A stretch of 63,037 bases of DNA, filler included. It is 5 parts of 5 records of this genome, joined end to end, with 100 filler letters (N's around TTAATTAATTAA, not from the genome) between each part and the next. Parts side by side here need not be neighbours in the genome. Positions count along the whole stretch, not along the records: positions 32,112 to 63,037 come from DRR723986_9216; 4 more parts are not named here. One strand, 5' to 3'. The translations under genes and the position numbers were made by a program. The stretch's first letter is position 1, and each line of letters opens with the position of its first letter. Below the pieces are notes generated by a model, which saw only the letters and a list, made by a program, of their open reading frames with translations, searched no databases and was not told the DNA's origin. Positions 1 through 63,037 of the stretch are shown piece by piece.

Positions 1-1
1 A

Positions 2-70
2 GGGTTCATGCTGCATGACCGTTTGCTGCGTCCGGCGCAGGTTGGGGTGTCTTCGACACCGGCAGGATAA
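2..70 (+). CDS. grpE: Nucleotide exchange factor GrpE, C-terminal fragment
   Basis: Reads GFMLHDRLLRPAQVGVSSTPAG*, matching the GrpE C-terminal G..L..RLLRPA.V.V motif. Confidence 0.85.
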   Translation, partial: GFMLHDRLLRPAQVGVSSTPAG

Positions 71-116
71 TATGCCTCCGCCAATGGCGGGGTGTGCTAC
101 AAAATTAAAGGGGTGG

Positions 117-2750
117 TCAGGATCTGGCCGCCTCTTTCAATTTGTAAATCAGGTCCAACGCATCACGCGGGCTTAGATCATCGGGTTGGATCGTATCCAG
201 CAACTCGACTGCTGGCGATGCTTTGGCAACGGGTGCCGGGGCAGGAGGCGCGATTGAAAACAAGGGCAGATCATCGATCAGTGCCTTTTGCTTTCCGCCT
301 TGGCGTTCGTTCTGTTCCAGTTGTTCTAGCACAACACGTGCGCGTTCAACGACGGTTGCGGGCAATCCAGCAAGCTTGGCCACCTGAACACCGTATGAGC
401 GATCAGCAGCACCTTTGCGGACTTCGTGAAGGAAGATGACCTCGCCTTCCCATTCCTTGACTGCAACAGTTGCGTTTTCCACGCCTTTTAGTTTGCCAGC
501 AAGCGCAGTCAGTTCGTGATAGTGGGTGGCGAACAAGGCGCGGGATTTGTTGCTGGCGTGCAGGTGCTCCAACGTGGCCCATGCAATCGATAGGCCGTCA
601 TAAGTAGCTGTACCGCGACCGATTTCATCAAGAATGACGAGGGCCCGATCATCCGCTTGGTTCAGAATGGCCGCAGTTTCGACCATTTCGACCATAAAGG
701 TCGACCGGCCACGCGCCAGATCGTCTGACGCCCCGACGCGGCTGAACAATTGGCTGATCGTGCCGATATGGGCGCTTTCAGCAGGAACATAGCTGCCCAT
801 TTGGGCAAGCAGCGCAATCAAGGCGTTTTGGCGGAGGAAGGTTGATTTACCAGCCATGTTAGGGCCAGTCAGCAACCAGATCGCGGCGCCTTGATCTGCG
901 TTCAGAACACAGTCATTGGCAACAAAGGCGTCGCCGCTTTGCTGGCGTAGCGCATTTTCGACAACTGGATGCCGGCCCCCGCTGATGTCAAAGGCACGGG
1001 AGTCGTCGACACGGGGCAGGCACCAATTTTCGCCACGGGCAAGATCCGCCAACGAGGCTGTTAAATCCAGCTCAGCCAAGCTACGTGCAGCTGCGTTCAG
1101 ATGTGCAGCGTGAGCCAAAATAGCGTCAGAAAGCACGGAATAGAGCCGCTTTTCGATACTCAATGCCAAATTTCCGGCGTTCAGAATCTTGGTCTCGATT
1201 TCGCTCAGCTCAACGGTGGTGAACCGCACTTGGTTGGCGGTTGTTTGGCGATGGATAAAGGTTTCGGACAACGGCGCAGACAGCATCTTTTCTGCGTGCG
1301 TTGCCGTGGTTTCGATAAAGTACCCCAACACGTTGTTGTGCTTGATCTTGAGCGACGTGATGCCGGTGAGCTCAGCATATTTCTGTTGGAATCCGGCGAT
1401 GACGGACCGACCTTCGTCGCGCAACAGGCGGGCCTCGTCCAATTCAGTGTCATAGCCAGTAGCGATAAACCCACCATCACGCGCCAAAAGTGGAGGTTCG
1501 GCAACCAGTGCGGCATCAAGTAAGGCTGACAAACCCTCGAACCCGGCCAGGTGCTTGAGTGCCGTGCTAAGAAGTTGCGGCATCTCTTGCGTTTCACAGA
1601 TATTAGAAATTGCCGCTGCCTGCTCCAATCCGTTGCGGATTGCGGTTAAATCGCGCGGCCCTCCCCGATCCAAAGACAGCCGGGACAGGGCCCGGTCTAG
1701 GTCTGGTGTTTTGCGTAACGCATCGCGCAGGTCGTTGGTCATCAGGCTTTGATCAATCGCGAAACTGACCGCATCAAGACGGGCGTGAATTGTGCCAATG
1801 TTACGCGATGGGCTGGATAGTCTCTGTTCTAGCAAGCGGGCTCCACCGGGGGTCACGGTGCGATCAATGACAGACAGCAACGATCCAGTACGCCCCCCGC
1901 TGAGGGCTCGTGTCAGTTCCAGATTTCGTCGGGTCGCAGCGTCAATCTGAACAACGCGATCTTCGGCTTCTTTCAGTGGGGTTTGCAACAGGGGCAGTTT
2001 GCCCTTTTGCGTGATTTCCAGATAGTCGATCAGCGCGCCCATTGCGGAAACTTCTGCGCGCTTAAAGCTGCCAAACGCGTCCAAAGCGCCAACATTGAAC
2101 AGCCCGCAAATCCGTTGTTCTGACGCTGTGCTGTCGAAACTGGATCGACCGACGGGGCTAAGTGGAATGCCCAAATCAGACACTAATTCGTAGATTTTGG
2201 GCTCAACATTGTCGGCAACGATCAATTCGGATGGGGCGAGACGGGCCAATTCGGGGCTTAGTCGAACCGAAGCAAGTGGCATCACATGGAATGATCCGGT
2301 CGAAATGTCCGCCCATGCCAGCGCGGCCTCGTCCCGGACCTCGGCATAGGCGGCGAGGAAGTTGTGACGGCGCGCCTCGAGCAGGGCATCTTCGGTCAAG
2401 GTGCCGGGGGTGACGAGACGTACAACTTCGCGTCGGACGACGGATTTGGACCCGCGCTTTTTGGCCTCGGCTGGGCTTTCCATTTGTTCACAGACGGCTA
2501 CGCGAAACCCTTTGCGGATAAGCGTTAGAAAATATCCTTCGGCGGCGTGATGGGGAACGCCACACATTGGGATATCATCGCCATTGTGTTTGCCCCGTTT
2601 GGTCAACGCGATATCCAGCGCTTCGGCGGCGTTGACTGCATCTTGAAAGAACATCTCGTAGAAATCCCCCATGCGGTAAAACAGCAGGGCATCGGCGTGC
2701 GCCTCTTTGATTTCGAGGTACTGTGCCATCATAGGTGTGACGCTGGACAA
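117..2750 (-). CDS. mutS: DNA mismatch repair protein MutS (start approximate; the open frame extends to 2873)
   Basis: TPMMAQY, GDFYEMF, Walker A GPNMAGKST, STFMVEM, DEIGRGT, FATHYHEL. Confidence 0.97.
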   Translation of the reverse strand: MSSVTPMMAQYLEIKEAHADALLFYRMGDFYEMFFQDAVNAAEALDIALTKRGKHNGDDIPMCGVPHHAAEGYFLTLIRKGFRVAVCEQMESPAEAKKRGSKSVVRREVVRLVTPGTLTEDALLEARRHNFLAAYAEVRDEAALAWADISTGSFHVMPLASVRLSPELARLAPSELIVADNVEPKIYELVSDLGIPLSPVGRSSFDSTASEQRICGLFNVGALDAFGSFKRAEVSAMGALIDYLEITQKGKLPLLQTPLKEAEDRVVQIDAATRRNLELTRALSGGRTGSLLSVIDRTVTPGGARLLEQRLSSPSRNIGTIHARLDAVSFAIDQSLMTNDLRDALRKTPDLDRALSRLSLDRGGPRDLTAIRNGLEQAAAISNICETQEMPQLLSTALKHLAGFEGLSALLDAALVAEPPLLARDGGFIATGYDTELDEARLLRDEGRSVIAGFQQKYAELTGITSLKIKHNNVLGYFIETTATHAEKMLSAPLSETFIHRQTTANQVRFTTVELSEIETKILNAGNLALSIEKRLYSVLSDAILAHAAHLNAAARSLAELDLTASLADLARGENWCLPRVDDSRAFDISGGRHPVVENALRQQSGDAFVANDCVLNADQGAAIWLLTGPNMAGKSTFLRQNALIALLAQMGSYVPAESAHIGTISQLFSRVGASDDLARGRSTFMVEMVETAAILNQADDRALVILDEIGRGTATYDGLSIAWATLEHLHASNKSRALFATHYHELTALAGKLKGVENATVAVKEWEGEVIFLHEVRKGAADRSYGVQVAKLAGLPATVVERARVVLEQLEQNERQGGKQKALIDDLPLFSIAPPAPAPVAKASPAVELLDTIQPDDLSPRDALDLIYKLKEAARS

Positions 2751-2893
2751 GGTGTTTACTCCGACTGGACCGAGCGGGACATTACAAATCCGTTCAGTCG
2801 GGCGAAAGCCGAAATCGCATTGTCGTTGAGGCTTTGCCTCAGCTGAGGTAAGAGGCGTAAAGCCCCGCAGCATTCAAGAAGTACATATCATCC

Positions 2894-5149
2894 ATGCCCA
2901 AAGCTAAAGTTACCGCCGAAGAAGCGCTCGCCTTTCACCTTGAACCTACTCCTGGCAAGTTCGAGATTTCAGCAACCGTTCCAATGACGACGCAACGGGA
3001 TCTGTCGCTAGCTTATTCGCCCGGCGTTGCTGTGCCTTGCGAAGCGATCGCGGAAAACCCAGAGCTGGCGTATGACTATACGAACAAGGGCAATCTTGTT
3101 GCAGTGATTTCCAACGGGACAGCGGTTCTGGGTCTTGGGAACTTGGGTGCCTTAGGCTCTAAGCCGGTGATGGAAGGTAAGGCGGTTCTGTTCAAACGCT
3201 TTGCTGATGTAAACTCGATCGATATCGAGCTCGACACCGAAGACCCAGATGAGTTCTGTCGCGCGGTCAGGCTGATGGGGCCAACCTTTGGTGGCATCAA
3301 TCTAGAAGACATCAAAGCGCCAGAATGTTTCATCATTGAACAACGTCTCAAAGAAGAGATGGATATTCCTGTCTTTCACGATGACCAACACGGTACTGCC
3401 GTGATTTGTGCAGCGGGCTTGCTGAACGCGTTAGAGATTTCAGGCAAAAAAATTGAGGATGTGAAAATCGTCCTGAATGGTGCGGGCGCTGCTGGGATTG
3501 CCTGTATCGAATTGCTGAAGTCGATGGGGGCACGGCACGAACACTGTATCGTTTGCGATACGAAAGGTGTTATTTATCAAGGCCGTACCGAGGGGATGAA
3601 CCAGTGGAAATCGGCGCATGCTGTGACCACTGAGTTGCGTACCCTCGAAGAGGCGATGAACGGTGCCGATGTCTTTTTGGGTGTTTCCGTCAAGGGCGCT
3701 GTGACACAGGCCATGGTTGCATCAATGGCGGACAATCCGGTGATCTTTGCGATGGCAAACCCTGATCCTGAGATCACGCCCGAAGAAGCCCACGAAGTGC
3801 GGGTCGATGCGATCGTTGCCACGGGCCGTTCGGATTACCCGAACCAGGTGAACAACGTGTTGGGTTTCCCGTACTTGTTCCGGGGGGCTTTGGATATCAA
3901 CGCCCGCGCGATTAACGACGAGATGAAGATCGCCTGTGCGCACGCCCTTGCCCAACTCGCGCGCGAAGACGTGCCAGATGAGGTTGCAATGGCCTATGGA
4001 AAATCGCTGACCTTTGGTCGGGATTACATTATTCCAACGCCGTTTGATCCGCGCTTGATCTATCGTATACCGCCTGCCGTCGCGCGTGCGGGGATGGATA
4101 CAGGCGCTGCACGCCGTCCGATCATTGATATGGACGCGTATGAACTAAGCCTGAAATCGCGGATGGATCCAACTGCAAGCATTCTGCGCGGTTTGAACGC
4201 ACGGGCACGTGCGGCGCAGAGCCGGATGATTTTTGCCGAAGGCGATGACCCCCGCGTGTTGCGCGCAGCGGTGATGTATCAACGGTCGGGCTTTGGCAAA
4301 GCGATGGTTGTTGGTCGCCCAGATGAAGTTAAAGAAAAGCTAGAGGCAGCAGGTCTGGGAGATGCGGTTCGAGAACTGACCGTTGTCAATGCGGCCAACA
4401 CCCCGCATTTGGAAACGTACAAAGATTTCTTGTATGAGCGTTTGCAACGCAAAGGTTTTGACCGGAAGGATATCCATCGTCTGGCAGCACGGGATCGTCA
4501 TGTCTTTTCTGCGTTGATGCTTGCGCATGGACACGGTGATGGTCTGGTGTCTGGGGCGACGCGCAAATCAGCGCACGTTCTGGATCGGGTCAACCATGTC
4601 TTTGATGCGGATGCATCACATGGCGCGGCTGGTGTGACTGCGTTGTTGCACAAGGGGCGTATCGTTCTGATTGGCGATACGTTGGTTCATGAATGGCCAG
4701 ACGAGAACAATCTTGCTGATATCGCGGAACGGGCTGCAGCTGTTGCACGGCATATGGGTCTTGAGCCGCGGGTGGCGTTTGTCAGCTTTTCGACCTTTGG
4801 GTACCCGGTTTCTGAACGGGCCGAAAAAATGCATATCGCCCCCGAAGTGCTGGACCAACGTGGCGTTGATTTCGAATACGAAGGTGAAATGACTGTTGAT
4901 GTGGCGCTGAACTCCAATCAGCAAGAGGCATACCCGTTCTCTCGCCTGACCGGGCCCGCGAACATTCTGATCGTACCCGCGCGTCACTCGGCCAGCATTT
5001 CGACCAAACTGATGCAAGAGATGGGCGGGGCCACTGTTATTGGTCCGATTTTGTCGGGCGTAGATAAGCCGATTCAGATCTGTTCGACCGGCTCGACCGC
5101 GAATGATATTCTGAACATGGCCATCATGGCCGCCTGCGATATCGGGTAA
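2894..5149 (+). CDS. maeB: NADP-dependent malic enzyme with C-terminal phosphotransacetylase-like domain
   Basis: LSLAYSPGVA, KPVMEGK, FHDDQHGT, GAGAAG, ATGRSDYPNQVNN; 751 aa. Confidence 0.96.
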   Translation: MPKAKVTAEEALAFHLEPTPGKFEISATVPMTTQRDLSLAYSPGVAVPCEAIAENPELAYDYTNKGNLVAVISNGTAVLGLGNLGALGSKPVMEGKAVLFKRFADVNSIDIELDTEDPDEFCRAVRLMGPTFGGINLEDIKAPECFIIEQRLKEEMDIPVFHDDQHGTAVICAAGLLNALEISGKKIEDVKIVLNGAGAAGIACIELLKSMGARHEHCIVCDTKGVIYQGRTEGMNQWKSAHAVTTELRTLEEAMNGADVFLGVSVKGAVTQAMVASMADNPVIFAMANPDPEITPEEAHEVRVDAIVATGRSDYPNQVNNVLGFPYLFRGALDINARAINDEMKIACAHALAQLAREDVPDEVAMAYGKSLTFGRDYIIPTPFDPRLIYRIPPAVARAGMDTGAARRPIIDMDAYELSLKSRMDPTASILRGLNARARAAQSRMIFAEGDDPRVLRAAVMYQRSGFGKAMVVGRPDEVKEKLEAAGLGDAVRELTVVNAANTPHLETYKDFLYERLQRKGFDRKDIHRLAARDRHVFSALMLAHGHGDGLVSGATRKSAHVLDRVNHVFDADASHGAAGVTALLHKGRIVLIGDTLVHEWPDENNLADIAERAAAVARHMGLEPRVAFVSFSTFGYPVSERAEKMHIAPEVLDQRGVDFEYEGEMTVDVALNSNQQEAYPFSRLTGPANILIVPARHSASISTKLMQEMGGATVIGPILSGVDKPIQICSTGSTANDILNMAIMAACDIG

Positions 5150-5152
5150 GCT

Positions 5153-6025
5153 ATGGCGATTTGGAACCTCGGATCGATCAATGCGGACATGGTGTATGCC
5201 GTGCCGCATTTACCCGGACCGGGGGAAACCCGGGCCGCTTTGGAACTGTCTCAGTTTCTGGGGGGCAAGGGGGCTAATATGTCCGTCGCCGGGGCGCGCG
5301 CGGGGTCGCATGTGCATCATATTGGGGCCGTTGGAGCGGATGGACAGTGGGCCGTTGAACGGTTGATGGAATATGGTGTGGACACGCGCCATATTGCGGA
5401 GCTTTCCGTGCCAACCGGGCACGCGATTATTGCGGTCGATGCGGCTGGTGAAAATCAAATCCTGCTGTATCCGGGCGCAAATCAGGCGATTTCACCTGAC
5501 CAATTGGGACAGGCGCTGTCACAGGCCGAAACAGGCGATATTCTGATTTTGCAGAATGAAACCAACTGTCAGGTCGAAGCCGCAATGTTGGGCCGGGAAC
5601 TGGGGCTAAAGGTGTGTTACGCCGCCGCACCATTTGATGCGGATGCTGTCCAAGCGGTAATGCCCCATTTGGATTTCCTGATTGTGAACGAGATCGAAGC
5701 CGCGCAATTACAAACGTCCACTGGGTTGACAGCCTCACAATTGCCAGTCGCGCAGATCATTGTCACCTTGGGGTCGGATGGGGCGCGGTATTTCGATACG
5801 ACTAAGGATGAGGTGCAGGACTTTCCCGCGTTTAAAGTCGAAGCGGTCGATACCACCGGAGCAGGGGATACATTTACCGGTTATGTTTTGGCTGGGATGG
5901 ATCGTGGAATGCCCATGGCCCAAGCGATTTCTCAGGCGATGCGCGCCGCGGCGATCATGGTGACACGACGCGGCACTGCTGATGTTATCCCAGATCTAAA
6001 GGATGTTCGGGAAACCAAGCTTTAG
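5153..6025 (+). CDS. rbsK: Ribokinase (PfkB family)
   Basis: GSINAD, GGKGAN, LQNE and DTTGAGDTF motifs. Confidence 0.85.
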   Translation: MAIWNLGSINADMVYAVPHLPGPGETRAALELSQFLGGKGANMSVAGARAGSHVHHIGAVGADGQWAVERLMEYGVDTRHIAELSVPTGHAIIAVDAAGENQILLYPGANQAISPDQLGQALSQAETGDILILQNETNCQVEAAMLGRELGLKVCYAAAPFDADAVQAVMPHLDFLIVNEIEAAQLQTSTGLTASQLPVAQIIVTLGSDGARYFDTTKDEVQDFPAFKVEAVDTTGAGDTFTGYVLAGMDRGMPMAQAISQAMRAAAIMVTRRGTADVIPDLKDVRETKL

Positions 6026-6684
6026 CTCCCGGTAAACGGCGCGTCTTTGCCCCACAGCTGTTTCACCCGTGCATCACGCCCGCAGGCCTTGCGATAGGCT
6101 TTGTAAGCGCTGTTCTGGCGTTTGGGGCCAAAGCGGGTAAAGACCAATTTGGTGCCCTTGTAGTAATCCTGATGATAGGCCTCGGCTGGGTAAAACTCTG
6201 ATGTGTTCAGGATCGGCGTTACAATTGCTTGACCTAAGTCTGTCTGCGCTTGGGATTTGACTTGCTTTGCAAGATCCTTTTCCCCTGAATTAGAGACGAA
6301 TATTGCTGTGCGATAGCTGTCACCACGATCACAGAACTGTCCCCCAGCATCCGTGGGGTCGACCGAACGCAGGAACATCGCAAGCAGTGTTTCACGCGAA
6401 ACTTTGTCCGGGTCAAAGCTGATTTCAACGGCTTCGTAGTGGCCCGTGTTACCGCCCGTTACCTGTTTGTATGTCGGGTTATCAAGGGATCCGCCGGTAA
6501 ATCCAGAAACGGCTTCGATGACACCGGGGACGCTTTCGAAATCGGATTCAACACACCAAAAACATCCCCCCGCAACGGTCAGTGTCTCTGTAGGCGCCGC
6601 CTGTGCTGGAATGCAACGCAACATGGCGGCCAGAACCAGCAAAAAGAACAAGGCTGTGGGTTTTACAGTTTCGGAAAAGGTCAT
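6022..6684 (-). CDS. msrA: Peptide-methionine (S)-S-oxide reductase with N-terminal signal peptide
   Basis: AGGCFWCVE, GHYEAV, GGQFCDRG, AEAYHQDYY; hydrophobic N-terminus ending AQA. Confidence 0.93.
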   Translation of the reverse strand: MTFSETVKPTALFFLLVLAAMLRCIPAQAAPTETLTVAGGCFWCVESDFESVPGVIEAVSGFTGGSLDNPTYKQVTGGNTGHYEAVEISFDPDKVSRETLLAMFLRSVDPTDAGGQFCDRGDSYRTAIFVSNSGEKDLAKQVKSQAQTDLGQAIVTPILNTSEFYPAEAYHQDYYKGTKLVFTRFGPKRQNSAYKAYRKACGRDARVKQLWGKDAPFTGS

Positions 6685-6842
6685 GGCGTATCTCCTTTCC
6701 TTGCAGGGTGCCGCCCATTTCGCCGATCAGCAAGCGGGTGACATAGGATCTCACGCAGTGGTGAGAGAATTTTATCCCTTGGTCTTGCTGCGCACAGGAA
6801 CTAGCGTGCGGCAAAAATCGATCTCAGGGAGAGAGAGCAGAC

Positions 6843-7556
6843 ATGAAAATCGCAATGTGGTCCGGGCCGCGGAATTTGTCGACGGCGATGATGTATAGCT
6901 TTGGTGCGCGCAGCGATTGCGCGGTGATCGATGAGCCCTTTTATGCGGCCTATCTGAAACAGACGGGGCTGGATCACCCAATGCGGGCTGATATTTTGGA
7001 CAGTCAATCGCAAGATCCGGACCAGGTTATTCAAGAGATATGTGGCTCTAACCCAGGGCAAAAACCGATTCATTACCAAAAACACATGACGCAGCACATG
7101 ATCCCAGGGATTTCGAGATCTTGGATGAAGGACATGCGAAATGTGTTTCTGATCCGTCACCCCGCGCGCGTGATCGCCAGCTATGCCGCCAAGCGGGAAA
7201 GTCCGACGCTGGATGACATTGGATTTCGTCAGCAGGCTGAATTGTTTGACGAAGTGCTGGAATGGGGCGGTGATCCGGTTGTGATAGACAGCCATGATAT
7301 CCGCGATAACCCCGCTGAAATGTTAGAACGCCTGTGCGAGGCGATTGATATCGCATTTTCCCCCAACATGCTGAATTGGCCACAAGGAGGGCACCCCCAA
7401 GATGGCGTTTGGGCGTCACATTGGTACGGCGCAGTTTGGCGCAGTTCCGGCTTTGCTGGGGCAGAGGGGCCATTGCCCGATGTGCCCGAGCATTTACAGC
7501 CAGTACTAGAGGCAGCGTTGCCGTTTTATGAAAAGATGACCAGTCTGAAGCTGTAG
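6843..7556 (+). CDS. Sulfotransferase-like P-loop protein (family often linked to branched-chain aminotransferases)
   Basis: IAMWSGPRNLSTAMMYSF, DEPFY, YQKHM, LIRHP..VIASY. Confidence 0.75.
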   Translation: MKIAMWSGPRNLSTAMMYSFGARSDCAVIDEPFYAAYLKQTGLDHPMRADILDSQSQDPDQVIQEICGSNPGQKPIHYQKHMTQHMIPGISRSWMKDMRNVFLIRHPARVIASYAAKRESPTLDDIGFRQQAELFDEVLEWGGDPVVIDSHDIRDNPAEMLERLCEAIDIAFSPNMLNWPQGGHPQDGVWASHWYGAVWRSSGFAGAEGPLPDVPEHLQPVLEAALPFYEKMTSLKL

Positions 7557-7609
7557 CTGTTTTGGATCAAACTAAACGACAAAGAAATTGTGGGGCAGGA
7601 GTCACTGGG

Positions 7610-7891
7610 TTACCCCAGCAACTGCCCCAGCTTCATTGCCACACCCATATTGCCCGACACCTTGAGCTTGCCCATGGCAACACCGGTCATCGGGTTCAGT
7701 TTGCCGGTGAGCAATTTGACCAGATTGTCTTGGCTGATGCGGATGGTGCAGTCGGTGTCACGATCCACGATCGAGGCCTGATTGTCAGCCAAAACAACGA
7801 CGCCATCATCGCCGCAGTCGAATTTCAAGGACCCGTCAAAAGTTTTGTTGCTTAGACCTTTTTGAATGCCGTCCGCAATTTCCTGCAACAT
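7610..7891 (-). CDS. SCP2 sterol/lipid-binding domain protein
   Basis: GKLNPMTGVAMGKLKVSGNMGVAMKL signature; GGAGAG upstream of ATG at 7891. Confidence 0.88.
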   Translation of the reverse strand: MLQEIADGIQKGLSNKTFDGSLKFDCGDDGVVVLADNQASIVDRDTDCTIRISQDNLVKLLTGKLNPMTGVAMGKLKVSGNMGVAMKLGQLLG

Positions 7892-7906
7892 TTTGTGCTC
7901 TCCAAT

Positions 7907-7939
7907 AAAAATGCCCACCTAGTTGACTAGGCGGGCATT
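7907..7939 (-). terminator. Rho-independent terminator of argG
   Basis: Minus strand AATGCCCGCCTAG-TCAA-CTAGGTGGGCATT followed by a T run. Confidence 0.75.
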
Positions 7940-7970
7940 CAAATTTCAGCAACAGTGACGTTGCAGGAGC

Positions 7971-8922
7971 TTAACCGACCCGCTTGTTACGTGCAGCCAG
8001 CAGTTTCAGGCGCAGCGCATTCAGCTGGATAAAGCCAGCCGCATCGGTTTGGTCATATGCACCGGCGTCTTCCTCAAACGTCACGTGAGCTTCGGAATAG
8101 AGCGAATGCTCGGACCAGCGACCAACACAAGTGGCCGAGCCTTTGTACAACTTAATGCGAACGGTCCCGGTCACGTGGGTCTGCGAGGCATCGATTGCTG
8201 CTTGCAGCATTTCGCGCTCTGGCGAGTACCAGAAACCGTTATAGATCAGCTCGGCGTATTTTGGCATCAGCTCGTCTTTGAGGTGCATCGCGCCACGATC
8301 CATGGTGATGGATTCAATGCCACGGTGTGCCTCGAGCAGAACGGTGCCGCCCGGCGTTTCATAGATGCCGCGGGATTTCATTCCCACAAAACGACCCTCA
8401 ACCAGGTCGAGACGACCGATGCCGTGCTTGCCACCGTATTCGTTCAGCTTGGTCAGAATGGTGGCTGGGCTCATCGCCTCACCATTGATGCTGACGGCGT
8501 CGCCTTTTTCGAAACCGATCTCGATGAATTCGGGCTCGTTAGGCGCGTCCTCGGGGTGAACGGTGCGCTGATAGACGTAATCGGGCGCTTCGACAGCCGG
8601 ATCTTCGAGCACTTTGCCCTCGGACGAGGTGTGCAGCAGGTTGGCATCGACCGAAAAGGGCGCCTCGCCACGTTTGTCTTTGGCAACAGGGATCTGGTTC
8701 TGTTCAGCGAATTCCAACAGGCGGGTCCGGCTGGTCAGATCCCATTCGCGCCATGGGGCGATCACTTTGATATCTGGGTTCAGCGCATAGGCGGCCAGTT
8801 CGAAACGAACCTGATCGTTGCCTTTGCCGGTAGCACCGTGTGCAACAGCGTCTGCACCAGTGGCTTCTGCGATTTCAACGAGGCGTTTGGAAATCAGCGG
8901 GCGCGCGATCGACGTGCCCAGC
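7971..8922 (-). CDS. argG: Argininosuccinate synthase, 5'-truncated by contig end
   Basis: [14 protein letters not shown] upstream of the listed [23 protein letters not shown]. Confidence 0.96.
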
Positions 8923-9022
8923 NNNNNNNNNNNNNNNNNNNNNNNNNNNNNNNNNNNNNNNNNNNNTTAATTAATTAANNNNNNNNNNNNNNNNNNNNNN
9001 NNNNNNNNNNNNNNNNNNNNNN
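8923..9022. other. Artificial contig spacer (N run with TTAATTAATTAA)
   Basis: 100-nt N block with a six-frame stop linker; gene content changes across it. Confidence 0.99.
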
Positions 9023-9097
9023 GCTTGCGGCCAGTAGTAGGTCATCGCCAGGTTTCCCACCAAGCACCCAGTTAGGGTCCTACGATTCCAGCACCCT

Positions 9098-10492
9098 TCA
9101 ATAGTAATACCCGAAATTCAGGTTCAACCGATAGTTCCAGTCGTCGTTGCCGGCAACCCCGAAGTCACCCACGCCGTCGATGCGTGAGTAATCGTCACCC
9201 TTGTTGCCGACAAAGTAGTTGCCGTTCGAATAGGCAAGGTCGCTGTAGATATACCAGCCGCCGGCTGCCCAGGCAGCGCCTACGACAAACAGGTCGCTGT
9301 TGTTAAAGGCTTTCTCATTCTTCACGATGCTGCTCGCTTCTACATAGGGCAGTACGTAGTCCAGCCAGCCGATATTGTCGGTGTTGATGCGATAGCTCAG
9401 TGATGCTGCCGGTATCCAGCCTTCGGTCGCGTTGGGCCAGGCAAAATCGTAGGCTCCCAGCGGTATCAGTTTGTCAGTATTCCAGGGATTGTCGGGGTCG
9501 ATATCGAAACCGAAGCGTGACAACTGCACAGCCAGGGTTAAGCCACCGAGGGAGTTAACCGCATGCAGGGATGCTGCCCAGTGGTGTCCATCATCCAGTT
9601 CCGTGCCGTCCAGCGAACCGTATTGCGCTGAAAAGCCGAGATCAGACTTCCAGCGCTCGCCCTGCCAGTGATAGATCCCTCTAAGGTTAAACTGGTCAGT
9701 TTCCTTGTAGCCGCTGCGGGCACCGCCAAAACTGACCTGTCCGTCTTCGTCAACGGATTCGCGCCAGCGCACCGCATCATAGCCATACCGGGTGCTGTCT
9801 TCGCTGCGTCCGGAAAAGCTGGGCTCGCTGCGCCAGTAGTAGGCGACGTCCCAGGACCAGTTGTCCTTGGCTGTGCTGTACTTGATGCCAAGGTCGGGAT
9901 CGTCGGCCAGGCCGACGTAGTAATGCTGGTCAAAGAACCAGCTCTGGGAGATGCCGTACGGGCCGGCTCCGAAAGGAACGCGATTTAAACCCAGCTCGAT
10001 GTGGGTCTCTTCATCCAGCCGGTAGCCGATCCATCCGGAATGCATGAAGTTGTAGTTTTTGCCCGAGTCCGCAGCGTACCAGCGGTACTGGAGATTGCCG
10101 ATGAAATTGCCATAGTCCAGGCTGGCATTGATGCGGAAGGTATCCAGTTCCACATTGCCGCCGTGCCCGCCCCGGTTGGGGTCGTTATCAAAACCCTCGT
10201 AGCTCCCGTAGACGTAATTCACCCGCACCGCGCCACCGAGGGTCACCGGGCCGATCTTCACGCCGGTATTCTCCGCGACCGCCTCGGGCTCCGGTTCTGG
10301 TGCTGGCTCTTCAGCAACCGCAATCACGGTAATCTCCTCGCCACGCGCGGCATCGAGCTCGCGCTCTGCGATATCCAGGGCTTCCCGCAAATCCCTCACC
10401 CGTTGCTCCAGCGCTTGCAGATCGGTTTCTGCTGAGCTGGTCTGGGATGCCACCAGGAACAGTGACAGTGCAAGGAATGCCGCGGTCTTCAT
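9098..10492 (-). CDS. Putative outer-membrane beta-barrel/porin with N-terminal coiled coil
   Basis: Signal peptide MKTAAFLALSLFLVA, coiled-coil segment, aromatic-rich strands, C-terminal LNLNFGYYY. Confidence 0.7.
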   Translation of the reverse strand: MKTAAFLALSLFLVASQTSSAETDLQALEQRVRDLREALDIAERELDAARGEEITVIAVAEEPAPEPEPEAVAENTGVKIGPVTLGGAVRVNYVYGSYEGFDNDPNRGGHGGNVELDTFRINASLDYGNFIGNLQYRWYAADSGKNYNFMHSGWIGYRLDEETHIELGLNRVPFGAGPYGISQSWFFDQHYYVGLADDPDLGIKYSTAKDNWSWDVAYYWRSEPSFSGRSEDSTRYGYDAVRWRESVDEDGQVSFGGARSGYKETDQFNLRGIYHWQGERWKSDLGFSAQYGSLDGTELDDGHHWAASLHAVNSLGGLTLAVQLSRFGFDIDPDNPWNTDKLIPLGAYDFAWPNATEGWIPAASLSYRINTDNIGWLDYVLPYVEASSIVKNEKAFNNSDLFVVGAAWAAGGWYIYSDLAYSNGNYFVGNKGDDYSRIDGVGDFGVAGNDDWNYRLNLNFGYYY

Positions 10493-10496
10493 CTGC

Positions 10497-13400
10497 TCAG
10501 GCCGCTGTGAGGTACTTGTCGATATCAACTTCGTCAATTTGTGACGGATCGAGATAGCGTCGCGCATACTCCTCATAGACTTTCTCCCGCAGGAAAAGGT
10601 TAAAGCAGTCTCGATCAATGTGCTTGTCCTCCACCATTTTGCTGAGAATATCGATCGCAACACTCACTGGTTTTGCTTTTTTGTACGGGCGGTCGGCGGC
10701 AGTAAGGGCCTCGAAGACATCGGCCACGGCCATGATTCTTTCCGGAATGCTCAGAGCTTCACCAGGAAGCTTCCTGGGGTATCCGGAGCCGCGCATGGTC
10801 TCGTGATGCGTGGAGGCCCAGCGCGGTACATTTTGTAATTCGGCAGGGAAGGGCAGGCTCTCCAGCATTTTGATCGTGCTTATCATGTGCTCATTGATCT
10901 TGAAGCGGTCTTCAGCAGTCAGGGTGCCGCGGGAAATCGACAGGTTGTATATCTCGCCGAGGTTGTAGAGGTTTTCCGGAATATCCATATTGATGCCGTA
11001 TTCCGGTGGATATTCGGCAGGTCGGCTGCGCTCTATGATGTGCTGGGTCTTATCGGCCAGCAGCGGCTCTTGTGCCGGTACAGGGACGGCGGGTTCACTG
11101 GCGACGCGCAGTTCCTCTACAGGTGACAGCCCGATACGGTCATCGAAATGCCGGGTCCAGGTTCGCCCGGCGATTTCCATCAGGCGTTCCTGTTTTTCGG
11201 GGGAGAGATACTCGCCCCCCACGTTACATTCGGCGATAAAGGCGTACTCATCCCGCAGGCGCTCGCGCTCGCTTTCCAGTTCCTGCAAGAGTGACGATTC
11301 CTCGGATGGTTGCTTACGCAGGGACGTCAGGTAGTGAATCTCCGCATCGCGCCACAGGACTTCAAAACGCATGCGGATTTCATGGACACGGTTGTAGATG
11401 GTTTCCAGTTTCGAGCCCTTGTCGACGATATGCTCGGGCGTGGTGATCTTGCCGCAGTCATGCAGCCACGCGGCTATGCGGTATTCGCGCCATTGCTCCT
11501 CGGAATCAAGCTTAAAGTCGGAGAACGGGCCTGAGGTGCTGCTCGATGCGTGTTTTGCCAGCATCATGGCCAGTTCTGGCACCCGCTCGCAGTGACCGCC
11601 GGTGTAGGGGGATTTCTCATCGATCGCAGCCGCGATCAAGCGGATGAATGCATCCATCAGGTCGCGTTGGGCAATCTCGTGGGCCTTGATGGCCTCGACC
11701 ATCGTCACCATGGAATCTGAGAGTTCGTGAATTTCCTTCACGTGTGAATCAATCTTCACCACCGAGTCGTATTCCCTGCGCCGCACCTTGTCATTCTCAA
11801 TCGTCAGCTGGCGAATGGGCTTTACGATAGGATTGGCGAATGCCCAGGACAGGGGCATCATGACAAGGAGGAAGCCCGCCGTGATGGTGATTGAAAGAAG
11901 CACTTTCTCCATGAAAGGCCCGACCACGGTTTCCTCTGGAACAAGAAGTCCCAGGTACAGCAGGCTGTTGTCCCCACGGGTGATTGGCTCTACATACGCG
12001 AAATACCGATCGCCTTCGTAGTTAAGTCCCAGCAACTTGCCTTGTAGGGAGGTGTCTTCCGCGACTTTGATGAACAGTGGATCCGGTACGGTGTTTGCTG
12101 TCGCTGCGTCACGGGTTTCACCCGCCTGCAGCCATTTGGCGCTCAGGGCCGCCCGCTGCTCAGGTGTGATGCTGGCGATCGCGCGATTGAGTATGTCCAC
12201 CAGTTGCTGCTGGTCATTCCCGAGCATCATATGCAGTGTCTTGGGTACTCTGGTCGCACCGAAATCGAGTGACCCATGGTACTCCAGGCCCTCCAGGTAG
12301 TAGTGCTCGGCGATGTATTTCATGATCGCTTCATTATCCAGGGCGGCGTCGGCCTCGCCTTGAAGCACCATTTGCAGAGCGCCCAGTGTCGTCGTGGGCT
12401 CGACAACCAGGATCTCGGGGAAGGCCGCGCGTACCACCGGATTGATGGACCAGCCGGCCGGTATGGCTAGTCTTTTACCGGACAACTTGGTGAGCTGGTC
12501 CAGACCGATGCTGCCCTCCCGGGTAGCAAGAGCAAAGGGGAGTTCCATGATGGCTCGTGATGCCAGTCCCCAATCCTCGTTGTTCTCGGTGAGTATTACG
12601 GGTTGCAGGATGTCCAGCTCGCCCCGGTTGAAGGCTTGGGTGAGTTCAGCCCAGCTCATGCCATTAACGAACTCGATGTCCAGTCCGAGGGCATCGGCGA
12701 CTAGGCGAATAACGTCGGGGGAGTAGCCGTAGGGTTCGCCCCGGATTGCGTAATCGATAGGCGGCCAGTCCAGTTCATTGGCAATGCTCAGGGTGCCCAG
12801 GGAGTCGATGTACTCTTTCTCTTCATCGGTCAGGGCAAAGTTGAGTGGCGGTATGCCCGCGAGGCCACCTGTTACCTCCGCGCTTGAGGCCATGATTTCC
12901 CCTTCGCGCTTGTAGACGAAGAGTTCACCTTCGGACGCAACATCCTGGGAACGCAGGAAGTCGGAGATCGACTCCAGCAACATATCAAAACCAACAACGG
13001 TATCGCTGTCCATGACCTGCGCAGAGATAGTCCGCCCGGGCTGGCCCAGCTGCGCGAACAGGTACGGGTCACTGGTGTATCCCTGTGGGTTGGCGAGGGC
13101 TTCGTTATACCAGGGGCGCTCCCTTGGATCGAAGTCCGTTACTTCTGAGCGCTCAACCCGTTGCTGGAAATTGCTATTCAGATAGCGAAAGGTTCGCCGC
13201 CGCTCGCTTCCTTCACCCCGGATTTCAATGATCAGCCACTTGTCATCTGGAACGGCAAGCAGCTTGGAGCGCGCAGTCTTCGCTGCGTCGAGGTTAACCA
13301 GTTCCAGGAAGGTACCATCCGGGTGGCCGAGATAAATGCCGTAGAACAGTGGGTTGCGGCGCATCACCCCGGCGATCATCTCCAGCTCTTTGCCGTCCAG

Positions 13401-13664
13401 CTGACTGTCGGCCAGTTGCCCGTTTTGGGAGATCAGAGTGACGACGTTGTTGGTCTGTGTAGTCAGGCTTTGCCAATTGGATGCGACGCTATCGGATGCG
13501 GTGGTGTAGAGATCAGAGGCCGCTTCGCCGGCCAGCATGCGACCAAAGTAATACTGGAGGCTAATTGCGACGCCAGCCGTTAAGCTGGTGGCGAGAATGA
13601 AGACCAGAACCACGGTCATGCGGATGGTGATTTCACCACGTTGCTGTCGCTTGTTAATGGCCAC
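10497..13664 (-). CDS. Membrane HD-GYP c-di-GMP phosphodiesterase (Cache, periplasmic-binding, HAMP and HD-GYP domains)
   Basis: Two TM helices, DPRERPWY Cache motif, DWPPIDY...G.P.GY binding-protein segment, KSPYTGGHCERV, HDCGK, HHE..GSGYP, ADVFEALT..DRPYK. Confidence 0.9.
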   Translation of the reverse strand: MAINKRQQRGEITIRMTVVLVFILATSLTAGVAISLQYYFGRMLAGEAASDLYTTASDSVASNWQSLTTQTNNVVTLISQNGQLADSQLDGKELEMIAGVMRRNPLFYGIYLGHPDGTFLELVNLDAAKTARSKLLAVPDDKWLIIEIRGEGSERRRTFRYLNSNFQQRVERSEVTDFDPRERPWYNEALANPQGYTSDPYLFAQLGQPGRTISAQVMDSDTVVGFDMLLESISDFLRSQDVASEGELFVYKREGEIMASSAEVTGGLAGIPPLNFALTDEEKEYIDSLGTLSIANELDWPPIDYAIRGEPYGYSPDVIRLVADALGLDIEFVNGMSWAELTQAFNRGELDILQPVILTENNEDWGLASRAIMELPFALATREGSIGLDQLTKLSGKRLAIPAGWSINPVVRAAFPEILVVEPTTTLGALQMVLQGEADAALDNEAIMKYIAEHYYLEGLEYHGSLDFGATRVPKTLHMMLGNDQQQLVDILNRAIASITPEQRAALSAKWLQAGETRDAATANTVPDPLFIKVAEDTSLQGKLLGLNYEGDRYFAYVEPITRGDNSLLYLGLLVPEETVVGPFMEKVLLSITITAGFLLVMMPLSWAFANPIVKPIRQLTIENDKVRRREYDSVVKIDSHVKEIHELSDSMVTMVEAIKAHEIAQRDLMDAFIRLIAAAIDEKSPYTGGHCERVPELAMMLAKHASSSTSGPFSDFKLDSEEQWREYRIAAWLHDCGKITTPEHIVDKGSKLETIYNRVHEIRMRFEVLWRDAEIHYLTSLRKQPSEESSLLQELESERERLRDEYAFIAECNVGGEYLSPEKQERLMEIAGRTWTRHFDDRIGLSPVEELRVASEPAVPVPAQEPLLADKTQHIIERSRPAEYPPEYGINMDIPENLYNLGEIYNLSISRGTLTAEDRFKINEHMISTIKMLESLPFPAELQNVPRWASTHHETMRGSGYPRKLPGEALSIPERIMAVADVFEALTAADRPYKKAKPVSVAIDILSKMVEDKHIDRDCFNLFLREKVYEEYARRYLDPSQIDEVDIDKYLTAA

Positions 13665-13941
13665 ATCAATTTCCCGGAAAGAACATCGTCATCAAGAGTA
13701 AAGCATCGAATTTGAGCCTGTCACGTCTTACTTCATCCACGGCCAGGTTCTGTGACGTATAAAGTAGGCTGAGTGACAGCCCGAGCCGACGCAATAGCAC
13801 ACTTTCTGCAGGGTTAATGGTTGCCCCCAGGGCCCGGGCCGGGTTCTGGAACTTCCATGTTATTCCTGTAAACTTTCGCGTTGGTTTCGCTCAGGTAGTG
13901 GGCGAAGCAGGATAGAACCCTCCAGAAGACAGGTAACCACC

Positions 13942-15057
13942 ATGTTCAAGCAAACAAGATTGCTACAGGCAATACTGGCGCCAGCGCTGCTGACGCTTGC
14001 TGCCTGTTCCGATGATAATAATTCCAGCAGTGCAGCGGTGCAGCCCCCCGAGCCGGAACCGGTTCCTTTCCAGGAACTCTATGACCAGGGCGTTGACCGC
14101 TACCTCGGTGAGTTCACCCCGATGCTGTCTGAGTCCAGTGGCGATCTGGTCAACCATGCGTTTGGCGCTGGTGATGGGCCGCTCTGCCTTCGGGGCGGCG
14201 AGTACACCATGGCCACCCGCGACGTTGGCGGTGACGAGTTGGTCATTTTCCTTCAGGGCGGCGGTGCGTGCTGGTCAACCTTCTGTGCTGCAACAGAGGA
14301 GGCTGCTCCCGGGCTGCCGGCAGTAGGCCTGCTGGATCAGACCCGCGCTGACAACCCGACCGCTGACTGGAACACCGTGTACCTGCCTTACTGTGACGGC
14401 TCCGTTTTCTCCGGCGATGCCGACTTCGATGACGACGGCGATGGCACCACGGATCGCTACCAGCGCGGACTCAGGAACCTGTCAGCTGGCCTCGATGTTG
14501 CGGCCAATACCTTCCCCGCGCCGTCGCGTATCCTGCTGACCGGTATCAGTGCCGGCGGCTTTGGTACCGACTATGCGCTGCCGCTGGTTCGTAAGCTGTA
14601 CCCTGATGTGCCGATCGAGTTGATTAACGACAGTGGCGTGGGCGTTGCCAAGCCGGGATTCACCGAGGAGCTGGCAGCAGAGTGGAATGCTGAGGCCTTT
14701 ATCCCCGAGAGCTGTCCAGACTGTATTGATGAGGGCGGTCACCTGACCAACTACCACAAATATCAGCTGGATCAGGATCCGGATCTGCGGATGGGCTTTA
14801 TGAGCACCAAGCAGGACACGGTGATTGCCGATGTCTTCGTCATGATCGGCGGGCCGGCCTTCGAGGCGGAATTGCTCCCCGAAATGGCTGAGCTGCGTGA
14901 TGCCTACCCGGAGCGGTTCCGTAGCCTGATAGCGGATGGTAACGCCCATACCTTCCTGCTGTTCGCTTTCGACCGACCGGTAGGTGGTACCACGGTATCC
15001 CAGTGGGTTACGGATATGCTTTCAGGCTCGGACGATTGGCAGTCGGTCAGCGACTGA
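13942..15057 (+). CDS. Pectinacetylesterase/Notum-like lipoprotein hydrolase
   Basis: Lipobox LAAC, FLQGGGACW, YLPYCDGS, nucleophile motif GISAGG. Confidence 0.8.
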   Translation: MFKQTRLLQAILAPALLTLAACSDDNNSSSAAVQPPEPEPVPFQELYDQGVDRYLGEFTPMLSESSGDLVNHAFGAGDGPLCLRGGEYTMATRDVGGDELVIFLQGGGACWSTFCAATEEAAPGLPAVGLLDQTRADNPTADWNTVYLPYCDGSVFSGDADFDDDGDGTTDRYQRGLRNLSAGLDVAANTFPAPSRILLTGISAGGFGTDYALPLVRKLYPDVPIELINDSGVGVAKPGFTEELAAEWNAEAFIPESCPDCIDEGGHLTNYHKYQLDQDPDLRMGFMSTKQDTVIADVFVMIGGPAFEAELLPEMAELRDAYPERFRSLIADGNAHTFLLFAFDRPVGGTTVSQWVTDMLSGSDDWQSVSD

Positions 15058-15069
15058 TTTCTTGGGAAC

Positions 15070-15103
15070 AAAAAAAGGCCGCGCAGTGCGCGGCCTTTTT
15101 TTT
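15070..15103. terminator. Bidirectional rho-independent terminator
   Basis: A7-GGCCGCGC-AGT-GCGCGGCC-T8 between convergent genes. Confidence 0.9.
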
Positions 15104-15114
15104 ACATCGATTCC

Positions 15115-17276
15115 TCAGGGGATACAGTCACCGAGGGCATCACGCGACCCATCTTCCACTGAGGTATCAACCAGGCCTGCGTTGCAGACGAAGGTCCTTA
15201 CCGTATCACCCACGGAAACCGTCAATGTGCCAGTTGTATCCGGCAGGGTTGTCGCCGTGCAGCTGTTGTAGTCCACGGTGCCTTCCTGGATGAAGCTCAC
15301 GCCGAACGCGCCAGTAGCGGTGGTATTGGGAACCGTGGTGCTGGTGAGCCCCTCGAGTTCACAGGGTGCAGTCACGGACACTGAGATACTTGTGTTGGCG
15401 GCCGGCTGATTATTGAAGATGTCAGAGATATAGACATTGTACTGGTTCCCAAACTGGGTGCTGGTTGCGGGTGTTCTGCCGCGATACAGACCAATGAACC
15501 ACTCTGAATCTGCCGAGAGAATCACGATCGATTGAGTTCTGACGTTAACCAGATCCCTGCTGCAGAATACGCCATCGCCCTCCGGTGGGCACAGTGTACC
15601 GTTGTATAGCGGCGGGTTGTCGTTAGTGTCGTAGATCCCGTTGTTATTGAAGTCAACGAAGGTCTCCTCAAAGCCGGCAGCATCACAGTCTGCGGCAGAG
15701 GTTGGCGGGTTGGGGCAGTTGGGCCCAAGCGCAGGTGTGTATACCCCGTCCTCGTTATGATCGATGAATGCCTCCGGCAGGTTTACGAACGGTTCGCCAT
15801 CGTCATACTGGCCGTTGCCATTCTGGTCGACGAAGGACTCTTCGCCCAGCGCGGTGACCAGAATAGTAGAGCGTCCGCCGCGAATACCGCCCAGGTCATC
15901 CGGGCAGGGGCCAGAAGCACCGTTGTGGCTGGGGCACGAGTAGTCAGGGTCAGTGATCGTCTTGATCACATCAGTGTTAATGTCCGGGAACCTCGGTGCC
16001 TGGCTTGTCCAGGTGACCGAGCAGGAACCACCAGCCAGGACGCATGAGCTTTCGATGGCACCATACTCGGTAGTGAATATCGCACTGGTTCCATCGGGTA
16101 CAGGGTTATTGTACTTGTCGGCCATCCGCACGGTGAGTTCACGTGTCTTGCCGTCCACGGTGAAGCCTTCTTCAACCACGAACCCACCCGCTACTGAGAG
16201 ACTGATGGAGTTCTGGTCAGGGAGGCCGGTTGTAACTACCAGCACGTCAGATGTCGTGGACAGGTCGGAATCGTCGATCCTGGCAAAAACACGTACGGCC
16301 GTCGCCACATTGCCGGAGAAAACCGTTGTAGTCACCAGACCATTGGCATCGCTTCGATCCTTCAGGTTACCCAGCGATAGACCCCCAACTTCGGTCGACA
16401 GCGAGAAGTTCACATCGACGTCAGAGACTGGATTATTACCAGCATCGACAACAGCAAAAGTTACCGTCGAAGATTCCTGGCGACTTGCCCCGCCGCCGGT
16501 TCCTTTAAGAACGATCAGCTCGGGTGCTGCGCTTTGGAATGAAATCGCACCGGCTGTGAGCTCCGCTATTGTTATCGTTCCCAAAGCCTGGTTGCCGGAA
16601 CCCGAGAGCGTGGCTGTTATGGTGTCATCGCCCTCACAACCGGCAGCCGTATAATCTACCGTGATCTGGCCGGTAACCAATACCGGGCTTGCCGGGGTAA
16701 GCGTTGCCTTGTTACTGACCAGGCATTCACTGGTAACCCTGACGTCTTCCTCGGTATCGGCCCGTCGATCGTCCTCGTCTACCACTGCGAAAGTCAGGGT
16801 AGCGGTGCCCGCCGGTGACAGCTGCTCATCTGGCTCCACCAGGATCTGCCCCTCGATGAAGCTGCCATTATCAAAATAGCCCAGTCTCAGGCCCGCGAGG
16901 CCAACCTGGTAGTTCAGCGACGCTTCGCCGACACCATCCTCGGAATCGACGGTGACAGTGATGGTATCCGCGCCGTTGGTGCCTGCGGTTTCAAGCTGGA
17001 AGGTGGCGACACCGGTTTCATCGGTGAGCGCCGTACCTGAGGCCGGGGTGATCGCTGCGAGGGCCGTGGTTACCGTGACGATTTCGCCCTCAACCGGGTT
17101 TTCCTGGTTGCGGTCGAAGCTGACCGTCACCTTGACCGTAGCCGGGCGAGAGGAGGTAACGGTTGTGGTGGGATTACCGTCCGGGTCCAATAACTCCAGG
17201 GTGACGACATAATTTCTCACGTCACCGCCTTCCCCAGGGATGAAACCGCCACCGCCGCCGCCACCACCACCGCCGC
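15115..17276 (-). CDS. Invasin-like Ig-domain surface protein, 5'-truncated
   Basis: Thr/Val-rich Big_1-like repeats (TDETGVA, SDANGLV), D.YNNPVPDGT..F.TE.G, DxNxNG calcium-binding-like repeats. Confidence 0.75.
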
Positions 17277-17376
17277 NNNNNNNNNNNNNNNNNNNNNNNN
17301 NNNNNNNNNNNNNNNNNNNNTTAATTAATTAANNNNNNNNNNNNNNNNNNNNNNNNNNNNNNNNNNNNNNNNNNNN
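17277..17376. other. Artificial contig spacer
   Basis: N block with TTAATTAATTAA. Confidence 0.99.
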
Positions 17377-18054
17377 GAGTTCACGCCCTTCCTGCAGGAC
17401 GATTTCATCGACGGGATAGAGGTCGAGGTGAACCGTTCCGGCGTGCTGCCCGCGCGGGTGATGTCGCGGACCATGTCCTTCCTGCGCTCCAACGACCTCG
17501 TCTACGGCCCGGCGATCCGCAGCTACATGCTGGGAGAGACCCCGCCCGCCTTCGACCTGCTGTTCTGGAACGGAGACAGCACCAACCTGCCCGGGCGCAT
17601 GACGATGCAGTACCTGCGCGGCCTCTGCCAGCGCAACGAGTTCTCGGAAGGCACCTTCGAGCTGATGGGGCATACCCTGTCGGTCCGGGACGTGGACGTG
17701 CCGCTGATGGCGGTGGTGGCCCAGACCGACCACATCGCCGCGTGGAAGGACTGCTACCGGGGCGTGCAGAAGATGGGCAGCGCGTCCAAGACCTTCGTGC
17801 TCTCCGAATCGGGCCATATCGCCGGGATCGTGAACCCGCCCAGCAAGAAGAAATACGGCCATTACACCAACGACGACCTTTCGGCCGACGCCGAGGGCTG
17901 GCTGGCCGGCGCGAAGGCCCACGAGGGTTCGTGGTGGCCGCGCTGGCACGACTGGCTGGCAGAGCGCTCCGGCGAGATGGTGGCGGCCCGCAAGCCCAAG
18001 GACAGCGGCCTCGGCGCGGCCCCGGGCAGCTACGTCAAGATCAAGGCGGGCTGA
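17377..18054 (+). CDS. phaC: Class I PHA synthase, C-terminal part
   Basis: LRSNDL, FDLLFWNGDSTNLPG, DHIA.W, SGHIAGIVNPP, GSWWP.W..WL, APGSYV. Confidence 0.93.
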   Translation, partial: EFTPFLQDDFIDGIEVEVNRSGVLPARVMSRTMSFLRSNDLVYGPAIRSYMLGETPPAFDLLFWNGDSTNLPGRMTMQYLRGLCQRNEFSEGTFELMGHTLSVRDVDVPLMAVVAQTDHIAAWKDCYRGVQKMGSASKTFVLSESGHIAGIVNPPSKKKYGHYTNDDLSADAEGWLAGAKAHEGSWWPRWHDWLAERSGEMVAARKPKDSGLGAAPGSYVKIKAG

Positions 18055-18112
18055 CACCCGTCTGCGACCGCTGCGCCGGGCCCCCCCGGGCGCAGCGGAG
18101 AGGGCGCGGGGG

Positions 18113-18364
18113 GCACGGATCTCCGCCGGTGTGGGACCGCCGTAGCGCAGCCCCCCTCGGGGCTGAAAGCCCACTATACGCGACGCGGGTCCGCCGCCGC
18201 ATGGTTCCTCCTCTGTGCCCTACGCCTGCGCGCTCTGGCAAAGCGGACAGCACGCGGTGCAAGGCGCGGGTCGCCAAGGCACGGAACTCCACCGACACAC
18301 GGCACGGGTCCACCCGCCCCAGCGGGCAGCGCAGGGCCCGCCAATGCACGGATCTCCGCCGGTG
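18113..18364 (+). repeat. Intergenic direct repeat GCACGGATCTCCGCCGGTG (2 exact copies plus degenerate units)
   Basis: Exact 19-mers at 18113-18131 and 18346-18364; GCACGG-started variants near 18279 and 18302. Confidence 0.7.
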
Positions 18365-18423
18365 CGCCGCACCGGACCGCTTGCCCGATTGAGCCGCCCG
18401 CACGCAGTCGCTAAGACTGCGCC

Positions 18424-19059
18424 ATGACCCGTCTCGCTGCCCTCGCCCTGTTGCTGCTGCCCTCTGCCGGGCTGGCCCATCCGCATATCTTCGTCGATGC
18501 CTCCGCCGGGATGCGCCTCGACGATCAGGGCCGTGTGACCGGCCTGCGCATCGTCTGGCTGTACGACGGGATGACCACGCTCAACCTTTATGTGCAGCTG
18601 GGCCTCGACGAGGATGGCGACGGGGCGCTGGACGAGGCCGATCTTGCCCGCGTCGCACAGGGAGAGACCGACTGGGCGCCCGACTATCCCGGCGACACCT
18701 ACCTCTTCGCCGAGGGCGCGCCGGTGGCTCTGGCACGGCCCGAGAACGGCACGGCGCGGATGGTCGACGACCGGATCGAAGTGACCTTCGACCTGCCTCT
18801 GGCAGAGCCGCTCCCGGTCACGGACGGCCTTGTGCTGAAGCTCTATGACCCGACCTATTTCTACGCCTATTCGGTGGTCGACACGCTGGAACCCGCGCCC
18901 CTGCCGGGGGACTGCGCGCTGTCCGTGATCCCCTTCGAGCCGTCCGAGGCCGATGCCGCCGCGCAGCGGGCCCTTGCCGCGCTCTCGGCGGAAGACGTGC
19001 CCGAAGACCCGCAGATCGGCGCCCGCTTTGCCGACGAGATCCACCTGACATGCGGCTGA
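18424..19059 (+). CDS. DUF1007-family periplasmic protein
   Basis: Signal peptide followed by AHPHIFVD; YDPTYF motif. Confidence 0.88.
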   Translation: MTRLAALALLLLPSAGLAHPHIFVDASAGMRLDDQGRVTGLRIVWLYDGMTTLNLYVQLGLDEDGDGALDEADLARVAQGETDWAPDYPGDTYLFAEGAPVALARPENGTARMVDDRIEVTFDLPLAEPLPVTDGLVLKLYDPTYFYAYSVVDTLEPAPLPGDCALSVIPFEPSEADAAAQRALAALSAEDVPEDPQIGARFADEIHLTCG

Positions 19060-20366
19060 CGCTGGCCCTCGGCGGCGCGCTGGCCCTTGTGCTTGTCCTG
19101 ACGTGGGCCGCCACCGGGCCGCAGGCAGAGGCGCTGTTCCACTGGGCGGCGATGCAGCAGCGCGAGGTGCAGAACGCCATGGCCGGGGCGCTGCGGGCGA
19201 TCCGGGGCGGCGACGGGCTGGCGCTGGCCGGGCTGTGCGGCCTCAGCGCCGCCTATGGCTTTCTCCATGCCTTCGGGCCGGGGCACGGCAAGGTGCTGCT
19301 CGGCGGCGCGGCCATGGCCGGGGGCGTGCACTTTCGCCGGATGGCATGGATCGGGCTGGCCGCCAGTCTGGGGCAATCGGTGACGGCGATCCTGATGGTT
19401 ACGATCGGCGCCGGTCTGGTCGCGGCGGCAGGCGGCGGAGAGGCGCTGGCCGAGGGCCTGCTGACCGAGGTCAGCCGCTGGATCGTCGTGGCGATCGGGG
19501 CGGTGATCGCTTGGCGCGGCGCGCGGCGGCTGTGGCGCCTGCAAGGGGCGGACGCCGCGCAGGCCGCGGTCGGCCCTGCGCTGGCGGCGCAGCCCGTGCA
19601 GGCTGCCGCCGGATACGGAACCGGCTTCTCGACGCGGAGACCGGACGGCCTCCATGCCGCCGACCCCGCGCAGCGGACGCGGGCCTTGGACATGGCCGCT
19701 TCCATGGGGCGAGAAACCCACGCCAAAGCCTCGGGCGACTCGCCGCAGCATGACCGCGATGCGACGAGCGCCCCCCACCAGCACGCCGGGCACGAGGCCC
19801 ACCACCCCGCGAGCCACGACGCTCACCACCATGACAGCCTCGGCGCCAATCACCACGCCGGGGACGACACCGACCGCCACGCCGGGGTCGGCGCGAAGCG
19901 CGACACCACCCCGCACGCCCACCACCATGCCGGTCACGACGCTCACCGCCACGCTGCGCAGCACCCCCACGATCACCCTCACCGGCACGGCGCGCATGAT
20001 GCGGCCTGCGGCTGCGGCCATGCGCATGGCCCCACGGTCGAGGAGGTCGCGGCGCTGTCGTCATGGCGCGAGACAGTGGCGCTGATCCTCGGGGTCGCCA
20101 TCCGACCCTGCACCGGGGCGCTCTTCCTTCTGGCGATCTCCTTCGGGCTGAAGATCCCGCTCGCGGGGATCCTCGCGACGCTGGCCATGGGCCTCGGCAC
20201 CGCTGGCTTCAACCTGCTGGCCATCGCCGGGGGCGGCCTCTTCGGGCGCCTGCTGCGTCAGCGCACGCCGCTTTCCGTGGGCGCCGGTCCAGTGCTGGTC
20301 GGATCCGGCCTGCAACTGGCCGCCGGCGCGGTCATCGTCATCCTGACGCTCGGCCTGACCGCCTGA
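19050..20366 (+). CDS. Nickel/cobalt transporter (RcnA/NicO-like) with long His-rich loop
   Basis: YGFLHAFGPGHGK, His-rich loop ending CGCGHAHGP, IRPCTGA; overlaps DUF1007 gene. Confidence 0.88.
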   Translation: MRLTLALGGALALVLVLTWAATGPQAEALFHWAAMQQREVQNAMAGALRAIRGGDGLALAGLCGLSAAYGFLHAFGPGHGKVLLGGAAMAGGVHFRRMAWIGLAASLGQSVTAILMVTIGAGLVAAAGGGEALAEGLLTEVSRWIVVAIGAVIAWRGARRLWRLQGADAAQAAVGPALAAQPVQAAAGYGTGFSTRRPDGLHAADPAQRTRALDMAASMGRETHAKASGDSPQHDRDATSAPHQHAGHEAHHPASHDAHHHDSLGANHHAGDDTDRHAGVGAKRDTTPHAHHHAGHDAHRHAAQHPHDHPHRHGAHDAACGCGHAHGPTVEEVAALSSWRETVALILGVAIRPCTGALFLLAISFGLKIPLAGILATLAMGLGTAGFNLLAIAGGGLFGRLLRQRTPLSVGAGPVLVGSGLQLAAGAVIVILTLGLTA

Positions 20367-20480
20367 GCCGGACACCAACGGGCGCCGCCCCGCTCCGACG
20401 ACCTCCGCCAACTCAAGGTGACCCTGCCCCCAACCGCCGCGCGTCCGGCACCGGCCAAGCCCGGCTGCGTTCCGGATAAA

Positions 20481-20631
20481 CCCCTCCGGTGTCCGGAACC
20501 GCCCGAGCCCCTCCGACGCCCCACTCCGGTCGCCCCTCCCATGCCCGCACCGGCTGCGTCTCACCCGTGTCCCTCACCGGCCGCCCTTCGCCCTCCCGCA
20601 TCGCGAAAGCCCCTCCGGTGTCCCGAACCGC
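20481..20631 (+). repeat. Intergenic 22-nt direct repeat CCCCTCCGGTGTCCsGAACCGC
   Basis: Copies at 20481-20502 and 20610-20631 with one mismatch. Confidence 0.65.
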
Positions 20632-20790
20632 TCGCCGTCGACCGTCGCAGGGGCAGCCTCGCGCCCGCAAAGCACCGCCGCGGCCTGCCCCGCCACGGAT
20701 CGCGGGCAATTTCGGTCGGGCCATGGTCATCCGCCTTGGCCTCTCCCGGGGCATGGAGTAACCTCCCGGCAAACAAGAAAGGTTCTGCCC

Positions 20791-21816
20791 TTGTCCAGTG
20801 ACGATCCCCGCCCCCTGACCCTGCGCGATGTCTCCGAGGCCTCCGGCGTGTCGGAGATGACCGTCAGCCGCGTGCTGCGCAACCGCGGCGACGTCAGCCA
20901 GGCCACGCGGGAGCGGGTGCTGGAGGCTGCCAAGACCCTCGGCTACGTGCCCAACAAGATCGCGGGCGCTCTGGCCAGCCAGCGGGTGAACCTCGTCGCG
21001 GTCATCATCCCGTCGTTGCGGAACATGGTCTTCCCCGAGGTCATGGCCGGCATCAGCGGCGTGCTGGAGCAGACCGACCTGCAGCCCGTCGTGGGCGTCA
21101 CCGACTACATGCCCGAGAAGGAAGAGCGCGTCCTCTACGAGATGCTGTCGTGGCGGCCCTCGGGCGTGATCGTCGCGGGGCTGGAACACACCGAGGCCTC
21201 GATCGCCATGCTCAAGGCCTCCGGCATCCCGGTGGTCGAGATCATGGACACCGACGGCAAGCCCATCGATTGCGCCGTGGGCATCAGCCACCGCCGCGCG
21301 GGGCGCGAGATGGCGCGGGCGATCCTGAAGCAGGGCTACCAGCGCATCGGCTTCATGGGCACCAAGATGCCGCTCGACCACCGCGCGCGCAAACGCTTCG
21401 AGGGCTTCACAGAGGCGCTCGCCAAGGAAGGCGTCGAGATCGTCACGCAGGAGTTCTACTCGGGCGGCTCGGCGCTGGCCAAGGGGCGCGAGATGACCCG
21501 CGCCATGCTGGAGCGCGAGCCGGAACTGGATTTCCTCTATTACTCCAACGACATGATCGCCGCCGGTGGCCTGATGGAACTGCTGGCGCAGGGCATCGAC
21601 ATCCCCGGCCAAGTGGGGCTGGCGGGTTTCAACGGGGTCGAACTGCTGGACGGGCTGCCGCGTCAGGTCGCCACGATGGACGCCTGCCGGACCGAGATCG
21701 GCACCAAGGCGGCGCAGATCATCGCCGCCCGGGTCGAGAACCCCGAGGCAGAGATCGAGCGCATCATGGAACTGACGCCCCGGATCAGCTACGGCGATAC
21801 GCTGAAGCGCCGCTGA
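20791..21816 (+). CDS. LacI-family transcriptional regulator (gluconate-repressor-like)
   Basis: TLRDVSEASGVSEMTVSRVL HTH, LGYVPN..A..L. Confidence 0.92.
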   Translation: MSSDDPRPLTLRDVSEASGVSEMTVSRVLRNRGDVSQATRERVLEAAKTLGYVPNKIAGALASQRVNLVAVIIPSLRNMVFPEVMAGISGVLEQTDLQPVVGVTDYMPEKEERVLYEMLSWRPSGVIVAGLEHTEASIAMLKASGIPVVEIMDTDGKPIDCAVGISHRRAGREMARAILKQGYQRIGFMGTKMPLDHRARKRFEGFTEALAKEGVEIVTQEFYSGGSALAKGREMTRAMLEREPELDFLYYSNDMIAAGGLMELLAQGIDIPGQVGLAGFNGVELLDGLPRQVATMDACRTEIGTKAAQIIAARVENPEAEIERIMELTPRISYGDTLKRR

Positions 21817-21822
21817 GGCCCC

Positions 21823-23031
21823 GTGCAGCGGCTCGCCAATGATGCCGCCCGGCGGCTGTTCCTGCACCGGCACCTGCTGGCCGAGTCCCCCGCCGGCCCC
21901 GGCAAGGGCGCCGACCTGCACGGGCTGATCGAACGGCTGGGCTTCGTCCAGCTCGACAGCGTGCGCACGGTCGAGCGCGCGCATCACATGATCCTCTTCG
22001 CGCGCCGCCCCGCCTATCGTCCCCGCCACCTCGCCCCGCTGATGGAGCGCGACCGGCTGCTCTTCGAGCATTGGACCCATGACGCGGCGCTGATCCCCAT
22101 GGCCTTCTACCCGCACTGGCGGCTGCGCTTCGCCCGCGACCGCGCGCGGCTGGAAAGCCGCTGGGAGCGGCACCGCCCCGCCGGATTCTCCGAACAGGTC
22201 GACGCGGTCCTGCGGCAGGTGCAGGAGACCGGCGCCTGCTCGTCCTCGGACGTGGGCGAAGGCGAGGCCCGGTCGAAGGGCGGCTGGTGGGAATGGCACC
22301 CGTCCAAGACGGCGCTGGAATACCTCTGGCGCTCGGGCGCGCTTGCGGTCAGCCACCGCGAGGCCTTTCGCAAGACCTACGACCTGACGGAGCGGGTGAT
22401 CCCCGCCGAGGCCCGAGCGCGCGCCCCCTCCGAGGCGGAGAGCATCGACTGGCTCTGCCGCGCGGCGCTGGACCGACTGGGCTTCGCCACCCCCGGCGAA
22501 CTGGCGGCCTTCTGGGCCACGGTGACGCCCTCCGAGGCCCGGGACTGGGTCGAGGCGGCGCTGGCCCACGGCGCGGTCGAGCCGGTGGAGGTCATGGGGC
22601 ATGACGGCAAGCCGCGCCGCTCGGTGGCCTTCCCCGGTGTCGTGGAGGCCGCGCAGGCGGCGCCCGAGCCGACGAAGCGCCTGCGCGTCCTCAGCCCCTT
22701 CGATCCGGCGCTGCGCGACCGCAACCGGGCGGAGCGGCTGTTCGGCTTCCACTACCGGATCGAGATCTTCGTGCCCGCCGCGCAACGGCGCTACGGCTAC
22801 TATGTCTTTCCGCTGCTGGAGGGCGCGCGCCTCGTGGGTCGCATCGACATGGCCGCCGACCGCGCCTCGGGGGCGCTGACCGTCACGGCGCTCTGGCCCG
22901 AAAGCGGCGTCCGCTGGGGCGAGGGCCGCCAGACACGGCTGGAGGCGGAACTGGCGCGCGTGGCCCGATTCTCCGGGCTGGAAAGCGTGCGGTGGAAGGA
23001 CGGCTGGTTGCGAGGGCCGGTGCCGGGCTGA
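21823..23031 (+). CDS. ycaQ: YcaQ-like (HTH_42) interstrand-crosslink DNA glycosylase
   Basis: FVQLDS (QxD motif), FEHWTHDA, LSPFDP..R.R...LFGF.YRIE, GYYV.P.L. Confidence 0.85.
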   Translation: MQRLANDAARRLFLHRHLLAESPAGPGKGADLHGLIERLGFVQLDSVRTVERAHHMILFARRPAYRPRHLAPLMERDRLLFEHWTHDAALIPMAFYPHWRLRFARDRARLESRWERHRPAGFSEQVDAVLRQVQETGACSSSDVGEGEARSKGGWWEWHPSKTALEYLWRSGALAVSHREAFRKTYDLTERVIPAEARARAPSEAESIDWLCRAALDRLGFATPGELAAFWATVTPSEARDWVEAALAHGAVEPVEVMGHDGKPRRSVAFPGVVEAAQAAPEPTKRLRVLSPFDPALRDRNRAERLFGFHYRIEIFVPAAQRRYGYYVFPLLEGARLVGRIDMAADRASGALTVTALWPESGVRWGEGRQTRLEAELARVARFSGLESVRWKDGWLRGPVPG

Positions 23032-23043
23032 AGCCCGGCCTAC
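23022..23043 (-). repeat. GTAG-family REP-like palindrome
   Basis: Minus strand GTAG-GCCGGGC-TTCA-GCCCGGC overlapping the ycaQ stop, next to the contig break. Confidence 0.65.
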
Positions 23044-23051
23044 GCCCGGCC

Positions 23052-23151
23052 NNNNNNNNNNNNNNNNNNNNNNNNNNNNNNNNNNNNNNNNNNNNTTAAT
23101 TAATTAANNNNNNNNNNNNNNNNNNNNNNNNNNNNNNNNNNNNNNNNNNNN
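23052..23151. other. Artificial contig spacer
   Basis: N block with TTAATTAATTAA. Confidence 0.99.
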
Positions 23152-23961
23152 GAAGCTGTTCTTGGTCAGCAGCGTCAGCGTGGCAAAGGCAGAAATGGTC
23201 GAGGCCAGCACCGGCAGCGTGATGTGCCAGAAATAGTCCAGCAGCCTGCCAATCAGGCTCAGTTCCTCCCAGTTGTCAGATGTCAGCCCCCTGAGCGGGA
23301 AGAACTGCCAATATGATCCGCCAGCGAACAGGACCAGCAACAGGATCGCGAACAGAAAGCCGGGGATCGCATAGGCAACGATAATGACGCCGCTGGTTAT
23401 CGTGTCAAAGCGGCTGCCATCCTTGACGGCCTTGCGGATCCCAAGCGGGATTGAGACGATGTAGGCGATAACGGTTGACCATAACCCGAGCGTGATCGAC
23501 ACAGGCATCTTTTCCAGAACCAGATCGACGACCGAGATCGAACGGAAATAGCTTTCGCCAAAATCGAACCGCAGATAGTCCCACATCATCAGGAAGAAGC
23601 GTTCCAGCGCGGGTATGTCCTCGGTCGTGCATTCCTCGGCCTCGATATCAGGCTCGCCCGTAAATCCGTCTTCGCAGACGATGCGGGCGAAGTGGAACTC
23701 TACCTCCAGCTCGGCAATGAAATCGGCGGGCAGGCCACGGGCCCCCAGGTAGTTATCGTCGCCGCCCAGTTCCGCACCGCCACCCGCCTCTGACCCGCCA
23801 CCGGAAATCCCGGCGAAAACATCGCCCTCACCTTCCAGTTCGGCCATGATCTGGTCGATCGGGCCACCGGGCACGAATTGTACAAGGGCAAAGTTGATGA
23901 CCATGATCCCGATCAGCGTCGGGATCATCAGCAACAGCCGTCTGAAAACATAGGCGCCCAT
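23152..23961 (-). CDS. yejB: Peptide (microcin C) ABC transporter permease, 3'-truncated
   Basis: MGAYVFRRLLLMIPTL, QFVPGGP, FDFGESYF, PLGIRKAV.DGS.FD. Confidence 0.92.
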
Positions 23962-23967
23962 GCTGGC

Positions 23968-25848
23968 TTAGAACGCTCCGGCGTCGCGCAAGGCGGCTTC
24001 TGCATCCGGGTCGATCCACCAGAAATCGAGGAACCCGAGCGAATAGGGCGGCAGGTTTTCAGGGTAGCGATACATGTCGTAATAGGCGACCCAGTGGTTC
24101 GGGTTATACCATTGCGGCACCCGGAAGCGTTCCCACCGCAGCACACGATCCAGCGCGCTGACGGCCACGCTCAGTTCCTCCTGTGTTTCGGCTTCAACCA
24201 CGGCCTCGACCAGCGCGTCTACCGCCGGATCGGCAATGCCCGCCGGGTTGAAAACCGATTCATTCGCGGTTGCGGATCCGAAATACTGGCGCAGGCCAGA
24301 TCCGGGCTCGTAGCTCATCGGGAAATGGTCGGTGATCATATCGAAATCATAGTCCCGTTCCCGCTGACTGAACTGCGCGTTATCAACCCGGTTCAACCGT
24401 GCGTCGATGCCGATGGCCTGAAGGTTTTCGACATAGGGGTTGATGATCCGATCAAACAGAGGGCTGGCATTCAGAAGCTCGATTTCAAGCGTTTGCCCGG
24501 CTGCGTTGCGCAACATGCCGTCATCGCCCGGCACCCAACCGGCCTCTTCCAGCAGGGCAAGGGCCTGACGCGCGCGGCGGCGGTCGAAGGAACGGTCGGG
24601 GTTGGCAGGTTCGATGGCATAGGCCGGTTCTGTCAGCACCTCGGGGCGCACCATGTCGGATAGCGGGTCCAGCAGCGCCAGTTCCGCATCAGACGGCAGG
24701 CCGGTCGCGGACAGCTCGGTGTTTTCCCAGAACGACACGTTTGGCGTGTAGAGCCCGTAGAACAGCGTCTGGTTGGTCCATTCGAAGTTGAACATCAAAG
24801 AGATCGCCTCGCGCACGCGCACATCCTGAAATTGCGGGCGGCGCAGGTTCATGACGAAGCTCTGGCCCGAGGAAATCGTGCCGTCGGCAATCTCTTCGCG
24901 CACAACCAGCCCCTGTTCCAGCTTGGGAAAGTCATAGGCCGTAGCCCATTGGGCTGAACTGCTTTCCTGCCGGAACGTATATTGCCCGGCTGTAAACCCT
25001 TCGAAAGCGGCGATCGCATCGCCGTAGTACTCGATTCGGATAGACCCGTAATTGTGGCGGCCCTGATTGATCGGCAGGTCGTTGCCCCAATAGTCGGGAT
25101 TGCGCCGAAAGATCGTGCGTTCACCCACGTCGATCCGGTCAACTATGTATGGCCCCGAGCCCATCAGAGGTTCCAGCCGGCTTTCATCAAACCCGAGGCC
25201 GGATGCCTCGTGGCTGGCACGGCTGAAGACCGGCAGTCCACCGGCACTATCAATGCGGCCACGCAGGGGGGCGTCCGGGTTAAAATCGAACCGTACCCGT
25301 CCATCATCCAGCGCTTCCGCCCCGGCGATGGTCAAACCGATCGACGCGCGGAAGGACGGCAACCCCTCATCGCGCAGAATCTCATAGCTGAACACCACGT
25401 CATCTGCGGTCACAGGCGTGCCGTCGGAAAAGCGAGCCTCGGGGCGCAGGGTGAAGATCACGTATGATCGATCCTCTGGGTAAGCGATGCTTTCGCACAG
25501 CAGGCAATAGTAGCTGCCGACCTCATCCGCGGTGCCTTCCAGCATCGACTCGAAGAAAATCGAGGCCAGCACCGCAGGTCGGCCCTGACGTGTATAGGGA
25601 TGCAGCGAATCGAATGACCCGGACCAGGCGAAGGAGAATTCTCCGCCACGGGGGGCATCAGGGTTCACGTAATCCAGATGCTCGAAATCGGGACCATAGC
25701 GCAGATCGCCAAACGTCGAGATACCATGAGTGACCGTCAGGTCGGCGTCCTGGGAAAAACCGGGGGTAGCCAGAACGGATGCGGCCAGCAGAGGCAAGGC
25801 CATCCACCACGAAACGGTGGGCCGGGTCGCTTGGCGGGTTCGTGTCAT
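23968..25848 (-). CDS. yejA: Peptide ABC transporter substrate-binding protein (start approximate)
   Basis: HG....G..+Y..DF.H.DYVNPDAP.GG, ARFSDGTP, WW at C-terminus; directly upstream of yejB. Confidence 0.9.
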   Translation of the reverse strand: MTRTRQATRPTVSWWMALPLLAASVLATPGFSQDADLTVTHGISTFGDLRYGPDFEHLDYVNPDAPRGGEFSFAWSGSFDSLHPYTRQGRPAVLASIFFESMLEGTADEVGSYYCLLCESIAYPEDRSYVIFTLRPEARFSDGTPVTADDVVFSYEILRDEGLPSFRASIGLTIAGAEALDDGRVRFDFNPDAPLRGRIDSAGGLPVFSRASHEASGLGFDESRLEPLMGSGPYIVDRIDVGERTIFRRNPDYWGNDLPINQGRHNYGSIRIEYYGDAIAAFEGFTAGQYTFRQESSSAQWATAYDFPKLEQGLVVREEIADGTISSGQSFVMNLRRPQFQDVRVREAISLMFNFEWTNQTLFYGLYTPNVSFWENTELSATGLPSDAELALLDPLSDMVRPEVLTEPAYAIEPANPDRSFDRRRARQALALLEEAGWVPGDDGMLRNAAGQTLEIELLNASPLFDRIINPYVENLQAIGIDARLNRVDNAQFSQRERDYDFDMITDHFPMSYEPGSGLRQYFGSATANESVFNPAGIADPAVDALVEAVVEAETQEELSVAVSALDRVLRWERFRVPQWYNPNHWVAYYDMYRYPENLPPYSLGFLDFWWIDPDAEAALRDAGAF

Positions 25849-25957
25849 GCTGCGCTCCACTATGGATATCCTGCTTGGTATAGTTATGGGTGCAGTAACC
25901 CTAAGGACCAGCCCCGTCATCGTTCAAGGCGAATTACATTTTCGTGACCCTGAAATG

Positions 25958-25981
25958 AAAAAGGCCGCCCCGAAGGCGGCC
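25958..25981 (-). terminator. Rho-independent terminator of the cytochrome c gene
   Basis: GGCCGCC-TTCGG-GGCGGCC then T5 on the minus strand. Confidence 0.75.
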
Positions 25982-26003
25982 AAATTCTGCGCATTGAGCC
26001 GAA

Positions 26004-26531
26004 TCAGTCGTCCAGCGAGTCGAGATACGCAACCATTGCGGCGCGGTCTTCGACATCGCGCATGCCGGAATAGGACATTGCGGTGCCCGGCGCATAGGAA
26101 CGCGGGTTTTCAAGGAAGCCGCTCAATGCTTCGGGCGTCCAATCGCCTTCCAGCCCTTCCAGCGTGCCGGAATAGCCGAACCCTTCGGCAGAGGCGATGT
26201 CGCGGTTCACGACTCCGTAGAGCGATGGGCCGGTGCCATTCTGGCCCGGTTCGACCGAATGGCAGCTGCGGCAGGCACGGAACGCGCCTTCGCCATCAGC
26301 GGGGTCAGCAGAAGCAAGGTATTCCGAGAAGGGCACAGCCACGACTTCTTCGTCATCAGCATGATCGCCATCGCCGGTGTCGATTACATATCCGGCGAGA
26401 TGTTCGCCATGGGCATCGTGCCCGCCACCGACGCTGTAAAGGCCGTCAGCAGCCCAACCGCCAAGAAGCAGAACAAGCCAGGCCGCGCATACGCCGCCGA
26501 CGGCTTTGGTGAGGGTCATCGTGTCAAACAT
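26004..26531 (-). CDS. cycM: Membrane-anchored cytochrome c (CycM/c552 type)
   Basis: MFDTMTLTK anchor, CRSCH heme motif, GP.LYGVV.R, PGTAM. Confidence 0.85.
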   Translation of the reverse strand: MFDTMTLTKAVGGVCAAWLVLLLGGWAADGLYSVGGGHDAHGEHLAGYVIDTGDGDHADDEEVVAVPFSEYLASADPADGEGAFRACRSCHSVEPGQNGTGPSLYGVVNRDIASAEGFGYSGTLEGLEGDWTPEALSGFLENPRSYAPGTAMSYSGMRDVEDRAAMVAYLDSLDD

Positions 26532-26640
26532 GGTTATCCCGTCCACATTTCGAGTTGCCGCGTATCTACCGACTTTCCCACCCTGCTTTCAAGGTGTAGT
26601 CAGCGCGACAGAACGCCCTTGTTGAAGAAAGTCGCCAAAA

Positions 26641-27471
26641 ATGACCGATCGCATCGCATTTCAGGGAGAACCCGGTGCCTATTCGCATCAGGCTTGCCGC
26701 GAAGCACGCCCTCATCTGGAGGCGCTGCCCTGTGCTACATTCGAGGACGTGATCGAGGCTGTGCGCAGCGGCGAAGCCATCGAGGCGATGCTGCCGGTCG
26801 AAAATTCCACTTACGGACGGGTGGCCGATATCCACCGCCTGTTGCCCGACAGCGGGTTGCATATCGTCGACGAGGCTTTCGTGCGGGTGCATATCAACCT
26901 GCTTGGCGTGCGCGGCAGTTCCATTGCCGATGTGACCGACGCCTGGAGCCACCTGGTCCTGTTGCCGCAATGTGCAGGTTTTCTGCGCAAACATGCGATC
27001 AAGGGCCGGGTCAGCCCCGACAATGCCCGCGCCGCGCGCGATGTGGCGGAAAAAGGCAACCCGGCCCATGCGGCACTTGCCTCTGAACTCGCGGGCGAAA
27101 TCTACGGTCTGGACGTTCTGGCGCGCCATATCGAGGATCACGACCGCAACACCACGCGCTTTCTGATCATGTCACAGCAGGCAGACCTGACCCGGCGCGC
27201 CGATCACATGATGACGAGCTTTGTCTTTCAGGTGCGCAACATTCCGGCGGCGCTATACAAGGCCATGGGCGGTTTCGCCACGAATGGCGTCAACATGACC
27301 AAACTGGAAAGCTACATGGTAGGCGGCAGCTTCACCGCGACGCAGTTCTATGCCGATATCGAGGGCCATCCCGATGACGCCAACGTGCAACTGGCGATGG
27401 ATGAGCTGAAATACTTCACCTCGCATCTGCATATTCTGGGCACCTACCCGGCGGACCGGTTGCGCGACTGA
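26641..27471 (+). CDS. pheA: Prephenate dehydratase
   Basis: IAFQGEPGAYS, PVENST.G, NTTRF, NMTKLES ACT domain. Confidence 0.95.
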   Translation: MTDRIAFQGEPGAYSHQACREARPHLEALPCATFEDVIEAVRSGEAIEAMLPVENSTYGRVADIHRLLPDSGLHIVDEAFVRVHINLLGVRGSSIADVTDAWSHLVLLPQCAGFLRKHAIKGRVSPDNARAARDVAEKGNPAHAALASELAGEIYGLDVLARHIEDHDRNTTRFLIMSQQADLTRRADHMMTSFVFQVRNIPAALYKAMGGFATNGVNMTKLESYMVGGSFTATQFYADIEGHPDDANVQLAMDELKYFTSHLHILGTYPADRLRD

Positions 27472-27474
27472 CCT

Positions 27475-27951
27475 TTAGCTGCGTCCCTGACTGCGACGAT
27501 ATTCGTCTTCATATTCGTTGGCCAAGGCGACGATCCGCGAGTCGATCTTGCCCTGAATCTGACGGCGCCCCAGCTTGATCGTTTGCAGGATCAGCCGTGC
27601 TGCAAGCGTGGTCGCCTTCAGTTGCGCTGTCGCACGCACGCGGGTCTTTTCCGGCCCAAGTTCCTCGAAGAAGAGGTCGACATCGACAGTCATGCCCCCC
27701 ACGGTCGTTTTCATCTGCGCATGCTCGGGGTGATTCAACCGGGTAATGGTGGCCTCGACCCCGCGCGCTTTTCCACGCACGATCGCCGACCCGCGCCAGG
27801 AACACCCTTCTGCGATCTCGGTGAAACCATTGACCCGCCGGATGTCGGCCCCGTATTGACGAACGGATTTTTCATACCGGGTAAAATCGGCAAACCGGCT
27901 GAACGCAAAATCGCGGGGGATATCGACATCTTCTCGTGTTTCAAAAATCAT
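27475..27951 (-). CDS. Conserved hypothetical protein (SRPBCC-like fold)
   Basis: 158-aa ORF filling the pheA-nudC gap; TL.ARL.LQ..KL C-terminal motif. Confidence 0.6.
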   Translation of the reverse strand: MIFETREDVDIPRDFAFSRFADFTRYEKSVRQYGADIRRVNGFTEIAEGCSWRGSAIVRGKARGVEATITRLNHPEHAQMKTTVGGMTVDVDLFFEELGPEKTRVRATAQLKATTLAARLILQTIKLGRRQIQGKIDSRIVALANEYEDEYRRSQGRS

Positions 27952-27997
27952 ACTCGTTCATCCCCGTTTCATTCGTGAGTGACTTTATCTTTGACCG

Positions 27998-28969
27998 TCA
28001 GTCCAGCCTGTCTGCAAGCCAGTTTTCCATAAGAAACTGTGCAATCGCCCCTTTTCTGGCGGGCAGAATGGCTGGGTGGCGGCCTGCCAGAGCCTCGGCC
28101 AGTTCTTCCCGGCTGATCCACATGGCAGCTTCCAGTTCTGCCGGATCAATGGTGATCTCACGGCTCAGCGCCTCTCCCTTGCAGCCGAACATCAGAGATG
28201 ACGGGTAGGGCCAGGGCTGACTGGCGAGGTACTCGACCTGTCCGACCTGCACCGCCGTTTCTTCGGCAACTTCACGGCGCACGGCGGCTTCCATGGTTTC
28301 TCCGGGCTCGATGAACCCCGCCAACAGCGAATACATGCCTTCGGGCCAGCCCGGGGACCGGCCAAGTAGCAGGTCGTTTCCGCACGTGATCAGCATGATG
28401 ACCACGGGATCAGTGCGCGGAAAATGATGCGCGCTGCAATCGGGGCAGGTGCGCTGCCACCCTGCCTGAGTCATCCGGCTTTCAGAACCGCACCGGGCGC
28501 AGAACCGATGAGACCTGTGCCAGCTGAGCATGGCCTTGGCTGTGGCGGCCAGCTCTGCGTCGCGCGGGGTCAGCAGAGTCATGGCCAGCCTGAGTTCCCG
28601 GAAAAGCTGATCTCCGGACGCCGCTGGATGAGATTGCAGGCTTTGATCCGCAAAGGAATTGAGCTGCGTGTGGTCCAGGTCATCCGGCTGCCAGCGAGAT
28701 ATATCGGCCGCAAAGCGAAGATTGCCGTCATCATCGCCGAGAAACAGCCGCTCGGCCGGGGCGTCGGACAGCATCGGGTGGTCTGCCGAAAGCCAGATCA
28801 GCCGCAGACTTCCCGCATGATCTTCCATCAACGGCTTGCCACGCCAGATCGGCAGGACGCTGCCACGGCCATCCTCCAAAGCCGCGGCCAAGGATGCCTC
28901 GTCCCCACGCATCAATGCAGCACGATCAAGCCCCGATCCTCCGAATGTCACTGTCTCTGCAAGCTTCAT
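27998..28969 (-). CDS. nudC: NAD(H) diphosphatase
   Basis: FCARCG and CPDC zinc ribbon, FPRTDP, Nudix box, SQPWPYP.SLM. Confidence 0.95.
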   Translation of the reverse strand: MKLAETVTFGGSGLDRAALMRGDEASLAAALEDGRGSVLPIWRGKPLMEDHAGSLRLIWLSADHPMLSDAPAERLFLGDDDGNLRFAADISRWQPDDLDHTQLNSFADQSLQSHPAASGDQLFRELRLAMTLLTPRDAELAATAKAMLSWHRSHRFCARCGSESRMTQAGWQRTCPDCSAHHFPRTDPVVIMLITCGNDLLLGRSPGWPEGMYSLLAGFIEPGETMEAAVRREVAEETAVQVGQVEYLASQPWPYPSSLMFGCKGEALSREITIDPAELEAAMWISREELAEALAGRHPAILPARKGAIAQFLMENWLADRLD

Positions 28970-29140
28970 GTCCCTGCTTTCCGCCTGAATCTGTTAACCT
29001 TTTTTAAGGCTTCTATGGCAGGAATGTCGCAGATGCAGGAAACCGGCGCAAACCGGAAATCAGCATCGGTCTGCGGCTGGTGTTTTCTTGGGTGAATGGT
29101 CTAATTGAGATGAGGACAGGACGACCAGAAAAGAACACCT

Positions 29141-30979
29141 ATGAGGATTCAGGCAGACAAGGCAGCCAGCCCAATCGCGGGACGGCGCCTGCGGCTCGTG
29201 TTGCTGGCCACAACAGACCTGCACGCGAACCTGCGCCCGTACAATTATTACCTCGATGCCGAGGCAGACGATCCGGGCCTCGCACGGATTGCCACGCTGG
29301 TTGACCGCCTGCGCGCGGCGGAACCCAACTGCCTGCTGTTCGACAATGGCGACACGTTGCAGGGCACGCCGCTTGGTGATGTGGCCCATGACCAGCAGCA
29401 GACGGACCCACACCCGATGATCGCCGCAATGAACCAGATGGGCTATGATGCGGCCACGGTGGGCAACCACGATTTCAACTACGGCCTCCCGTTTCTGGAA
29501 CGCACAGTGGCCGGCGCGGCGTTTCCGGTTGTGGTCGCGAATGTGGATCGGGCGGATGGCACCCCCTTCTTGCCACGATCTGTCCTGCTGGACAGAGAGT
29601 TTCGAGACCATGCCGGGGAAAAGCAGAGCCTGTGCATCGGGGTCATCGGCCTGACCCCGCCACAGATCACAAAATGGGACAGCACCCTTCTGGCCGGGCA
29701 TGTCCGCACCCGCCCGATTCTCGAGGCCGGCCGGGCAGAGGCCGAGGCCCTGCGCGCGGCGGGGGCCGATCTTGTTATTGCCTTGTGTCATTCCGGGCTC
29801 GGGTCAGGGGAAGAATCCCCCGATATGGAGAACGCCCTTCTTCCGCTCGCCGCCTCTGGCGCTGCGGATGCGATCGTTTCAGGCCACACGCATCAGGTAT
29901 TCCCCATGGACGGGCAAACCGGCCTGATCCACGGCATTCCGGTGGTGCAGCCGGGTTTCTTCGGGTCTCATCTCGGACAGATTACGCTGGACCTGACATT
30001 CGACGGCGCATGGCAGGTGACAAGGGGACTCTCCTGCGCGCATCCGGTTCTGCCCGACAGTGGCCCTGTTCCCGCATCGCCCGCCATTCTTGGTCTGTCG
30101 GAGGCCAGCCACGCGCAGACCTTGGCGCACACTCGCTGCCCGATCGGGGAAAGCACCGCTCCGCTTGAAACCTATTTCGCGTTGGCGGGGAACAGCCCCG
30201 CCCTGTCCCTGATGGCCGAGGCGACGGCGTCCTGCGCCCTACAGATGCTACAATGCCAGCCTCTGGCCGATCTGCCGCTGCTATCCGCCGTGGCGCCCTT
30301 CAAAGGCGGAGGCCGGGCCGGGCCGGGCTACTACACGGATATTCCAGCAGGCCCCCTGACCCTTCGCAATGCGGCTGATCTATATGCCTTTCCCAACACG
30401 TTGCAGGTTCTTCGTGTCACTGGCGATAATCTGAAAGACTGGCTGGAACGTGCCGCCAGTGCTTTTTTGCAGATCACCCCCGGTCAAAATGGGCAAACCC
30501 TGCTGGACCCCGGCTTTTCAAGCTACAATTTCGACGTGATATTCGGATTGAGCTATGCCATCGACGTCTCGCAACCCGCGCGCTATTCGGCGGATGGGGA
30601 ACAGGTTTTTCCCGGTCCGGGACGCATCCGCGACTTGTGCTTCGGATCGCAACCGGTCACTGCATCCGACAGGTTTCTGGTCGTCACCAACAGCTACCGG
30701 GCCTCAGGCGGCGGCCACTTTCCGGCCCCCGCCCGGTGCGACGCTGTACTGAGCAGTCACCTTGCCGTGCGAACGCTGCTGGCCGAGCACATTGCCAAAG
30801 CCTCCCCGATCAGGCCGGAGCCTCAGGATACATGGCGTTTCGCCCCTGTGGGCGGAACCCGGGTGATCTTTGAAACCGGTCCCGGCGCTGCCTCTCATCC
30901 CAACCGAGCAGCGGCACTTGGTCTGCATCCACTGGGCACCGGGCCAACCGGATTCCACCGGTTCGAAATGACGATCTGA
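29141..30979 (+). CDS. cpdB: 2',3'-cyclic-nucleotide 2'-phosphodiesterase/3'-nucleotidase-like protein
   Basis: TTDLH, DNGDTLQG, GNHDFNYG, HSG, GHTH, APFKGGG, YNFD, TNSYR. Confidence 0.85.
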   Translation: MRIQADKAASPIAGRRLRLVLLATTDLHANLRPYNYYLDAEADDPGLARIATLVDRLRAAEPNCLLFDNGDTLQGTPLGDVAHDQQQTDPHPMIAAMNQMGYDAATVGNHDFNYGLPFLERTVAGAAFPVVVANVDRADGTPFLPRSVLLDREFRDHAGEKQSLCIGVIGLTPPQITKWDSTLLAGHVRTRPILEAGRAEAEALRAAGADLVIALCHSGLGSGEESPDMENALLPLAASGAADAIVSGHTHQVFPMDGQTGLIHGIPVVQPGFFGSHLGQITLDLTFDGAWQVTRGLSCAHPVLPDSGPVPASPAILGLSEASHAQTLAHTRCPIGESTAPLETYFALAGNSPALSLMAEATASCALQMLQCQPLADLPLLSAVAPFKGGGRAGPGYYTDIPAGPLTLRNAADLYAFPNTLQVLRVTGDNLKDWLERAASAFLQITPGQNGQTLLDPGFSSYNFDVIFGLSYAIDVSQPARYSADGEQVFPGPGRIRDLCFGSQPVTASDRFLVVTNSYRASGGGHFPAPARCDAVLSSHLAVRTLLAEHIAKASPIRPEPQDTWRFAPVGGTRVIFETGPGAASHPNRAAALGLHPLGTGPTGFHRFEMTI

Positions 30980-30984
30980 TCCGG

Positions 30985-31824
30985 CTAGAGACGGTCCGCG
31001 CCAAACGTATCGCAATCCTCGACCCGCCCCGAGGCGCGCCCGCTCTGGAACCAGCGCATCCGTTGCGCCGAGGTGCCATGGGTGAACGTGTGCGGATTTG
31101 GCTGGCGACCGGCGCGGGCCTGAAGATAGTCATCCCCGATCCGTTCTGCGGCGTTCAGCGCCTCTTCCACATCGCCGGTCTCCAGCAGGTCCGACACGTG
31201 ATAAGCCCAGACCCCGGACAGGCAGTCGGCCTGAAGCTCCACCCGCACCTGAAGTGCGTTCGACTCGCGTTCGGTTGCGCTGGCGCGAAGCTGGTGGACC
31301 TGCCCCAGAATGCCAAGCTCGTTCTGAACGTGATGGGCGACCTCATGCGCGATCACATAGGCGGCGGCAAAATCGCCCCCTGCGCCCAAGCGGTCCGTCA
31401 TGAAGCCAAAAAACGCGGTGTCCAGATAGGCGCGCCGGTCTGCCGGGCAATAGAACGGCCCCGATGACCCTGATGCTCCGCCGCAGCCGCTTTGCGTCAC
31501 TTCGCTGAACAGCACCAGTTGCGGTTGGGTGTAACTGCGCCCGAGCTGATCTGGGAACACGTCGGTCCAGACGGTTTCGGTCGTCGTCAGAACCCGCGCA
31601 ACGAAATCGCCAGCCTGCTCTTCGGCCTCGGTCAACTCTCGCGGCTCTGACGACTGCTGTGATGGTGCCGCCTGATCCAGCAACCCGGTCACATCCACCC
31701 CGGTGAAATATCCGATGGCCAGCACCACCAGCAGACCCACGCCACCGATACCGCCGACCGCGCGGCCACCACCGCCGCGCCGGTCGACCACGTTGCGACT
31801 GCGGTTCACGTGTCGAAGGCGCAT
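30985..31824 (-). CDS. YpfJ-like neutral zinc metallopeptidase
   Basis: RS.NV.DRR N-terminus, GPFYCPAD, HEVAHH (HExxH), ELQADC, FTHGTS.QR. Confidence 0.88.
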   Translation of the reverse strand: MRLRHVNRSRNVVDRRGGGGRAVGGIGGVGLLVVLAIGYFTGVDVTGLLDQAAPSQQSSEPRELTEAEEQAGDFVARVLTTTETVWTDVFPDQLGRSYTQPQLVLFSEVTQSGCGGASGSSGPFYCPADRRAYLDTAFFGFMTDRLGAGGDFAAAYVIAHEVAHHVQNELGILGQVHQLRASATERESNALQVRVELQADCLSGVWAYHVSDLLETGDVEEALNAAERIGDDYLQARAGRQPNPHTFTHGTSAQRMRWFQSGRASGRVEDCDTFGADRL

Positions 31825-31930
31825 GGGATATCTCCTGTCTGAAATACTGCCGGGCAGTTTAACGCCAAGGCGCGCAATCGGGAAAGCCCTGCCCTTGCGA
31901 AATGCGAACAGATCGCCTACATCCCTCTGC

Positions 31931-32011
31931 GAGAGGTTGGCGCGGGCAGGCGCCTCGCCAACCTGGTCAGGACCGGAAGGTAGCAGCCACAACGAGCCCC
32001 GCTTGGGTCGA
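31931..32011 (+). ncRNA. ffs: Small signal recognition particle RNA (4.5S), 3'-truncated
   Basis: Helix-8 motif GGTCAGGACCGGAAGGTAGCAGCC. Confidence 0.9.
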
Positions 32012-32111
32012 NNNNNNNNNNNNNNNNNNNNNNNNNNNNNNNNNNNNNNNNNNNNTTAATTAATTAANNNNNNNNNNNNNNNNNNNNNNNNNNNNNNNNN
32101 NNNNNNNNNNN
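32012..32111. other. Artificial contig spacer
   Basis: N block with TTAATTAATTAA. Confidence 0.99.
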
Positions 32112-32200
32112 CTTGACCCCCTTTCGCGAGGCTTAGGGCGATGAGGGCGAGACTTATGGCAATTGGCGTGTTTTCGTAAACGAAAAGCAGCCATTGGGAT

Positions 32201-34147
32201 TTAGAGACATAAACTTAGTGCAGCGGAATGGGTGAGGGTAAAGATGAAAGCTGGGTCAGCGAAAAAGAAAAAAAATAATGTGAAAAAAAATGTAAATCCT
32301 AATACAATAGCATTTTGTTTGCTAATTTGTTCGTGCTGCGTTCATTCATCTTGTCCACGAGAGGAATGAAAATAAATGATTTTAACAAGACGTATCGAGT
32401 AAAATGCGCCAATAACGCTACAAAGAATTCCCATCAGAGCTAAAAAATACATGGATTCCTCAACAGCTGCTAAAAAAACATTTAATTTCCCGTAGAAACC
32501 TGCCAAAGGCGGTATTCCAGCGTTGGAGAAAAAAATAGCGACCAATGTCGCGGCCAGGATAGGATTGGCTTCCGCTAAGAAACGCAAATCACTGATGTAT
32601 TTCAGACTTGTGTCTCTTTTTGTTCCGGGTAGCTTCATTTTGTGGCCGTCATTCATGTTGGAGCCTGAAACACGAGTCCCACCAAAAGCGGGGGCCATAG
32701 TTGGTGTCACAATTCTTGCTCCACCCTCTTTTGGCAGTGGCTTCAATGAGGGCAGGTCAGAGAAGGCAGAGTCTGAGAGCGGGTTTCATAATGGATAACT
32801 GGCTTTTAAATGTCGGTGTCCCGCCTCGGCGAAGCCGGCATTCGGCGCCATTTTGTAAATGGAACCCCACGGGGCAATTGAGGAACGGAATGAAGAATTT
32901 GCAGCGACTTGCTCTCTTGCAAGGCTTGGCGTCTGAGCCGCGGACGCAAAGTGCGGATGAACTTCATGTCGCGGTGTAGCGAGGATAACAGCAAAAACGT
33001 TTATGATCATAAAAATGTACACAATGATATAAATTAAGAGAGATTCAACAGCTTCGATGGTTCCAGTTGCTAATCCGAGAAGCATGTATCCGATGTGCGC
33101 GATGGAACTGTAAGCAAATAAACGTTTTATTTTAGTCTGGTTGATTGCACCAAACGTTCCAATAAACATAGACAGAATGGAACAAATTGCTATAGGCTGT
33201 TGCCAAAGCTCGATAAAGTCATAGAAGGTGTAAAGACAAAGACGTAATAATAAAGCCAGGATAGCAATTTTAGGGGTTATTGCAAAAAAGGCTGTTACAG
33301 ATGTTGGAGCGCCCTCATAAACATCTGGAGCCCACATGTGAAAAGGCACAGCGCTGATTTTAAATAAAAATGCAACAAGTAAAAAGATTAACCCCACTTG
33401 TACGATAAGGGTGCTATCGTGTGACTGTTGAAAAAGCGAAACAGAATCTCACGGCAGAGCTGAACCATCTGCGGATGTAACAGGAGTGTACGAACAAGCG
33501 TTTTGTGATGTTGCACAAGAAAACAATTTTGTAAGTTCTTCAAAATTCGTAATACCTGTTAAACCGTAGATAATAGATTCACCAAAAAGCAGAAGTCCAG
33601 ACGAAAGCGCGCCTAAAATAAAGTATTTTAAACCCGCTTCTGTCGAAAACTCATTATCCCGGCGAAAAGCAGCGAGAACGTAAAAAGAAAGACTTTGTAA
33701 TTCAATTGCAAGATACATGCTGATGAGATCATAAGAAGACGTAATGAGTAACATACTCAACGTAGAAAAAAGTATTAAAATTGTGTACTCATAAGAGTAC
33801 ATTTTTTGATTTCGAAGATTGTCCAGAGAGATAAGGACAGATGCTAATGCACTTAATGCGACGATAGTTTTAACGACGAAAGAAAAGTCATCTGTAATAA
33901 GAACATTATGGAAAGCGACAACAGTTGCGTGTGGCTGGCAGATATTCCAGTTAACAAGAAGTAGAATTACGATAAATAAAGTTTGAATACCAAGTCAACC
34001 TGTCAAATTAATTAAAATGGGATATCTGTGGCGCGCAGATGGGTTATAAATAACAGCGTAAAGTAAGATACACATGATAGCTACCACAAAAAATATTTCG
34101 GGAAAAAATGCCTTGAAATGGTTTTGAAAAATGTCAATCTGATTCAT
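32201..34147 (-). CDS. nad2: NADH dehydrogenase subunit 2 (648 aa, with in-frame insertions)
   Basis: Four listed ORFs join in frame across TGA; STEAGLKYFILGA, FK...VPFHMWAPDVYEG, AGIPPLAGF; TAA at 32201-32203. Confidence 0.93.
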
Positions 34148-34399
34148 AACGGTATTAAGCGTGAATGGCCGAGGTTGGGGGCTTGACGGCGCGAAGGGGA
34201 AGCAAGTAGGGCACAATGGGACAAAAGAGGGCAGATAGCGGGATGGTGGCACAACAGGGGAATGTAAGGTTCTGCGACGACGGCTGCTGCGACGAACTTT
34301 GTTCAAGGAGGGGCGAACAGTCGGAACAGGATGCCAAAGTGCTAACCACCGAAAACAGAGGTTGTAAGGAAAAAACACAGCGAGGGATTGAACAAAAAG

Positions 34400-34945
34400 T
34401 TAAATTCTTCGTTTTCTAGGTGGTCTGCAGCCGTTGTGGGGAATAGGCACTCGATTTTGGAAATACACGACGGTAAGTTTCTTTCCCTGGCGCTTAAGCT
34501 CTCTAAGGTATGGTAAAGATTTCGGAGTGTAACCCTTAACAATGATTTTAACACAATCAAAGTTATTTCGGATAAAGTAGCTAATTTTCTCAATTATTCA
34601 TCGTGCAGCAGTTCGAGGTTGTTTTTTTCCCTTTCGCGAGGTTTGAGTGTTTACCCTTCGGCTCAAAAAAGGAAGTGAATTGGAAGAGGCGCGATTTGCT
34701 TTCCCCATTGGAGCTGAATTTGTACCACCACGAATAGAGCCTGCCGTGAATTTTATTATTGTCTGTCCTTCCGTATTGGTAACATTAACAAAGATATTCT
34801 TGTTGTTTTTTTTGAGGGTGGTGTGAATCACACAACAGTGCAGTGACGCTTGCGGCGTCCGAAGGTTTGCCTTTTTGGAGGTATGTTTTTCGAACGAAAA
34901 TGTTGTGGATTTAAGTGCATTGTTTTTTTTCAAGAGTGAGTTCAT
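34400..34945 (-). CDS. rps11: Ribosomal protein S11 (start uncertain)
   Basis: NIFVNVTNTEG.T....TAG and, after a TGA, C-terminal PIPHNGCRPPRKRRI*. Confidence 0.88.
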
Positions 34946-35636
34946 TTTTTGTAAGTGGTGAAGAGAGGAACAATTGTTGACAAAAGAAGTCACAAGCGCG
35001 CTCTTCGGCGAACGGCTTGCGGCGAAAAAGCGCCGTATACGAAGACAAGGTGCGAAGCGTAAATGGGTGGGTTCGAGATGTTTGTTCAAAACAAACGCAA
35101 AGACAGGGTTCTGGGTCTTGGGTATTGGGACACACACCGTAACGCAGAGGAACGGCGCGTGGTCTTTGTGTGAGTCGGAGGTTGTGGTTTTCGTGTTCTA
35201 AGGTACAAATTTAGAACCTCACACATGTAGCGCGTCAAAAAAAGGTAGGTGCAGAAGATAGATGCCGACACCTTTGATGGACGCGCTCTCTGTTATCCGA
35301 TGCGGGTTCTAAGATCTCAAGAAAATAGCGTGATGAAAAGGGTCTCAACGGCCAATAAAGGCGACGAAGCCGAAGGCACCGAAGGGCACAAGAGGATGTA
35401 CGGTTAAGTCCGAAACAAAAAAGCAGCGGGATTGAATTGCCATAGCGAATGAAGCCCACCCAATTCGAAGACAAAGCAAAAGGACGAGAAACCGACCTGT
35501 GTTTGAACTCGAAGGTTCGACGCCCCTGTGGTTCCAATTCAGTTCAGGCTAGAACAGCTTGCGGGTTCCTTTCAGCAGGGACATTGTCGTCAAATCAGGC
35601 GGCGGAGTTGTTGTAACGGGGGTCAGCGGTCTATCC

Positions 35637-36941
35637 TTACGCAGACGGAGACACACTGAAGGTAGATAATAAGTTGAAAACTTGGTCTGTAGCTTTTAGA
35701 TTTTTTTTGGTTAGAATATCATATTTCACTGCGATTCTAATTAGCAAGAAAGATAAATTTTCAAGGTAAGAGGTTTTTGCTTCAGATTGGAAATTTCAGT
35801 ATGTTGTCATATGATCCAAGTTTTGAAGCATTTCTCTTCTGATTAAATATTCTTGACTTTCTAATTTTTGTTTCGCCTGTGCAGTGGAGTTTGTTCCTAA
35901 GAGAGAATTCTCCACAGTAGCAAATAAAACAAGAGAAAGGGTTGTAGTATTTATAGGGAAATTTTGTGGAGATGTTAAAAGATTTTTGTTTTTTAGTCCG
36001 AATAGCAGGTTAGGTACAACTTGATATTCATAGAAACGAATCTGTTTTGGAGTTATTCTTTCTCGGATACCGTTGAAAAGAACGATAACTTGAACTTCAC
36101 TTGACAGAGGTCTGTATTGTTGTTGCTTCAGCATTTCAGTAAGAGCGGCTCCTCTACGCAGTAATTCTTGTGTAGATTCGTCGAAACCGAAAGATGAGAA
36201 CGCTGCCATTTCTCTGTATAAAGCCAAATCCAATTTCAGGGTACCGGACATTTTTTTCATTGCTGCAATTTGAGCGGCAGAACCAACACGGCTAACGGAT
36301 AAACCAACATTAATAGCAGGACGTACACCTTGGTAGAAAAGGGCGGTCTCTAAGAAGATTTGTCCATCTGTAATAGAAATAACGTTTGTAGGAATATACG
36401 CAGAAACGTCACCTTCTTGGGTTTCGATTACAGGTAGAGCTGTTAAAGTCCCACCCGAACGATATTGCTCATCTTTTAATTTAGCGGCACGCTCCAACAA
36501 ACGAGAGTGCAGGTAGAAAACATCTCCTGGATAAGCCTCTCTACCAGGAGGTCTTCTCAATAATAGAGACATTTGTCGATACGCTACAGCTTGTTTACTT
36601 AAATCATCATAAACAACCAGAGCGTGCATAAAGTTATCTCTAAAATATTCTCCCATTGTACAACCTGCGAACGGTGCGATGAATTGCAGCGGAGCGGAAT
36701 CAGAGGCTGTCGCGGCAACAATAATAGAGTGACTCAAGCTATAGTATTTTTTTAACACTTTAACCAATTGCGCAACAGTTGATCTTTTTTGCCCAACACA
36801 AATATAAATACAAAATAATTTTTCTTCGTTTTTTCTGTTATCAGATTGAAACGGGCTCTTGACAACACTTTGGTTAATCATTGCGTCTACAGCAACAGCA
36901 GTTTTACCTGTTTGTCTATCACCAATAATCAATTCCCGTTG
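35637..36941 (-). CDS. atp1: ATP synthase alpha subunit, exon 2
   Basis: Starts [37 protein letters not shown]; reads through TGA at 35796 to TAA at 35637. Confidence 0.93.
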
Positions 36942-38277
36942 CGTTTTATCCCAACCCACCCTTCTGCTGTGGGCTCCCGACGTGTGCGCGTGTTTGTTGG
37001 TCATCGATGCTGGACCAGAAATAAGACAGCGGCAAAACTGGGCCCCAATTTGGGAGGGACAAAATTGGACTATATCTTTAGTTTAGATTTATATCTCTAA
37101 GCCATATCACGTATAACAAAACCTTTTTCACTCGTGTCAAGATTTTGTGTGTTTTTCTGCCAAATGAGCTTTTATGTCTTTTAACTCAAAATACTTTTTT
37201 AAAAGGTGTAGCCGACGTCGTTTTTGAGTACTTTTCAAGGGATATGACTGTAGAATGTTGATAAAAGCATGAACGCTCGCTTTTTCTACAAATCAGTTTC
37301 ATTTTGGATGCATTGCGTGTTGTTCGTGACACAAATATCCAAACTTGAAGTATTTCTGAAAAATTTCAACATTTTGTTTATATTTGTTTGTGAATTTAAT
37401 TCCTACTTGATTTGCACCTCTTGAACCCAGTAAGCGCTCTGCCTTACCATAGTTTCCTTTTAGATTATGTAAAGTTTTGTCTTTTATTGAGATGGATAAT
37501 ACAATTGTACCATCAGCATCGAACAAGCCGGCATAATATGAAGGGCTTAACGCTGTAAGGTCTACACAAGGTTTCGCGTCGATTCCATAAAACACACAAG
37601 CAGCTTTAAACTGTGCTCTTCGGATGGTATTCTGTAAAAGTCCGTTAATTTCGTGAAGAATTCGTACAACAACGTCCTTTTTCCTACTGCGTCAACGTAC
37701 GGCTTTTGCATTAGATCGCGCTCTAACAGAGCCACCGTAATACTTTTTTATTTCGTATAAAACGCTTTCATCCTCCAAAGCTGTTGTAATTTCCATCGAG
37801 ACATGATCTTTGTAGACCAGAATACAACCGTCACCGTCCATAAATCCAGCAAATCACTGTATTCAGATGTGTTTCTCGGGGGCAGTTTGTGGCGTCATAT
37901 TTGATATATTTTTCAAGCGAGTCAAAAATCTAAACTAGAAGGCGTGTAGTCTCTGAGGAACCTACTAATTAAGTTTATGCCACACATAGCGACAACAATG
38001 CGGGCTAACTTTGGTTTCCTGCTGATTGCCCCTCCTTTGGCTGGCAAGAGGAATGGTTTCTTTCGTGCGTTTTCCAAAGGGAGTAAATAATTTTAACGGA
38101 CGAGGGACACGGTCATCTTTACAACAAGAATGTGCCACTAATACGCCGTATATTTACTATATATGTTTTGTGCGTTTCTCCGGACACACACACCGCGGAA
38201 GAGAAACATATACGAGTTTCCAGCAAATAGCCTTCTGCATTTTGTGTACGCATTTACGAACACAAAAGGGCCAAACG
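36942..38277 (-). mobile_element. Group I intron (IB-like) in atp1
   Basis: Splits IGRG|QRE; exon ends in U and intron ends in G; core motifs P TTGCTGGAAA (~38222), Q AATCAGCAGG (~38022), R TCAGAGACTACA (~37950), S AAGATATAGTCC (~37072). Confidence 0.93.
37089..37898 (-). CDS. Double-motif LAGLIDADG homing endonuclease/maturase (269 aa)
   Basis: With UGA=Trp: WFAGFMDGDGCI and YYAGLFDADGTI; lies between intron elements R and S. Confidence 0.9.
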
Positions 38278-38844
38278 ACCACGGCCAATTGGTACTAGAC
38301 TGTCAATAGCTTTAAGTCCAGTGATTACGGGCTCGTACACGGACTGTCTAGGGATAATACCTGGAGCTTTAATATCAATCGGTTTGAAGTCAGTTAGCTG
38401 TGCAGCTTCACCACCGTCTAAGAAAGTACCCAGTGGATCAACAACGCGTGACAAAAGTTCTTTACCTACTGGCACACTTAACAGTTGCCCGGTACATTTA
38501 ACGATATCATTTTCCTTAATTTCTCTATCGTTACCAAAAACAACAACACCAACTGTTTCTTTATCCAAGTTAAGTGCCATTCCTTTTTGCCCAGAAGGTG
38601 AAAACTCCACCATTTCTCCAGATTGTATTTTGTATAGTCCAGCTACATTTGCAATACCATCCCCGACGTTTATAACACGTCCTCTATAGTTATAGCTATT
38701 GTATTTTTCTAGAGATGTTTGTATAATTTTTTTCTTAAATAAATTTAAATGTACAATTTCACTCAAATGGTTTGATTTTCTACAAAAACAAAGCATCGCC
38801 TGTGTGAAATTTTTTGTTCCAACTGTTGCATAAGTATGAGACAT
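38278..38844 (-). CDS. atp1: ATP synthase alpha subunit, exon 1 (start uncertain)
   Basis: [43 protein letters not shown]. Confidence 0.92.
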
Positions 38845-40012
38845 AGTTTAGATCCCCAACTATCAAACTTTGTCGATCCCCTTGAAGCAGGCAAAAAGGG
38901 GAGCGAAAGACGAACCGGACATGGGGCGTATTCCAGCCGTCTTGTAAAATTTGCTCGTTCTCCTGCGTGCGCGGACGAAGTTGGGCAGAACTGAATTTAT
39001 AAACAGAATGGACAGGAACACCAACTTCGTCGAGGTGTGTTGAACAACTCCGCCTTCTGCCAGCGTCTTCTTCTTCTTGCAAGGACGACGACGAGGGGAA
39101 GAACCCAAAACCCAAAAAAGAAGGGCAATCGCGAACCGCCATCGCAACGAAAAAGGGCGGCGGAAGGCGCGTCCAGAGAAGCACGAGTTTTTATTTTTTT
39201 TTTTGTCTGAAATTTCCGGTCCGTGCCAGTTGTATGCATGAACTTGATCCGAGTCTGAAGCTGTTGTTGTTTCGACATTTCCGTGACTGTCGTCGAAGCA
39301 AACGAGGATTCGGAAGGGCAAAGACTGGGAAAGTGGGCTGAATGCTCCGTTCAGTTGAGACAACCAAGGCGGGACACAATCGCGGTTTCCTTTTGCTTTG
39401 GAAATTTGCGCGCGAGAACGAAGACGTAGACCCGCGAAAGTGGGGGCTCGGTGGCCCGCAACGGTTTTGTAGGGTTTCGGGCTTCGAAGGCAAAAGGAGC
39501 GGGTGTCCAATCGAAGATTTCATTCATTTACAAAAAAGAGGATGCTCGACCTCCAGCGGAAATGGCGGCTGCATCGACCTTCAGATGCGTCGACGAATTC
39601 AAACAAGGTCGGGCGTATTGAACTCGAACAAGTGTCGAACCTAAATTAGAACAGCATCTGACGAATAGGCGGCCTTTAGCCTGCCCCCGAAGGTGGGAAC
39701 GAGAGACACCGGACGAACTCATCTCTGCAGAAGCAACACCGTCTTTTGTTCGTAAAATTGTCGTCGCCTTGGTGGAAACCAAAAGCGAAAAAAATTCCTT
39801 TAGCAAGTATGGCTCTAGCGTGGGGCTTAGGCGTTTATGGCAAAGTTTGACTGCTCGGAACGTGGAAAAACCGGCATCGTCGCAGAAGGCTGTCATCAGG
39901 AGGGACGAAAGCCAGTCGCGAGAAGACACGCAGGCGAAAGCTGAAGAGATGCCCTCTGGCACTGGACAAGCAAAAAAGTTCAACGACGGATGAACCTGTG
40001 TTTCTTCGGGCA

Positions 40013-41194
40013 TTAACGGTCCACCTCTCCGAAAACGATATCTTGCGTACCTATTATCGTAACAACATCAGCGATCATATGACCTTTTGCCATCATATTT
40101 AAACCTTGTAAGTGGGCGAAACCTGGAGCTTTGATCTTACATCTGTACGGTTTATTTGTTCCGTTGGATACAAGGAATACACCGAATTCACCTTTCGGTG
40201 CTTCAATTGCGGTATAGGTTTCTCCAGAGTTGACAGATGTACCCTCACTATATAATTTAAAATGATGGATTAAAGATTCCATTGAAGATTTCATTTTTTT
40301 TCGTGATGGCGGAGTGATTTTATGATCGTCAAGTTTTATTTCGCCGGGAGGAAGAGCATTTAAACATTGAAGAATGATACTCACACTTTGACGCATCTCT
40401 TCCATCCGAATTAAATACCGATCATAACAATCTCCATTTTTACCGATAGGAATAGTGAAATCTAATTCATTATATACTTCATAAGGTTCCGATTTTCTTA
40501 GATCTCAAGCTAAACCAGAACCACGAACCATAACACCACTAAAAGATCAGCGGTGAACTTGATCTAGACTAACTACACCAATATCAACTAAGCGTTGTTT
40601 TCAAATACGATTTTCTGTTAATAACTCTTCAATTTCATCTAAACGTGCAGGAAATTGTGTAATAAATTCATAAATATCTTGACAAAGTCCCAGAGGCAAG
40701 TCTTCATGAACACCACCAGGCCTTATGTACGCGGCATGCATTCTAGCGCCCGAGACTCTTTCATAAAATTCCATTAGTTTTTCTCTTTCTTCGAAACCCC
40801 AAAGGAACGGAGTCATTGCCCCAACATCTAAAGCATGTGTTGTTATTGCTAATAAATGGTTCAAGATTCTCGTTAATTCGCTGAAAAGCACTCGTATATA
40901 TTGTGCCCTTGTAGGTACATTACACTTTAAAAGTTTTTCTACGGCAAGTGAGTAGCAATGTTCCTGCGCCATCATGGATACATAATCCAGACGATCAAAA
41001 TAAGGTAGTGCTTGAATATACGTTTTATATTCTATGAGTTTTTCGGTTCCACGATGCAGCAGGCCAATATGAGGATCCGCCCTTTCAACAACTTCCCCAT
41101 CTAATTCAAGGACCAATCTCAGAACCCCGTGCGCAGCCGGGTGTTGCGGACCAAAATTCATAGTAAAATTCTTACTTTTTTTAATAAGACGCAT
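40013..41194 (-). CDS. nad7: NADH dehydrogenase subunit 7 (393 aa)
   Basis: [41 protein letters not shown]; internal TGAs at Trp sites. Confidence 0.96.
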
Positions 41195-41413
41195 TTTGTC
41201 GGTTGTGCGGCCAATGGCCAACGTAAGTTTTTCGAAATTCTGTATGTTGTGTTGAAATATATATGATATTGGAGGGCGCGGTCGCAGAATCAAAGGGCGA
41301 ACCCGAAGACGTCGCGACTTGCGAAGGCGGCTCCGCGCTCTTAGGTGTGAGCAAAAATGAAGGGCGAAGCAAAACCTTTTGCAGGCACGCGCGGACATTT
41401 TGCCCGCCAAGAA

Positions 41414-41486
41414 AGGCCATAGATGGACTTGAACCATCATCACAGAATTTGCAATCCTATACATTAGCCGGTTATGTTATATGGCC
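41414..41486 (-). tRNA. trnC: tRNA-Cys(GCA)
   Basis: Acceptor GGCCATA/TATGGCC, U73, anticodon loop TTGCAAA, T-loop TTCAAGT. Confidence 0.93.
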
Positions 41487-41822
41487 CGATGTTGTTGTTA
41501 AAGAAGCAGCAGCAGCGGGTTTAAACGCTGTATGTCTGGAACAAAGTGTTTTCTTTTCCCAATCGTTGTGCGGCTTGCAAGAATTTTGCTTGCAAAAGCC
41601 TTCCTGCGGATTCCTAAAGGGATGCGATCAGAGGCTGTCATCAGTTCTTCTCCGACGTAGCTCTCAGCAAGAGGAGGTCGCATTGCGTAAAGTTTGTCCT
41701 GCGACTGCTCCGACGACGGGTTTTGCGCATCTTGTCCCACATGTCAGACTTTTGGGGGACATACGTTGAGATGAAGCAAAGTTTTGATGCGCGCCGCGAT
41801 GGTGGCGTTCTGGGAGTCTGTT

Positions 41823-42278
<456 letters not shown>

Positions 42279-42531
42279 TTAGGTAAGGGCAAAGGAAAGA
42301 CTTGATCAGTGTTGACACATGCCCATTGTGGGGTGTCAGCCGGATTACTTAAATAAGATTTCAATTGCGAGCCCCGCTTTCGCGGGGCGATGCACAAAGA
42401 GGCTGTAGCGGGAGCAAGGAGCCTCTTGGGGTTAAAAGACAGCAAGCATCGCGTGCTTTTTTTGTTCTTGCTGAACAAATTTGCCAGCGAAATGCTTTGC
42501 GTGCGTTAACCCAAAAGAGAGCATTCTCTCC

Positions 42532-45500
42532 TTATAGTGTTTTCTTTTTCGCGAAGGCTTTTGCTAACGTTTGAGTGTGTACGGACCTCGAAGAAGCAGA
42601 GGTCGAAGAAATGCGTCGTGTTCCAAGAAGACTCAAAACATTAATTGTGTTTTTTCGACCTAAATTAAGCCAAATCTTAAAACCCCAAGTCCCATTTCGA
42701 GTTTTTTGTGTGACTTGAGCATAATCCATGTTTGTCCGAAGAGTGTTGAATGGGGTGCTTCCGACAAGCATTTTAAAAGAAGCAGCTTTCTTTGCACCAT
42801 AAGCACGGCCAGCGAACCTAAAAGCAACACCTCTGTGGTTGTTCTTTTTTTTTCGTATACCGTATGCGCCGCTGCCTTTTGAAGGACTTACGGCGTTAGG
42901 GAGAGAGGTTTCTTGCATTTTGGCATCGAAACGATCCTGGTCAAAGAACGGGGATAGAGGGCCGTTGGGTTTTTTTGTTCCGTCTCCGATTGCAAGATGC
43001 TGGTCTATGAAATAAGAACTCACAGACGTCGTCTCCGCAGCAGAAGAGGCGGAAGAAGTCGAAGCGACAAGTATTCTGGAAGCAATGTTTTTCAACTGTT
43101 GAAATTTATTCTTGGCGCCTCGATTCTTCTTTAAAAAGGCAATAACAAATTTAGATAGGTTTTGTACGAGAAAAGATGCATTATACGACTTTGAGTGGTG
43201 ATGTTTAATTATAATTCCAAATTGAGGCGATTCCGAAAAATCTTGAAATGCACGTGCGCTTTCTCGTGCGCGAGATCGAACAGAGTCCCCAGTGGCTTCT
43301 GCCGACAAAAAAAAATGCCGGCCATTTTCTTGAACTTGATGTTTTGAACTCTTACGGAACGGTACAGAAAGATGCAAACTTGAACGCGAAAGAACGTTTC
43401 GTGATGCTGTGGCGGTTCCGACTCCGCCTGGAGAGACAAACGGCAGTGACGACAAGGTGGGCCTAAGTTGCGCGCCACCTTCAAGAACAGAGTCTCCACG
43501 AAAAGCTAGAGGATATGTGCCTCAATTTAAACTCGGACATGGCGCGTAGATATTTTTGTTCATTGCCTGAACACCGTTTTTGCTTCGAGACCAACATCTC
43601 GTTCGTGGTTTTGGTGACGAAGAACTGCGTTCCGCGGTGGTTACGATGGTGCCTAAGGGCCGTACGGCACCGCCACCAAAATCCGTGGCAACATGGGCAG
43701 ATTTTGTCTTTGGTGCCAACACCTCCTGAGGTTGTTGTTTTGCTATTGGTTCAGACACAAAAAAAGCTGTCGTTAACGCTGAAGGCGAAGCATGTGCCGC
43801 AGCGTTGATGTTTGCTTTTCGAGATGCGTGGCAAAGCAGCGGTGTTGCCTCTTGCAACAAAAAGGGAATGTGCTGCTTTGGAGACTGCAAGCGCAAGATG
43901 TCTGCGAGTTCTCATTTTCTTCCGGGATCAGAATACGCTTTTGAGGTCATAGCTGGCTGCGTATTGATACCGCCGAAAATATGCAGTCGTAGGCGAATTC
44001 CGGCAAGGTGAAATCTTTCAGCACCGGCTTTGATCCTTTTTTTTTCAAGGTCTCCACACGACGACAACAAAGGTGTGGGTTTTGCTTCGACACCTTTGCC
44101 AAAAACCACAAGCATGCGCATTCGCGGACGTGGGCTTGAAGAACAACCACGCCCAAGAATTCTCTGCAACGTGTGGCGACTTGCTTTTCTCGGCTTGGTT
44201 ATGTATGCGGTGCGTTGTGTCTGCTTAGGAGAAAAAACAGTTGAAGAAAGTCGGATCAAGTGTTGGGTTGTGGTTTGACGTGGCAGAAGCTGACCAGGAG
44301 AGTTTGTTTCACTTCGCTGTTGGTTCGGAGAAGGTTCGTGTGTCTTAGCAAAGCGTTGTTGCAGAAGCATGGTACAAAAGGCAGCTCGATCCGGATGTTT
44401 TCGTCCTTTAGGAACACCCACACGTGTGTGTATGTCTATAGACAGTGTATTTCGAGATTTCTTAATAAAATATTGACGAGCTCCGCCAAGGCTCACAAGC
44501 TTCTTGCGTCGCCGGAGCCCTTGCGGGCTAGAGTGAAATCGATCGCGATTTCCTTTTGCTGTGTTTTTTTGAGATGCTGTTTTTGCAGCGCTTTCGGCGG
44601 TTTGGTGTGCAGAGATGTGCGTGTCCGAAGCATTCTTTTGGGTTCCCTTTGGTTCTGGATTTAGGCCTGCGGTTTTCGCGACGGCGAGTTTGTTATTTGA
44701 AACAACAAGACGGAAAAAGATTGGAGATGTTTTTCTTCCCAGAGACATTCGGGGACTTTTCCGAATGCTTTGAATAACGAAATTGCCGGAGAGCGTGTTG
44801 GCCCCAAAGATTTTGTCTGAATGAACGTCAGCGAAAACAAACGGATGTGGATAGATGGGGTCTGTGAGCAGACGTGGACCCTCGTCGTGATGATCCCAAT
44901 AGGTTCGGTTATAAGAACCTTCGGTGGGAGTGACGGTTTTGTTTATGGGGCTCACTGAATCATTTAAGGTGTCGAGCATAGCGGGCCGGTTCCACTCATA
45001 AAGATAATATAGGTACGTTAATAAATTAAGATTTTCTAACCCTTTTTGAAGAGGCACTCAAGATAAAACGTCGGGGCTGCTTGGTGTTGCTTTTTTTTTC
45101 GCTTCGCCCTTTTCTGCTGACACGGCGGGGGCGTAGTCGTTGTTGTTGGTGGCGGGGACGTTTTTGTAAACGTTAAGATTCCGCGAGAGTGCACAAAAAA
45201 TTTCAAGTGTATGTTGAACATAAAGGGTTTGGTGGAACAAGAACGTTGGAGTGTTAGGTTCAGACACTCCTTCGGCTTCGAGTTCAAGGTCCTGGAACAC
45301 ACCAGCAGCTCCGGCTTGCGCACTGGGCGCGTCGTCGAGATAAAGGGGGCGTTGTCTCGGGAAAAGTGTCCGTCCTGCAGGTGTTCTTACGAACGGAACA
45401 TTTTTTGCTTCGCCTTCGAGTGTGTGAGCATTTGTTGTACCACCAGCAGAAATGCCCTCTCCTGCGTCGACGACTCCGGGAAAAAAAGTCGGAGGTCGAA

Positions 45501-47598
45501 GAACAGAGGAGGTGTCTGGCTGATAGGTACGAGGTTTTGTGCCCGATATGGCGAACTCGGAGAATATTCCAAGCGTGCCCTCTTTTGCTTTGGGGTTTTT
45601 GACAAAACCACCAAAACAAATATCTTCCAATTTGCGTCATGTGACGCTTCGAGAATCCCAGCGTGATCCGTTAGCAGAAGACGGCACGGTGTTATGAGCC
45701 ATGATCCTTTTGTAAATACAAGCATACAGATCTAAAGGGTTATCAAGAACTAAGTTAGTGCCCTTATGTGACAAGCATAACAAATTCGCTTGAGCTATGG
45801 AATAACCCAAATCATTAACTCGTGGACCTTTATCAAACTTTGTATAAATCGCATTAGAAAGCGACTTGATTACTGTATTTAGAATAAAATGTTTGTATGC
45901 CTTGTTCCGCTTTTTTTTTGCATGTTTGTTCGTCATAGTCTTCTCGCACACTGAGGCGTAGCAATTTTTGCTTCGCCATTGCTCTTGTTCTCCCATTTTA
46001 AACAAAAAACGTCGTCATATGGCGAGGCTCAAAAGTTTTCTTCTTCAGCCTCAAAGAGGGAACCAACCTTTCGCGGCAAACGAGGATAACGCAGACGTTG
46101 GAACAATTCTGGGACTTTGTTTTTTGGGCTTTGTTTCAATTTCGCCGGAAGGCGCAAATCTGACGTGGCCATCAGCAATTGCGGTGCCTTCACGGCCTGC
46201 CAGAACCGGAAGAATATTTTCCATTCACGAGCTAGCAAGACCATCAAAGACAAGCTTTTGTGCGTACGTTAACGCGTCCCGTGATGAAGAAGGCAGGACC
46301 TGCGGGTTTTTTGCATTGCGCCCAGCATTTTGTGGTTGCGGATCTAGCAGAACAAGACGTCGCAGAAGCAGAGCCATCATCAGCGAAAAAGCTTTAGTTT
46401 TTGCATAGTATAAATTTTTCTTCGCAAGCGTCCGGTGAATACCCGATTTGTATTTAATTCAGTAGAGCTTGCTCAGAAAGTCTGTTACTTCTCTCATGTC
46501 AATTTCGGGGCTTCATAGCTTAAGTGTACGTGGAAGAGCTGGTGTTCGTTCTCACACACGTTCTTCTTTGTTGGCGCGCACAAGAAAAGGGTGGGCCTGC
46601 GGGTTTGTATCGCGCGTGCGTTTGCGATTGTGAAGGCGCATAAGCCGAAGCCTCATGCTCAGGGGCATCTCTAACAAAGATGCAGCGGGCGGGAATTGGG
46701 CCGCTTCGCGGCGCTGCTTGATTATTGGATGGGGCCCCATTGCTTTTTTCTTCGAGTTGACTAGACCAATTGTTGTAACACCACCGGCTGCGCTTTCAGC
46801 TTCTTCCACGAACGGATCAAAAGCTGGAAATGCGCCTGGCGTGTGTTTGAACTCGTGAAGGTATGTTTTGCGTTGTTTTCGCCGACAATAGTTGCGTCTT
46901 CGTGTGTGCATAAACGCAGCATGCTTTGTGCAAGAGTCAGCACCAGACGGTTGTGATACAACAAATGGAGCAGTTTTTCATGCAAACTCAAGAATCGTTT
47001 TGTTGATGCTGTTAACATTTTTTCTTAAAACATACAGTTTTTTCATAAGAAACAATATCAACTTAATGTCGAGTTGAAAAAATCCGTTGTGCTTGTGCTT
47101 GTTCTTCGCCGTCGGCTTGGTCTCGCTCTTGTTTTTTTTGCTGTCTCTTCGAGAACAAAGCAAATCGAAGGCGCAACAAAACGTGCTGGTTGTGTGGGTC
47201 GATCAACAAGCTCAATTTTCCGCTTGCCGAACGCGGGCCAAAATTGTTCGACCCTTTGTGGCTCCGGTTGCAGCTGCGGTGTCTGTTTTTGTTGTTGTCG
47301 CAGAACTTGTGGAGCTTAAGTTCGCAAAAGTTTCGGGCGGTTTATGTGCCAGAGTCGCTTTTGCGTTGTCTTCAAAGTCGGCGGATTGCTGTCCACCGTT
47401 GTGAGCCATCGTTGGTGCCCGGAGTTTTGTGTAAACAATGTCTAAATATGTACGTGCTAGCAGATCTTGGTGCAAATTTTGGAAATAATTGTTTGCACGT
47501 GCTCCGATAGCGCCAGAATTTTTATAAGGGTATCAATCAGACTGTCAAGATTGATTTAGTCCCAAACGAAGAAGAATTGGACTCGTTTTTTGTCCCAT
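42532..47598 (-). CDS. rps3: Giant ribosomal protein S3 (about 1688 aa)
   Basis: N-terminus MGQKTSPILLRLGLNQSWQSDWY; C-terminal domain RGV..RFAGR...GSTPFNTLRTNMDYA...TRNGTWGFKIWL; eight listed ORFs share one frame and the gaps, traced by hand, contain only TGA. Confidence 0.88.
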
Positions 47599-48001
47599 GT
47601 TGTGTTCTGTTTGTTTTTTGTGTGAACGTTGTGGATGGGCGGGATTATCTTAATTATAGTTCCAGTTGTGTCTGTGCTTGTGGTTGGTGTCAGCTGCCGG
47701 CTGCTTTTGCTCTATAGACGTCCTCCTCCTCCTAAAAAAAAAAAGCATTGCGGGGCCCCATCTTTGACACATACAAAGCATTTTCCCAAATCCGGGGTTG
47801 TAAGTTTGGAACACAGTTTTGATTTACGACGAATGGAGTTGAAAACCGTCGGATAAGTTGTTGATGCTCGCGAAAAAAAATGCATAGACCAAGTTTACTT
47901 CGCGGGTCGAGGGAGAGCGTTCGCCCGCAGGGTTTTTCAATTCAAAACAACCCTACGGGGGGTATGGCTGGCAAAAACAACAGGGCCTAAGGCGGCAGCC
48001 C

Positions 48002-48433
48002 TTATTCTCATTCTAAAGCTCCTTTTTTTCATTCGTAAATGAAGCCTACCGTCAAAATGACTAAAAAGACAAACATGGATCAAAATGCGTAGCAAGTGAG
48101 TCTACCCAATGTAATAGCTCACGGAAACAAAAAACTTACTTCTAGATCAAAGATTATGAATAAAATAGCTACAAGGTAAAATCGCACATCGAACTGATTT
48201 CTGGCGTCCTCGAAAGGATTAAATCCACATTCGTATGCGGAGATTTTCTCTTTATCAATTGATCGAGAAGAAAAGAAATAGGACAGACCGAAGATGAGAC
48301 AAGAAATCGCTGCACTAATTGCCAAAAAAATCAAGATTAAGGACCAATTTGTGAGCAAATGGTCCGAAGATAAAAGGTAAGTTTTACCGGATGGCAAGAG
48401 ATATTTTTGAATCGGGAAAGGATTCATCTGCAT
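48002..48433 (-). CDS. nad3: NADH dehydrogenase subunit 3 (start uncertain)
   Basis: [38 protein letters not shown]. Confidence 0.95.
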
Positions 48434-48668
48434 TACACGTGATCAGCGGGCACAAAAGCAAAAAAACGGGGAAACCTTCGAAGCGCGGCCTATGTTGTGT
48501 GCGTGCCTTGAGTTCTTCGAGCCGGAAACGGGCACATCTCGGAGACGCTCGCACAAGGGAGGGAACAAGGTTGTGACCACGCTGTACGCATTCCCCTTAC
48601 ACGAAGGGGCGGTTGGTACACCGGAGCGTCAACATCGAAGGTTCAACACATCCCACAAACGGAGGGGA

Positions 48669-48740
48669 TAACGGAAGACGGACTTGAACCGCCACATCTG
48701 GATCATGAGACCAGTAAGCTTACCTTTACTTCATTCCGTG
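48669..48740 (-). tRNA. trnM: tRNA-Met(CAU), probably initiator
   Basis: Anticodon loop CTCATGA, C1:U72 mismatch, A11-U24 pair, T-loop TTCAAGT. Confidence 0.85.
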
Positions 48741-48840
48741 ATCTGTGGTGCACCAAGTGTCTCACGGATGTTGTGAGGAACTTGCCTGAAAAGAGGAGGA
48801 TGTGTTTACACGAAGAGGCCAAAAATCTGTTGTGTCGAAA

Positions 48841-48913
48841 TATGCCCAACAAGACTCGAACTTGTGACCTATAGTTTAGAAGACTACTGCTCTACCTTCT
48901 GAGCTATGGGCAT
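48841..48913 (-). tRNA. trnR: tRNA-Arg(UCU)
   Basis: Acceptor ATGCCCA/TGGGCAT, anticodon loop CTTCTAA, T-loop TTCGAGT. Confidence 0.92.
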
Positions 48914-49114
48914 CTATTGTTGCACAAAAGATTTAAATGCCTGGTGGACATATTGCCCGCCAGCGCCTAATATGCGGGATCAAACGGAACACGCAACGAC
49001 TCCGCCGCAGGAAAAGGCGCAACACCAAATTGGTCGAGGTGTGTTGAATTTTTTTTTTTTTTTTTTTGCTTTGTCTTCGACAACAAAAAAAGTTCCAGGA
49101 CTTAGTACACAACA

Positions 49115-49507
49115 CTAAGCAAAAACTCATGCTGCGAAAATGACAAGAACAAACACAGCCATTCCCAAGAGAAAATACGCGCTTTTGTCGATTTTGTCCT
49201 TGGTTAGGTATTTTTCAGAGGAGAAATCTCACATTAAGTGCCGCATGCCTCCAGACATGTGTCAAAAGAAACTCTGGGCCAGCACGAAAAGAATACCTAT
49301 AAGAATTCATGCCAAATACGTATTTGAGTAATAGCCTATTAAGTATATCGGATAATATGTCACATGATAAATAAAAAACTTTAACGAAAAGATTAAAAAA
49401 AGTAGTCCTAAGGTAAGAATAATACCAGTGGCTCGGTGAAAAACAGAAAACGTGGAACTAATCTGTGGTTTATATATCGAAATATGCGGGGATAAGGGTC
49501 TATACAT
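49115..49507 (-). CDS. sdh3: Succinate dehydrogenase cytochrome b subunit (130 aa)
   Basis: RPLSPHISIYKPQ..S..S.FHR.TG and H..GGMRHLMWD with TGA=Trp. Confidence 0.93.
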
Positions 49508-49832
49508 GGATTCCTTTTCTGTTGTGGCCTGTCGCAGGGTCCTGCGAAGCGCGCGCAAAGGTGTGAACATCGAAAGTTCGTGGGAAGCTGCTTTTTTGCA
49601 GCGTCACGAAGGGAACGGTGGCGGAAAGACATAACTTGCAGACAGCTGGGATCTTTCATGTCTCGGTATATGCATCCCCTGAGGCTAATGCCTGCAACGA
49701 CGCCCGAGGAAAAAAATCGGAATGGCTGCGGAACTTTGTGCGAGCAAAATTGTCTGAACCCCGCGTTGAAGAAGGAGTCGCAGACGAAGAGGCTCACCGA
49801 AGGGTCTCGCCCAGAGATGAGACAAGCAAACA

Positions 49833-50630
49833 TTAAATGCTGTTACCTCACCAATAAATAGTTACGAATAAGAATAATCATACAACATCTACAAAATGTC
49901 AGTATCAGGCTGCAGCTTCAAACCCAAAATGATGTCTTTTTGTGAAATGATTTTTGATTAAACGGATCAAACAAACAGTTAAGAATATTGTTCCAATAAT
50001 CACGTGAAAGCCGTGAAACCCTGTTGCCATGAAAAACGTAGATCCATAGACACCGTCAGATATTGTGAATTCTGCTTCAATATATTCAAACGCTTGTAAT
50101 GCTGTGAACGCAGCAGCCAAGATTAATGTTAAGAAAAGGGCAATTTTTGCTGGTTCCTTACGCCCAACTAAAATCTCATGGTGAGCCCAAGTAACAGTTG
50201 CTCCAGACAACAATAAAATAAAAGTGTTAAGTAACGGTACGCCTCACGGGTTAAAAGGATTAATGCTTGTTGGTGGCCATACAGAACCTATTTCTATCGC
50301 CGGAGCCAAGCTTGAATGAAAAAACGCTCAAAAGAACGCGAAAAAAAACATAACTTCTGACACAATAAAAAGTAGCATTCCAGACCGTAACCCTAATTGT
50401 ACGGTTTTTGTATGATGTCCTTGAAAAGTTCCTTCACGTATAACGTCTCTTCATCAAATTCCCATTGAAGAGATTAGCATAAATAAACCAGAGAAAAGAA
50501 TTAAATCTCCGTTTTTAAATGAGTGCATATACATAGCGGCACCAACGGCTGTTGCTAAGGCACATGTTGCTGTAACTAAAGGTCAGGGGCTCTGGTCTAC
50601 TAAATGAAATGGATGTTTTTGAATATGCAT
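49833..50630 (-). CDS. cox3: Cytochrome c oxidase subunit 3 (265 aa)
   Basis: [37 protein letters not shown]. Confidence 0.96.
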
Positions 50631-50781
50631 GTGGGATTCAAAGATTGATGGCTGATAATACAAATTATAATATTTAAATGCTTCATTTTGCGGCGTATTG
50701 GCATAACATTGCGTCGCGCTTTGCGTCTCGCGCGGGAGAGCGGGATGCCGAAGGGCGCCACTACCACAGAACCCAAGCTTC

Positions 50782-51765
50782 TTATAAAGGCAAGATATTA
50801 AAATGTATCAAAAGACTTGCAGTTGTTATAAGGAATCCCAAGGACAGCGGTAAAAAAACTTTTCACCCCAAACGCATCAACTGATCATAACGATAACGCG
50901 GATACGCCACACGGACTCATATAAATAAAAATAACACAAAGACGGTCTTTAAACTAAATCACAAAAAGCCTGGTATAAAGGCGAGTGCACTTGAAAGCGG
51001 GAATCACCCGCCAAGAAAAAGAAGAGTTGTAAGACTGCACATGAAAATGATATTAGCACTCTCTCCGAGGAAAAATAGGGCAAAGCCCATAGCTGAATAT
51101 TCAACAAAATAACCAGCAACTAACTCGGCCTCCGCTTCTGGTAAGTCGAATGGATGACGATTCGTTTCCGCAAGAGCTGAAACAAAGAACATAATGAATA
51201 GAGGGAATAACGGGATACAATATCAAATGTTTTGCTGGGCTATAACAATTTCAGTTAGATTTAAGGAACCCGCGCAAAGGATCACGTTAATAAGAATAAA
51301 CCCAATGGACACTTCGTATGATACCATTTGCGCTGCAGAACGCAAAGCTCCTAAAAATGCATACTTGGAATTACTTGCTCACCCGGAAAGTAATATTCCA
51401 TACACACCTAAAGAAGATACCGCAAATATATATAAAATACTTATGTTGATATCTGCAAATACCATATTTGAGTCAAAGGGAATAACCGCCCACCCTAAAA
51501 GGCTAAGGATAAAAGTTATGATCGGAGCTGCGATGTATGTTGCCAAGTTAGCGCTGCTGGGTAAAACTGTTTCTTTCAAGAATAGTTTCAATCCATCCGC
51601 GAGCGGCTGTAGCAAACCAAAAAAACCCACAACATTTGGCCCGCGACGGCCTTGCATAGAACCAATCACCTTCCGCTCAAAGAGTGTAAAATACGCAACG
51701 GCGAGAAGTAGGGGAACAATAATAAGTAATATTTTTAATACACTTGCAATGATAATTGTTAACAT
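50782..51765 (-). CDS. nad1: NADH dehydrogenase subunit 1 (327 aa)
   Basis: ERKV...[37 protein letters not shown]. Confidence 0.96.
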
Positions 51766-52220
51766 TTTTCGGATTCTTCTTTTTCTCCACCGGATAGCTC
51801 GCACAAAAGGCGCCTAACGTTTAAGCGGTCGGTAACAGGTACGGCACAGGCAAGGTCCAAAACCTCGAAGCGTTGGGATGGTTTATGATTCGCCTGTAAC
51901 CAAGGAACCGCTGTTGTCGTCGCCTCCGAAGGATAGGAGTTGGTCGAAGACGAAGGCGGAGGCAAAAGCCGCTGGCTTCGACGACATTGCTTGTCCTGAC
52001 CCCGAAGGCAGGCATTTTCCGGAATTCCATCGAACTTGACTACCTGCAACTTGCGTCTCTTGCTCCGCCCTTCGGCTCGTTTTTGTTTTCGCCGGCTGGC
52101 CTGCAAACGTAAACCGGTCGTGCACACTAAGGGCGATGTTTCCGCGTTATCCTTTTGTTCAGGCCTGCTCTGTCTTTTTAAAGAAAAGACGCGGACTTGA
52201 AAGAAAACAAAGACTCTTGC

Positions 52221-52706
52221 TTACAAAATGTGGGCCGCGCCAGTGGCCAAGGTGCCATTGGCAGGGGGTTTATCAAGAGATGCGGCGGAGCTGTTGTACG
52301 TAATAAATTTGGTTCTCATCGGTAATTTTTTACTTGCCTTTTTTAAGAGTTCTTTCAATGCATCCGCCGGAATAGCACCCGCCACCTCAAACAGAATTTG
52401 CCCAGGTTTCACAGGGCAAACCCAAAATTGAACACTCCCCTTTCCTTTACCCATTCTTGTTTTTGTGGGTTTGCCACTTATAGGTTTGTAGGGGAATGTA
52501 CGTATAAAGACACGTCCAAATTTACGGGTGCGTCGAACAAGCACACGACGAAAAGCTTCCATCTGAGAAGCCTTCATGTTCATACCTTCAAGCGCTTTTA
52601 AACCATAGCAACCAAACGATAACCGGTGAGTTCTTGTTTGTAAGTTTTTTGTATCTCTACTTTTTCTTTGACTTTTTCTATACTTTGGATTTGCTGGTCG
52701 TTCCAT
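52221..52706 (-). CDS. rpl16: Ribosomal protein L16
   Basis: P...KYRK.Q, FG.YGLKALE, TRMGKGKG, VKPGQILFE, KLP. Confidence 0.93.
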   Translation of the reverse strand: MERPANPKYRKSQRKSRDTKNLQTRTHRLSFGCYGLKALEGMNMKASQMEAFRRVLVRRTRKFGRVFIRTFPYKPISGKPTKTRMGKGKGSVQFWVCPVKPGQILFEVAGAIPADALKELLKKASKKLPMRTKFITYNSSAASLDKPPANGTLATGAAHIL

Positions 52707-53106
52707 GTTGCTGTGAATTTCTGCGATCGGATTCCGTTTGGACTTGGTGGAGCTGTTTTTGTGAAACAAGACCTATGAAAATGCACGCCCGAAAGGTATC
52801 GCCGAGAAGCGTACCGTTGGGTTGTGTAGAGGATATCTTGCGACGATGCGCGTGAGCATCGTTGTGGTTACGACGATTTGCTGCGCACCTCCACGAACAA
52901 GTGGCTGCCTTCGAGCTGCTGGAGAGCCGTGCCTTGTCATCTTGTCGCGCGGGGCGTTTCCCAAGTGACACATGCACTCCGTTCCAGACACAGAACAAAG
53001 GGTCTGCAACAGCTGTGGTTCGCCAATCCGCAAAGCGAAAATCAAGGACGGCAAAAGATAATTTGTTTTGTTTTCTTTAAAAGGTATTCTTTGTGAGGAA
53101 GATGGG

Positions 53107-53166
53107 GCCCCGCTAACGTAAGAGCCCCTGCTGGTACAAATTGCAGCAGCGGGTGCTTACGGGGGC
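53107..53166. other. Long GC-rich stem-loop immediately 3' of rps4
   Basis: Nested pairings GCCCC/GGGGC, CGTAAG/CTTACG, GCCC/GGGT, CTGCTG/CAGCAG. Confidence 0.7.
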
Positions 53167-53174
53167 ACATTTGT

Positions 53175-55586
53175 CTATTTATAGTGTTGAAGTATTAACT
53201 GAAAAAATTCTAATTCCACTTCTAAAAAATTGATTTTTGTATACATTCTATCATAAAAGCTTTTTTTAGTTTGTTGCTGCAAGCGGACTCACTTACAGAT
53301 TTTTGTACCATATGCGATAGAGCCGTAAGAGCGAAGAGTTCTTCTTTGTTGACGGCGAAAAAGTGTTGGGTTTGATTCCATAGTCCGTAAAACATATAAG
53401 GGTACAGACTTTTGGCTTGTGTTTGTTGTTGCAGACGGCTCAGACACAACCGAAGGGGCAAACGTCGCAGAAGCTGGCGATTGTTTTGCGCTGGCCTGCG
53501 TGCTCCCGTTTGCAGAGCTTTCAAACGCTCCTGGCTCTTGTTGCGTACATAATCGTTTGAATCTTAAAAAATTTCGTTGTTCTCTTTCAAAGGCTTTTCT
53601 CCCGGACGCAAGAAGGGTTTGTGCATCAAATCGATGACGAGCTTGTGGCGTGGCCGCAATGTTGGAACCGAATCGAAGAAAATTTGGTTTTGTTTGCATT
53701 CAGGAAGACACTCGCAATAAAGATACCAAGGGCCAAAGAACGTATATGCTTTGATTATATCCAACAGAGTCAAAAACTGGAAGGTGCACCTGCAAAACAT
53801 GAGGTTCTTGTGGAACAACGGTTGCTGGGACGCTCCCGCTTCGGCTACTTGCAATGTGAGACCCTTGAACAGTTGAAGTCGCAGCTGTCGCAACACCAGA
53901 AACTTGTGTGTCTCCCGCATATTGGTTCACAAACGCGTGCGTGCCGGACACGGTTCATCTTGGAATTAAATGCATATTGCGATAAACCATATAAAAAATT
54001 TCTGTAAATCGTTTTATCTTTAAGGCTTCTATGTAATCGAACAGCAGTTTTTCCGTTTGTGCAGCATCACGTTCTTGCTTCGCCTCTGAGTTTGCAACTT
54101 GCGCGGTTGCGGGACTTGATCAAAGCACGCTCAAGTTTTCTTTTGGAAATTTTCGTAAGAGCATGGTTCTTTTATGATTCCCTAGAAAATGAGCACGCTC
54201 GTATCTTGAGGACACCAACTCTCTTTCAACATGTCCTCCCCTTACGACGTTTGCGGGCGCAACGCTCTTTAGATAACCCGATAAACAAAGTTTATCGGCC
54301 AAGTCTATACGCGCACCGGGTCAAGTTACAGTTTTACCGTTAACTTTAACGTGTCCATGACCAATAAGCTGTCGGACTTGTAATGCGGAAAACGAAGCAG
54401 CCGGGGATTTGACTTGATATCGGGAAGATGCTAGCATCCGCTTTTGCTTGAATTTATTTTCGCCATGCCGCAGCTCGGTGGGCTGTTTACCGGCAGCGGG
54501 TGCAGGCGTAGCAGAAACAGCATCGGAATGCAAGACTCGCAATAAGGTACTGTCAAGTCGCTGTTCTAAAGTTGAAATCAAAGATTTAACGACTTCATTT
54601 TTGTTCCTTGTTCCGCCTTCCAGCTGTGTCCGGCGTCCATGTGTTCCCAACAGGAGAGAGGTTGGTTTGTTCATACACACACTTAAACGGCCGAGTTGAC
54701 GCCGCCGAGGTGTTTGACTTTCCGCTACTATATTTCTTAAAGCTTTTGCACTTAGATGTCTATAATATGCTCTCAAGAGCCTGCGGCTCAAAAGTCCCGC
54801 TAATGCAGGGCGGAAAGACATAGTATGATATTTTTGTGAGGCTGTGGGACGCTGCGGTTGAGACACAGTCGCCGTTGCAGAACCCTTTTTTTTGGGGGGG
54901 GCGAAGAAAAAAGCGCCGCTATCGCGGGTATACCGTCGTGGAAACTTACAAATTATATTGAAGAGGTATGAATTTATTTTATATTTCTTCTTTCTTTCCG
55001 TTCGTTCAGTTCGGAACTTGAGCCCGTTGCCATGTTGTTTCGGTCTCCGTAAGAGCATTGCTTCAGTCGAAGGCGCGTCTTCTCCGATGAGTGCAGGAGG
55101 CGCTGGTTCAGACACACTTGATTCTGAAACAAAATACTGCTGACGTCCGCGTAAAGGAAGGACTCTTTCTTTCTTTAAATAATATTCACGTTTTACTCGG
55201 TTATAACTAACTCCCGAAAGAGCGTAAAGTTTTTTTTTTTGTGAGGTGCCAGAACATAATGTCCTTCTGTACGTGCTTCGCCTCGAAAGGCGAAGCATGC
55301 TAAATAGTTTTCTATAGAATTTTTGTTTTCCTCTGATCCCGCTGGCGGCGACAAATCTTTTTCCCTGATGTCTTGTTGTGTTGAAACTTTTCGTTTCAAC
55401 AGACCCAGCGTGGGTCGTAGAAGAGTCGCATAAGTAGCGCATGCTCGGACCAGATCCGAGCACGCGAAGCGTTGGAAGGTGGAAACTTCCGGGCACAATT
55501 GCGGGACCATTTACAGAGAATTTAACGTTTTGCTGTGTGTTTGTCCTTGTTTTTTTTCTTCCTTGATGTAGATGGTATTGGTTCAT
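53175..55586 (-). CDS. rps4: Expanded ribosomal protein S4 (about 803 aa; start uncertain)
   Basis: LRAYY..L, LEQRLDSTLLR, RQLIGHGHVKVNGK; frame traced through TGA codons to TAG at 53175-53177. Confidence 0.85.
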
Positions 55587-55946
55587 CACAAGAATTGAAG
55601 AGTTGAACCCATTGTTTTGGCTTAACCTTGGGACATTGGTTCAGCACACCTCAGCAGGCATACCGTGCTTGTGCCTGCATTTTTTGGATCCGCAGCTTTG
55701 CGTCGTAGAAGCGCTGAAATGTCGTCGTCCCACAAAGCACGCACAAGAGGACAAAGCTCCGAGCATCAGCACCACGAGGCCAAACACCAACAAAGGGGCG
55801 CTCAGCGCTTGGGGTTAAATGTTGAACGTTTCGGAAATTTGCAACAGATGAGCGCGTTGGACCAACAGAAGTCCTGAGCTACGCCGCGTTAGGTCGCCCT
55901 TGGCGTACGGAGTTTGTCTCAAAAACAACAGACAAGCCCACGGCCT

Positions 55947-57251
55947 TTATCCACGAGACCTGTTGTGTTTTGCTTTGTCCTTCGTCCTTGTTTTTTTTCG
56001 GGCGGGAGCAATTCGAGCATAGCTTGTTGGTTTTCCTTTTGTTAACTTTCCTCACGGGCTAACGGGGTGTTTACCGCCTTTAGATCGACCTTCACCACCT
56101 CCGTGCGGGTGATCTATTGGATTCATCGCAACTCCACGAACTGTGGGTCTTTTATTTCGTCAACGATTTTGACCTGCTTTTCTCAATTTCAAATTTCGGT
56201 GCGACTCGTTTCCAATAGTTCCGATGGTCGCCATTGATTCACCAGACAAACTATAAACATGTCCGGAACTCAATCGAATTATGACATTCTCCTCTTTTCT
56301 TCGACGAGAACGTCCCGCGCTGTTATTGGCAGGATCCCCTGTTTGTGAAGCTGGGAATGGGAGAGACTGTGTGTTTGCTCGCCCATTGGGGCCGTCCGCC
56401 CTTTCCGATGCATTGTCCCGTTTAATGATCTTTGCAAAAGTTCCAGCAGCTCGAGCTAACTTGCCGCCTTGACCTGGTTTTAATTCGATATTATGTATCA
56501 ATGTGCCGACCGGGATTTTCCCCAAAGGTAGTGCATTTCCAGCTTTTATTTCGGCAAGTGGTCCTGCGGTAATGGTATCCCCGTATGATAAATGTTTTGG
56601 TGCTAGAATGTACGATAAAATTCCATTCTTGTAATTTACTAACGCAATTTCTGATGTTCTATTCGGGTCATATTCTATTCGTTTTATGATTCCCGGACAA
56701 TCTAAAAGTGAACGCTTAAAATCGATGATTCTATATAATTTTTTGTTTCCACCACCACGATGAAATGCTGTGATTCGACCTTGATTATTACGACCACCTG
56801 AGCGTAGCTTGCCACGTGTCAAACCGCGCACCTTTGTTTCTGCGAGTCCGGGAGCGACGGTTGTTGTTTTCCCGGCAACTGCGGCTTCGCCACCTTTGGT
56901 TGCTGCGTCTTGCTGGACGGTGGTTGCAATTGCGGCAACCTTGGCAGCTTTTGATGCGCCTCCGTCGCCTGCACAAAGAGACGAAAGTCAGCGTTTTGTG
57001 TGTAGCCTTAACCCCGATTCGTAGGACGGGCGGCAAAACTTGGATGTTTCTAAATTTGTTAGTTGAGACCGTCTTCAAATCCCACTGGGAATATTGATTG
57101 TCGTTGTGACACGTGTTGTTCTCGGATTTGTGCCTCATAGTGTACCCTTGACAATTTCATGTTGTCGTCGGCGTAGCAATTTCTGAAAGAAAAGAACAAT
57201 CAGCAAAAGAGCAGGTGAAACAGTGTTCATGGCTTCAGTTTTGGCAGGCAT
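55947..57251 (-). CDS. rpl2: Ribosomal protein L2 with N-terminal extension and internal insertion (start uncertain)
   Basis: [29 protein letters not shown]...[28 protein letters not shown] at 57251 has the same CGAAAATG context as rps12. Confidence 0.9.
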
Positions 57252-57314
57252 TTTCGTTGACCCAAAGTTTGGCGCCTCACAGGGCGCTTGTTGAGTCGTG
57301 TCTCGGCCGCGAAG

Positions 57315-57698
57315 CTAAGCTTTGCTTTGTCTTCGGACTCCATACTTTGACCGCTTTTTCCGGCGAGAACTCCCTGCAACGTTTTTAAAATCTAAAACTC
57401 CACTCAATAAATGATACTTAACTCCAGGTAAATCCTTGACTCGTCCTCCCCTGATTAAAACAACAGAATGTTCCTGTAACGTATGGCCTTCTCCGGGTAT
57501 ATAGCCTATAACTTTATGATCCGTACTCAATAGCACGTTTGTTACTTTTCTTTTCGCTGAGTTTGGTTTCTTTGGATTTCTTACGTACACTCGAAGACAA
57601 ACACCCTTTCTTTGTGGTGCTCCTTCTAATGCGGGTGACTTTGAAGAAATTAACTTTTTTCTTCGTGGATTTTTAACCAATTGATGAATTGTTGGCAT
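57315..57698 (-). CDS. rps12: Ribosomal protein S12
   Basis: [31 protein letters not shown]. Confidence 0.97.
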
Positions 57699-57807
57699 TT
57701 TCGTCGAAGGTGACAGCCGCCCGACATTCCCCGCCGCTGTGCCAGGCCGGCGCGCAGCGCGGAATGTAGAACAGAGGACAAAATTTTGTTGGAACCGGCA
57801 CAGAAAT

Positions 57808-57889
57808 TGCCCGAAGAGGGACTTGAACCCTCAAGCCGTGAAGCGCTGGAACCTAAATCCAGTATGTTTACCAATTTCATCATTCGGGC
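57808..57889 (-). tRNA. trnL: tRNA-Leu(UAG)
   Basis: Acceptor GCCCGAA/TTCGGGC, anticodon loop TTTAGGT, long variable arm. Confidence 0.93.
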
Positions 57890-58122
57890 ATTTGCTCGCA
57901 GATCCTTTGGTCGCGAGCCTTTTGGATGAAAAAACAAAATGCGACAGGTTGAGCCATCGCCGACGACCGAACTAACGTCGTCTCTCGACGACAACCGGCG
58001 TTGGAACAATTTGAAACCAACGACAGGACAAGCCCAAGCAATCGTTTCGTTTTAAACCTTTGCTTCGCAGCCCGAAGCGGTTAAGCCCCCAAGACAAGCA
58101 AACGGCGGAACGGGGCGGGAAA

Positions 58123-58668
58123 CTAAAGCATACGTTTAGACTGAGAAATAATTTTTTTGCCGCAATTTTTTGCTCTAAGATCTCTTGTGACAGGACCGAA
58201 GACACGAGAACCGATTGGGTTATTTTGACTATCAATTAATACAACATCATTGGTTTGAAAAATTAGAGAACCATGCTTGGCAGTTGTTGTTGTGCCGTCA
58301 CATGTTGTTATTCCCATTTTTCGTTTACCACTGCTTCGACCCCGAATTCTCTGTATCGAAGCAGCCTTTGTACCACTTTTTGTACGTATTATCAAAGCTT
58401 TATAAATTTGACCTTTTCGAATGCTACCTCCAGATGCTTTTCCTGTTGCTTTTTTTTTGAGTGCACCTCCTTTTGTGCTGGCACCAGAAGGTACTCTTAC
58501 ATTTGAATTTTTTCTGTCCAAACCAGCATTTAATTTAAGACTTTTAATGGATACAAGAATACAATCACCAATATACGCGAATTTAGATTTGTTTAATATT
58601 TTTATACATTTTACGGTTTTAGCTCCCGAATTATCAGCTACTCTTAAGATACTTTGTGGTTGAATCAT
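58123..58668 (-). CDS. rpl14: Ribosomal protein L14 with two basic insertions (181 aa)
   Basis: MIQ.QS.L.VADNSGAK, IGD.I.VS.K, PIGSRVFGPV.R.LR. Confidence 0.93.
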   Translation of the reverse strand: MIQPQSILRVADNSGAKTVKCIKILNKSKFAYIGDCILVSIKSLKLNAGLDRKNSNVRVPSGASTKGGALKKKATGKASGGSIRKGQIYKALIIRTKSGTKAASIQRIRGRSSGKRKMGITTCDGTTTTAKHGSLIFQTNDVVLIDSQNNPIGSRVFGPVTRDLRAKNCGKKIISQSKRML

Positions 58669-59239
58669 TTTGCGCGGTGGCGGTTCTGTGTTCAAAGGGC
58701 AGAAGACGCATCTCGTCTTCTTTGAAAACATTTTCCCGTTGGGTTCGAGCTTGTTTTGGCGGGCCGGGATAATGCAATGCTTCGCCCGGCGCTCGCGGTT
58801 TGTGTTTTGCGTGTGCTGTTGTTTGTGTTTGTGCTCGGGTTTGCTCGCGGATGTGCCGAAGGTCAACGAAAACCGCAGCATTTTGCTTGCATGGTTCGAC
58901 AAGAGTGTCTCCGAAGGCAGAACAGGGTTCCGCTCGACCAAGTCCGAAGACGTCGCAGGTTCGACACAAGTTCAACACAGGCTTGCACGGTACAGGCTGG
59001 CAAAGCGCGACGCAAAAAAAATCCCAATTCTTCGTGAACGAGTTTAGTCCCAAACGAAATGTTCTTGCCAGCCTTTTGGCTTCATTCCCCTCTTTCGGTG
59101 CAGAACAACATCCGTTCTTCTCGCGACATGACAAGCAAAGATCCTCTTTCGCGACCGAAACCACGTGGGCACTATTCCATATTCCCCATTTCCTCAAGGG
59201 AAGATGGAATGCCGAAGGGGAATAAATTCAACATAAGGC

Positions 59240-60670
59240 TTAGTGTAAATTAAAGGCATCATTTATGTAAATACATAACAACACTGAAAAAATGTAAGCT
59301 TGTAAAAACGCAATTGCAATTTCTAGGCCAGTTACTAGAAAAATAATCACACATGGTATCAAGAAAATACCTCAGAAAGAGACAGCTGCTCAAGCGAAAG
59401 TAGATAATATTTTTAAGAGGGTGTGACCGGACATTAAATTAGCAAATAGTCGAATAGATAAGCTTAATACACGGAACACGTAAGAAACTAACTCTATAAA
59501 TACTAATAAGGGTGCAAGAGCAAGCGGTGCACCAGGAGGAAAGAATAGACTTAAGAAGTGTCTACGGTTTTTCAAAATACCTAAAATATTAATCCCAATG
59601 AAGATGGCTAACGCAACAGAAAACGTTACAATCAAATGGCTTGTCACAGTAAAGCTATATGGAATCATTCCAAACAGATTACAGATTAATATAATCAAAA
59701 AAGTTGTAAAAATTAAAGGAAAATATTTGATACCTTTAGGTCCAGCATTTTCATTTACAACGCCAAGAATAATTTCATAGAGTATTTCTAAGATTGTTTG
59801 TCAATTATTCGTTGAAATCAGCGTCATAGATCCGCCCGCGTGCGGGCGCGACGAATCGGCAATGTTAGAACCGGATCCTCTTTTGCTGTGTGGAACCGCA
59901 GCAATGGCTGACGTCAAAAGAAACGTCGAAAGGATGAAACCAAGAGATAATCAAATTGTTGAAGTATTTAGGGAAAATATTAAATAAGAAAAATCTTTTG
60001 TGCTTAAATAAAATAAATGCTCTGTTGTGTTAGAATAAACCCACATCAAAGCCGCGGACGCGACTTCCGCCGCGGTTAGATAGGCGTAGACGAAGGCAAC
60101 GCCAATTGAGCTAGAAATTAAGGCAAGGTTTCCTCCCACAAACGCCGCGCGATAACCATCCCCTCCTTCGACGATAGGAGCAACGGCCCCTTCGTTGGTA
60201 AGCCCAGACCATATCTGCGAAAGACCAAAAACACTAGGCAAAAGAAGATAACAATCTGTAGAGTTTGAGTTTGAAACCGTTAGTTTCAGGTAAGCAGTAA
60301 ATCACGCATGGGTTAATAGACTCCAAAGCGGACCGTAAAGAAAATCAACAATTGCAAATACATGAACCGCGCCAGTTTCCATGAGGGGCATTTTGGATAC
60401 CCCAAGGGCCAACATTGCCGTCACAGGACCTGCGACACTCATTGCTGTCTGGATGGTCACTGTAAGGGCGCCGATTGCAATTCTAAAGATGGGCAGGTTT
60501 TCTGCCAAAGCGACAAAGATAGCCTGAAGCGCTGACGAAGGCATCTCATACAACGTGTACCAAACCAAGAATGATAGCCTTGCTGAGGCCACTTCAAAAT
60601 TGCTTATATTTGTTAGAGAAAAATCATATAAGGATAATACATTAAATTGCTCTAATGGCGAAATTATCAT
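59240..60670 (-). CDS. atp6: ATP synthase subunit a with large N-proximal insertion (about 476 aa)
   Basis: SPLEQF start, NNWQ, NLFGMIPYSFTVTSH, SLSIRLFAN.MSGH, ends DAFNLH*; three listed ORFs join in frame across TGA. Confidence 0.92.
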
Positions 60671-61608
60671 ATGCATTTTTTTGACGCCCAAGTCCGACTT
60701 TGTGGGTGGATAACGCCCGCCAGCGAGCGTTTTTCGTTTGCTAAGCCCGACGCGTGTGTTTTGCTTCGCGTTTTGGTTGTGCTTGTCACAAAAGCCTTCA
60801 CACTCTGACAAAAAGGCGAAGCAAAAAGCGCGCCCAAACAAACGTGTGCTGTACGCTGGCCGACTGTGCCCGAAGGACCTCCGGCAGATGAGGGGGCGGG
60901 CGCAGGCGATGGCGGCGCCCGCGGTGCCGCGTTGAAGAAAATATGTATGAACACGAACTGGACTCGTATCGCGGCGGTTGAACCAGAGTGGGCGCAGCAG
61001 AAGAAAGGTTCATGTTAGAACTGGAGGGAGCCGTGAGCGCCGTTGTGCGGATTCTGCACGGGATGTGTTTGGCTGGCCGTGAGGGTTTGTGCTTGTTGGC
61101 CCACGTTCTTACAAAGAACCAACAGCGAGCAAAAACACAAGCAGACCGGTGAAGCCAAATACGGCGGGGGGCGTAGTCGTTGTTGTTGGTGCAATTTAAC
61201 AGACAAAAGCATCACTTTTTGGGGCAGGGGGTTATGCTGGCGCCCTCGGTTCCGAGCCGGTGCTTTTTAACAGCCACCCCGGATTGACAGGACGAAAAAA
61301 AGTCATACGTTTCAGCCTTCCGAGAATGACAGTCGGGGCATGCTGGCAGTTTTGTGTTTATCCCCGTTTGAGCGTGTGTTTGAACTCGAAGCCGAAGGAG
61401 CACCAAGAAAACGTTTTCGGACACACCGGGCTTGTCCATTCTCTCTGCAAAATGCCGTCTTCAACGAGCTCTGATTGTCCGCGCCACTCTCTAAGCAGGC
61501 AAAAATTGCCTGCCAATTTCTGCCTTCGGCGGCGGGGTCGTACAAGTTGTTGATGATGGTGGCAACGTCCGCTGCCATGTCAAGCATTTTTGCTCGCACA
61601 AAATGGAT

Positions 61609-62956
61609 TTATGCGAAAGATAGCGAGCAAAAACTTATAATAAAGATGAAATGCAAGGTCAGGTCAGAGGGTCCTGTTACAGCTGCCGAGGTGGAACCGT
61701 TTCCTCAAAACGGTGCGCCTCCTCAGGTTCCGGCGAGAAGTATTAGAAGTAACAACGTTATAGCAATTAGGATTATAAAAGCATAATGATACACAAATCC
61801 TGTTTGAAGTTTGCTGAAGGTTTTTGAGAAAAAGGTTGTCGCACGAGCAATTCCATACGGTCCTAAATACGCAATTCATCCTAAATCTAATAGGCGAAAT
61901 GAGGTATGGTAACCGAAAGACAAGACTTTTTGTACGATAAAGCGATTATAAAAATCATCAAAGTGTCACTTTTGGTTAAAGAAGCTGTAGGCTTGCACGA
62001 TTGGCGTCTGTGTACAAAACCGATAAAACATTAAACTTTTTTGAAGAGATGCTTGTCCAATGCCAGAGGCGCTCTTGTTCGTCGAACCAAATGCTCCGCC
62101 CGCAAGAAAAAACGCTGTTGTGTGGTACGCAAAGAAGATACCAATATGGCTAAATACAAACGGTATTAACTTGACGTGATACGGTAAATATTCTGCTTCT
62201 AAAAACACAATGTTCGAGCTCAGCGCGAACAAGGATTGTCCTCAGAACGGAGAACCTAAACCAATAATCATATCTTTAGTCAAATAACCAACAAATAAAC
62301 TTCCAAATGCTAAAAGTACAAGTGGCAGACCCATGAGTATATTTGCTTCATGCATCGGGTGTCCGGGTGTAGAACAAATAAACTGTTTAAATGAGTTATT
62401 CTTGCTTAGGAATGTCAAGAACACTAAACGGTAAGAATAAAACGTTGTGAATGACACGGTAATTGTTCCCAGTCAGTAAGCTAGATTGTTTACACCCATG
62501 AAATGCAGTTTCGAACAGGCAATTTCTAGAATAAAGTCCTTAGAGTAGTAACCTGTCAAAAAAGGAAAGCCTATCAGTGCAAACGACCCTATAAGTGTAG
62601 CTGTATATGTAAAAGGAAGTATTCTGTTTAACGCTCCCATTCTACGCATATCTTGTTCGTCGTGCATCGCGTGTATAATTGAACCTGCACTTAAGAATAG
62701 TAGCGCTTTGAAAAACGCGTGGTTCATTAGGTGAAACATTGTCACGGAATAGGATGATAGTCCACATGCAAACACCATATATCCTAACTGGCTACATGTT
62801 GAATACGCGATAACACGTTTTAAATCATTTTGAAAGGCTCCTGTCGTCGCTGCAAAGAATGATGTAAGCGCACCAATGAAGGTAATAAGAACCAATGTGC
62901 TCGGTGCGTATTCATACAAAGGGGAACACCTTACAATTAAAAATACACCAGCGGTT
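61609..62956 (-). CDS. nad5: NADH dehydrogenase subunit 5, 3' exon
   Basis: [47 protein letters not shown] at 61609-61611. Confidence 0.95.
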
Positions 62957-63037
62957 CATTCGTGTTTTCCTGTGGAGCAGCTCCGCCTCTTTATAAAAAG
63001 ATCAACGACGAACGAACGAACGAACGAACGAACGAAC
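62957..63037 (-). mobile_element. 3' end of a probable group I intron in nad5 (nad5-717-type site)
   Basis: Coding similarity stops inside the Val codon of ATMV|TAG; last intron base is G; small hairpin GGAGC-T-GCTCC upstream. Confidence 0.7.
63009..63037 (+). repeat. (CGAA)7 microsatellite running to the window end
   Basis: Seven perfect CGAA units read directly. Confidence 0.95.

Follow-up and report, generated by a model that had tools for sequence, protein, structure and literature searches.

A probable intact mitochondrial rps3 gene of 1688 codons, with conserved ends and linkers grown in frame, in a eukaryote that reads TGA as Trp

A single open reading frame at 42532..47598 on the minus strand encodes a mitochondrial uS3m (rps3) protein of 1688 residues. 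It is probably an intact gene of a eukaryote in which TGA encodes Trp, with conserved protein ends and with linkers that have grown in frame. The gene indicates that a universally conserved ribosomal protein can stretch this far with both functional ends in one chain. It also bears on the debate over the origin of mitoribosomal protein mass, through neutral accretion or as compensation for rRNA loss.

The window, i.e., the whole stretch of DNA that was analysed (63,037 nt), is made up of five contigs linked by N...TTAATTAATTAA...N, with N runs at 8923-9022, 17277-17376, 23052-23151 and 32012-32111. Only the last contig (32112-63037, TGA=Trp) is mitochondrial, and the other four are bacterial; bacterial assemblies or bins can conceal mitochondrial contigs. 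The mitochondrial contig contains four tRNA genes and 13 companion protein genes, all on the minus strand (nad2, rps11, atp1, nad7, atp9, nad3, cox3, nad1, rps4, rpl2, rpl14, atp6 and nad5), whose full-length Pfam matches arise only with TGA=Trp. Upstream of rps3 lies nad3 (48002..48706, minus strand; the conserved part is aa 137-233 of its ORF), separated from the rps3 ATG by a 403-nt spacer. Downstream lies atp9 (41823..42245, minus strand), with ATP-synt_C at aa 76-137 of its ORF. Sitting among mitochondrial genes and sharing their genetic code, rps3 is mitochondrion-encoded.

The rps3 frame runs from the ATG at 47598 to the TAA at 42532-42534, and translation of 42532-47598 (minus strand) with table 4 gives 1688 residues followed by the terminal TAA. 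A single ORF of about 1688 aa containing TGA only had been proposed in the first-pass annotation, and the translation agrees, as no internal TAA or TAG is present. The frame contains one TAA (the terminator), no TAG, 16 TGA and 8 TGG codons. Tables 4 and 11 differ at 16 codons, all of them TGA, and a table 11 reading cuts the frame 16 times by TGA alone. The remaining five frames of the same 5067 nt contain 36, 39, 34, 24 and 42 TAA+TAG codons, and 2000 first-order Markov simulations of the sequence gave a mean of 33.7 in-frame TAA/TAG with a minimum of 17. Read with table 11, the region is overlapped by 46 ORFs that are 50 aa or longer; 10 share their frame with the long ORF, and 8 of these reach 60 aa or more, which accounts for the eight same-frame ORFs noted previously. 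In both chains shown, TGA codons 18 (47545-47547) and 22 (47533-47535) align to the pair of Trp residues in the S3 N-terminal motif. The encoded protein has a net charge of +139.

The identity of the gene as mitochondrial rps3, also part of the first-pass annotation, is established by profile, PDB, hhalign and gene-context evidence. S3 motifs had been placed at both ends of the frame, and aa 1-36/45 and aa 1585-1649 do align to solved bacterial S3 chains in the PDB; S3/uS3 accounts for all 45 PDB matches at E<=0.01, and both gene ends are aligned. TIGR01009 matches the protein with E 4.3e-16 and 59.3 bits in two stretches, corresponding to profile positions 1-47 at the N-end and 142-208 at the C-end; the N-end against positions 1-47 gives E 1.3e-5. 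By hhalign against bacterial S3, the N-end reaches 67% probability (E 5e-5) and the C-end 96%. The TIGR01009 score lies under the 114.5-bit cut-off, so rps3 is a diverged organellar homolog and a bacterial rpsC equivalog is rejected.

On the minus strand, the N-terminal segment of uS3 (aa 1-59, 47422..47598) covers the strands and helix with which the N-terminal domain begins. The C-terminal module begins with aa 1459-1511 (43066..43224, minus strand), which is 60-76% identical in relatives and which S3 profiles stop short of, and continues through a variable loop at aa 1512-1589 (42832..43065, minus strand; 79 aa here vs 12 aa in the 545-aa relative P0012 described below). It ends with the Ribosomal_S3_C core at aa 1590-1649 (42652..42831, minus strand), which is identified by PF00189, TIGR01009 positions 142-208, PDB and hhalign. 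The Ribosomal_S3_C check suggested at first pass succeeded on the C-terminal piece aa 1430-1688, where PF00189 reaches its gathering score (35.1 bits, cut-off 34.1); on the whole 1688-aa protein it scores 31.7 bits, under that cut-off. A basic Ser/Thr-rich tail follows at aa 1650-1688 (42535..42651, minus strand). KH_2 gave no match to the full protein at E<=0.01, nor to pieces at E<=10 (middle pieces E<=1), and the KH part (TIGR01009 positions 48-141) was located by none of the profiles tried. Conserved blocks of the middle give only 0.1-0.3% hhalign probability against bacterial S3. The KH part may have diverged past detection, or may have been lost.

The exact 1688-aa protein (P0001) is present in NCBI nr and UniRef, and family lengths are 545 aa, at least 926 aa and 1688 aa. 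P0012, a complete relative of 545 aa, has both ends in one chain and is colinear with rps3 at aa 1-59, 371-402, 567-590, 1459-1511 and 1590-1649; P0012 aa 1-49 are 47% identical to the rps3 N-terminus. All inter-island linkers are longer here than in P0012 (13/117, 18/166, 59/165, 180/869 and 12/79 aa in P0012 and here, respectively), with growth over at least five linkers, although an island with a marginal match (E 0.22) underlies the first two pairs. The gene is thus about three times the length of its 545-residue relative because the stretches between conserved blocks grew, and with relatives known at 545 aa and at no less than 926 aa, the growth steps are traceable.

P0001 is matched by all 36 fetched proteins (BLASTP, E<=1e-3). 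Standard-code gene callers break up rps3 and its relatives, giving fragments named 'hypothetical protein': 18 of the 36 predicted proteins end directly before conserved Trp 1638 and 2 more before the next Trp (20/36 just before a conserved Trp), while P0002 ends before TGA-Trp 1229 and P0005 begins after TGA-Trp 847. Judging from these predicted proteins, truncation before a conserved Trp is as expected if TGA=Trp was misread as stop.

The middle of the protein contains several islands on the minus strand. A weakly conserved island at aa 176-205 (46984..47073) is common to P0008/P0011, with P0008 covering aa 144-209 (E 9e-10) and P0012 marginal (E 0.22). The island at aa 371-402 (46393..46488) is common to P0012 (44% identity, E 2.5e-4) and P0014. 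The block at aa 419-620 (45739..46344) is homologous to P0004/P0009 (39-41% identity), with strong islands at about aa 525-535 and 559-598. The block at aa 848-1228 (43915..45057) is homologous to P0005/P0010 (37-40%) and P0002 (86-92%), and contains a near-invariant island at aa 1036-1066. The strong middle islands are kept in fragments at 37-41% identity. A search with aa 1-1200 of 1.84 billion representatives gave 6 matches and showed no likeness of the middle beyond close relatives. The earlier view of the middle as about 1400 aa of lineage-specific sequence stands in part: 761 of the 1688 residues are without a detected homolog among the 36 fetched proteins, but the region is not purely lineage-specific, as islands are common to the 545-aa relative and to fragments, and the joint BLASTP cover is 927/1688 residues. 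The colinear conserved islands in P0012 and in fragments from other samples rule out the middle as one foreign insert. Repeat searches gave no sign that it is built from a tandem repeat or repeat family, and Pfam searches of four middle pieces at E<=1 returned no family except a chance-level TPP_enzyme_M (E 0.22).

The proposal that selection keeps the frame open is supported by codon usage and by comparison with a related strain (90-95% identical, runs X2/X3/X4). In the middle (aa 61-1444), GC content follows GC1>GC2>GC3, the same order as in core genes, and RSCU correlates with that of core genes at 0.53 in frame compared to 0.01 and 0.15 out of frame. Core genes have a TGA:TGG ratio of 28:7, the middle one of 14:6. 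GC3 is 0.42 in the middle and 0.31 in core genes, with spacer GC at 0.47-0.51; the middle lies nearer to spacers than to core genes, which fits weak constraint on much of it. Among 40 substitutions listed of 166 against the related strain, codon positions 3/1/2 account for 21/10/9, and 23 substitutions are synonymous and 17 nonsynonymous. The 12 indel rows listed of 62 comprise 7 inside the frame, with net changes of -6, +9 (3+1+5 within 13 nt), -12 and +6, all multiples of three, and 5 in the upstream spacer (-1, -3, -2, -1 and -9). Two replacement joints have net lengths of -33 and -117. The islands appear to be under purifying selection, and the linkers under weak selection, mainly for an open frame. 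Separately, X3 contigs show two 'opposite strands' joints, at 46951/47073 and 47621/47726.

The S3 protein forms part of the mRNA entry channel of the small subunit, as described in PMC7337963 and PMC7326499. Here, the usual uS3 core would be formed by aa 1-59 together with aa 1459-1511 and 1590-1649 of the C-terminal module. Each inter-island linker has presumably grown in frame, which took the protein from the roughly 545 aa of the relative to 1688 aa. The whole frame would be translated into one basic polypeptide and incorporated into the ribosome, and the expanded linkers may project from the ribosome surface as added protein mass. As proposed at first pass, the small subunit may be heavily remodelled. 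A bolder extension of this reading, possible but doubtful, is that the family forms a graded series by in-frame accretion at several linkers, that the added 1100+ residues are structured RNA-binding mitoribosomal modules replacing lost rRNA or accessory-protein roles, and that a second S3 N-terminal motif is left over from a partial tandem duplication with which the growth began. This degenerate motif lies at aa 953-969 (44692..44742, minus strand), where P0012 aa 1-17 match with 59% identity (E 0.027).

The same motif, with a Met 3 residues upstream, also lends something to a different and improbable account, in which one ORF yields several products: uS3m would be assembled from separate N- and C-terminal polypeptides, through proteolysis or internal initiation, and the middle would be discarded or form a separate protein. 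Split or multi-gene uS3m is described for Dictyostelium (PMC1950548), ciliates (PMC3318907) and Tetrahymena (PMC7326499). However, no TAA or TAG separates the N- and C-terminal parts here, which also rejects a split rps3 of the Dictyostelium or ciliate type, and the complete P0012 is likewise one chain with both ends. The islands span the whole middle, unlike a discardable spacer, and profile searches did not support the second motif.

Still less likely, and very improbable, is that introns, inteins or other elements lie hidden in the middle, in frame by chance, and are removed from the RNA or protein. Mobile elements do occur in this genome, since atp1 on the same contig carries a group I intron with a LAGLIDADG ORF, and the linkers are short or absent in P0012. 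Rfam, however, gave no group I/II intron match within 42532-47598 at E<=1, although it weakly detected the atp1 intron, and searches of the whole protein (E<=0.01) and of the four middle pieces (E<=1) turned up no LAGLIDADG, GIY-YIG, reverse-transcriptase, maturase or Hint family. RNA-library contigs from two studies follow the DNA colinearly across 42612-44182, 44618-45045, 45341-46669 and 46805-47884. These are Logan metatranscriptome contigs of the related strain, which may include DNA and show neither level nor ends; over the colinear stretches they contain no intron-like skip, the only skips being short in-frame replacements. An unselected intron of such length would be expected to contain about 30 TAA/TAG, and codon usage is in frame. 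An intron-interrupted gene (group I/II) and an intein-containing protein are rejected on these grounds. The least credible alternative, a non-working gene (a chimeric assembly, mitochondrial DNA copied into the nucleus or a pseudogene in decay), draws on the mixed assembly with bacterial contigs, on the absence from all runs of a listed contig that covers the gene from end to end and on the degenerate appearance of one relative (P0032, on a 94.9-kb contig), but it is countered by the lack of any in-frame stop over 5 kb, by intact neighbour genes, by a frame kept in the related strain and by gapless 99-100% matches to contigs of DNA run X1 in 8 listed pieces, a match that is not independent because X1 may be the source run.

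The intact gene favoured here represents no new kind of gene but an extreme case along a trend that is already known. The 712-aa chloroplast uS3c (PDB 28jw_c, which we take to be a Chlamydomonas protein) is organelle-encoded too and has a large in-frame insertion before S3_C, and the S3_C of rps3 aligns at its chain positions 642-708; it belongs to a different organelle, however, and is under half the size of the present gene. In Dictyostelium mtDNA, UGA termination codons are named in the title of a paper by Iwamoto, whereas TGA is Trp here. The mitochondrial rps3 of Dictyostelium discoideum, named as a precedent in the first-pass annotation and rightly so, is described as split, each part being fused to an ORF whose function is unknown (ORF425 and ORF1740; PMC1950548). 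Its total size, going by the accounts in PMC1950548 and PMC3318907, is of the same order as that of the 1688-aa gene, but it consists of two ORFs compared to one uninterrupted frame here.

In ciliates, split genes rps3_a and rps3_b are described (PMC3318907), and Tetrahymena uS3m is reported to be assembled from three genes (PMC7326499). These accounts indicate an evolutionarily loose link between N- and C-domains in mitochondrial uS3, which is also seen here; ciliates, however, fragmented the protein into separate genes, while here the opposite occurred and a single chain grew. In plant uS3m, S3 N- and C-terminal domains are described as lying on either side of a region whose function is unknown (PMC3318907). 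Land-plant uS3m (554-556 aa; PDB 6xyw_Bb, 9evs_B, 9gyt_B) is similar in size to P0012 and one third of the length of the present gene, and plant chains are absent from the 45 PDB matches of P0001. Plant uS3m chains were matched by P0012 aa 1-50 alone (E ~1e-9), so a likeness of the middle to the plant uS3m domain is not established. A further comparison is with P0012 and the fragments among P0002-P0037 from public assemblies, which belong to the same family and have the N-terminus, middle islands and C-terminal module in common with rps3, but which either have much shorter linkers (P0012) or are known only as fragments.

The mitochondrial rps3 gene lies on the minus strand at 42532-47598, where translation with TGA read as tryptophan gives 1688 sense codons followed by TAA in one frame. 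The first-pass annotation had described a single 5-kb ORF of about 1688 amino acids (aa), built from eight ORFs that share one frame and interrupted by TGA but never by TAA or TAG, and re-translation confirms this description. Under the standard bacterial code (table 11), the frame is broken 16 times, each time by TGA, and contains ten ORFs of at least 50 aa, eight of which are at least 60 aa long. When read through, it holds 16 TGA codons, 8 TGG codons, and no internal TAA or TAG, compared to 24-42 TAA or TAG in the remaining five frames of the same 5067 nt. Across 2000 first-order Markov simulations, the mean number of in-frame TAA or TAG codons was 33.7 and the minimum was 17. The open rps3 frame is far beyond chance. 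Antisense to it is a 432-aa ORF (43556-44854, plus strand) with 10 TGA codons under table 4, which is probably a by-product of codon bias on the sense strand.

The encoded protein, here termed P0001, is identified as ribosomal protein S3 mainly through its two ends. All 45 of the solved-structure sequences that match it at E<=0.01 are S3. In the two S3 alignments listed, aa 1-36 or 1-45 align with the S3 N-terminus and aa 1585-1649 align with S3 positions ~142-206, as expected from the S3 motifs that had been noticed at both ends of the frame. TGA codons 18 and 22 align, in each of these two chains, with the two tryptophans of the N-terminal motif. The S3 model TIGR01009 aligns over two stretches (E 4.3e-16) at 59 bits, which is under its equivalog cut-off of 114.5 bits. 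Profile comparison of the P0001 ends with bacterial S3 gives a probability of 96% for the C-terminal end and 67% for the N-terminal end. The first-pass annotation also named two S3 families by which the protein could be checked. Ribosomal_S3_C (PF00189, cut-off 34.1 bits) is above its cut-off only on aa 1430-1688 (35.1 bits) and below it on the whole protein (31.7 bits). KH_2 fared less well, as the KH part of S3 was not located in P0001 by any profile tried. One nearly invariant island, aa 1036-1066, was considered as the KH core and rejected, because hhalign comparison with bacterial S3 gives probabilities of only 0.3% and 0.1% for two alignments of conserved middle blocks (A2 and A4, respectively). 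In aa 940-1120, no Pfam or NCBIfam match is found at E<=10. Predicted structures of the C-terminal module (alignment A1, 2 rows) and of the N-terminal 230 aa (alignment A3, 5 rows) have mean pLDDT values of 34.4 and 43.6, respectively, both too low for use. Overall, the original finding is real, and its interpretation is correct in the main.

Several features are signs of translation and selection. The middle of the protein (aa 61-1444) resembles the core genes of the contig in several respects. Its GC content drops from codon position 1 to 3, as in the core genes, and its synonymous codon usage correlates with theirs in frame (r 0.53) compared to 0.01 and 0.15 out of frame. The TGA:TGG ratio is 14:6 in the middle and 28:7 in core genes. 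The rps3 stretch is also present in public sequencing runs. Contigs from X1, a DNA metagenome run that is possibly the source of the sequence, match it at 99-100%. Contigs from X2/X3 and X4, which belong to two metatranscriptome studies, match at 90-95% and thus come from a related strain. Among 40 listed of 166 substitutions relative to this strain, 21 are at third, 10 at first, and 9 at second codon positions; 23 are synonymous and 17 are not, and in the middle alone the counts are 13 and 10. Among 12 listed of 62 indel rows, the seven rows located within the frame give net changes of -6, +9, -12, and +6, and the five in the spacer upstream of the ATG are -1, -3, -2, -1, and -9. Two replacement joints have net lengths of -33 and -117.

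Continuous unspliced RNA coverage had been suggested as a further check, and contigs from the RNA libraries are colinear with the DNA in four stretches (42612-44182, 44618-45045, 45341-46669, and 46805-47884), where no intron-like skip is seen. This evidence consists of assembled contigs from X2, X3, and X4, not raw reads, and RNA libraries can contain DNA. The bin 45105-45291 is without cover in all four runs, and X2 is without cover in bins 44357-45291; such gaps do not count as a result. A further caveat is that contigs from X3 show two “opposite strands” joints.

A search of aa 1-1200 against 1.84 billion representatives matched six proteins, and word-indexed searches added two further fragments; for aa 1201-1688 they gave 27 proteins. 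Each of the 36 proteins fetched has a match to P0001 at E<=1e-3, and together they cover 927 of its 1688 residues (aa 1-87, 144-209, 368-620, 927-1228, and 1442-1660). Among them, P0012 is a complete S3 of 545 aa with both ends present, and it is colinear with P0001 at aa 1-59, 371-402, 567-590, 1459-1511, and 1590-1649, and marginally at aa 176-205. From island to island, P0012 has gaps of 13, 18, 59, 180, and 12 aa where P0001 has 117, 166, 165, 869, and 79 aa, the first two pairs depending on the marginal match. Another relative, P0014, is at least 926 aa long. In fragments that are only 37-41% identical overall, islands in the middle are still nearly invariant; for two of these fragments, P0004 and P0005, the longest contig is one and the same, of 17,366 bp. 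The islands kept in the middle, together with gaps longer than those of P0012, indicate that the family has a conserved scaffold and that every linker, or variable stretch between islands, is expanded in P0001. The middle of P0001 is not a single foreign insert.

Of the 36 predicted proteins of relatives, 18 end exactly before the conserved Trp 1638 and 2 more end before the next Trp. Similarly, P0002 ends before TGA-Trp 1229, and P0005 starts directly after TGA-Trp 847. Such cut ends are what standard-code gene callers would give by reading TGA as a stop, which argues that the relatives share TGA as a tryptophan codon. P0032, a 252-aa relative of the S3 C-terminal module from outside the window (its longest contig is 94,865 bp), has replacements at conserved residues, among them the two Trp of the ending motif; it may represent a copy of the mitochondrial gene that is decaying in the nucleus. 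Scans of genome and metagenome contigs with P0001 detect no relative. A contig scan with the C-terminal alignment (A1) detects two ordinary bacterial S3 loci, L001 and L002, the former a bacterial ribosomal operon with an S3 of 217 aa.

The polypeptide may be processed, or its C-terminal part may additionally be made from an internal start. Of possible bearing on the latter is a second, degenerate S3 N-terminal motif at aa 953-969 (44692-44742, minus strand), which has 59% identity to the P0012 N-terminus over 17 aa (E 0.027) and is partly kept in P0005. This copy is without profile support and is not counted as evidence; the likeness spans ~12 residues (36 nt), and no wider DNA or protein self-similarity is found around it. 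As a likeness of motif length, it may be the scar of an old partial duplication. Introns or inteins in the middle are unlikely, because no Rfam intron match occurs in rps3 at E<=1, in the same search that weakly detects the atp1 intron, and no endonuclease, maturase, or Hint family is found by Pfam in the whole protein (E<=0.01) or in four pieces of its middle (E<=1). Repeats or mobile elements are dismissed as the source of the middle, as rps3 has short two- or three-copy repeats only, no tandem repeats were found inside it, and no repeat family builds the middle.

The window consists of five contigs, with four pairs of N runs and a TTAATTAATTAA spacer between. Contigs 1-4 have 53-73% GC and encode MutS, a malic enzyme/PTA fusion, an HD-domain signalling protein, and solute-binding proteins (SBP_bac_5); a bacterial SRP RNA is found at 31943-32010. 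Contig 5 (32112-63037) has 39-48% GC. Contigs 1-4 are bacterial and contig 5 is mitochondrial, which places a eukaryotic mitochondrial contig within a mixed or bacterial assembly. Contig 5 carries nad2, rps11, atp1, nad7, trnC, atp9, the long rps3 ORF, nad3, trnM, trnR, cox3, nad1, rps4, rpl2, trnL, rpl14, atp6, and nad5. These genes are on the minus strand throughout, and all read through TGA. The atp1 gene is in two pieces, one with ATP-synt_ab_N (38254-38844, minus strand) and one with the nucleotide-binding and C-terminal domains (35637-37004, minus strand). Two features separate the pieces: an ORF for a LAGLIDADG endonuclease at 37089-37925 and, at 37875-38268, a weak match to a group I intron (22.6 bits, E 0.08).

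No recognised gene is present in 51805-53174 (1.37 kb, nad1-rps4) or in 38860-40012, which comprises a 248-aa ORF (38860-39606) with no Pfam family and the spacer upstream of nad7. At the very end of the window, 8.8 tandem copies of (AACG)n (63004-63037) lie in the nad5 frame, which runs off there. The rps3 middle and the atp6-nad5 region share a 25-nt exact direct repeat (45127-45151 and 61167-61191) and a 21-nt perfect inverted repeat (45267-45287 and 61380-61400). Atlas feature matches of P0001 to expanded S3 clusters fall in Streptophyta, Chlorophyta, and Prasinodermophyta at 0.86-0.88, under the 0.9 line. Among solved structures, nad7 and cox3 match entries of plant complexes best, narrowly ahead of animal ones, which is too coarse to name a lineage.

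Other genes of contig 5 are also oversized, with N-terminal extensions that rest on predicted ORF starts and may be overestimated. On the minus strand, rps4 (53175-55793) is an 872-aa ORF whose sole S4 match is 30 aa at aa 471-500, rpl2 (55947-57251) has 434 aa, with its L2_N match and its best L2_C stretch set apart by a gap, rpl14 (58123-58941) has 272 aa and a split match, atp6 (59240-60841) has 533 aa with its domain at aa 344-527, and nad2 (32201-34378) has 725 aa and a split match. The last four carry insertions or extensions. The GC content of the extra parts is higher than that of the core genes. Expansion is genome-wide and not special to rps3, and these features point to a mutational habit of in-frame accretion, tolerated by selection while the frame stays open. 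Under the reading of P0001 as an S3 scaffold with expanded linkers, the two ends would form the normal uS3 core, and the family-specific islands would probably form the remaining N-domain contacts. Two reports describe the mRNA entry channel of the small subunit as including uS3 (PMC7337963, PMC7326499). The expanded linkers are basic (209 K+R and 103 D+E in aa 60-1458) and would form loops of additional protein mass at the surface.

NCBI nr, UniRef, and ESM Atlas already contain this exact 1688-aa protein. No description of a single-ORF mitochondrial rps3 of this size was found in full-text literature searches, although this does not prove its absence. As excerpts of the respective reports describe, the Dictyostelium mitochondrial rps3 is split in two, with its parts fused to ORF425 and ORF1740 of unknown function (PMC1950548), the ciliate rps3 is split (PMC3318907), and Tetrahymena builds its uS3m from three genes (PMC7326499), whereas the 1688-aa chain here is unsplit. 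The rps3 of one eustigmatophyte is described with an in-frame stop in a poorly conserved middle region (PMC4824035), and the PDB includes a chloroplast uS3 of 712 aa and plant uS3m chains of 554-556 aa. From these cases, organellar S3 proteins of great length whose middle is unexplained are already known as a kind. The particular features here are the unsplit chain of 1688 aa, growth over several linkers, and shorter relatives at hand. The rps3 described here is real, and it is an extreme example of a known trend.
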